The notes under the pieces: generated by a model
Told to the model about the DNA's origin: nothing
Seen by the model: only the letters and a program-made list of their open reading frames with translations
The model's database searches: none
Shown here: one piece after another, positions 1 to 43,026 of the stretch
Position numbering within the stretch: position 1 is the first letter of the stretch
Layout: each line of letters begins with the position of its first letter
Source of the DNA: Myxococcota bacterium
Lineage (GTDB): Bacteria; Myxococcota; SpSt-1050
Reading direction: 5' to 3'
Assembly: GCA_049969675.1 (NCBI GenBank)
Contig: JBMFOP010000010.1
Location: forward strand, 1 to 43,026
DNA: 43,026 bases
Made by a program: the position numbers and the translations under genes

Positions 1-256
1 ATTACAAATAATCAATTTGTCAAGCCTTTTATTGGGAAAATTAGTGTAGTGAGAAAATTTGATTAAAAGTTAGGAAATTAGAAGGCGTTTTAATTGATAG
101 TGAAGGAAAGGGGGTAACCTGATTTTGAAAATATGGATCCAGAATTCTTATTTTACAAGGGTGAGATTTGTGAGTTTAGATTATTTTGGACAGCAGTGCT
201 GTCTGTTATAAGAAAAACCATTGGATATGGAACGTGCAGATTGTCCATCAAAATCT

Positions 257-1594
257 CTATTCTTCGGGGTCTATTTTTCTATAAATGGTTCTTGTTGCAA
301 TACCGAGGATCTTTGCTGCGAGGTTCTTATTCCCCTTTGTGAGCTTTAGTGTCTCAGAAATTATCATCTTCTCTATCTCTTCAAGGGGTGTCCCAAGTGG
401 TATATTTATCTCTTTCTTTGGTAAGATTCTATCTCTATCAAGTTCTGAGAAATCTTCAATTAATAGTTCATTGCCTTTGCAGAGAACTATTGCCTTCTCT
501 ATCATATTTTGAAGTTCGCGAACATTTCCGGGCCAGCTGTATGCCAGAAGAAGTTCCATCGCCTCATCTGCAATTGCCTTTATCTCTTTGTTGTATTTCT
601 TTGAGAACATATTCAGGAAGTGCATTGCAAGAAGCGGGATGTCTTCAGTTCGTTCTCTGAGTGGTGGTATTCTAATGTTAATAATATTGAGCCTATAATA
701 TAAATCAGAGCGAAATTTACCTTCACTCGCGAGTTGTCCCAGATTTTTATTGGTGGCTGCAATGAATCTTACATCTACCTTTTTTGAACTACCACCAATA
801 ATGTCAATTACCTTGTCTTCAATGACCCTTAAGAGTTTAGCCTGCAGAGGAAGTGGTAATTCGGATATCTCATCCAGTAGCACAGTTCCACCATCAGCAA
901 GTTCAAACTTCCCCTTCTTATCCTTGTCTGCCCCTGTAAATGCACCCCTCGCATAGCCAAACAGTTCACTCTCCAGCAAATTCTCCGGGATGGCTGCACA
1001 ATTGATGGGTATATAGTTTTTCTGGTACCTCGGGCTGATATTGTGGATATATCTTGCCAGAAGGTCTTTGCCTGTACCTGATTCCCCGGTCAAAAGAACA
1101 GTTACTTCGCTCTGTGCAACATTATTTGCCTTTTCAAGCATATCTCTGAAAGCCCTTGAATTCCCAATAAGCTCAGCCCGTTCAAGATTTTTAAGTTTCT
1201 CTCTCAAAATTCTATTCTCATTTATAAGTAATTGACGCTCAAGGGCAAGTCTTGCGATCTTTAATAGCTGACTCCTGTTTACTGGCTTTGTAATAAAGTC
1301 GTAAGCACCTTTCTTAATTGCCTCTATCGCCGTCTCAATTGTGCCGTATGCAGTTATCATAATAAACTGGCAGTCGTATTTTAATTCAATTACCGATTGG
1401 AGGAGCTCCATACCAGAAAGACCGGGAATCATAAGATCAGATATAATGAGGTCAATATTTGAATTGTTCAAAAACTTTAATGCATCATTCCCGTTTGAAG
1501 CAGTTGTTACTTTATATCCCTCTCTTTCAAAGAGCTCTTTTAAGGTATTCTGTAGATTGATATCATCTTCAACTATGAGGATATGTTGTCCCAT
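257..1594 (-). CDS. Sigma54-dependent response regulator (NtrC/AtoC family: REC-AAA+-HTH)
   Basis: REC domain (ILIVEDD...ISDLMIP), Walker A GESGTGKD, GAFTGA loop, WPGNVRELQN, C-terminal Fis-type HTH. Start overlaps the lon 3' end. Confidence 0.95.
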   Translation of the reverse strand: MGQHILIVEDDINLQNTLKELFEREGYKVTTASNGNDALKFLNNSNIDLIISDLMIPGLSGMELLQSVIELKYDCQFIMITAYGTIETAIEAIKKGAYDFITKPVNRSQLLKIARLALERQLLINENRILREKLKNLERAELIGNSRAFRDMLEKANNVAQSEVTVLLTGESGTGKDLLARYIHNISPRYQKNYIPINCAAIPENLLESELFGYARGAFTGADKDKKGKFELADGGTVLLDEISELPLPLQAKLLRVIEDKVIDIIGGSSKKVDVRFIAATNKNLGQLASEGKFRSDLYYRLNIINIRIPPLRERTEDIPLLAMHFLNMFSKKYNKEIKAIADEAMELLLAYSWPGNVRELQNMIEKAIVLCKGNELLIEDFSELDRDRILPKKEINIPLGTPLEEIEKMIISETLKLTKGNKNLAAKILGIATRTIYRKIDPEE

Positions 1595-4041
1595 TTATTT
1601 TCCTGAGATTTATCTCTATTGATAGATGCCTCAACATCTTTGAGAGTAAAGAAATCTCCCGAATTTTTGGTAGTTATATCCATAATAAGTCTTCTGTCAA
1701 ATGCCTCAAGGATTACCTCTTCCATAGTATTTACAGGGATAAATCTGATAGCCTTCCTTATCTCCTCTGGAATCTCTTCAATATCTTTCCGATTCTCATT
1801 TGGGATAATTATTCTGAAGATGCTATTTCTATGAGCAGCAAGAGCCTTTTCTTTTAAGCCACCTATTGGGAGAATCCGTCCGGTCAGGGTAATTTCACCT
1901 GTAAGGGCTGTATCACTTCGTGCAGGTATTCCAAGGATATTGGAGAGCAGGGCGGTTGCAATGGTTATGCCGGCTGATGGCCCATCTTTTGGTGTCGCTC
2001 CCTCAGGTACATGGATATGATAATCACGATTGTTAATATCAGAGATATTGATCCCAAAATGTTCGGCTATTGATTTGATATAACTAAATGCGGCCTGAGC
2101 AGATTCCTTCATTACCTCTCCGAGTTTCCCTGTGATAGTAATATTTCCTTTCCCATTGTAGGATATTACCTCAATCATCAATACATCTCCACCGGTGCTG
2201 GTCCACGCAAGCCCATTTGCTACACCTGCTGGCAGATTTGTTATCTTATTTTCTTTTGTAAATCGTGGTATACCCAGAAAGTTTTTAAGATTGGTAGGTG
2301 ATATCTCGTACAGTTCATCTTTTGCCTTCTCTTTATCTGTCTCCACAATCTGGCGGGCCAGTTTGTGCATAATATTCCCAATCTCTCTCTCAAGATTCCT
2401 TACGCCCGCCTCTCTTGTGTAGAGATGGATGATATCATAAATTGTTTCATCCTTTATATCAATCCTGTATTCCTGAAGCCCATTGAACTTCTGTTGTCTC
2501 GGTATCAGAAATTGTTTTGCAATATGAAGCTTCTCATAATCAGTATATCCGGGGATTCTAATTACCTCCATTCTATCAAGTAGTGGAAGAGGTATGGCAT
2601 CCATATTATTGGCAGTTGTAATGAATAATACCTTTGAAAGGTCGTATCCGAAGTCCAGATAATGGTCGTGGAATGTATTATTCTGCTCCGGGTCAAGGAC
2701 CTCAAGGAGTGCAGCGGCGGGGTCACCTCTATAGTCCTGTGCGAGTTTATCAATCTCATCAATCATAAAGACCGGATTGATAGTCTTTGCCTTTTTCATT
2801 GCAGCAATAATCTTACCGGGTAGTGCACCTATATAAGTCCTTCTATGACCTCTAATCTCCGCCTCATCACGGACACCACCTAATGATATCCTTATAAAAT
2901 TTCTTCCTGTTGCCCTTGCAATAGATTTTCCTAATGAGGTCTTTCCAACTCCAGGGGGCCCTACCAGACATAATATTGGCATCTTTGGATTTTCGCTGAG
3001 CTGCCTGACTGCGAGATAATCAAGTATCTTCTCCTTTACGATGTCAAGTCCATAATGGTCCTCATCCAGAATCCTTTTTGCCTCTTTTATATCCTTCTTC
3101 TCTTCTGAGAGTTCAGTAAATGGGAGGGCAATAATTAAATCCAGATAATTCCTGACCACTGTTGCCTCGGCTGAGGAGGGTGGCATCATCTTTAATTTTG
3201 TAAGTTCCTTTTCTGCCCTTTCCCTTGCCTCTGGAGTGAAAGATTTTTCTTTGATTATCTTCTCAAGCTCCATAATCTCAGCCTTAAAGTCATCCTGAAC
3301 GCCAAGTTCCTTGTTTATAACATCAAGCTGTTCTCTCAGATAATATTCACGTTGATTCTTCTCTATCTGTTTTTTGACCTGGTTCCTGATCTTCTTCTCA
3401 ATGTTGATTATATCTATCTCAGCCTCAATTATTTCGTAGAGTTTTTCAAGTCGCCCCTCAAGAGAGAGTTCTTCAATTAGATACTGTTTGTCCTTAAGAT
3501 TCTTGATGTTTATTGAATTTGCAAGTAAGTACAACACGCGCTCTGGATTGGATTCAAACATAGAGAGAGAAGGAACATCGGTTCTGGGCTTATCAAGGAG
3601 TACATTATATTCTAAATACGCCTTTCTAATCAAATCTATAAGGGCATTGGACCTTTCTGTCAGGTTCTCTTCACTAAGTGGAATCTCATCAATACTAACA
3701 GACCAGCCTGAATCTTTGTGAAGCTCTTTAATTGTGCATCTCTTTAATACCTCAACAACAAGTTTATTTGTCTGTTCTGGCGTCTTAATTACATTTAGTA
3801 TATTTCCGATTACACCTGTTGTGTGGATGGTATCAATAGTTGGTTCATTCTCATCCGGGTTCTTTTGCAGAGACAGGACTATCTTATTTTTATCAACTGG
3901 ATTTGAGCGACTCGTCTCAAATGCATCTATTGAGAGCCTTCTTCCTACGATAATGGAGACAGTTGTAAATGGAAATATTACGATGTCCCTTAATGGAATG
4001 AAAGGAACATTATTATGATTTTTTAATATATTATCAGACAC
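1573..4041 (-). CDS. lon: ATP-dependent Lon protease
   Basis: LON N-domain (PLRDIVIFP), [22 protein letters not shown], catalytic KDGPSAG and GGLKEK. GTG start overlaps the clpX stop. Confidence 0.98.
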
Positions 4042-5290
4042 TTTTTACATCTCTCCTGCTTAAAATTTCAATTGGATAACCACCGTTTTTTATAATCTCT
4101 TCATCTATTGTTATGGTATTGATTCCTTTTATAGAAGGCAGATAAAACATCGTTTCAAGAAGTGATTTCTCTATTATAGCCCGCAGCCCTCTTGCACCAG
4201 TCCCTTTGTTTATTGCAATTCGTGCTATCTCCTTCAATGCCTTCTCTGTAAATCTCAAAGTGATATTCTCTGCCTCAAATAATTTTATGTATTGTTTAAT
4301 GATAGCATCCTTAGGTTTTGTCAAGACATCAATGAGAGCAGCCTCATCCAGATCATCAACAGTGGCGATTATTGGTAATCTCCCAATAAGTTCAGGGATA
4401 AGACCAAATTTCAGGAGGTCTTCTGTGCTGATATATCGCAGAATATCACCAATTCTTGTATTCTTTTTTGAGATCACCTTAGCGCCAAATCCAGCCGCAC
4501 TGCTTGTAAGCCTCCTTGATATTATATTTTCAATCCCGGCAAAGGCTCCTCCACATATAAATAAAATATTGGTCGTATCAACAGAGATATAATCATGCTG
4601 TGGGTGTTTCCTGCCACCCCTGGGTGGGACATTTGTAATAGTCCCTTCAAGCATCCTTAATAGTGCCTGTTGAACACCCTCGCCCGAGACATCCCTTGTT
4701 ATAGATGGTGAGTCCTCCTTCCGTGCAATCTTGTCAATTTCATCAATATAGACAATTCCTTTCTGTGTCTTAATGATATCTTCATTTGCCTTCATCAGCA
4801 GGGCGTGAATAATATTTTCAACATCATCACCTACATATCCCGCCTCTGTGAGCGTGGTTGCATCTGCAATAGCGAATGGAACTTTTAATATCTTTGCCAA
4901 TGTCTCCGCCAGAAGGGTCTTACCACAACCTGTTGGTCCTACAATAAGTATATTGCTCTTCTGAAATTCAACATCATTATTCTTATCTACTGTTGACTGA
5001 ATTATTCTCCTGTAATGATTGTGAACCGCAACAGATAGAATCTTCTTTGCCCTCTCCTGTCCAATCACATATTCATCAAGAATTGACTTAATCTCCTTTG
5101 GGGTTGGTATATCTGTCATACTGTCATCAAGTGAAGAGTAGGGGTCATAGTCGTCAATAATGGCTTCACACTGGGCTACACACTCATTGCAGATACTTAC
5201 ACCTGGTCCAGATATAAGTTTTTGCACCTCTCTATCACTCTTTCCACAGAAAGAGCAGTAATCATTTCTATTGTACTTACGGTCAGCCAA
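4034..5290 (-). CDS. clpX: ClpX ATPase subunit
   Basis: Zn finger CSFCGK...[36 protein letters not shown] start with GAGGTG SD. Confidence 0.98.
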
Positions 5291-5301
5291 TTAGCACCTC
5301 A

Positions 5302-5898
5302 TTATTTGGATGTCTTTCTTGAAGTATAGATGTTGTCAATCAATCTATATGCAAGTGCCTCCTCTGCATTCATAAAATAGTCACGCTCTGTGTCTTTTTC
5401 AACCTTTGCTATATCCATTCCAGTATGTTTTGCAATAATGTTATTCAATGTATGTTTGATCTTAATTATCTCTTTTGCGTGAATCTCTATATCTGTTGCC
5501 TGCCCCTGTACACCTCCAATCGGCTGGTGGATTAATATACGGCTATGAGGAAGGGAGAGCCTTTTGCCTTTTGCGCCGGCACAGAGGAGGATCGCTGCCA
5601 TACTCGCTGCCTGTCCAATACAGATTGTGCTTATATCTGGCTTTACATACTGCATTGTATCATAAATAGCGAGTCCAGATGTCACTGAACCACCCGGGCT
5701 GTTAATATACAAATATATATCTTTATCCGGATCTTCTGATTCAAGAAAGAGTATCTGGGCGATAACAACATTTGCCATATCATCATCAATAGGACCACCT
5801 AAAAATACGACCCTGTCCTTAAGCAGTCTTGAGAATATATCAAAAGAACGTTCGCCCTTATTTGTCTGTTCAATCACAAATGGAATTAATGAACTCAT
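5302..5898 (-). CDS. clpP: ClpP protease proteolytic subunit
   Basis: [42 protein letters not shown] upstream. Confidence 0.98.
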
Positions 5899-5910
5899 CT
5901 CTCCTCCAGA

Positions 5911-7143
5911 TTACTCAATGGTTACCCTGGATTCATTGATAAGGAAATCCCTTATCTTTTCAAATTTAAGGCTTTCCTTTACATTGTCAAGCATATTGTT
6001 CTTCTCATAATATGCCTTTACCTTAATTACATTCTCACCACTCTCATCTGCAATCTTTTTGAAATATGCCTCAAGGTCATCATCATTAATATCAATACCT
6101 TCTAACTTTCCTATGGCATCCATAATGAGATATTTTTGAATCTCATAAGTTATATTATCTCTTGCAGAATTCGCAATTGCGTCACGCTCTTCTTTGGAAA
6201 ATTTTCGGTTTGAAGACTCTTCCATATCGTGGACATAACGTTCTACTGAACGTTCAACCATTGATGGCGGAACGGGAAAGGGATTTCTAACAATAATCTC
6301 CTTTATAATACTATCAAATCTTTTCTCTTTTTCCTGATTCTCTTTCTTCTCTCTGATTCTGTCTGTAATATCCTTCTTTAGTGCCTCAACTGATTCCATC
6401 TGCAGATATTTTTTGACAAATTCATCATCAAGTACCGGTCTCTCAATCTTCTTTATCTCATCAATTTTGATTTTCATCTTTTCCTGAGAGTCTTCCGCGA
6501 CATTTACTTCTATTTCATCATTGAGTTTCTTACCATCAAGGGCGTCTATGATAAACTTCTTGGTCTTCTTCTCATTGAGTTCCAGATAGAGGGGCTTCCC
6601 AATCATCTTGGAATCTTTGTGTTCGGTAAGAGTTATTTTTACAACATCTCCTTTCTCTACATTCTCTTTGTTGGCTGGAACTACATTTGAATATCTCTCC
6701 AGAATGTCCTCAATTACATTATTTACCTCATCCTCTGTAACCTCTACCTTCCTGCCCTTTACTTCAATCCCTCTATAGTTTGAAGGTGCAATTACTGGCT
6801 TTACCTCAAAGTGATATTCAAACCTGAGATTCTTTTCATCCATATTATGAGTTGGATTAATCTTTGAGACAATCTCAATTTTATTCTCTTCAATATATTC
6901 TTCAATAAATTCTTTCTCAATTTTATGAATGACATCCTCCTTTATCTCATTACCATAGAGCCTTTCAACTATTGAGCGAGGAACCTTACCCGGTCTGAAC
7001 CCCTTTATGGCAACATTTTTTATGACATCTTTTATTGTCTTCTCAAATTCGTCCTTGTAATATTGAGGGTCAATCTCTACAATAAGTCTCTTCTCAATCT
7101 GGTTAATATCCTCCATCTTTACTTCTTTCGTCTTTACCTTCAT
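5911..7143 (-). CDS. tig: Trigger factor
   Basis: GFRPGKVP ribosome-binding motif and tig-clpP-clpX-lon synteny. Start reassigned to ATG 7143 (AAAGGAG SD) because the ORF-track extension to 7269 runs through tRNA-Leu. Confidence 0.93.
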   Translation of the reverse strand: MKVKTKEVKMEDINQIEKRLIVEIDPQYYKDEFEKTIKDVIKNVAIKGFRPGKVPRSIVERLYGNEIKEDVIHKIEKEFIEEYIEENKIEIVSKINPTHNMDEKNLRFEYHFEVKPVIAPSNYRGIEVKGRKVEVTEDEVNNVIEDILERYSNVVPANKENVEKGDVVKITLTEHKDSKMIGKPLYLELNEKKTKKFIIDALDGKKLNDEIEVNVAEDSQEKMKIKIDEIKKIERPVLDDEFVKKYLQMESVEALKKDITDRIREKKENQEKEKRFDSIIKEIIVRNPFPVPPSMVERSVERYVHDMEESSNRKFSKEERDAIANSARDNITYEIQKYLIMDAIGKLEGIDINDDDLEAYFKKIADESGENVIKVKAYYEKNNMLDNVKESLKFEKIRDFLINESRVTIE

Positions 7144-7174
7144 AGAATCTCCTTTATAAATATTTTTTGATAAG

Positions 7175-7254
7175 TGCGAGAGGGGGGAGTTGAACCCCCA
7201 CGGTTTCCCGCCAGATCCTAAGTCTGGTGCGTCTGCCAGTTCCGCCACTCTCGC
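7175..7254 (-). tRNA. tRNA-Leu (anticodon TAG)
   Basis: Minus strand GCGAGAGTGGCGGAACTGGCAGACGCACCAGAC-TTAGGA-TCTGG...GGTTCAACTCCCCCCTCTCGCA. Acceptor stem GCGAGAG/CTCTCGC, variable arm present, CCA not encoded. Confidence 0.96.
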
Positions 7255-7270
7255 AAAACCACCAATCATA

Positions 7271-7344
7271 CGCGCCCGGCCCGACTCGAACGGGCGGCCT
7301 TCGGATTCGAAGTCCGACGCTCTATCCAGTTGAGCTACGGGCGC
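7271..7344 (-). tRNA. tRNA-Arg (anticodon TCG)
   Basis: Minus strand GCGCCCGTAGCTCAACTGGATAGAGCG-TCGGA-CTTCGAA-TCCGA...GTTCGAGTCGGGCCGGGCGCG. CCA not encoded. Confidence 0.95.
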
Positions 7345-7359
7345 AGCGTCAGAGGAAAA

Positions 7360-7388
7360 TAAATAAATTCAAATTTGCATATTGTCAA
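7360..7388 (-). promoter_or_regulatory. Putative sigma70 promoter of the tRNA-tig-clp-lon block
   Basis: Perfect TTGACA (7388-7383) about 40 nt upstream of tRNA-Arg. The -10 is only weak (TATTTA at 17 nt). Confidence 0.45.
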
Positions 7389-7541
7389 CTTTTTAGAGAC
7401 AAAGTCTCTGATAGGAGAAAAGTTAGAGAATCCTGTTTTTCTCCCAATTAGATTCTTCAGTTGATAATTTTCATATAAAACGGATATAAGATTTTTTCAA
7501 TGATTCTGGTTTTTGACTCCGCCAAATCAGAGATAGAGATT

Positions 7542-7570
7542 TTGATTTTACAAACTGGTCATCATATGAT
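7542..7570 (+). promoter_or_regulatory. Putative sigma70 promoter
   Basis: TTGATT-17 nt-TATGAT upstream of ATG 7603. Confidence 0.45.
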
Positions 7571-7602
7571 ATCAAAAACCATAGTTGTTTTATGAGGCAA
7601 TG

Positions 7603-8283
7603 ATGAAGCGAGGTAGCATAATCGTTTGTATTACACTATTAATTTTTTCTTTTGCTTCTATATCTTTTGCAGGTGAATTTGGTAAGGCAATTAAAAAGGT
7701 AGAGGAGCAATTTGACAATATGGAATATAAAGATTGTTTGAGGACTATAAAAGAATTGGAGCAGTTTAAGTCTGAACTAACAAAGGATGAATTGATCAAC
7801 ATTTATGCATATAAGGCTATGAGTTATATACTTACCAATGAAAATGACCTCGCAGAGGAGGTAATAAGAGACATATATGAGATTGAACCAGATTATATTC
7901 CATCTGAGAGGTGGGCGCCTAAATTGAGAGAGCCATTTTTGAAGATAAGGAGGGAATTTAAGGGCAAGAAGGGAGCTATGCTGGGTAAAGAGAGTGTTAA
8001 TGAGAGAGACAATTCTGCCTCAGAGAGTGTAACAGAGATAGATGCACATATCGCACGAGGTGAAGGGCAAAGGGGGGATGCAGGACAGACTCCCGCTGAA
8101 AGCAAAGGATTTTTTAAGAGCAATCTTTTACCTCTGGGAGGTATATTGGTCGGAGGTCTATCGCTCGCAACCGGAATTGTACTATATGTTGGAGCAAGGA
8201 GTGTGGGGATGATGGGTGTGGAGGGAGTTGTGGAAATTGCAATAATGTCCCATCAGACTATTGTATGGATTCAACTACATTGA
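7603..8283 (+). CDS. Exported TPR-like helical protein, paralog of 14896..15738; 3' end apparently lost at about 8195
   Basis: Signal peptide MKRGSIIVCITLLIFSFASISFA and GAGG SD. Aligns by eye with 14896..15738 (MEYKDCL/MEYEKCL, IYEIEPDY/IYEIDPDF, PKLREPF, FFKSNLLP/FFKKNIIP) until ...GARS, then reads out of frame through another gene's Cys repeat. Confidence 0.7.
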   Translation: MKRGSIIVCITLLIFSFASISFAGEFGKAIKKVEEQFDNMEYKDCLRTIKELEQFKSELTKDELINIYAYKAMSYILTNENDLAEEVIRDIYEIEPDYIPSERWAPKLREPFLKIRREFKGKKGAMLGKESVNERDNSASESVTEIDAHIARGEGQRGDAGQTPAESKGFFKSNLLPLGGILVGGLSLATGIVLYVGARSVGMMGVEGVVEIAIMSHQTIVWIQLH

Positions 8284-9533
8284 GGGATTATACTGGCTTT
8301 TCTAATTGTACTAATTATAAATGTATCTACCCATATACAGATACAAAATGCCCATTTGGTTGCCTCTTTAATAGTTGCAGAAGCTGTCCTTCAACATGGA
8401 GAAAGGACATAAGTGGTATATGGCTTGAAGGAATGGCAATTGATACAGATGGCTCAATATTTGCGGTGGGGAGAAGCAGTTCAGATCTTGGCCTTAAAGA
8501 TGGAGATAAGGTAGTAGTATTAAAAATGGATCCATGTGGTGATTCATTGATAAGAAATGATATTACAAATAATGTAAGGGCTGGTGCATCATCCGTTGTA
8601 ATTGATACCACCTATGCGTATATAGCAGGTTCTCAATGTCCATCAATCAACGCTGGAGATATATGTGATACCTATGCAGCGCGCATCAATAAGAACAATC
8701 TGAGTGTAGTTAATCTATGGAACATATCGGGAACTTCCTCAAGAATAGATTTTATTAAAAAGGTTATCCCGTTTCCAAATGACATACTCTGGGGAGTGGG
8801 GACTGCAAATGATTCAAGTAAAGAGCCATATACAATCCCAAATATAATGATGATGAAGATGAATACAAATTCAGGGCAATATTGTAACTGGAATCCATTT
8901 CCACCGGATGGAGATACCTATGACTATGGGACAGATATAGCATATAATTCTATTGAGGGTAGAGTCTATTTTACAGGAAGAATGAATACCACTGAGGGGT
9001 ATTTATCAAGTTTTCTCATAAGCGATTGTTCATACTCACAACCCTGTAGTTGCAGCCCAACGGGTAATACGGTAAAGATTATATATAATGACCCCAATAT
9101 TTATGCTACACATCCATATTCAATGCTACTTGATTCAAATAATTTTTTTATAACCGGTTTGCTTACTGATCAGGGTGGTTTATGGGAAGGATTTGTTGCA
9201 AAGGTCTCTGGAAACTCGGTTTTGCTCTCTGATAAATTTAAAATGACCCAGAAATATGATGCATTTGCACATATAGGTAATGGCCCATCAGATAATCTTG
9301 TAATAGTCTCAGGTCTTATTGGATATGATGGTTCTTCCTCAGTAGGGTCTGCAACTGGAATAGTATCTGTCTATGATAAGGTTAACTTAAAGCAGGTAGC
9401 CACTTTCTTCCCCTCCAATACAAATATATGTTTTTCTTCAGGGATTGATGCTGGCAGAGGGATAGTATTAGTCTGCGATACCCCCACTGGTGCATCAATA
9501 ATCAGATGTACCTCATCTGGTATCTGTCCATAA
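8265..9533 (+). CDS. Cys-rich extracellular protein with beta-propeller-like domain, 5'-truncated (coding frame extends upstream to about 8196)
   Basis: The same frame upstream of ATG 8265 reads KECGDDGCGGSCGNCNNVPSDYC. No signal peptide and no start codon before the stop at 8115. Repeated blade-like motifs (GMAIDTDGSIFAVG, SVVIDTTYAYIAG, DIAYNSIEGRVYFTG). Confidence 0.7.
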   Translation: MDSTTLRDYTGFSNCTNYKCIYPYTDTKCPFGCLFNSCRSCPSTWRKDISGIWLEGMAIDTDGSIFAVGRSSSDLGLKDGDKVVVLKMDPCGDSLIRNDITNNVRAGASSVVIDTTYAYIAGSQCPSINAGDICDTYAARINKNNLSVVNLWNISGTSSRIDFIKKVIPFPNDILWGVGTANDSSKEPYTIPNIMMMKMNTNSGQYCNWNPFPPDGDTYDYGTDIAYNSIEGRVYFTGRMNTTEGYLSSFLISDCSYSQPCSCSPTGNTVKIIYNDPNIYATHPYSMLLDSNNFFITGLLTDQGGLWEGFVAKVSGNSVLLSDKFKMTQKYDAFAHIGNGPSDNLVIVSGLIGYDGSSSVGSATGIVSVYDKVNLKQVATFFPSNTNICFSSGIDAGRGIVLVCDTPTGASIIRCTSSGICP

Positions 9534-9593
9534 AAATAAGAAAGTGGACTAAAAACAAAAGATTGGTGCTAAAAAATTTAAATTAACCTGATT

Positions 9594-9837
9594 GGCTATA
9601 CCCGACGAAATCCTCAAATGCTTATGCCCGCAAGGTCAATGCAATGCATAAAATTTAATCTCTCAATCAAGAATAAAATTTTTATATTTCTTAGACTGTT
9701 CATACTTTATTTAAGAGTCGTAAAATTTATGCAGTGCGAATCATCTGCTGAACGAAGTGAAGCAGGATGATTCTTTTGTGATTATGCCAAAGGCATCACA
9801 CAATCAAACTAACACCCAAACCTAACTCACGATAGCC
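9594..9837. repeat. Multi-hairpin intergenic element (candidate structured RNA or non-autonomous element)
   Basis: Abutting inverted repeats 9641-9657/9721-9737 (15/17), 9738-9773 and 9776-9803, closed by GGCTAT 9594-9599/ATAGCC 9832-9837. Confidence 0.5.
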
Positions 9838-9860
9838 GAAATTTCCGTGCCGTTTAAGCG

Positions 9861-9884
9861 AAAAGGCGGAGCAATGCTCCGCCT
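9861..9884 (-). terminator. Intrinsic terminator (REP-like hairpin) of the minus-strand surface-protein operon
   Basis: AGGCGGAGC-AAT-GCTCCGCCT perfect 9-bp stem ending in TTTT on the minus strand, about 26 nt after the stop at 9911. Confidence 0.65.
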
Positions 9885-9910
9885 CGTATTTTAACTCCGT
9901 CTAAAATGAA

Positions 9911-11689
9911 TCAGGGATGGAAGGAAAAACAGCCCTTTGGGATCTTGGTGGCCCTGGCTCGCCCCCACGCCGCCCGGTACAAAACGAGGTTGCTTCCGCT
10001 GTCCAGAACCACCGTATCCAGCTCCGTTTCCTGGAACCAGCTGCCCCCGGGTGGCTCAAAGGCAAAAGTCACCGGCGTTTGCGGGTGGGTGATGTCGTAG
10101 GCGTGAACAGGCAGATCCGCCGTTTCGTTGGCGCTGGTGCTGACGATGAGGTAGTTGCCGATACCCGTGACGTTGTTGTACTGCCAGGACAGGCCGGTTA
10201 TGGAGAAAAGCTGTTGCGGGGAGCCCGGGTTGGAGAGGTCGTAAACCGCCGCCGCCACCGTGGAGAAAGGCTTGTAAACCACGTAAAGGCGGTTACCCCA
10301 CACATCAAAATCTCTTACGCCGTCTAAACCTCTCCAGCCGGGAATGGAAATGGTGGCCACCTGGCTTGGGGCTACGGCGTTCGCGACGTTGAAGATCAGG
10401 ATGTTGTTGCTGACAAGGTCGGTGGTCACGAGGTGAGCGCTGGCACCCGACCCCACCACGCGGATCAAGCCGCGTGCAGAGGTGTTGGGAAGGGTAGCCA
10501 CGACCTGCAAGCTGGACGGGTTGGACATATCGGCGATGTCAATACCGCCCGTTGCCTGCCCCTGGGCGAGGTAGGCGGCGGCGTAGACCTTGCCGTTTCC
10601 AGCCACGAACAGGGCAGCGTTTCTGGCGCCGCGGGACGTGGGGATGTAAAAGGGAGGGGTGATCCGAAAGCGCTGGAGTGGCTGGCTGAACCCCGTGAGT
10701 TGGCCCTGGGCGCCGGTGGTTACGGAAAAGGTCACCCACCCAAAGTTCATGAACATGGCGAGCCCCGTGGGGTTGTCGGGCAAGAGGGCCAGATCCCACT
10801 GCTCGGTGTCGTCGTCGGGAGAGCCTTCAATGAGTCCCCATGGAGTATAAGGTGCACCTTCCATTGCAAGGACTGGATTTTCTGGATTTGTCACATCATA
10901 AATATTTGCTGAGGTGTAGTTGGAAAAGATGAGGTAGTCCTTGCCACCGTACCTCCAGCGGTTGATGCGGTAGGTACGGCCGGTGGGGGAAAGCTCCCGG
11001 CCATCCGGGCAGCTGGTGCAGTCCCAGAAGTATTGAGTCACTATCCCACCCACACAATCAGAACTCTCTATGTCTGTTATATCCCCTATATCTGCTCCTG
11101 CATCTCTTATATCAATATAACTGTCCTCTATTTCAATATCTTCTCCTGTTATATCTCCTGTTTCCTCTCCTCCATCCAGAGACCCTCCCATACATCTGCC
11201 TCTCCTACCATCTCCATATTCGCATACAGAGTTCTGTGGACATATTTTGCCAGTACAACAAAATATCGGATTGAATATGGATACATCCTCCCATCTCTCA
11301 CATCTGCCATTAAAACATACCTCACCATCCACACATTCACACGAATTATTACACAACTCATTTTTATTTATATCTCCAATTACATCATCCGCTAATCTTG
11401 CATCAGTTATATCCTCTACCTCAATTGTTACATCTTCAATCTCATTATTTATATCGCCTATGTGATCAATTATGTCTTCTATTATCCCTTCTGTATCTCT
11501 TTCGCTTACCATTATATCACCACCATTATCGGGCAACAGAAGAACATCTCCGCCATCATATTCATATTTATCTTATCCACAATCAATACAGGTAATATCT
11601 TTTGGTTCCTCCTTAACAGTGCTGGAACAGGAGTAAATTAGCAGAATATATACTAAAATCATCAGTGAATAGACAGATTTGTCCTTCAT
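9911..11689 (-). pseudogene. Lipoprotein with Asp-rich linkers, Cys knot and C-terminal LVIVD-like beta-propeller; in-frame TAA at codon 39
   Basis: ATG 11689 with GAGGT SD gives MKDKSVYSLMILVYILLIYSC (lipobox-like). TAA at 11575-11573 is followed in frame by DKYEYDGGDVLLLPDNGG, joining ORF 9911..11536. Repeats YDVTNPENP, ADMSNPSSL, YDLSNPGSP, YDITHPQTP. Confidence 0.7.
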
Positions 11690-11717
11690 ATTTTTACCTC
11701 TTTAATTCAATAGTTAT

Positions 11718-14234
11718 TTACTTCAAAGTCAATGTGTTTTGACCATAGTAAACATAGCCTGTACCGGCTGTCCTTCTAATTTCAATTGATATATAGCCAA
11801 CACCAGAAGGCTTTGTATAGATTATAACAGGACAATTTAATGCAAATGTATTGGGGTAGGCAGGGGCGGTAAATGGGCAGGGACTACCTACCTGAATACC
11901 ATTGACCTTAAAAATGATTTCTCCTGATGTACCATTATTAACAGCGGTTACAAATCCAAGCCCTCTTAGTGTATTTCCGGGTATTGAATCAAAGTCAACT
12001 GCCCATCTGTTTATTTCTAAAAATGTGGTACCATCAGTACCATATAGAGTCTCTGGTGTGCCGGTCAACACAACCGCCGCATGCCAGCTGTCAACCATAT
12101 CAGCATTGAGATTTGGAACCTGTGTTGTAGAAGTTACTTTCATTGGTGGTGTGCCGGTGGCTATATCAGAAATCAACAGTCCGCTCGCACGAATATTACC
12201 TGTAACATCCAGTTTCTGTGTTGGGGAGCTATTGCCTATTCCAACATAATCAGTCTCGCCATCAAAATGAATCTTTGCTCCACCAGCATTTGCAATTTCA
12301 AAGGAGCCATTATAGCTGGTTGCATATAAACTCCATTCTGAACTCCTTGTCCCATTAACCGGGCCGGTGTAGTTATATGTAAGTTTTATCCCTGTATAAC
12401 CAGCCGCACCGCTACTTCTATAAAGGTGCAATCTCTCGGTAGGATTGGCAGTTCCAATTCCGACATTTCCGGAGGTTGTAGCAAGATAGGTATTCCCAGA
12501 GACTGTAAGTGAATCGAGTGTCCCAACTCCAGTGATATTTGAGTATGTCCCAACTGAAAGGTCACTGTTTGTTATGGTACCATCTATTATCATTGCCGAA
12601 CTTATACTATTTGCCTGATTTTCATTTACAAATGTTGAATCACAGGTATTGCAGGAGGTAATTCCGGTATTGTCTGTACCACACATAAAATATTCAACGC
12701 CGGGTTGCTCTACATAATATTTTACAACCTGACCATCAGTGCAACCCGATTTATTTAATTTTGAAAGAGTGATAGTAGCATTGGCTATGTCAGAACCGGT
12801 AATTGTCCCGTCTGTTATCATCGCAGATGTTATACTATTTGCCTGTCCCTCATTTACAAACCTTGTATCATATGCACTCCCATCCTGATAACTATTTGAA
12901 AGAGAGAATGTAGTTCCATTTAACTGAAGGCCTGTGCCAGCAGAATAGGTGGTATCATTGTCATATGCATAGGTCCACTCACTCCCTGTGAATTTAAGAA
13001 TTTGATTTACCGATGGATTTCCAGAAGAGAGGGGGAAACCTCCAATTCCAACCACGATAGGGTCTGGATAGTTTCCTTTAAGATCCCCACCAGCAACTGT
13101 CCCCTTTGTTATGTCATCCGATGAATCTGTATCACCAATATTTGAAATTATGATTTCATTGGGTAACATACCAGGATTAATTGAGATTCCATTTCCAGAT
13201 TTAATATTAAAATTACCAGCGGCATCTGGTTGATTATTATTAATAGTGGTAATGCCTGCAATATCCGAAGAGCATATCCATTTTCCATCTGAGGATGAAT
13301 ATCTCATTATCTGTCCATCATTACAACCCGATTTACTTAATCTATCTATATTTACTGAGCCAGCGGCAATATCATCATTTGTAATTGTCCCGTCTTTTAT
13401 CATAGATGAGTCAATACTTGATACCTGTCCAATCTGGACATAGATATTGTCAAGATATGTCTTATCAATTGAGATTGTACCAATCCCCACTATCGGATTT
13501 GGGTCTACAACAATCCCGATTCCACCACTGATTGCAATCTGATTACTGCATATATCACACTCTACCGTTCCATCTTCATTTATCTTCTTTACACAGGTGC
13601 CGGTACTACAAAATCCACTTATCCTATTCTGCTTCGCAATAAAGACCTGATAATCATCCTTTGAAAGATATCCATCATTACTCGCATCTGCCTTCTGAAT
13701 TCCAATGCTACCAGTATCGGTGATGGTTCCCCCAGTCAGGGGTGCAAGTGCGCTTATCTGCTTCACTCCCGGGATGGAGGATGCATCCCCTACCCACTTC
13801 CCATTCTCATCTATTATCTTGTTATTCCCAATATATATACTGCTCGGATGAATATCCCCAACCACATCATAGGCGGTAAAGGCAAATGGGACAGAACCTA
13901 TCCTCTGCCTCGGACTCATCGCCTCATTGTTGATTCTGACCTCAAGAAAGAGGTCATACCTATCTGCAAAAATAGACATCAGATTTATATTTTTGCCTAT
14001 CTCAATGGCATAAAATCCATCTCTAATGTTTACATTCCCTATGTCCTCTTCAAGTAAAGGATTACCTCCACTTACAGCATCATAAATCCCAAAAGAGATA
14101 TTCACATTCCCATTTACTGGATTCCCATTTGTATCCGTTAGATACCCTTGATGCAGGATTACTCTTGGGATATCTCCTGCATATACAGTAGTGGAAAGTA
14201 AAATGATAAAAGCACAAAACAATTTCTTTATCAT
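11718..14234 (-). CDS. Secreted fibre/adhesin-like protein with tail-fibre-like repeats
   Basis: Signal peptide (...TTVYA), N-domain IPRVILHQGYLTDTNGNPVNG...MSPRQRIGSVPFA, three GQANSITSAMITDGTIT-type repeats, two GNVGIGTANP/YVGIGNSSP fibre motifs. AAGGAGG SD. Confidence 0.75.
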   Translation of the reverse strand: MIKKLFCAFIILLSTTVYAGDIPRVILHQGYLTDTNGNPVNGNVNISFGIYDAVSGGNPLLEEDIGNVNIRDGFYAIEIGKNINLMSIFADRYDLFLEVRINNEAMSPRQRIGSVPFAFTAYDVVGDIHPSSIYIGNNKIIDENGKWVGDASSIPGVKQISALAPLTGGTITDTGSIGIQKADASNDGYLSKDDYQVFIAKQNRISGFCSTGTCVKKINEDGTVECDICSNQIAISGGIGIVVDPNPIVGIGTISIDKTYLDNIYVQIGQVSSIDSSMIKDGTITNDDIAAGSVNIDRLSKSGCNDGQIMRYSSSDGKWICSSDIAGITTINNNQPDAAGNFNIKSGNGISINPGMLPNEIIISNIGDTDSSDDITKGTVAGGDLKGNYPDPIVVGIGGFPLSSGNPSVNQILKFTGSEWTYAYDNDTTYSAGTGLQLNGTTFSLSNSYQDGSAYDTRFVNEGQANSITSAMITDGTITGSDIANATITLSKLNKSGCTDGQVVKYYVEQPGVEYFMCGTDNTGITSCNTCDSTFVNENQANSISSAMIIDGTITNSDLSVGTYSNITGVGTLDSLTVSGNTYLATTSGNVGIGTANPTERLHLYRSSGAAGYTGIKLTYNYTGPVNGTRSSEWSLYATSYNGSFEIANAGGAKIHFDGETDYVGIGNSSPTQKLDVTGNIRASGLLISDIATGTPPMKVTSTTQVPNLNADMVDSWHAAVVLTGTPETLYGTDGTTFLEINRWAVDFDSIPGNTLRGLGFVTAVNNGTSGEIIFKVNGIQVGSPCPFTAPAYPNTFALNCPVIIYTKPSGVGYISIEIRRTAGTGYVYYGQNTLTLK

Positions 14235-14255
14235 CGTAGACCTCCTTAAAACATT

Positions 14256-14876
14256 TCACTTCTTAAAAAGCATACTTCTGTGCAGAATAAATTGACTGTT
14301 TTTCATCTCATCAGACGCCGTAAAGCCGGTTACTGATTCAAGAGTATAATTTACCGAGCTACATACACCAGCATTGGAATCATATACAGATTCAAGCCTT
14401 ATGATATAATTGACCCGCGTATCTATTCCACCATCTCCTACATCCAATACATCCTCTAACGATACATCCTCTACATCCTCCAACGATACATCTTCTATAT
14501 CAGGTATATCCTCAATAACATCAGTAAAATCGGTTATGTCTGATACATCCCCTATATCTGCAATGTCTGATATATCCTCTATATCAGATATATCTGCTAT
14601 ATCTCTGACATCCATTATCTCAGAGACATCGCCAGTGTCATTTACATCCACAAGATCTGTTGTATCAGTAATATCTGTGGAGATTATATCTGAGATTGCA
14701 TCTGTCCCGGCATCTCTGGCAATTCTTATACACCCCTTCTGTTTATCACAGGTATATCCTTCTTTACAGTCCATATCTGTCTTACACTGGTATGAAAAGT
14801 CATTAATCCCTATATCCTCAGAACATGCAAAGGTGAGGAGCAGACCAAAAAACAAGAGAGACTTTATATATCTCAT
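14256..14876 (-). CDS. Lipoprotein with Cys knot and long Asp-rich (D-x-x)n linker
   Basis: Start reassigned to ATG 14876 (AGGAGG SD). MRYIKSLLFFGLLLTFAC lipobox, CKTDMDCKEGYTCDKQKGC, DISDIEDISDIADIGDVSDIT and a tandem EDVSLEDV repeat. Confidence 0.8.
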   Translation of the reverse strand: MRYIKSLLFFGLLLTFACSEDIGINDFSYQCKTDMDCKEGYTCDKQKGCIRIARDAGTDAISDIISTDITDTTDLVDVNDTGDVSEIMDVRDIADISDIEDISDIADIGDVSDITDFTDVIEDIPDIEDVSLEDVEDVSLEDVLDVGDGGIDTRVNYIIRLESVYDSNAGVCSSVNYTLESVTGFTASDEMKNSQFILHRSMLFKK

Positions 14877-14895
14877 AACCACCTTCCTCCTTGTA

Positions 14896-15738
14896 TTAAA
14901 AATTATATGAGGTTGTAAAAAGCAATTTTCCATTGTCAATAATAATTGAGACTGTCCTGTTATTCTCCTTTCTAATCTTATCCAGAATGAAATAACTGGC
15001 AACTCCACCAACAATCCCTATTGAACCCAAGGTCATAAGGGTGTTCCCCAGAACCACCTTACCATCAATATCATCCTGTTTACTCTGTGCCTCTTCTTTT
15101 GTAATTCCTATGATGTTTCCCAATTCATCTCTTGGTGCGCTACTTAATTTCTGACGATAGTCATCTGCCTCAGATGCGGCATTGAGTCTCACAATCAATC
15201 CGGGGATCAAAAGTGCCACACCGGTTCCAAGTATGCTGATAGGTATAATATTTTTCTTAAAGAAATTCTCCTCTTTCTCGTGCAATATCTCTTTTGAGAT
15301 TACTCTGACATTTTCATTAAGAGATGGATTTATGGGCTTTGCCTCAATAACTCGTGTGGATGAGGACTTATCTTCTTTCTTCAAATCCTTCTTTATCTTT
15401 GCAAAAGGCTCGCGCAATTTTGGAGAGACAGATGGAGATAGTGTAAAATCCGGGTCTATCTCATATATCTCTTTAATTACACCATCCGCCAGTGCCTTTC
15501 TATCAGATAAGATATAAATAAAAGCCTTGTATTTATATAACTCTACCAGTTCTTCCTTCTTCATATTGTATTTGTATCCCTCAAGTTGATTTATCTCCTT
15601 GAGACACTTCTCATATTCCATAGAATCATATAGCTCAATCACTCTTTTGATCTTTGCAGAGTATTCCTCTGCGTAAAGTGAGGTGGTGAAAATAATCAAT
15701 AATAATAGGATTATATTTGTTTTGATATAATTTTGCAT
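14896..15738 (-). CDS. Exported TPR-like protein with two hydrophobic segments and C-terminal Phe
   Basis: Start ATG 15738 (GGAG SD). Signal peptide ...TTSLYA, helical N-domain, hydrophobic segments IIPISILGTGVALLIPGLIV and LGNTLMTLGSIGIVGGVASYFIL, ends ...LLFTTSYNF. Confidence 0.75.
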   Translation of the reverse strand: MQNYIKTNIILLLLIIFTTSLYAEEYSAKIKRVIELYDSMEYEKCLKEINQLEGYKYNMKKEELVELYKYKAFIYILSDRKALADGVIKEIYEIDPDFTLSPSVSPKLREPFAKIKKDLKKEDKSSSTRVIEAKPINPSLNENVRVISKEILHEKEENFFKKNIIPISILGTGVALLIPGLIVRLNAASEADDYRQKLSSAPRDELGNIIGITKEEAQSKQDDIDGKVVLGNTLMTLGSIGIVGGVASYFILDKIRKENNRTVSIIIDNGKLLFTTSYNF

Positions 15739-15778
15739 ATTACTAACTCCAGAGATAAGATTAACTATCACAATATAA

Positions 15779-15807
15779 ATTATGTCATAATTCATTTTTA
15801 GTGTCAA
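15779..15807 (-). promoter_or_regulatory. Sigma70 promoter of the surface-protein operon
   Basis: TTGACA (15807-15802), 17 nt spacer, CATAAT (15784-15779) with an extended -10 TG. Confidence 0.65.
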
Positions 15808-16246
15808 TATAGATTTTTCCTCATCTTTATCTATCTATAAAATTTTCATAAATATGACAGATTATTTCCAATCATTACTGTCCGAAATAATCTGCTTTGA
15901 GAAGTTTAGTTCCTACAATTGAAAATTTCCTGTGACAACTAAAAGCATGTCAAAAAGATAATTCATTTACATATTATAGATGGATGTCAGATTGGATGGG
16001 GTATTTATTCATTGGAAGCCCCTCCTTTCTGGGTTTATTTTTTGTTTCAAAAGAATTTTACCCCATTGTGGACTTCCTTATCTAAAAAATTTATTTTGGA
16101 CTGATGTGATTTTCAATTTTATATTCGTTGTCGGAATGAGATGTGGGTATGACAATTGGGTATATTGCAGGATAGATTCGTCTTTTAACTTGACAATGGC
16201 TGGATTTGTTTACATTATAATAAAGTCAATCAAGAGGTGATGAGAT

Positions 16247-16528
16247 ATGAACAAATCCGACCTTATAGAGATTTTGAGTCAGAAAAATAAAATTCCGCTT
16301 AGAAAATCTGAACTGATTGTTGAGTCATTCTTTGATTTTATTATAAGGTCATTGCAGGAGGGGAAGAGAGTGGAGATAAGAGGATTTGGCTCGTTCTCTA
16401 CGAAGTCATATAAATCATATATGGGGAGAAACCCTAATACAGGTGAAAAGATTCTTGTCTCTCCAAAGAGGCTCCCGATTTTTAAGGCTGGAAGAGAACT
16501 TAAAAAATTACTCAATCCCGAATCTTAA
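16247..16528 (+). CDS. ihfB: Integration host factor beta / HU-family DNA-binding protein
   Basis: MNKSDLIE, RVEIRGFGSF, GRNPNTGE, FKAGRELK. GAGGTG SD. Confidence 0.88.
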   Translation: MNKSDLIEILSQKNKIPLRKSELIVESFFDFIIRSLQEGKRVEIRGFGSFSTKSYKSYMGRNPNTGEKILVSPKRLPIFKAGRELKKLLNPES

Positions 16529-17202
16529 GTTAATAGTTTTTTTTCAGAGAAGCTATAATAAGAATTGCCTGCTATAATAATATGGTCAAGAAGATTTATA
16601 CCTATAAGTTTGCAGGCAGAGTTCAATTTCCTGGTAAATTCTATGTCATCAAGACTTGGCTCAGCATCCATTGAAGGATGATTGTGGGCAATAATGAGAT
16701 TGTTAAAACCTTCCTTTATTGTCTCCTTGATAATATAAGTCTGGTCTATTGGGCAGTATGAACTATTGCCTATGGTCAGAGACAATTCTTTAATGGGAAT
16801 TAACTTGTTGTTTAGAATAATTGCAATGAATATCTCCTTCGTTTCATTTATAAATTTCCCTTTCAGATAATCAAAGACCTTCTGGCTATTGTTTAGTGGT
16901 GAGCCATCAATCTTTCTTGTATTCAACCTTTTCCCTATCTCAAGAGCGGCTTTGATTTCAATTGCCTTCACCTTCCCAATCCCATCAGTTTTTGAGAGTT
17001 CTGAAATGGATGCCATATCAATCCCATTTAATCCACCAAATATTCTTAGAAGTCTGGCTGAGAGTTCAAGTACATTTCCACACTTTCTATTTCCGGTTCT
17101 AAGAATGATTGCCAGTAGCTCTGTATCACTCAAATTCTTCTCTCCATATCTCAGGAGTCTTTCTCTTGGCATCTCTTCTGATATATAAAATTCGCTTAGC
17201 AT
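16525..17202 (-). CDS. radC: RadC (UPF0758) JAB-domain protein
   Basis: PRERLLRYGEKNLSDTELLAIILRTG, HhH GIGKVKA, JAB motif HNHPS...PSLDD, LLDHII. Confidence 0.93.
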   Translation of the reverse strand: MLSEFYISEEMPRERLLRYGEKNLSDTELLAIILRTGNRKCGNVLELSARLLRIFGGLNGIDMASISELSKTDGIGKVKAIEIKAALEIGKRLNTRKIDGSPLNNSQKVFDYLKGKFINETKEIFIAIILNNKLIPIKELSLTIGNSSYCPIDQTYIIKETIKEGFNNLIIAHNHPSMDAEPSLDDIEFTRKLNSACKLIGINLLDHIIIAGNSYYSFSEKKLLT

Positions 17203-17736
17203 AATTTTGTTTTCAGAATCAATTTATGTGCCAGAATTTTTCTTAAAATTATTTGTAATTACTTAAAGGTCAGGTAAAAACCTGAGTGCTTGTGTCTTGT
17301 CTCATAATAAATGTTATAGTTAAGCCGATAAGGACTTTCTTTAAATATTTATGACTTTGCTCTGTATTCTTTGTAGTACTTAATGACCTTTCCTGCATCT
17401 TAAATATTCTGAATATCACTTCATCCGTCTCAATTATTTTTGCGTTTGTGTTCATAAAAATTTTCTATTTTCTACAGGGCAACATTAAATCATATTTATA
17501 GAGACATAACACTAAGTTGAGTTTCATCCGATTGGAGTCGTTTATTTAATTGAATGTATGATGTGATTGTTGACGGTTGAAAATCCATTTGAGTATTTTT
17601 CATCACCTAAAATATCGTTATTGTAACAAAGACAGACACATTTAATTTAGAACATATTGTTTTTTTTATATCAATTTCTGAAACTTCTGATCTTAATAGA
17701 GCATCTAAAATACTGATTGATTCAGGAGGTAATTTT

Positions 17737-18336
17737 ATGTGTGATGTATTAAAAATTGGCCAGAAATTGGAAAATGTAAGTTTTGATGCCTATGACCCGG
17801 AGAAGAAGGAGTTTGTTCAAAAAGAGACAGATGAATTCTTAAAGGCAGGTAGATGGTTTATATTCTTCTTCTATCCGGCTGATTTTACATTTGTTTGCCC
17901 GACGGAATTAAAGGACCTATCTGACAAGTATGCTGAACTAAAGAGATTGGGTGTTGAGGTGGTCTCTTTTTCTACAGACACAAAATTTGTGCATCTGGCA
18001 TGGAAGGATACAGAACCTTTATTAAAAGATATCAAATTTTTAATGGGGGCTGACCCAACAGGTAAAATAGCCCGGCTACTGGGTGTTTATGATGAAGAGA
18101 CAGGGCTCGCAAGGAGAGGAACATTTATCTTTGACCCTGATGGAAGACTTGTAAGTGTTGAAATCTCTTATGACAATGTGGGTAGAAATGCTGATGAATT
18201 GCTCAGAAAGGTTAAAGCCCATATTTATCTCTCAAAGCATCCAGATGAGGCCTGCCCGGCTAAATGGAGAGAGGGGGAAAAGACATTGAAACCCTCTGAG
18301 GAGATTGTGGGAAAGGTCGGCTATGTCTTAAAATAA
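17737..18336 (+). CDS. ahpC: 2-Cys peroxiredoxin (AhpC family)
   Basis: FYPADFTFVCPTE peroxidatic motif, EACPAKW resolving motif. AGGAGG SD. Confidence 0.95.
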   Translation: MCDVLKIGQKLENVSFDAYDPEKKEFVQKETDEFLKAGRWFIFFFYPADFTFVCPTELKDLSDKYAELKRLGVEVVSFSTDTKFVHLAWKDTEPLLKDIKFLMGADPTGKIARLLGVYDEETGLARRGTFIFDPDGRLVSVEISYDNVGRNADELLRKVKAHIYLSKHPDEACPAKWREGEKTLKPSEEIVGKVGYVLK

Positions 18337-18587
18337 GAGAATTTTGCAGGATATTATATAACCTGAATATATTAAAATATATAAGTAAAAGTATTGCATA
18401 AAAATAGTAATCTGAGTCGGAAATAATTTAAGTTATCTTTGTTCCTTAAAGTCCGTTTGAAATATTAAACATTGGTTTGAAAAAATTATTGTTAAGCTGT
18501 AAGATTTTCTTAGAAAATTTTGAATCCTAAAATAGAGAGCGGACTTAAAGGCGATTGACATTATTTTCATTTTAAGTTAATAGACTA

Positions 18588-18643
18588 TATCGGAGATGGA
18601 GTCCTCCGTAAAACTGCCTGTCAATATGGCTGATGACTCCTGC
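18588..18643 (+). ncRNA. Fluoride riboswitch (crcB motif)
   Basis: GGAGATGGAGTCCTCC-GTAAAACTGCC-TGTCAATAT-GGCTGATGACTCCTGC matches the GGnGAUGGnGUUCnCC...AAC.GC...GCUGAUGACnCCU pattern. P1 GGAG/CTCC, P2 GCC/GGC, pseudoknot GGAGTC 18598-18603/GACTCC 18635-18640. TTGACA at 18555. Confidence 0.9.
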
Positions 18644-18668
18644 TAAAATTTTAAGCAGGAGGTTTTTT
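18637..18668 (+). terminator. Riboswitch expression platform: terminator/anti-SD hairpin
   Basis: CTCCTGCT 18637-18644 pairs with AGCAGGAG 18654-18661, followed by G and 6 T. The stem overlaps the pseudoknot strand and sequesters the AGGAGG SD of ATG 18669. Confidence 0.8.
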
Positions 18669-20369
18669 ATGCTTTCCTCTAACAGTAGTGAGAATGACAA
18701 AGCCCTGAATAAGATTATTGAGATATCAGAAAATCTTGGGATTGTATTTATTGAGAGGGATTGTAAAGAGGTTGTAGATAGATTAATGGGAGGTAGATTC
18801 AATATAGTTTTTCTGGGGCAATTTAAGCGCGGAAAATCTACATTAATAAATGCCTTCTTAGGCAGGGATATTCTCCCGTACGGTGTTGTACCTGTCACCG
18901 CGATTGTCTCTGTGATTAGATATGGTGAGGTTGAGTGTTGCCTGGTAAAGATGCAGGATGGGACAGAGAACGAGATTGGCTTTGATGAGATTTATCTATA
19001 TGCAACGCAGAAAGAGAATCCAGATAATAAGAAAGGTGTTGAATATATTGAGATTAGATTGAGGAATGATTATCTAAAAAGAGGTCTCTTTCTTGTAGAT
19101 ACCCCTGGTATCAGTTCTATATCTGAATCAAATACAATGGTTACAAAGGGTTTTCTTCAGAATATTGATACAGCAGTAATTGTTCTGGGAGTTGACCCCC
19201 CAATTTCCTACGACGAATTTGAGGTGATAAGAGAGATTAAAAAGAGAATTAAGGAGATTATCTTTGTTATCAATAAGGTGGATAAAGAACCTGTAGAGGA
19301 TATTGAGGCTATCAGAAAATTCACTACGGATATCTTGAAGAAGGAATTTAATCTTGAAAATCCTGTAATATTTTGTGTGAGCGCAAAAGAGAGATTTGAA
19401 GGTAGAAACTCTTATGACTGGAATAATTTTGTGCATAAAATAGATGAGATGCTGCTAAATAAGAGAGCCATAATCTCGGATAGTTATAAGAACGCAATTG
19501 ATAGGTTAACAAATCAATTGAAAGATGAGATTGATAGATATATTCAGGTTTTGAAAGAGCCAATTGAGAAATCAAGAGAGAAGGTAGTTTTATTAAACGA
19601 ATTTAAAAAAGAGGCAGATATCTTTATTAGAGAACTTGGATATAGATTTCAATCAGAGCAGGATAGAATATCTCAATTAATAGACCTTGCTCAGAAAAAA
19701 TTTCTTGATGAAAAGAAGGATGATATAAATAATGAATTTGAATCAGCATTTGATAGACTCTTAAATGAGCAGGTAAACAGCAACGGTTCATATTACAATG
19801 AAATACATAAGATTGCAGAAAAATATGTAAATCAGTGCATAGAGAGAATTTCAGGAGATGTTATTAGATATTATTCAGAATTTTCCAGAAGATATGCCGA
19901 GGAGATAAATAGACTTGAGAGTAAAATAAAAAGCATTCTAAATAGTGAGTTGAGTGTTGATGATTCTCCCAATATAAATATGTATGAAAGGAGTGAATTC
20001 TATTTCCATCATTTTATGAGATATACATCCTCTTCACCTCTTAAATTTCTTATTAATATATTTTTACCCAAAAGACATAGAATCAGAGTAATGAAGGGTG
20101 AACTTAAGGAGTATCTGGACTGGTTAATTTATGCAAATTGTTCAAGATATAATGGTGATATCAATCAGAGAATAATTGAAAGCCGCAGGAGGATAGAGGC
20201 AGATTTTAAGAGGAAGATTGATGAATTAATTGGGCGTGTAAATAATGCTGTCATCTATGCCGATAGATTTGCAAAAGAGGGGGAGAGTAGAATTAAAGGT
20301 GAGATATATAAATTATTGAGCTATAAAAGTCAGATAGAAGAGATCAGGTGTTTTCAAACTCAAGTCTGA
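18669..20369 (+). CDS. Bacterial dynamin-like GTPase
   Basis: G1 GQFKRGKST, G2 PVT, G3 DTPG, G4 NKVD, long helical stalk with hydrophobic tip SPLKFLINIFLP. Start reassigned to ATG 18669 (AGGAGG SD, 6 nt spacing). Confidence 0.9.
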   Translation: MLSSNSSENDKALNKIIEISENLGIVFIERDCKEVVDRLMGGRFNIVFLGQFKRGKSTLINAFLGRDILPYGVVPVTAIVSVIRYGEVECCLVKMQDGTENEIGFDEIYLYATQKENPDNKKGVEYIEIRLRNDYLKRGLFLVDTPGISSISESNTMVTKGFLQNIDTAVIVLGVDPPISYDEFEVIREIKKRIKEIIFVINKVDKEPVEDIEAIRKFTTDILKKEFNLENPVIFCVSAKERFEGRNSYDWNNFVHKIDEMLLNKRAIISDSYKNAIDRLTNQLKDEIDRYIQVLKEPIEKSREKVVLLNEFKKEADIFIRELGYRFQSEQDRISQLIDLAQKKFLDEKKDDINNEFESAFDRLLNEQVNSNGSYYNEIHKIAEKYVNQCIERISGDVIRYYSEFSRRYAEEINRLESKIKSILNSELSVDDSPNINMYERSEFYFHHFMRYTSSSPLKFLINIFLPKRHRIRVMKGELKEYLDWLIYANCSRYNGDINQRIIESRRRIEADFKRKIDELIGRVNNAVIYADRFAKEGESRIKGEIYKLLSYKSQIEEIRCFQTQV

Positions 20370-20389
20370 GAAGAAGTTTCCTATAATTT

Positions 20390-20457
20390 AAAAAATCATT
20401 GCCCGGATTCAGCTTAATTTGAGGACTGTGGGTTTTATTGCCTGAATCCGGGCAATG
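20390..20457 (-). terminator. Terminator with 16-bp perfect stem and 29-nt loop, downstream of gdh and convergent with the dynamin gene
   Basis: CATTGCCCGGATTCAG 20397-20412 / CTGAATCCGGGCAATG 20442-20457, with a 6-T tract following on the minus strand. Confidence 0.75.
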
Positions 20458-20479
20458 GAGAGGATAATCTAAATATCAA

Positions 20480-21772
20480 TTATGGGAAGATTCCCCTTTC
20501 CTGGTAAACCTTCTCAAGTCGTTTGAGGGCTACAATATATGCGGCTGTTCTCCAGTCTGTATTAAATTCTTTTGCAGTTTCTCTAACCCTTCTATATGCC
20601 GGGACAATCTTCTTTTTTAGTTTGCTGTCAACTTCTTCCAATTCCCAATATTCTGACCTCTTATTCTGTAACCATTCAAAGTAGCTTACAACTACTCCGC
20701 CAGCATTGCAAAGTACATCAGGGATAAAATCTATTCCTCTCTTTGCCAGAATAATGTCTCCTTCAGGAGTAGTGGGACCATTTGCACCTTCTGCAATCAA
20801 TTTGACATTGATTTTTGGAGCTGTCTCGTCTGTTATCTGATTTTCAAGAGCGGCTGGAATAAAGATATCTGCTTTTGTGGTGATAAATGTATCAAAGTCA
20901 ATTGCGTCTGCTTTGGGGTAACCTCTTACACCACCATTTTTCTTAACATAGGCAGCAAGCTCTTCAGGATCAATACCTTCTTTATTAATTATTGCACCTG
21001 TTACATCATGCACTGCCAGAAGTTTTGCACCTTGGGGCTTTAATAATCTTGCAGCCCAACTTCCTACATTTCCAAATCCCTGAACTATGTATGTTGCTTT
21101 TGAGAGGTCAAAATTGTTATCCTTTGCCCATTCTTCAATACAATAAATCACTCCCTGACCTGTTGCCTTCTCTCTTCCAAGAGACCCTCCTGATTCAATA
21201 GGTTTACCTGTAACAACATGAATGCATCTCTGCCTCTCATTTGGCGGTACCATTGATAGATATGTATCAAGAATCCACGCCATAATCTGGGCATTTGTGT
21301 TTACATCTGGAGCTGGTATGTCATATTCTGGACCAATATTATTTCCAAGAGCAAATGCAAATCTCCTTGTAATTCTTTCCAGCTCAGAAATAGAATATTT
21401 TGATGGGTCAATCTGAATTCCTCCCTTTGCTCCTCCAAATGGGATATCAGTAATTGCCGATTTCCATGTCATCCAGGTAGCCAGTGCTCTTACTTCATCA
21501 ATATTCACATCTGGATGAAATCTTAATCCACCTTTATATGGACCGAGCACATTGTTGTGCTGGACTCTATATCCAGTAAAAATCTCAATTTTGCCATTAT
21601 CCATCTTAACAGGGAAGTGGACAGTTATCTCATTTTGTGTATGAGAAAGAATTTTACGAATGTTCTGGTCAAAGTTTATAAGGTCTGCGGCCTTTTCAAA
21701 TTGTAGCCGCACAGAATCATAGACTGACCTTCTTTTTTTTGGGATACTAATTTCTCTTTCGGCTTTTGCCAT
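20480..21772 (-). CDS. Glutamate dehydrogenase (Glu/Leu/Phe/Val dehydrogenase family, GudB/RocG-like, probably catabolic)
   Basis: GYRVQHN, GPYKGGLRFHP, MTWK, PFGGAKGG, DIPAPDV, QGFGNVG, EGANGPT, NAGGVVVSYFEW. Catabolic direction is inferred. Confidence 0.93.
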   Translation of the reverse strand: MAKAEREISIPKKRRSVYDSVRLQFEKAADLINFDQNIRKILSHTQNEITVHFPVKMDNGKIEIFTGYRVQHNNVLGPYKGGLRFHPDVNIDEVRALATWMTWKSAITDIPFGGAKGGIQIDPSKYSISELERITRRFAFALGNNIGPEYDIPAPDVNTNAQIMAWILDTYLSMVPPNERQRCIHVVTGKPIESGGSLGREKATGQGVIYCIEEWAKDNNFDLSKATYIVQGFGNVGSWAARLLKPQGAKLLAVHDVTGAIINKEGIDPEELAAYVKKNGGVRGYPKADAIDFDTFITTKADIFIPAALENQITDETAPKINVKLIAEGANGPTTPEGDIILAKRGIDFIPDVLCNAGGVVVSYFEWLQNKRSEYWELEEVDSKLKKKIVPAYRRVRETAKEFNTDWRTAAYIVALKRLEKVYQERGIFP

Positions 21773-21791
21773 AATTTGCCTCCTGTTTTAA

Positions 21792-22058
21792 TTAAATATA
21801 TTCTTCACACTGCCATATAGGAACACCTTTCTGGCAAATTGAACACATTTTCCTGTTTTCACAATTCTTGCAGAGTCCCTCATATCCTTCTTCGTAAGCA
21901 ATTTTTGTGGGGGAATACATAAAGGCTTTTTCTTCTTTGCCGCATCCATTGGTGAATTCTTCACAAAAATGAACTGGTTCAGAATTGGTTTTAATGTAGG
22001 AGCAATGCTCTTTTCTTATGCAGGTCTCACAAAGACCTATCGACTTATTATCTTTCAT
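21792..22058 (-). CDS. Small Cys-rich protein with two GLCxxC-x5-C-x11/12-CEE[FY] repeats (putative metal or Fe-S binding)
   Basis: GLCETCIRKEHC...FCEEF and GLCKNCENRKMC...QCEEY. AGGAGG SD, 19 nt gap to the gdh start. Confidence 0.8.
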   Translation of the reverse strand: MKDNKSIGLCETCIRKEHCSYIKTNSEPVHFCEEFTNGCGKEEKAFMYSPTKIAYEEGYEGLCKNCENRKMCSICQKGVPIWQCEEYI

Positions 22059-22129
22059 TGCCTATCCTCCTGTTAATGGTTAAGCGTTTCATCTCGCGCG
22101 CGCCCTCCATCTGGAGGTGATTAATAATG

Positions 22130-22145
22130 CACAATTTCTGTGCCA
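22130..22145 (-). promoter_or_regulatory. Sigma54 (-24/-12) promoter of the Cys-protein/gdh operon
   Basis: TGGCAC-AGAAA-TTGTG versus consensus TGGCAC-N5-TTGCW. Adjacent to an enhancer-binding-protein gene, with dyad TGGGGAA-TTT-TTCACCA at about 22231-22247 as candidate upstream activating sequence. Confidence 0.65.
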
Positions 22146-22255
22146 ATCTTATATTGAGGTTAGATTTAGCTAATATATTGATATGACGCAATATTTAGGC
22201 AGATTATAATAATTCAATCTTTATAAGGTGTGGGGAATTTTTCACCAATAAGGAA

Positions 22256-23605
22256 TTATTCCTCAGCATCTACAATTTTATATTTTCTTAACTTCTCTCT
22301 AAGAGTCTTTCTGTCAATCTTAAGAATCTCTGCAGTTTTAGATTTATTGTTTTTGGTGTATTTCAGGACATTGATGATATGTTCTCTCTCAACTTCTTCA
22401 AGGCTCATCTCATTATTACTAAAATTAGTAATTGAATAACGCATTATCTCTGGAAGATCAGGCACATCTATTAGATTGCTTTCACACATTACAACCATTC
22501 TTTGAATAATATTCTGCAATTCTCTTACATTGCCAGGCCATGAATAGTTTTTGAATATATTTAGTACATTATCCGATATTTTAAGGTCGGGTTTGTTATA
22601 CTCTTTTTTGTAAAGTTCAAGAAAGTAGGCTGTAAGAAGAAAGATATCTTCACCCCTTTCCCTGAGAGGTGGGATATCAATTGGGATTACATTAAGTCTA
22701 AAATATAGATCCTCTCTAAATTTCCCTTGCTTAACAAGGGATAATATATCTTTATTTGACGCTGCAATTATTCTTGTATCCACTTTAATATTTTTGCTTG
22801 AACCTACCATATAGATTTCTTTTTCCTGAAGAACCCTTAAAAGTTTTACCTGAGTTGCAAGAGATGTCTCTGTTATTTCATCCAAAAAAATAGTTCCTTT
22901 TTCCGCTGTTTGAAAGAATCCTGCCCTTGTTTCATTTGCTCCTGTGAAAGAGCCTTTTAAGTGTCCGAATAACTGGCTTTCAAGAAGACCTTCAGGAATT
23001 CCTCCGCAATTTACCGCTACAAAAGGTGCAGTTGCCCGAGGACTATTATAATGAATAGCCTTTGCTACCAATTCCTTTCCAGTTCCACTCTCTCCACTTA
23101 TCAAAACAGTGGCATTAGTTTGAGATGCCTTTTTAATTGATGTTATAACCTTTTTAATACCTGATGATTCCCCAATAATACCAAATTCATTGGATTTTGA
23201 GATTATACGATTAACTGAGGTCTGTATATTAATCTTATCAATCGCCTTTTGAATCGCGTTTAGCAATTCCTCTTCTGTAAATGGTTTGGGTAGATATTCC
23301 TCAGCTCCATTCTTTATAGCTGTAACAGCGGTATCTATTGATGCAAATCCAGTAATAACAATTGCTTGAATATTTTTATAATTTTCTGATATGTATTTTA
23401 ATATATCTAATCCCGAAATTCCCGGCATTTTTATATCAGTAATTACAATGTTGATATCTTCAGTTTTCAATGTCCTGATTGCATTTTCTCCATTATCTTT
23501 TAGAATAAGATTGTATCCTTTAGGTTTGAGAATTCTCTCTATCATTTCCAGGGTTTCAAGAGAATCATCAATTACGAGAATTTTATAATCTTTGTTCATA
23601 TTCAA
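22256..23605 (-). CDS. Sigma54-dependent response regulator (NtrC family)
   Basis: ILVIDD, TDIKMP, GESGTGKE, GSFTGA, WPGNVRELQN, C-terminal HTH. Start may be ATG 23599. Confidence 0.95.
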   Translation of the reverse strand: MNMNKDYKILVIDDSLETLEMIERILKPKGYNLILKDNGENAIRTLKTEDINIVITDIKMPGISGLDILKYISENYKNIQAIVITGFASIDTAVTAIKNGAEEYLPKPFTEEELLNAIQKAIDKINIQTSVNRIISKSNEFGIIGESSGIKKVITSIKKASQTNATVLISGESGTGKELVAKAIHYNSPRATAPFVAVNCGGIPEGLLESQLFGHLKGSFTGANETRAGFFQTAEKGTIFLDEITETSLATQVKLLRVLQEKEIYMVGSSKNIKVDTRIIAASNKDILSLVKQGKFREDLYFRLNVIPIDIPPLRERGEDIFLLTAYFLELYKKEYNKPDLKISDNVLNIFKNYSWPGNVRELQNIIQRMVVMCESNLIDVPDLPEIMRYSITNFSNNEMSLEEVEREHIINVLKYTKNNKSKTAEILKIDRKTLREKLRKYKIVDAEE

Positions 23606-23617
23606 TCCTCATCAACA

Positions 23618-25345
23618 TTAATTACAGGAATTACAGGGAATTTTAATACAAAATTGAGAACCTTTTCCCTCTTCGCTTTCAACTTCAATTTTGCCACCAT
23701 GTGATTCTATAATCTCAAGTGCAACTGATAGACCAAGACCTGTTCCTTTACCAACCTCTTTTGTTGTAAAAAATGGGATAAATATCTGGTTTTTTACCTC
23801 TTCTGACATTCCAATGCCGGTATCTTTTATACAGATTCTTATTTCATTTGAAATTTTTTCAGTTTTAATAGTAAGATCGCCACCATTTGGCATTGCCTGA
23901 ATAGCATTCACAATAATGTTCATAAGAACCTGAGTTATTTGAGATTGGTCAGCTTCAATCTCTAATATTTCATTAGATAATAAATCTATTAGTTTAATAT
24001 TTTCTTTCTTGAGTCTATTGTCAAAAAATTGAATAAGTTCTTTAATAATATTATTAACATTAATTATAGTCTTCTTGGTTGGCACCTGACGGGCAAAAAT
24101 AAGCAGTTTACGGATTATCTCTCTTCCGTAAATAGCTGCGTTTATTATTTTATCAATATCCTTTTCAATCTGTTCAGGTAATAGTGGATTTTTTTTAATA
24201 AGCTGTGCAAATCCAAGAATAATAGTGAGTGGTTCATTTAGTTCGTGGGCAATTCCCGTTGAAAGTTGACCAATAGTTGCTAATTTATCTGCGTGTCTTA
24301 ATTGAATAGATATTTTTTCTTTATCTTCTTCAAGTTGTTGTTGCTCTATATATTTTGATATTTCAAGGGCAACGGCTTCAAGAAATGTAAATTCCTCTTT
24401 CAAAAATATGAAATCGGTTGTCTCAGGTTTTTTCTTAAAAGAGTAACATATTTCAATATATCCGCGCTCTTCACCCCATATCTTAATTGGCTTTTTAATA
24501 CTAATTTTAGATTCATTAAAGTTTTTTGATTTATATTCTTGTGAGTTTATGAATATTCTGGCTGAGGCATATTGAGGGATTAAAAAGGCAGTTGGTAGTA
24601 TGTCAGTGATATTTTGAATTACATCATCAAAAGAAAATTCTTTGTGCTGAATAATTTTATTTATGTTATAGAGGCAGGAAAGCTCCTTCATTCTCTCTCT
24701 CAAACTGAACTGAGCCCTCCTGTCTGATACCGATATTCCAATTGTCTGACCGACGGTTTCATAAAATTCTGTTTCGCTTTTTGTAAAGAAGTGCTTATTT
24801 TTAGATTTGAGTATTAGAAGCCCGTTGTCATCAGTATTAATCTGGAATGGCAGAATAATAAGAGATTTATATATCCCGGATAATTTTAATGTTTTACTAA
24901 CTGTGCCATCTTTTGCATCAAAGATTTTTATTTCCAGTGGAATGTCTGTATCTGGAATCCATATAGCACCGGTTCTTGTAAAATATTTATTAGTCTTGAT
25001 GATCTTACCTGATAATATTGCCGAATAAAGAATCTCAAAGTCATTAATATTTTTAAAATCTGGATATGTTGCATCTGCATCATTAATAGAATTTAAGACT
25101 TCGTATAAGAACGTATTAGATGGCTTCTTTAATAAAATTCCTCTATAATATTTTGTCTCCTCTTTTGAAATGAATTCAGCTGAGTCACACTTTGAAAAAT
25201 CAATAAACATCTTTAATATCAATTTGATAAAGTCAGTTCGTGAGATGCCCAAATTTGCATATCGGGATATCTGTCTTGAAAGTGTACAGAAATCCCACGC
25301 ACTCTTGTTTGAACCATCTGGCATGAGTTTGTATCTAATCTTCAT
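23618..25345 (-). CDS. Cytoplasmic sensor histidine kinase (GAF-like input domains)
   Basis: H-box GIAHELNEPL, N-box NAIQAM, DTGIGM, PFFTTK, GTGLGL. No evident transmembrane helix. Confidence 0.93.
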   Translation of the reverse strand: MKIRYKLMPDGSNKSAWDFCTLSRQISRYANLGISRTDFIKLILKMFIDFSKCDSAEFISKEETKYYRGILLKKPSNTFLYEVLNSINDADATYPDFKNINDFEILYSAILSGKIIKTNKYFTRTGAIWIPDTDIPLEIKIFDAKDGTVSKTLKLSGIYKSLIILPFQINTDDNGLLILKSKNKHFFTKSETEFYETVGQTIGISVSDRRAQFSLRERMKELSCLYNINKIIQHKEFSFDDVIQNITDILPTAFLIPQYASARIFINSQEYKSKNFNESKISIKKPIKIWGEERGYIEICYSFKKKPETTDFIFLKEEFTFLEAVALEISKYIEQQQLEEDKEKISIQLRHADKLATIGQLSTGIAHELNEPLTIILGFAQLIKKNPLLPEQIEKDIDKIINAAIYGREIIRKLLIFARQVPTKKTIINVNNIIKELIQFFDNRLKKENIKLIDLLSNEILEIEADQSQITQVLMNIIVNAIQAMPNGGDLTIKTEKISNEIRICIKDTGIGMSEEVKNQIFIPFFTTKEVGKGTGLGLSVALEIIESHGGKIEVESEEGKGSQFCIKIPCNSCN

Positions 25346-25509
25346 ATTTATTGAAATACGATATTGTAAAAAAAAAGTAAAGTAAAAAGAATTTGAAAAT
25401 ATACTATGATTTTATTATATTTCCTTTTTTGATTGACAGAGTATAAACTTGGTAGTACCACTCTCAATTGCTGTGGGTTTTATTGGAGTTTTTATTACAA
25501 TTTTGTTTT

Positions 25510-25570
25510 ATGCCAGTGGTGTCTGTCAGGCCAACTGGCATTTTTTTTTTTAACTTCTGACAGAGGAGGA
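25510..25570 (+). promoter_or_regulatory. Leader terminator/pseudoknot-like attenuator upstream of gdhA
   Basis: ATGCCAGT 25510-25517/ACTGGCAT 25534-25541 stem with an 11-T tract (25541-25551). Loop TCTGTCAG 25522-25529 is complementary to CTGACAGA 25557-25564, which abuts the SD. Confidence 0.55.
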
Positions 25571-25577
25571 TTATCTT

Positions 25578-26933
25578 ATGTCCGTAATCAGCGATGTAAT
25601 TGCGAAAGTAAAAGAGAAGGACTCATCACAACCTGAATTTATTCAGGCCGTAACAGAGGTGATGACAACACTCGAGCCTACTGTAGAAAAACATCCTGAA
25701 TTTGTCAAAGCCAAGATCTATGAGAGAATTGTAGAGCCAGACCGCGTAATTATTTTTAGAGTTCCATGGGAGGATGATAAGGGAGAGATTCATGTCAACA
25801 GGGGTTTTAGGGTGCAATTTAACAATGCAATCGGTCCTTATAAAGGTGGTCTGAGATTTCACCCTTCAGTAAATCTCGGTGTTATTAAATTCCTTGGATT
25901 TGAGCAGATCTTCAAGAACTCACTCACAACCCTGCCTATGGGTGGAGGAAAGGGAGGCTCTGATTTTGACCCAAAAGGGAAATCAGATAGAGAGGTAATG
26001 AGGTTCTGCTATGCATTTATGAGAGAACTCTTCAGACATATAGGGGCAGATGTGGATGTCCCTGCTGGAGATATTGGGGTTGGTGCCAGAGAGATTGGTT
26101 TCTTGTATGGATATTACAAGAAGATCAGAAATGAACATACCGGGGTACTCACAGGAAAGGGGCTTGAATACGGTGGCTCACTGATCAGGCCCGAGGCTAC
26201 GGGATACGGAGTGGTCTATTTTGCGGCCGAGATGCTCGCTACCAGAAAAATGGATTTTGCGGGCAAGAGAGTGGTGATCTCTGGCTCGGGAAATGTCTCT
26301 CAATATGCAGTGGAAAAGGTAAATCATCTCAAGGGAAAGGTGATAACTCTCTCTGATTCAAATGGGACAATAGTTGATGAGGAGGGTATTGATGAGAAGA
26401 AACTGGCATTTGTGATGGAACTCAAAAATGTAAAAAGAGGTAGAATTAAGGAATATGCAGATAAATTCAAGGTACCATATTTTGAAGGAAAATCGGTTTG
26501 GGAAGTTATTAAAGAGAAGGGACTCAAGCACGACATTGCACTTCCCTGTGCCACTCAGAACGAAATCAATAAGGAGCTCGCAGAGGCGATGGTAAAGAAT
26601 GGCTGCTTCTGTGTATCAGAGGGTGCAAATATGCCATCTGACCTTGAGGCAATCAAAGTATATCAGAGCAATAATGTTCTATATGGTCCCGCAAAGGCGG
26701 CGAATGCAGGTGGTGTTGCCACATCCGGTCTTGAGATGAGTCAGAACAGCCTCAGACTCAGCTGGACGAGGGAAGAGGTTGACCAGAGATTGCATAATAT
26801 TATGAAGAATATTCACAAGTCATGTCTGGATGCAGCAGAGGCATATGGTAAGAAAGGCGATTATCTAGCTGGAGCAAATATCGCTGGATTTATAAAAGTT
26901 GCAAAAGCAATGCTTGCATATGGAGTAGTCTAA
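25578..26933 (+). CDS. gdhA: NADP-specific glutamate dehydrogenase
   Basis: EFIQAV, FRVPWEDD, GPYKGGLRFHPSVNL, KFLGFEQIFKNSLTTLPMGGGKGGSDFDPKGKSD, RPEATGYG, KAANAGGVATSGLEM. Confidence 0.96.
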   Translation: MSVISDVIAKVKEKDSSQPEFIQAVTEVMTTLEPTVEKHPEFVKAKIYERIVEPDRVIIFRVPWEDDKGEIHVNRGFRVQFNNAIGPYKGGLRFHPSVNLGVIKFLGFEQIFKNSLTTLPMGGGKGGSDFDPKGKSDREVMRFCYAFMRELFRHIGADVDVPAGDIGVGAREIGFLYGYYKKIRNEHTGVLTGKGLEYGGSLIRPEATGYGVVYFAAEMLATRKMDFAGKRVVISGSGNVSQYAVEKVNHLKGKVITLSDSNGTIVDEEGIDEKKLAFVMELKNVKRGRIKEYADKFKVPYFEGKSVWEVIKEKGLKHDIALPCATQNEINKELAEAMVKNGCFCVSEGANMPSDLEAIKVYQSNNVLYGPAKAANAGGVATSGLEMSQNSLRLSWTREEVDQRLHNIMKNIHKSCLDAAEAYGKKGDYLAGANIAGFIKVAKAMLAYGVV

Positions 26934-26966
26934 TTTAATTGTCTAAAATTGAATACTTTGTTTTAG

Positions 26967-26996
26967 ACCCTGCTGTAATGGCAGGGTATTTTTTTA
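26967..26996 (+). terminator. Intrinsic terminator of gdhA
   Basis: ACCCTGCT-GTAAT-GGCAGGGT followed by A and 7 T. Confidence 0.8.
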
Positions 26997-27038
26997 TAGT
27001 GACAAAAAATTCATAAGTCGTTTAATGCAACAAATAAT

Positions 27039-27067
27039 TTGTCTTTTTTTAAGCAAAAGTGTATAAT
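27039..27067 (+). promoter_or_regulatory. Sigma70 promoter of the lipoprotein gene
   Basis: TTGTCT-17 nt-TATAAT, with AAGGAGGTG SD downstream. Confidence 0.6.
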
Positions 27068-27103
27068 GGGAACATTAATTTAAACCTTTTAAGGAGGTGT
27101 TTT

Positions 27104-27925
27104 ATGAAGAAAATTTTTATGCTCTTTTTAGCAGTGATTCTGGTCGCTGCCTGTGCGACTGCAAAGACGGATGTTGCAAAGACAAATCCATCTGAGAATG
27201 TAAGTACACCATCTGCCCCTGTTTCTCCAGAGCCATCAAAATCTATGACTCCACCGGCAACCCCATCGCCAGCCCAAACTCCATCTGCCCCTGCAACAGG
27301 CGGTGATGCCAAACAGCTCAATATGGATGTAACTGATATGTCTTCAACAACTCACAATACACTTTCAGAAAAAGAAGACCCAAATGCTGTTAAATATCCA
27401 GGTGTATCAATTCCAAATATGGCAAAGAAAGAAAAATTGAATAATGCATTGATCAGGTCTGGAAAGGGAGAGGTTGATACAAATCCGTATTCTGAGAGTG
27501 GTGTGAAGCCAGAGAGCGATACTAAAAACAAGAATGCAGATAATGGCTATGGAATCAATAGCCCGGTTCAGAAAGAGTCTGGGAATAAAATTATGTTAAA
27601 GACAGATGCTATTACAAATCCCAGAGACGAGAATTTCTCCCCAGTTTATAATGTCTCTAACGACAATGCCAGGGCTGAGGAGGGGAATCTGTCCTCTGAC
27701 TACAAGGCTGTTGTTGGTGTAAAGAATGTTGTAAAGAAGGAGATTAATGACAAGATTTCTGCCAGGACCGGAAGGGGTGCATCACAGGAGAATCCAACCG
27801 GAGCAGCAACCGGCTCAAAAGGTAGTGCATCAAAGGTGAATGGAGTTGCGGTACCGAATCCCGTTCAGAAGAGTACAAACTCCTTCATAAATACAAAGAC
27901 TAAAGGCATTGGGCTCTGGGAATAA
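27104..27925 (+). CDS. Lipoprotein, Pro/Ser/Thr-rich, predicted largely disordered
   Basis: Start reassigned to ATG 27104. MKKIFMLFLAVILVAAC lipobox and TPSAP-rich linker. Confidence 0.8.
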   Translation: MKKIFMLFLAVILVAACATAKTDVAKTNPSENVSTPSAPVSPEPSKSMTPPATPSPAQTPSAPATGGDAKQLNMDVTDMSSTTHNTLSEKEDPNAVKYPGVSIPNMAKKEKLNNALIRSGKGEVDTNPYSESGVKPESDTKNKNADNGYGINSPVQKESGNKIMLKTDAITNPRDENFSPVYNVSNDNARAEEGNLSSDYKAVVGVKNVVKKEINDKISARTGRGASQENPTGAATGSKGSASKVNGVAVPNPVQKSTNSFINTKTKGIGLWE

Positions 27926-27948
27926 TTTATTAGACATAATAATTCTAC

Positions 27949-27980
27949 AAAGGAGACCAGTATTCTGGTATCCTTTTTTT
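27949..27980 (+). terminator. Intrinsic terminator, probably bidirectional
   Basis: AAGGAGACCAG-TATT-CTGGTATCCTT followed by a T-run, between convergent genes. Confidence 0.7.
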
Positions 27981-28419
27981 ATTTTAAAGCATTGTTGAGG
28001 TCGTTCAGATTAAATGGTTTTAAGAGGGCTTTATAAAAGCCGTATTCTAAATATCTGGTCAAAAATGGGTCTCTTGATGAACCTGAGCAGATTATTACCC
28101 TGATGTCTTTATCAATCAGCTTTATCATTTTTAAAATACTGATGGCATCCAGATCATCTTTGAGATGGAGGTCAAGAATAACAGCCTCTATTTTGGAAGA
28201 TATATCTAAATTTTTCTTTATTATTTCCAATCCCTCTTTACTACCTGATGCGGTAAAGGCATTAAATCCCAGATGATTTAGCATATCATTTGCAAGTTCC
28301 CTGATTACTGGTTCATCGTCAATTACAAGGATATTTTTACGATTCAGATAGAGTACATATATGGCAAAGAGGAGATATATTAGTGAAGTTGTATATGTTA
28401 AAAGGGATAATAAATTCAT
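27979..28419 (-). CDS. Receiver-domain protein with a single N-terminal TM helix (possible internally deleted hybrid kinase)
   Basis: MNLLSLLTYTTSLIYLLFAIYVLYLNRKN joined directly to ILVIDDEPVIRE...VILDL...CSG...KPF. Start uncertain (28419 or 28482). Confidence 0.65.
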   Translation of the reverse strand: MNLLSLLTYTTSLIYLLFAIYVLYLNRKNILVIDDEPVIRELANDMLNHLGFNAFTASGSKEGLEIIKKNLDISSKIEAVILDLHLKDDLDAISILKMIKLIDKDIRVIICSGSSRDPFLTRYLEYGFYKALLKPFNLNDLNNALK

Positions 28420-28594
28420 AATACCAGAATAATTATCAGTTATAAAATAACCTTTACCCGTAATATTTAATTGATTTAGCATTTATAATATTCTTCATAT
28501 TTCGTCAACAAAAATAGATGTTTGATTTTTTCTTTATTTGGTTGATATTTCATAGTAAATAATTATATTGGTAATTGAGTAAAAGGAGATTGCT

Positions 28595-31081
28595 ATGACA
28601 AAGAGAGATAATTTTAGAGAAAGAGAGAATATGGTTGTAGAGAATACTTCAGCGGTAGAGATAAAGAGAGACATATTAAATAATTTATTCTGTCATCAGG
28701 GGAAATTTCCAGAGGTGGCTACTCTAAATGATTGGTATCTGGCGGTAGCCCAAACAGTGAGAGATAGATTGATGAAGAGATGGATATCCAGTTCACATAC
28801 ATATTTTGAAAAGCAGAGTAGAACTGTGGTCTATCTATCGGCTGAATATCTCCTTGGTCCACAGCTTGAAAATAATATGTTGAGCCTCGGTATTACAGAA
28901 CAGGTTAAAGAGGCACTTTCACTTCTAAAATTAAATTATGATATGATAATCAATGCAGAGGAGGAGCCAGGTCTCGGAAATGGTGGACTGGGGAGGCTTG
29001 CAGCCTGTTATCTGGATTCACTTGCTACTATGAGAATTCCGGCAATTGGTTATGGAATAAGATATGAGTTTGGGATATTTGATCAGATAATAAAAGATGG
29101 ATGGCAGGTTGAGATGACTGATAAGTGGTTACAGTTAGGTAATCCGTGGGAGATCCCGAGACCTGATATAATGTTTTATGTGAAATTTGGTGGACATACA
29201 GAGAATTATAATGATGAATCGGGTAGATTTAGGGTGAGATGGGTCCCGGATAGAATGGTGGTGGGAACTCCTTATGATAATTGCATCCCCGGATATAAGA
29301 CAAATAATTCTATAATGTTGCGTCTCTGGAAGGCAGAGGCCTGTGAGTCATTTGACTTTGCAAGCTTTAATGTAGGAGACTACTACGGTGCCGTTCATGA
29401 AAAGGTGGTATCAGAGAATATTACAAAGGTCTTATACCCCAATGATGAGCCTATGGCTGGCAAACAACTCAGATTGGAGCAGCAATATTTCTTTGTATCC
29501 TGTTCATTGCAGGATATGGTGAGAATATTTTTACAAAGAGACAGGGATCTTAGAAATTTTCATAAGAAGTATGTTATTCAGCTCAACGATACACACCCTG
29601 CAATAGCTATAGCTGAGTTGATGCGTATACTTCTGGATGAACATAACTTTACATGGGAGGATGCCTGGGAGACTACCAGAAAGACATTTGCCTATACAAA
29701 CCATACATTATTGCCAGAGGCACTTGAAAAATGGCCTTTATCACTTTTTGGAAAGATTTTACCCCGACATCTTGAGATTATATATGAGATAAACAGGAGA
29801 TTTCTGGACGAGGTAAGAAGGAGGTTTCCAGGGGACGAGCAACTTGTAAGGGATGTGTCATTATTTGAGGAAGGGAATGAAAAATATGTGAGGATGGCGA
29901 ACCTCGCTGCGCTCGGAAGTTTTTCAATAAATGGTGTTGCAGAGCTACATACAGAACTTTTAAAAAAGACTGTATTGAACGGCTTCTATAGAATCTTTCC
30001 AGAGAGATTCAATAATAAGACAAATGGGGTTACACCAAGGAGATTTATCGCCGTCTGTAATCCCGGCCTGTCCTCTCTTATCTCAGAGGTAGCTAATAAG
30101 AGATGGCTTATAGATACAAGCGAGCTGAGGATTCTGGAGAGATATGCAAACGATGTAAGGTTTCAGGAGAGATTTAAAAAGATTAAAATAAATAATAAGA
30201 GAAGATTGAGTGAGGTTATAAGGCAGAGGACCGGTGTCGTGGTTGACCCTGAATCCATATTCACCATTCAGGCGAAGAGGATACACGAGTATAAGAGACA
30301 ACATCTGAATGTGCTTCACATAGTTGCAAGATATCTTGATATCAAATTTAACAAGAATTTTGAGTATGAACCGAGAACTTTCATATTTGCAGGCAAAGCC
30401 GCTCCCGGATATTTTATGGCAAAACTGATTATTAAGTTGATTAATTCTGTCGCAGAGGTGATTAATTCGGATACTTCTATTAAGGGGCTGATAAAGGTTG
30501 TATTCCTGCCCGATTTTAATGTAAAGAACGCGCAGATAATCTATCCTGCAGCGGATATATCTGAACAGATAAGTACAGCAGGGAAGGAGGCATCAGGGAC
30601 AGGGAATATGAAGTTTGCCTTCAATGGGGCACTTACGGTGGGGACTCTTGATGGGGCAAATGTGGAGATAAGGGAGGCTGTTGGTAAGGAGAATTTCTTT
30701 TTATTTGGACTCACTGCTCAGGAGGTTATGGATTATAAGAAAATGGGGTATAATCCGAGAGATATTTTTAATAATAATAATCAGTTAAGATCAGTAATAG
30801 ATTTTATTATGTCATACGAAATCAATGGCAAAAATGGGAATATATTTACCCCGCTTGTAAATTCTTTGATAAATAATGATGAATATATGTTATTTGCAGA
30901 TTTTGATTCTTATGTAAGGACAGAGAAGATTGTAGACGAGACCTATAGGCAAAGTAGAGAGTGGTATAAGAGGGCAATATTGAATGTCGCCAGAATGGGA
31001 AGATTTAGCTCAGATAGGGCAATACTTGAATACAATAGTGAGATATGGAAGGCACCAATCATAGAAGTAAATGCCGAATAA
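28595..31081 (+). CDS. glgP: Glycogen/starch/maltodextrin phosphorylase
   Basis: GLGNGGLGRLAAC, QLNDTHP, AYTNHT, NGVAELH, KRIHEYKRQHL, PLP-site EASGTGNMKF. Confidence 0.97.
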   Translation: MTKRDNFRERENMVVENTSAVEIKRDILNNLFCHQGKFPEVATLNDWYLAVAQTVRDRLMKRWISSSHTYFEKQSRTVVYLSAEYLLGPQLENNMLSLGITEQVKEALSLLKLNYDMIINAEEEPGLGNGGLGRLAACYLDSLATMRIPAIGYGIRYEFGIFDQIIKDGWQVEMTDKWLQLGNPWEIPRPDIMFYVKFGGHTENYNDESGRFRVRWVPDRMVVGTPYDNCIPGYKTNNSIMLRLWKAEACESFDFASFNVGDYYGAVHEKVVSENITKVLYPNDEPMAGKQLRLEQQYFFVSCSLQDMVRIFLQRDRDLRNFHKKYVIQLNDTHPAIAIAELMRILLDEHNFTWEDAWETTRKTFAYTNHTLLPEALEKWPLSLFGKILPRHLEIIYEINRRFLDEVRRRFPGDEQLVRDVSLFEEGNEKYVRMANLAALGSFSINGVAELHTELLKKTVLNGFYRIFPERFNNKTNGVTPRRFIAVCNPGLSSLISEVANKRWLIDTSELRILERYANDVRFQERFKKIKINNKRRLSEVIRQRTGVVVDPESIFTIQAKRIHEYKRQHLNVLHIVARYLDIKFNKNFEYEPRTFIFAGKAAPGYFMAKLIIKLINSVAEVINSDTSIKGLIKVVFLPDFNVKNAQIIYPAADISEQISTAGKEASGTGNMKFAFNGALTVGTLDGANVEIREAVGKENFFLFGLTAQEVMDYKKMGYNPRDIFNNNNQLRSVIDFIMSYEINGKNGNIFTPLVNSLINNDEYMLFADFDSYVRTEKIVDETYRQSREWYKRAILNVARMGRFSSDRAILEYNSEIWKAPIIEVNAE

Positions 31082-31086
31082 TTTCT

Positions 31087-32241
31087 TTAGTTACAGGAAT
31101 GTACAATTCGTGAGTATATTGAGAGAGGGATCTCCGCAGAGGGGTTCTGTCTGCAATCTGTCAGTCTTATATCATCCCTGCATTTTTTGCATTCAATGGT
31201 TAGGTAGTCTTTAATCTCCTTGTAGTTGGATTGTGGTAGTATAATTCTAAAAGAGAATGAGCTCCTTTCGTATCTATAGAGGTATCCTTCAATGTTATAA
31301 TTCTGATCGAGTTCTTTTAATATCTCTTCCAATCTGTTTATGCCACGATATCGCGTAATAAATTCAAGTTGATTATCCATTTCAACAAATCTATTGAGTC
31401 TGTTCTTGATGGCTTCAAGGTCTGAGGTATTATTGATAAGATTTGCCCCTTCGTTATTTACAGTTCTAATTATCCAGTTCTTAAAGTCATACAGGTCATC
31501 TTTTGAGTATCCGATTTCAAGGACAGGGTCGTTGTGTCCTTCTCCTCTTGTATAAAGAGTGGCAAATTCAATCCTAACATTCTTCAGTGCGATTGAGGAG
31601 AGTGCCAGAAAGAGATTCTTTATCTTTTGAGAGGAGAAGGAGAGGATCTGAACAGGATTCCTGAGTGGCATCACTTTGAGGGTGAACTCAAACGGATAGA
31701 AAAGGATTCTTCCGGTTACCATAATCAATCTGTTTATATCCGAACCAGTTGCCATCCTCGGAGCGGAGATAGATTCATATATCCTGCCATCGGGTAAAAT
31801 CCCTCTGATGCCCCTTATATTTCCACCAAAGTCTCTAATTGTGTAATTGAGTGCGGGGATGTGGTATTGATCAAACCAGTCTGAGAATGTCATCTCTTCT
31901 TTTGTAAAGATGGGTGGAAAGAAATATCCGAGTGTGAGTCCTTCGCTATTGAGGAGACGCTCTGCATCATTGATTTTGTATTTTGAACTTACATTTAGAA
32001 GGAGAGATTTCTTGTTAATACTTATAGTATTTTCATCAATTTTGCTCTCAAAGATAATGTTTGAATTGGCTGAATCAATGAAGGATAGCCTGAATCTGTA
32101 TCTCTTCAGCAGAAGATGAATCTTTTCTATATCTGATAATCTGGATGCACTGATATATAGTTTATTGTTATTCTGGGAATATTGAGAATGTATCCCTTCA
32201 GCCTTCAGTCTTTCAAAAAATTCTCCCAATGACTTTTCCAT
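31087..32241 (-). CDS. Divergent FAD-binding (VAO/PCMH-like) protein, paralog-like partner of the upstream oxidoreductase
   Basis: GLTLGYFFP, GILPDG, PRMATGSDINRLI resemble the FAD-binding PCMH segment. No HHG motif. One-base start/stop overlap with the upstream gene. Confidence 0.55.
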   Translation of the reverse strand: MEKSLGEFFERLKAEGIHSQYSQNNNKLYISASRLSDIEKIHLLLKRYRFRLSFIDSANSNIIFESKIDENTISINKKSLLLNVSSKYKINDAERLLNSEGLTLGYFFPPIFTKEEMTFSDWFDQYHIPALNYTIRDFGGNIRGIRGILPDGRIYESISAPRMATGSDINRLIMVTGRILFYPFEFTLKVMPLRNPVQILSFSSQKIKNLFLALSSIALKNVRIEFATLYTRGEGHNDPVLEIGYSKDDLYDFKNWIIRTVNNEGANLINNTSDLEAIKNRLNRFVEMDNQLEFITRYRGINRLEEILKELDQNYNIEGYLYRYERSSFSFRIILPQSNYKEIKDYLTIECKKCRDDIRLTDCRQNPSAEIPLSIYSRIVHSCN

Positions 32242-33779
32242 TATCGCTCCGAGAAGAACTTCCCTCTGTTCATAATATTATTGGGGTCAAAAGATTTTTT
32301 CAGTATATTATATAAATCTGTGCCGCAACCGAGCTGTTTTCTTAGATGCTCCATCTTTGAGATTCCTACTCCGTGATGATGACTTATTGTTGCCCCCATC
32401 TTTACAACTACATCAAGTGCATTCCTCCATATAAAATCATAATTTTTAATTGCATCTGAATAATTGGATGCCCTCCCTGCAAATGTAAAATATATTGAGC
32501 AACCATCTTCATAGGCGTGGCTGAAATGTGCCATCAAAAAGGCACGGTCCTGTATCACCTTCTTTACTTCATAGTAAAGTTCACGAATCTTATCATAGGT
32601 AGTGGCTATCTCCATTGTATCTACAAAACCACCTGCATAGAATATTTTTGATTGTTTGTAAGAGATTGAATATCTGTTCTTCTCCCATCTGATGGCTGGC
32701 TCTTCTCCCATATCCATAGCACCATATTTCTGTGCTATCTGATTAGACTTTATCTTGCAGTATTTTACATATTCGCTTTCATTGCCAGAATGTATTAAGA
32801 CCATCAGGCACCCCTGGGTAATGAATTGAGAGAGGGAGTTCAGAATATGGGGAAAGGAAAGGATTCGCTTCAAAAAGATATCAGAGAGGTCTCCATTCAG
32901 GTCGTCAAGATATTTATATAAAGGATTCCTACCTTTTTTCTTATCGCCTTTATGTCCGAGTGCAATGAATGAATCAAGTTCATCGTATAACCTGATTACA
33001 GTCCCTCCAACATCGCTTTGCATCATCTCTCTAATAGCCTCAAGTCCATCATCAACTCTCTTGAAGAGATATGATGAGTAGGTTTTGTATCTTGGCAGAT
33101 AATTGAGCCTTAGTGAGGCGGAGCAGATAATACATAGTGTCCCTTCGCTCCCGATAAGTAGTTGATTCAGGTCACCACTGATATCCGAAGAGATTATTTC
33201 TGATGTATCAATTATCTCTCCTGATCCTGCCACAACTTTCAGGGAGATAACCATATCTTCAATCTTACCGTATTTTGAGGACTCCTGTCCAGCAGAGCGA
33301 GCGGCGAGCCATCCACCAACAGATGAGCAGTAGATAGAGGATGGGAAGTGGCCTAAAGTGAAACCTTTATTATTTAGTTGAACCTCAAGAGGAAAACCTA
33401 TCGCACCGGACTCTACATCAAGTATCAGACTCTGGTAATCCACATTTAGAATCCTATTCATCCTCTTTATATCCACTATTATATTAGCCTTTGATGAGGT
33501 TGGGACGGTGGCGCCACAAACGCCACTGCCGGCGCCAAATGGTATTATATTAAGTTCATCCTCATTGGCTACTTTGATAATCTTTACAATCTCATCTATG
33601 TTTTGTGGATATAGAATCAGGTCTGGTTTATGCTGCCAGACGCCGAACTTTGAGGCGATTACCTCTCTGGGCCAGAGATCCCTGTTATAAAATGTAAGGT
33701 CTCTATTATTATCCGAGACCCATCTCTCTCCCAATATGGAGATAAATCTCTTCTTGATGTTGTAAAGATCCTTTCCCAT
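32241..33779 (-). CDS. FAD-linked oxidoreductase, alkyl-dihydroxyacetonephosphate synthase-like
   Basis: PFGAGSGVCG, TLGHFPSSIYCSSVGGWLAARSAGQESSKYGKIEDMV, GSEGTL, AHFSHAYEDGCSIYFTF, TISHHHGVG, DPNNIMNRGK. Start reassigned to ATG 33779. Confidence 0.8.
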   Translation of the reverse strand: MGKDLYNIKKRFISILGERWVSDNNRDLTFYNRDLWPREVIASKFGVWQHKPDLILYPQNIDEIVKIIKVANEDELNIIPFGAGSGVCGATVPTSSKANIIVDIKRMNRILNVDYQSLILDVESGAIGFPLEVQLNNKGFTLGHFPSSIYCSSVGGWLAARSAGQESSKYGKIEDMVISLKVVAGSGEIIDTSEIISSDISGDLNQLLIGSEGTLCIICSASLRLNYLPRYKTYSSYLFKRVDDGLEAIREMMQSDVGGTVIRLYDELDSFIALGHKGDKKKGRNPLYKYLDDLNGDLSDIFLKRILSFPHILNSLSQFITQGCLMVLIHSGNESEYVKYCKIKSNQIAQKYGAMDMGEEPAIRWEKNRYSISYKQSKIFYAGGFVDTMEIATTYDKIRELYYEVKKVIQDRAFLMAHFSHAYEDGCSIYFTFAGRASNYSDAIKNYDFIWRNALDVVVKMGATISHHHGVGISKMEHLRKQLGCGTDLYNILKKSFDPNNIMNRGKFFSER

Positions 33780-33780
33780 C

Positions 33781-34143
33781 TTACTGCAAAAATTGTCTAT
33801 TAAATGAAGAGAGCAGTGCCCTCCATATAAAGAACATTGCAATAATCGTTGCAATCAGGATCAGGATGAGTTTAATTGCGGTCTTCTTACTCTCATCATC
33901 CGTCTTCTTCTTTATCTTTGTGTTGTAGAGTCTTGCGATGGACCTGTCGGCGAGTCGTTCTAACATCTTATTGCATATATCTGGAAATTTCTCGGTGTTT
34001 GTCTTGTAAAAATTTATAAGTTCCATTTCCAGATTATTATCAATACAGAAGTCAATTATCACATTGTGAAGATTTTCATTGGTAAAATCATTCTTGATAG
34101 AGGAGAGGAGTAAGTCAAATTTCTCTTTATTCTCTGTACTCAC
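33781..34143 (-). CDS. Hypothetical protein with a C-terminal TM helix
   Basis: Fills the operon gap exactly (GTGA overlap with the upstream stop). Hydrophobic AIKLILILIATIIAMFFIW. Confidence 0.7.
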   Translation of the reverse strand: MSTENKEKFDLLLSSIKNDFTNENLHNVIIDFCIDNNLEMELINFYKTNTEKFPDICNKMLERLADRSIARLYNTKIKKKTDDESKKTAIKLILILIATIIAMFFIWRALLSSFNRQFLQ

Positions 34144-35081
34144 TTCTTAATCTCCGTAATAGGCGCTGGCATAAAAGTTAGTAAAAATATCACAATACAT
34201 ATATATGCTACAATTTTATGCCTTGTGTCAAGTTTAATATCTGCATCATCTCTAAGTGGTGGATGTCTCAAACCTATGACGAAGTAGCTCAAAAGCCCCC
34301 AGAAGAGCCATCCAGGCCAGGCAAATATTCCGAGTATTATCAGGATGATAAATAATATCCTTGAAATCCAGATAGCCCTATCTCCAAATAGTGCGTATGA
34401 TATATGCCCTCCATCAAGCTGTCCGATAGGAAGGAGATTTAATGCCGTGACCAGCATACCGAGCCATCCAGCAAAACCTACAGAGTTGAGCATAATATCA
34501 TATCCAGAGGGGATGTTGCCAATCAATATATATTGTAGTATTTTAACTATAAGAGGGTCCTGAAATTGTATTCCGCCTTCAGGTAATTTATTGATATCTA
34601 TGATGGTTGATGTCTTTATTCCGTAGATTACTACTGAAACTGCAACTATGAAGCCGGCAATTGGACCTGCGGCTCCTATGTCAATAAGTGATTTTTTGCT
34701 ATTAATAGGTGATTTCATCTTTATTACTGCCCCGAATGTGCCTACCCCGAAAGGTGCTGGGATAAAGTATGGAAGTGATGCATCAACTCTATATTTTCTG
34801 GCGCATAGAAAATGTCCCATCTCGTGAGTAAGCAGGATCCCAAGTAAGGATAGAGAGAAGGGCAGTCCTTTGAGGGCTGATTGGACCGGGTCTACAATAA
34901 AATTGAGTAGTGAGAGACCTTCAAGTCCAGCCCCAGCCAATGTGGTTGTTATTACCGTTGTAAAAAAAAGTAGAATATTAAGCCATGGAAACCTCTTCTT
35001 CGGTGGAATATATGGAGTATATATTCTTCCATCTCTTGTAATGATGTCTGGTATATGGATTCTGTTATTCTCTCCTTCCAT
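34140..35081 (-). CDS. Site-2 protease family (M50) intramembrane metalloprotease
   Basis: HEMGH, LPYFIP, AGPIAG, NLLPIGQLDGGH and multiple TM helices. Start probably ATG 35081 (GGAG SD). Confidence 0.92.
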   Translation of the reverse strand: MEGENNRIHIPDIITRDGRIYTPYIPPKKRFPWLNILLFFTTVITTTLAGAGLEGLSLLNFIVDPVQSALKGLPFSLSLLGILLTHEMGHFLCARKYRVDASLPYFIPAPFGVGTFGAVIKMKSPINSKKSLIDIGAAGPIAGFIVAVSVVIYGIKTSTIIDINKLPEGGIQFQDPLIVKILQYILIGNIPSGYDIMLNSVGFAGWLGMLVTALNLLPIGQLDGGHISYALFGDRAIWISRILFIILIILGIFAWPGWLFWGLLSYFVIGLRHPPLRDDADIKLDTRHKIVAYICIVIFLLTFMPAPITEIKK

Positions 35082-36348
35082 CAATATTCTCCAGATAATA
35101 GTAAACATCCTCTATAATATATAGCGAACCTGTGATGAGGATCAGATAATTGTTAAATTCGTTGTGCGCCCTGTAAATGGCTGATTCAATATCCATAATG
35201 GCAAAGTAGCCTACATTTACTTTTTGAGCAAGCAGAATAAACTCTTCTTTTTTAAGTGATAGTGGATGTCTATTTTCAACAAAGATAAAATAATCAACGA
35301 TATCCTTCAATATCTCTAATTTTTTTTCAGGCTCTTTATTTTTAAGCGATGAAAATATACATATTATCTTCTTCCTATCTTTATTAAATGTAATGATTGT
35401 TTCCTTGAGCCTTCTTATTCCATCTTCATTATGTGCACCATCTATTATTATGAGCGGATTTCTGGATACAATTTCAAATCTCCCTCCAAAACGGATATTT
35501 TGTAGTGTGTGATAAATTCTCTCTTCTTCAATATTAAAGTTCTCTTCTCTTGATAGCTCAACAAACGATGTTATTGCAAGGGCACAGTTTGAGACCTGAT
35601 GAGTACCGAAGAGAGATAATCTGACATTATCAAATTTCCAATCAATATACTTATAGTCAAAAGATTCAAAGCCATCTTTTTCTTTAAGATTTTCAATTAT
35701 TATATCTCTATCTAAAAGTATGAGTTTGGCATCTCTATCTTTGCAGATTCTTTCAATTGATGTCAGAAGATTTTTCTGATGGATGCCGCTGATTACAATA
35801 TTCCCCTTTTTTATAATACCAGCCTTTTCAAAGAGTATCTCCTCCTCTGTCTCTCCAAGGTATTCGGTGTGGTCTTTTGAAATAGAGGTGATGACCTTGA
35901 TTGATGTGTCAAAGCAGTTTGTCGCATCAAGCCTCCCCCCCATCCCTACCTCAAATACCGCAAAATCTACCTTCTGTTCATAAAAATATTTAAATGCGAT
36001 CAGGGTTTCAAACTCAAAGAGTGTAAGATTATTTCTCTCTGAAATTTCTCTTAATAATTCAATGTAAGATAAGAGTTTCTCATCCGATATGTTATCACCT
36101 GATATTAAATATCTGTCATTGATCTCTCTTATGTGTGGGGATGTATAGAGGGCGGTCTTAAATCCGTGTGAGGCTAAAAGATTATACAGAATAAATGCAG
36201 TTGAGCCTTTCCCATTTGTCCCTGCAATTAGAGCGCCCTTTAACCCTTTATGAGGGCACTGAATCTCAGATAGGGCATTATACATCCTTTCAAGACCAGG
36301 TGAAATTCCCCTCTTTGTAAGTTCTTCAAGGTACGGATGAATCTTCAT
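35065..36348 (-). CDS. folC: Folylpolyglutamate synthase/dihydrofolate synthase
   Basis: IAGTNGKGST, YTSPH, EVGMGGRLDATN, DHTEYLG, DGAHN, TGSLY. Confidence 0.95.
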   Translation of the reverse strand: MKIHPYLEELTKRGISPGLERMYNALSEIQCPHKGLKGALIAGTNGKGSTAFILYNLLASHGFKTALYTSPHIREINDRYLISGDNISDEKLLSYIELLREISERNNLTLFEFETLIAFKYFYEQKVDFAVFEVGMGGRLDATNCFDTSIKVITSISKDHTEYLGETEEEILFEKAGIIKKGNIVISGIHQKNLLTSIERICKDRDAKLILLDRDIIIENLKEKDGFESFDYKYIDWKFDNVRLSLFGTHQVSNCALAITSFVELSREENFNIEEERIYHTLQNIRFGGRFEIVSRNPLIIIDGAHNEDGIRRLKETIITFNKDRKKIICIFSSLKNKEPEKKLEILKDIVDYFIFVENRHPLSLKKEEFILLAQKVNVGYFAIMDIESAIYRAHNEFNNYLILITGSLYIIEDVYYYLENIDGRRE

Positions 36349-37115
36349 CAGAATCTAAATCTGTCAAATGAGTTGAGAGGGATTACATTGGGATCAAAGT
36401 TGTCTTTTATCTCTCTTCTCAAAGTATCATAGTATAGAGGTTTCATATGATACAGAAATACCGGGATGTTTTTGTGATTATGTAATTTTGAAAGTTCAGA
36501 TTTGAGCATAAGGGGTGTGAGGTGTCTTGAATCATTTGCTATCTTTCTCTGGCTTTCCGGGAATGAGAGCTCAACAAAGATACATTTCAGATGCTTCTCC
36601 TTATTGGTATACTCCCATAGATTGTTTGTAGGTCCGGTATCTCCGCTTATGGCGAATGAGGAGTTTCCTTCAGAGATAATAAATCCCATTGTCTCAACTG
36701 TGTGATTCACGGGGATGGGGAATACATTAAGATTTCCAACTCTGGTCCTCTTCTTCGCCTCAAAAATTTTATATCTGATAGTTGGATTGCTCCTTGAAGG
36801 AATGCGTGTAAAGTCTGGCCAGAGGAGGTCATTGAAGAGATGCCTCTTCAGGACAGAGATAGTATGTCTTGTTCCCCAGATATTAAGAGGTCTCTTCCTC
36901 CTCTTTATAATGAGGTCTGATATCATTGAGAGGTCTTTTACATGGTCTATATGTGGATGTGTAAGTATGACATCATCTATTTGTAGAATTTCATCTATCT
37001 TGAGCAGGGTGACGACGGCACCGGCATCAAGGAGGACATTTCTGTTTAATAAGAGTGAAGTTGACCTGAATCTGTTGTAATCTCCACCTGATGAACCGAG
37101 AATTTCAATATCCAT
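36348..37115 (-). CDS. Class II (metallo-beta-lactamase fold) cyclic nucleotide phosphodiesterase
   Basis: ILGSSGG, LLDAG, THPHIDH, PVNHTV, SGDTGP, HLTP, YHMKP. Lies downstream of the cyclase and CRP genes. Confidence 0.85.
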   Translation of the reverse strand: MDIEILGSSGGDYNRFRSTSLLLNRNVLLDAGAVVTLLKIDEILQIDDVILTHPHIDHVKDLSMISDLIIKRRKRPLNIWGTRHTISVLKRHLFNDLLWPDFTRIPSRSNPTIRYKIFEAKKRTRVGNLNVFPIPVNHTVETMGFIISEGNSSFAISGDTGPTNNLWEYTNKEKHLKCIFVELSFPESQRKIANDSRHLTPLMLKSELSKLHNHKNIPVFLYHMKPLYYDTLRREIKDNFDPNVIPLNSFDRFRF

Positions 37116-37118
37116 AGC

Positions 37119-37754
37119 TTATGCCTCCCCAAATTTCTTCTTCATCTCAAGGTATTCAAGATATTCTGAGAGAAGCTGGCGATTTGTAATTTTGATTCCA
37201 TTATTTGTTATCTCTATAAGCCCCTTTTTGATGAGCCTGTCCAGATCTTGAGAGAGTGTCTCATAGGGTTCATCCAGCCATTCTGATATATCATTGAGTG
37301 ACATCTGCAGTTCAAATGAGTTTTCAATAGATTGATTTATTAGAAAGTGTATAAATCTACTCTCAACATCTCTTAAGAGGATATTTTCTATCAGAATATC
37401 TGCCTCGTCAAGTCTCTGAGCCAATTTCTTAATGAATCTGAAGGATATCTCTGGATTCTGAAACAACATCTTCTCAAAAATCTCTGGCTCAAGGACAATC
37501 AGCATACAATCTTCAAGGGCAATAGCAGTGGCAGTTCTTGGTTTGTTGTTGATAAATGACATCTCACCAAAGAAATCTCCGGCACTTGATAAAATGGATA
37601 ATGTCTTATTTTTGTCTCTAATCGCTCGTACTAGTTTTACCTTACCCTGCTGGAGAATAAATATCTCCCTTGAAAGGTCTCCCTGTTTGAAGATGATACT
37701 GCCCTTAGAAAACTTTCTGCCGTATTTCTCAAGAAGTGAATTGTCGTAACCCAT
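37119..37754 (-). CDS. Crp/Fnr-family cNMP-binding transcriptional regulator
   Basis: GDFFGEMSFINNKPRTATA phosphate-binding cassette and C-terminal wHTH-like region. Start ATG 37754 (AAGGAG SD). Confidence 0.9.
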   Translation of the reverse strand: MGYDNSLLEKYGRKFSKGSIIFKQGDLSREIFILQQGKVKLVRAIRDKNKTLSILSSAGDFFGEMSFINNKPRTATAIALEDCMLIVLEPEIFEKMLFQNPEISFRFIKKLAQRLDEADILIENILLRDVESRFIHFLINQSIENSFELQMSLNDISEWLDEPYETLSQDLDRLIKKGLIEITNNGIKITNRQLLSEYLEYLEMKKKFGEA

Positions 37755-37768
37755 AATAACAAACTCCT

Positions 37769-40003
37769 TTACTTCGTTTTCATAGTAAAGACACCATCCC
37801 AATCTTTTGGTGGTGGGTCTGTCTTAAATATCTCTATTCGTTCTAAAAATACATTTGATGGTTTATCTTCTCCACGAATATTAATAGTCTCTTCAAATTT
37901 TATCCTTGCCTCTTCAAACCTCTGCTCTCTATAGAGTTTGAGCCCTTCTTCAAAAGTAGCAATCCATTTTGGAGTCTCCTTTAGAATAGATCTTTCACCA
38001 ATAATTTCGTATATCCTTACTGGTTCTTTCTTCCCCTTGACTCTTATGAAATCCAGCTCCCTTACTAAAAACATATCGTTTAGGTGTTTGATTGTCCCTT
38101 CGGAGGCAATGATATTTGTGCCATATTCTTTATTGGTTCCTTCAAGTCGGGAGCCCAGATTGACCTGGTCCCCAATCACCGTATATTCAAATTTGACATT
38201 TGAACCCATATTGCCAACTACCATCTCTCCAGTATTTATACCAATACCTATATTGATATCGGGGAGCCCTCTCTTCTTCCACCCCTCTCTGAGCCTCTTT
38301 AAAACCTCTATCATCTCTAGCGAAGCCTTCGCACAGTTTATAGCATGGTCGGGGGTATGAAGTGGTGCGCCGAAGATAGCCATAATTCCATCTCCCATAT
38401 ATTTATCCAGTGTGCCATTGTATTTGAAGATTATCTCTGTCATCGGGTTCAGATATTCGTGCAACAGATTTACAAGCATCTCTGGTGGAAGTTTCTCTGA
38501 AATCGTGGTAAATCCTCTAATATCCGAGAAGAAGACGGTTAGCAACCTCTTTTCACCGCCGAGTTTCAATTGATTGATGTCCTTCATTATTTCATCAACC
38601 ACCTGTTTAGTAACATAGTAGGAGAATGCCTTTCTAATCTTCCCCTTCTCCTTCTCCTCGGTGATATATCTAAATGTAGATATCACTATTATTAGAAGTA
38701 GCATCTCCGAAATACTGATTGTTAGCTTCGTATAATAACCTTCTGTAAAGAGTATGTAAATTCCGGAGATATACAGAAAGATTACTATTACAGAGCCCAA
38801 TATGCCATATTGTAATTTTGTCTTTGATAGGAGCAATGAGAGGATAATACCAATTATCAATAATGCCAGAGCCTCAAGGTGCATATAAAAGGGGATTCTT
38901 ACGAGATAATCCTGATTGAGAATATTCTCAATTACATTTGCATGAACCTCCACTCCGGGAAATTCTGAATCCAGAGCAGTGGGTCTTCGGTCATAGACAC
39001 CTAAGGCACTTACACCAATAATTACAAGTTTATCTTTAAGCTCCTCTGGATTGACTCTTTCAAAAAAGACATCAGAAAAACTTATATACTTGAAGGTCCT
39101 CCCTGGCCCATAGTAATTTATAAGATACATTGTCTTATCTTCAGAGGGATTCATAGGGATTTCATTATCACCCAGTTTGATTGATACACACCTCCCTTCG
39201 TTGTATAAGAGGTCTTCTCCCATCTGAACAATAATAGGTTTTTTAAGATAGACAGATAACCCCATTAGAGATAGGGCAGGGTAGTATTCATTTTTATACT
39301 TTAATATCAGTGGCACCCTTCTAAACATACCATCATTATCTGGTTCAATTGTAAAGAATCCTATATATTCAGATGCATCTTTAATCTTATCAATATTGGG
39401 TATTGCATTTTCATATTCAGGGATATTGCATATCTCAGGGTCACCCATTATTGAGGTGCTGAGACGTCTGTTCATAAAATATGGTAGATTTTTCTGCACT
39501 TCATTCTCAGTTAACTCTTCAATATGACTGAGATAGGAGCCGAGCACCACATCCTTTGCCTCTCTTATTGCGTCAGCAAGTTGCTGGTCATTGTCCTCAC
39601 ATCGGATGGCATCTGACTCAATCCCGATGCTCTCCTTAATTCGGGTCATAAGTTCTTCACAATATTGGGTAAATGGGTCTGGCTCAGCAAATATCATATC
39701 AAGTAATATTGTCTTAACTTTATATTTTCTATTCAACTTATTAATTGCCTCTGCCATAACAGATCGTCTCCATGGCCATCTACCCAGTTCCGAGATGCTC
39801 TTCTCATCTACATCTACAATTACAATTTTATCTGAGACTGCCCTCTTTCCACGCACAACAAACATCTGGTCCAGAAAACGCTTCTCAAGGATATTTATTG
39901 TGGCAATTTTATCTTCAATATCTGGAGTTATCCATTTAAAAAAGGAAAAGATGAAAGATATTAATATACCTATTGTAAGAGCTGAAACTTTAAGCCTTCT
40001 CAT
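37769..40003 (-). CDS. CHASE2-domain class III adenylate cyclase
   Basis: CHASE2 (VDVDEKSISELGRWPWRRS, PGVEVHAN), three TM helices, FSDIRGFT, DKYMGDGIMA, YTVIGDQVNLGSRLEG. Confidence 0.94.
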   Translation of the reverse strand: MRRLKVSALTIGILISFIFSFFKWITPDIEDKIATINILEKRFLDQMFVVRGKRAVSDKIVIVDVDEKSISELGRWPWRRSVMAEAINKLNRKYKVKTILLDMIFAEPDPFTQYCEELMTRIKESIGIESDAIRCEDNDQQLADAIREAKDVVLGSYLSHIEELTENEVQKNLPYFMNRRLSTSIMGDPEICNIPEYENAIPNIDKIKDASEYIGFFTIEPDNDGMFRRVPLILKYKNEYYPALSLMGLSVYLKKPIIVQMGEDLLYNEGRCVSIKLGDNEIPMNPSEDKTMYLINYYGPGRTFKYISFSDVFFERVNPEELKDKLVIIGVSALGVYDRRPTALDSEFPGVEVHANVIENILNQDYLVRIPFYMHLEALALLIIGIILSLLLSKTKLQYGILGSVIVIFLYISGIYILFTEGYYTKLTISISEMLLLIIVISTFRYITEEKEKGKIRKAFSYYVTKQVVDEIMKDINQLKLGGEKRLLTVFFSDIRGFTTISEKLPPEMLVNLLHEYLNPMTEIIFKYNGTLDKYMGDGIMAIFGAPLHTPDHAINCAKASLEMIEVLKRLREGWKKRGLPDINIGIGINTGEMVVGNMGSNVKFEYTVIGDQVNLGSRLEGTNKEYGTNIIASEGTIKHLNDMFLVRELDFIRVKGKKEPVRIYEIIGERSILKETPKWIATFEEGLKLYREQRFEEARIKFEETINIRGEDKPSNVFLERIEIFKTDPPPKDWDGVFTMKTK

Positions 40004-40126
40004 AATAGACCCTGTTTATAATACTGAAATCCATTTGTCTATATTTTTTTATTGGTGATATTGATTTTTTCAAAGGAATGAATATTTTTTCGGTGTGGTT
40101 GTTATAATAGATAAGGAGGTGTTTGT

Positions 40127-41605
40127 ATGAAAAAGATTCTTTATCCAGTATTAATAATTCTGGTTGGGTTTGGTGCATTCTTTATAGGTCACGAGTGGGG
40201 TCAGAAGAGCCTTCAGGCTATGCCTCAAGGGAAAGTGCAGAGTGTAGCGGCAAATAATATTATTGCGAGTTCATCGGATGCACCTGCATCCTTTGCCCCA
40301 CTGGTGAAGAAGGCTATGCCAGCGGTAGTAAATATAAGCGTGGAGAAGGTCATTAAGTACAATTTTCCGAAGTTTAAGAACTCTCCATTCCCTGATGACC
40401 CATTTGATGACTTCTTTGAGAGATTCTTTGGATTCAGAAATCTACCAAAGGAAGGGAAACAGACTGGACTCGGTTCTGGTTTTATCGTTAGTGAAGATGG
40501 TTATATCCTTACAAATTACCATGTGATTGCAAATGTGGATAAGGTAGTTGTAAAACTCTACAATGATGATACAGAATATCCGGCAAAGATTGTAGGCTCT
40601 GATGAGAGGACAGATATAGCACTTATTAAGATTGATGCAAAAAAATCCCTCCCTGTTCTGCAACTGGGCGACTCTGATGCAGCGGAGATTGGCGATTGGG
40701 TAATAGCAATAGGAAACCCGCTTGGTCTGAGTCATACAGTAACAAAAGGGATAATTTCATACAAAGGTAGGAAGGAGGTAAAGCCGGGTGGTCCACAGAT
40801 GTATGCAGACTTTATACAGACAGATGCCCCTATAAATAGAGGAAATTCGGGGGGACCACTTTTGAATATGAAAGGTGAAGTGATAGGTATCAATGAATCC
40901 ATCTCTGCAGTTGGCCAGAATATTGGCTTTGCCGTTCCTATAAATATGGTAAAGGTAATAATGCCTCAATTGAAGGAGAAGGGAGTTGTTGAGAGGGCTT
41001 GGCTCGGAATCACTCTGGGACCGGTCTCAGATGAGATAATGAAAAATCTAAATCTTAAAAATAAGAAAGGCGCTTATGTAAATTCTGTCTTTAAGGATTC
41101 TCCAGCAGATAAAGGAGGAATCAAGCCCGATGATGTTATAGTTGAATATAATGGTAAGAGGATTGATGTGGCAGATGACCTGCCGTGGCTGGTATCAAAT
41201 TCGCCAATCAATAAACCAGCAAAGGTAAAGGTTATAAGAGAGGGGAAGGAACTTACGCTTGAGGTTAAACCATCAAAGATGCCTTCTGAGGAGGAACTGG
41301 AGAAGAAGGCTATAGGGCAGGTTGAAAAGAGTTCAGAACTTGGGATTGAGGTTGAAAATATACCACAGGATGTCTTAAATCGTGAGAGATTAAATTACGG
41401 GATCAGGGTCAAATCGGTTGCCCGTGGTTCACTGGCAGATGAAGCAGATATAAGACCAGATGATATCATTCTGGAACTCAATAACCATAAAATTCAGAAT
41501 GTCAGTCAATTTGCAAGTATATATAAATCCATTCCCAAAGGGAAACCTGCAAGGTTTATGATATTGAGGGATGGGGCATTTTTGTATATTGTGATAAGGA
41601 AGTAG
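40127..41605 (+). CDS. degP: DegP/HtrA (Do-family) serine protease with two PDZ domains
   Basis: GSGFIV, TNYHV, TDIALIK, QTDAPINRGNSGGPL and two PDZ-like segments. AAGGAGGT SD. Confidence 0.93.
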   Translation: MKKILYPVLIILVGFGAFFIGHEWGQKSLQAMPQGKVQSVAANNIIASSSDAPASFAPLVKKAMPAVVNISVEKVIKYNFPKFKNSPFPDDPFDDFFERFFGFRNLPKEGKQTGLGSGFIVSEDGYILTNYHVIANVDKVVVKLYNDDTEYPAKIVGSDERTDIALIKIDAKKSLPVLQLGDSDAAEIGDWVIAIGNPLGLSHTVTKGIISYKGRKEVKPGGPQMYADFIQTDAPINRGNSGGPLLNMKGEVIGINESISAVGQNIGFAVPINMVKVIMPQLKEKGVVERAWLGITLGPVSDEIMKNLNLKNKKGAYVNSVFKDSPADKGGIKPDDVIVEYNGKRIDVADDLPWLVSNSPINKPAKVKVIREGKELTLEVKPSKMPSEEELEKKAIGQVEKSSELGIEVENIPQDVLNRERLNYGIRVKSVARGSLADEADIRPDDIILELNNHKIQNVSQFASIYKSIPKGKPARFMILRDGAFLYIVIRK

Positions 41606-41610
41606 ATTTA

Positions 41611-42630
41611 TTAAGGAAAGAATCTTTTATTAGAACTCTTCACTTTCTTCACTATTCCTGAAACCTCCTCTGATGGGCTCTCTATCCGGGGAGGTTCAAT
41701 TTTATCGTTTAATAAACTCTCAATTGTCCTGTAGACAGATTTTGCAACTCCTCTGGTATTATATCCACCTTCAAGGAAGAGACAGAGTCTGTTATTAGTA
41801 TATTTATTTGCCAGAAATTTGAAGAACTCTGTGATTTTATAAAATCCTTCCTCTGTAACTTTCATAGAACCGAGGGGGTCCTTATAGTAGATATCGTATC
41901 CAGCAGAGATTAAAATTATATCGGGCTGAAACTTATCTGCCACGGGGAGCAGTAATTCATTAAAGATGTATAAGAAATCCTCATCGGTCCTGTGTGGCGT
42001 CAATGGGACATTTATAGTATATCCTTCTCCCCTCTCTTCACCTGTTTCATCAAAGTAGCCGGTCCCGGGATAATAGGGGTATAGATGTGTTGAGAAGTAA
42101 AGTATATCATCTCTTCTATAGAATGAACGCTGAGTCCCATTCCCGTGGTGTATATCCCAATCTACAATAAGGACCTTTTTTGAGAGTCCGAGATGTATTA
42201 GATTTGCCGCAGCCACTGCTATATTGTTGAATATACAGAATCCCATCGCCCTTGAGCTCTCCGCGTGGTGACCCGGTGGTCTGATAAGTGCAAATCCATT
42301 CTCAAACTCACACCTTGCAATCCTCATTGCTATTTCAATAGAAGAGCCTGCAGCTATAAATGCAGTTTCAGCAGAGTATCTATTCCCTGATGTATCTGCA
42401 TCAAGTGAGAAATCCTTATCTCGCAATTTATTTATAAGGTCTATATATCCGGTTGTATGAACTTTTGAGAGTTCATCAACTGTTGCCTCTCTAATCGGGA
42501 TTTCTGTAATTCTTTCAAGTAGTGGTTGTATCTCCTTATATATGTCTATCAGTCGCCCTGGCGATTCAGGGTGATAGTCTCCAGCAGAGTGTCTTATAAA
42601 GAGTTCACTTCTTACCAATGCCGTCTTCAT
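41611..42630 (-). CDS. Histone deacetylase-family amidohydrolase
   Basis: HPESPGRL, RPPGHHA, GFCIFNN, DWDIHHGNGT, SAGYD, LEGGY. Start reassigned to ATG 42630 (GGAGGT SD). Confidence 0.93.
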   Translation of the reverse strand: MKTALVRSELFIRHSAGDYHPESPGRLIDIYKEIQPLLERITEIPIREATVDELSKVHTTGYIDLINKLRDKDFSLDADTSGNRYSAETAFIAAGSSIEIAMRIARCEFENGFALIRPPGHHAESSRAMGFCIFNNIAVAAANLIHLGLSKKVLIVDWDIHHGNGTQRSFYRRDDILYFSTHLYPYYPGTGYFDETGEERGEGYTINVPLTPHRTDEDFLYIFNELLLPVADKFQPDIILISAGYDIYYKDPLGSMKVTEEGFYKITEFFKFLANKYTNNRLCLFLEGGYNTRGVAKSVYRTIESLLNDKIEPPRIESPSEEVSGIVKKVKSSNKRFFP

Positions 42631-43026
42631 TGATACCTCCAGTTTGAGATTTATTATAACACGATTTTTCAAAAATTGAATTCTTAATTTCTCTAATTCG
42701 TCATAGCCGAAACCAAAAGTCATAGAGGATATCCAATTTTTATCACTATTAGGGCCTGAGTTTTTCAAAAAATCTTCTGCGCATTTTGCGTAGAAGTCAC
42801 GATTAAAGAATCTAAAACATAGATAACTACAATAATGAATGCCGTTACAGACCCTTTATGTAAAGTGGTGTTATCAAAGAGCCAATTTTTGATTTGTAAT
42901 AACTGATCTCTGTATCTGCCCAGTTTAGATGAAGTCCATTGTAAGATAACCTGCATAGTAAAATAGTTATGTATAATTAACGGGATTAAGTAGAAGTTTA
43001 TGAAATTGAAATTGACTTATTCATAC

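Follow-up and report, generated by a model that had tools for sequence, protein, structure and literature searches.

A fluoride riboswitch upstream of a dynamin-like GTPase gene in Myxococcota and other bacteria

Fluoride regulons and bacterial dynamins

The known fluoride riboswitch regulon comprises crcB/Fluc, eriC-F/CLC-F, Na+/H+ antiporters, enolase, ppa, usp and formate hydrogen lyase. The locus described here, from a member of the Myxococcota, shares with this regulon the aptamer, the presumed ON logic and a 3' hairpin that overlaps the pseudoknot (PMC2864571), and the operons of its relatives include crcB, DUF190, enolase, USP and antiporter genes. The locus differs in that a dynamin-like GTPase is the only cargo of the only such switch found in the genome, in which no exporter was found.

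What triggers most bacterial dynamins, and what they do, is poorly defined. Most bacterial dynamin-like proteins (DLPs) act in pairs (PMC6104087). BDLP1 of Nostoc (2j68/2j69) is the best Foldseek match of the GTPase (E 1e-21), and BDLP1 and Campylobacter DLP1/DLP2 (5owv) are its best profile matches (E 2e-27 and 1e-26), sharing the layout of G-domain, neck and trunk. These proteins are 14-18% identical to the GTPase, which differs from them in having neither a strongly hydrophobic paddle nor an adjacent partner DLP. IniA of Mycobacterium (6j72) is a peripheral DLP induced by stress; it binds acidic lipids and cuts membranes, and a role in maintaining membrane integrity has been proposed for it (PMC6715688). 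The GTPase is similar to IniA in length and matches it in structure and profile searches (Foldseek E 3.6e-19, profile E 1.9e-22), but the two proteins are 16% identical, and IniA is drug-induced within iniBAC whereas the GTPase gene is alone and riboswitch-led. DynA of B. subtilis, CrfC and LeoA/Eleos-type DLPs show weak G-domain matches. The DynA equivalog (NF052648) was rejected at 74.3 versus 1600 bits, the GTPase being a single-headed protein of 566 aa and the model having 1187 positions and two fused heads, and the CrfC equivalog (NF007368) was rejected at 24.4 versus 1146 bits. An anti-phage LeoABC/Eleos system was likewise rejected, as the PADLOC match to LeoA is weak (68 bits) and there are no LeoB/C neighbours.

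Each part of the locus is a member of a known family. The literature searched does not describe the two together, and the original gene tables may already list the pairing. The search returned no paper linking a fluoride riboswitch to a dynamin, the original motif gene-association tables lying outside it. The word dynamin is absent from the main text of PMC11139923, PMC7266159, PMC2864571, PMC5533749 and PMC9495176, and both dynamin and COG0699 are absent from eight additional files of PMC2864571 (Additional files 1 and 3 were outside the search).

The riboswitch, its gene and their surroundings

The window, that is, the whole stretch of DNA that was analysed, is 43,026 nucleotides long (contig JBMFOP010000010.1 of assembly GCA_049969675.1). 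The features of the locus are listed in Table 1.

Table 1. Features of the riboswitch-GTPase locus, in window coordinates
Feature	Position	Strand	Basis
Putative -35 hexamer TTGACA of the leader promoter (-10 uncertain)	18555..18560	+	sequence inspection, inference
Fluoride riboswitch aptamer (crcB motif, RF01734)	18583..18649	+	Rfam match and covariation
Aptamer P1	18592-18595/18604-18607	+	
Aptamer P2	18616-18618/18628-18630	+	
Pseudoknot, GGAGTC with GACTCC	18598-18603/18635-18640	+	
Predicted OFF-state hairpin, 8 bp (18637-18644/18654-18661) and 9-nt loop	18637..18661	+	computed fold
Shine-Dalgarno AGGAGG (18657-18662), then T6 (18663-18668; possible terminator tail)	18657..18668	+	sequence
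Dynamin-like GTPase, 566 aa	18669..20369	+	PF00350, motifs, AlphaFold2, Foldseek
Putative membrane-binding tip of trunk, residues ~443-465	19995..20063	+	AlphaFold2 model and alignment; role inferred
16-bp perfect inverted repeat, GTPase/glutamate dehydrogenase interval	20397..20457	.	sequence; arm single-copy in genome

Judged by its sequence, the RNA upstream of the GTPase gene is a genuine fluoride riboswitch by class. The earlier note on this DNA had described an intact crcB-class aptamer with P1, P2 and the 6-bp pseudoknot, and the covariance-model search that it proposed bears this out: RF01734 matches over model positions 1-64 of 64, and its 52.5 bits (E 7.4e-12) exceed the gathering score of 34. 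Across 14 aligned aptamers, pairing reaches 100% in the pseudoknot and 98% in P1, and compensatory changes are seen at 6 of 14 pairs; the covariation score was reached by none of 500 shuffles, in an alignment whose aptamers are related and whose structure was taken from the same sequences. The match is the sole fluoride riboswitch match in the genome (99.91% complete), and it ends 19 nt before the GTPase start.

The 3' strand of the pseudoknot was also said to be shared with a competing hairpin, and the computed fold agrees, 4 nt being common to both. The hairpin (-13.2 kcal/mol, z -3.8) covers five of the six nucleotides of AGGAGG and is followed by G, T6 and the ATG at 18669. What had been called a terminator hairpin with T6 that buries the Shine-Dalgarno (SD) sequence stands in part. 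A hairpin equivalent of 7-8 bp is present in all four genus members and in L150, a relative from a metagenome, and the SD is kept across the genus; the T6 is confined to this genome. The conserved OFF element, as predicted from these leaders, is the SD-burying hairpin, and the U-tract is particular to this genome. Because hairpin and SD are kept in the genus and the T6 tail is not, translational control is the likely conserved mode, and termination may possibly operate here too. The hairpin was not returned by a terminator scan that limits loops to 8 nt. In a fold constrained to mimic the bound aptamer the SD finds a new, weak pairing partner in 18672-18678. Neither constrained fold freed the SD, and translational ON switching was not reproduced by nearest-neighbour folding, a method unable to model the Mg/F pseudoknot and limited to that extent for ON-state folds. 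Fluoride-dependent ON switching would be expected from the known riboswitch class, and fluoride regulation of the GTPase gene is strongly supported.

TTGACA is similarly placed in G001, G002 and L150. The hexamer at 18555 was not among the hits of a promoter scan, which was uninformative overall (10 hits versus 9.9 expected). An in-frame ATG at 18633 is not a likely start, as it lies within the aptamer and the same frame in G002 stops after five codons.

The cargo is a dynamin-like GTPase, as the earlier note had claimed. PF00350 (Dynamin_N) matches with 90.6 bits against a cut-off of 27 (E 1.5e-25), and the protein has the motifs G1 GQFKRGKS (50-57), G2 T77, G3 DTPG (144-147) and G4 NKVD (202-205). 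Of 50 aligned homologues, all have G3 DTPG and 49 have G1 GQFKRGKS. The AlphaFold2 model (mean pLDDT 85.6) has long helices at 3-40 and 251-565, which form neck and trunk. Its top Foldseek matches are all DLPs (BDLP, IniA and then the Campylobacter DLP pair, at 14-18% identity), the best being 2j69 and 6j72 at 16-17% identity and TM 0.35-0.42, and a sequence-profile search agrees with this ranking. Residues ~443-465 comprise an aromatic and basic loop and then a short amphipathic helix, modelled as a low-pLDDT loop at 432-455 and a helix at 457-464, and this region is a putative membrane-binding tip. No transmembrane segment was found, the 19-residue hydropathy past residue 250 being below 1.6 in 50 of 50 homologues. 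Membrane binding is suggested by remote homology alone (the BDLP and IniA matches above), and GTP hydrolysis, oligomerisation and membrane remodelling would be expected from the family. A second full-length DLP is absent from the genome.

The upstream neighbour of the riboswitch-GTPase unit is a peroxiredoxin gene, and the downstream neighbour is a convergent glutamate dehydrogenase gene (20480-21772, minus strand). The inverted repeat between GTPase and glutamate dehydrogenase genes is possibly a transcript-end structure. No Fluc (CrcB) or CLC match was found in the window, as had been claimed, or in the whole genome, with controls matched in 11 of 14 and 12 of 14 genomes. A search of this genome for four members of relatives' operons, CrcB, DUF190, the P-loop ATPase and USP, likewise found none. 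The description of the gene as standing alone beside a convergent neighbour applies to this lineage. The subfamily as a whole does not conform to it, being usually found in crcB/DUF190/enolase/antiporter operons. Phage or plasmid cargo was rejected, the matches being one partial viral locus and ten distant partial plasmid matches, none covering 80%.

Elsewhere in the window, at 20480-26933, a histidine kinase gene, a sigma-54 activator gene and an 88-aa cysteine-rich ORF (21792-22058, minus) lie between a pair of glutamate dehydrogenase genes, each of which encodes the GGxKGG lysine. The interval 7585-15807 contains a run of ORFs of 232, 422, 541, 252 and 303 aa without a Pfam match, together with an ORF of 838 aa that weakly matches a phage tail-tip family, and two tRNA genes at 7175-7344 adjoin this run. 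Near-identical contigs from a hot-spring metagenome run extend over 17600-18486, 19106-20404 (with small gaps) and 20458-20911, leaving the riboswitch uncovered; these contigs are not independent because the run may be the source of this genome. The sequencing runs listed for the region include no RNA dataset.

Linkage of riboswitch and GTPase among relatives

Within the genus, the switch lies directly upstream of the GTPase orthologue in all three other members, and also in L150 (57% identity). In G000, G002, G003 and L150 (51-59% identity) the gene stands alone, complete and with its motifs preserved. In G001 the orthologue (L108, G001:C71, ~30251-30750, minus) is frameshifted and has lost most of the N-terminal part, including the GTPase domain, through either decay or an assembly fault. 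The riboswitch before the broken gene is intact (58.6 bits), and the GTPase is therefore dispensable there. G002 has a second fluoride riboswitch, which leads a Na+/H+ antiporter gene (L110:7654-8934, G002:C48); the antiporter has no tblastn match in the genome described here, where one partial PF00999 match (on C137) was the only one found. Fluc is absent from all four genus members, and CLC was found in G003 only, in a form without what we take to be the CLC-F motifs.

A sample of 150 phylum genomes was searched for the subfamily, a score above 550 bits defining a full-length member. Ten genomes carry it (nine full-length copies and the broken one in G001), and it was not found in the other 140. 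In every one of the ten carriers an RF01734 match that passes the cut-off precedes the gene on the same strand; in eight it lies within 200 bp, in one an antiporter gene intervenes and in another CLC and crcB do. Among the 140 phylum genomes without the subfamily, nine have RF01734 above the cut-off anywhere, under filters strict enough to lose weak matches. No switch was found upstream of the more distant DLPs in G006, G007 and G132 (7-9.5 kb of upstream DNA); those of G115 and G120 have too little upstream DNA for a call. The direct wiring of switch to GTPase also occurs in G016, G145, G128 and G195. All such counts treat related genomes as samples, though they are not independent.

The linkage extends to other phyla. 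A GTDB scan gave at least 587 relatives, and the best 80, mostly from Acidobacteriota at about 30% identity, were searched over a range of 8 kb with a switch model built from 14 Rfam-confirmed aptamers, five of them from the 80 loci. Within this range 69 of the best 80 loci have a same-strand upstream switch; 9 have an upstream-opposite, 10 a downstream-same and 8 a downstream-opposite switch, and the corresponding counts for the 54 of these loci with both flanks complete are 47, 7, 5 and 5. The switch is within 400 bp in only 10 of the best 80 loci, and no upstream switch was found in 11 of the 80 within the flanking DNA examined. With the Rfam model, a switch was found in 50 of 50 genomes from this best-80 set, 48 of them above the cut-off.

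In Chloroflexota, the gene is matched in 45 of 351 genomes. Leaving aside the centre genome, 40 of the other 44 were examined: the switch precedes the gene on the same strand in 38 (within 300 bp in 22), and 3 have one on the opposite strand; the Rfam and built models gave the same 17 matches on 14 cross-checked loci. Chloroflexota genomes without the gene have a switch above the cut-off in 7 of 60 cases (one, G224, unpublished). The homologue survey proposed in the earlier note thus finds the riboswitch kept upstream down to about 30% identity (10/10, 69/80 of the best loci and 38/40).

Classical fluoride genes are present in 63 of the best 80 loci (of at least 587). Counts for single families in these best 80 are DUF190 49, CrcB 46, P-loop ATPase 44, enolase 20, USP 18, antiporter 16 and Ehr-like 10, and two or more DLP ORFs are present in 22 loci. 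A link to Ehr/hydrogenase-4 operons was rejected, the few Ehr-like genes being often on the opposite strand. Recurring partners in the same best 80 include the P-loop ATPase of 260 aa (for example L075:10043-10822), a cysteine-rich 200-aa protein without a Pfam match (L092:6165-6779, 20 of 80) and a zinc-ribbon/HEAT protein (L046:9813-10205, 11 of 80). The Acidobacteriota G053, G057, G054 and G069 have 14-22 fluoride riboswitch matches each, often clustered.

In a FastTree phylogeny of 75 selected rows, the window lineage joins the core clade as its sister (support 99) on a long branch, a placement subject to long branches, composition bias (for which the window lineage is flagged) and non-independent kin. 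Two further DLP clades, of ~700 aa and ~565 aa, also lie behind fluoride switches, so that at least three DLP clades do so, and the direct wiring of switch to GTPase recurs in separate branches. Among the loci in which the ~700-aa clade has its own riboswitch are L028:3698-5870, L029, L047, L058 and L098. Some loci also encode a small helical protein of 140-175 aa (20 and 14 of the best 80 loci) that has no Pfam match and is similar to a segment of the ~700-aa DLP.

Possible functions of the GTPase

Fold and family suggest, with a probability that we put at roughly 0.6, that the GTPase is a fluoride-induced peripheral dynamin that protects the (inner) membrane. When fluoride is absent, the leader hairpin would form and hide the SD, and in this genome it may also terminate transcription at T6. 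Binding of Mg and F- would stabilise the pseudoknot, which needs 18635-18640, and the hairpin would be blocked and the GTPase made. The protein, with its IniA/BDLP-type G-domain, neck, trunk and amphipathic tip, would then bind the inner membrane and reshape or seal it by GTP-dependent fission or fusion. Such repair would lessen the harm done when HF enters, the cell acidifies and the proton-motive force is lost. Both the proton-motive force and the cytoplasmic pH fall under fluoride (PMC11139923), a Tn-Seq analysis of P. putida concluded that a stable membrane is important in its presence (PMC9796867), and in S. mutans fluoride damages the wall and membrane (PMC12700350). Points against this reading are the broken copy in G001, the 11 of the best 80 loci without an upstream switch and the lack of a second full-length DLP. 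The earlier note had offered two explanations, a membrane-remodelling arm of the fluoride response and compensation for a poisoned enzyme; the first is the best reading of the locus, as suggested by these comparisons, and the second is disfavoured.

Metal fluoride may instead act on the protein itself, locking GDP-bound G-domain dimers into a membrane coat or causing vesicle shedding, and so giving protection without an exporter. Fluoride would then act twice, on the RNA switch and on GDP-metal-fluoride dimers locked in a membrane-sealing or vesicle-shedding coat, in a defence independent of exporters. Both the gated protein and this twofold action seem doubtful. Five of the ten switch-plus-GTPase phylum genomes, this one included, have neither Fluc nor CLC, and the presence of at least three DLP clades behind fluoride switches is also in favour, but Fluc is missing from 70 of the 150 phylum genomes anyway. 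Moreover, Fluc is found in 41 of 50 genomes from the best-80 set (of at least 587 relatives); therefore the GTPase is usually an addition to Fluc and not a substitute for it. A general role as a Fluc substitute is not supported, since Fluc is present in 3 of the 10 switch-plus-GTPase phylum genomes against a baseline of 80 of 150 (kin that are not independent) and most genomes of the best-80 set have both. AlF4 density was not seen in crystals of the C. jejuni DLP (PMC6104087). If fluoride did act in this twofold way, the GTPase would be the only riboswitch-controlled fluoride response in this genome.

It is unlikely that the GTPase is an accessory scaffold that organises a regulon of Fluc, DUF190, P-loop ATPase, HEAT proteins and a second DLP, with the lone copy as a remnant. 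The frequency of DUF190, CrcB, P-loop ATPase and multiple DLP ORFs in the best 80 loci and the decay of the gene in G001, within the genus, are in line with such a role. Against it, G000, G002, G003 and L150 have the lone gene complete and with its motifs preserved, the operon partners CrcB, DUF190, P-loop ATPase and USP were not found in this genome, and direct wiring to the switch recurs in four further genomes (G016, G145, G128 and G195).

Compensation, in which metal fluoride (GDP-MgF3-/AlF4-) poisons a housekeeping GTPase and more of this enzyme is made through the switch, is quite improbable. This logic is known for enolase and pyrophosphatase (PMC11139923, PMC5533749), enolase genes occur in a quarter of the best 80 loci (of at least 587), and GDP-AlF4 is a standard transition-state mimic used on DLPs (PMC6104087). 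A housekeeping gene would be expected widely without a switch, but the subfamily was not found in 140 of 150 phylum genomes, its copy is the only full-length one in this genome and is broken in G001, and the switch is upstream in 10 of 10, 69 of 80 and 38 of 40 cases in the three samples. Compensation is disfavoured because the subfamily is found mostly behind the switch and not as a housekeeping gene.

Recent orphaning or chance, in which the switch once belonged to a lost exporter gene, is very improbable and is refuted by the conserved linkage: no exporter was found in this genome and the second switch of G002 leads an antiporter gene without a match here, but the switch is immediately upstream in four genus members and L150 and recurs in distant families and phyla (Acidobacteriota and Chloroflexota), whereas the earlier note had tied orphaning to homologues that lack the riboswitch.

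The switch ties a DLP subfamily to a small, cheap ligand, with which the action of a bacterial dynamin and its timing can be tested directly. The locus is a clean test case, in which a single switch leads a single gene, a partner DLP is lacking and neither Fluc nor CLC was detected. If the GTPase is indeed a membrane-protecting dynamin, membrane remodelling would join export, pH control and enzyme over-production as a response to fluoride, with a bearing on fluoride toxicity and on the engineering of strains that degrade organofluorine compounds.
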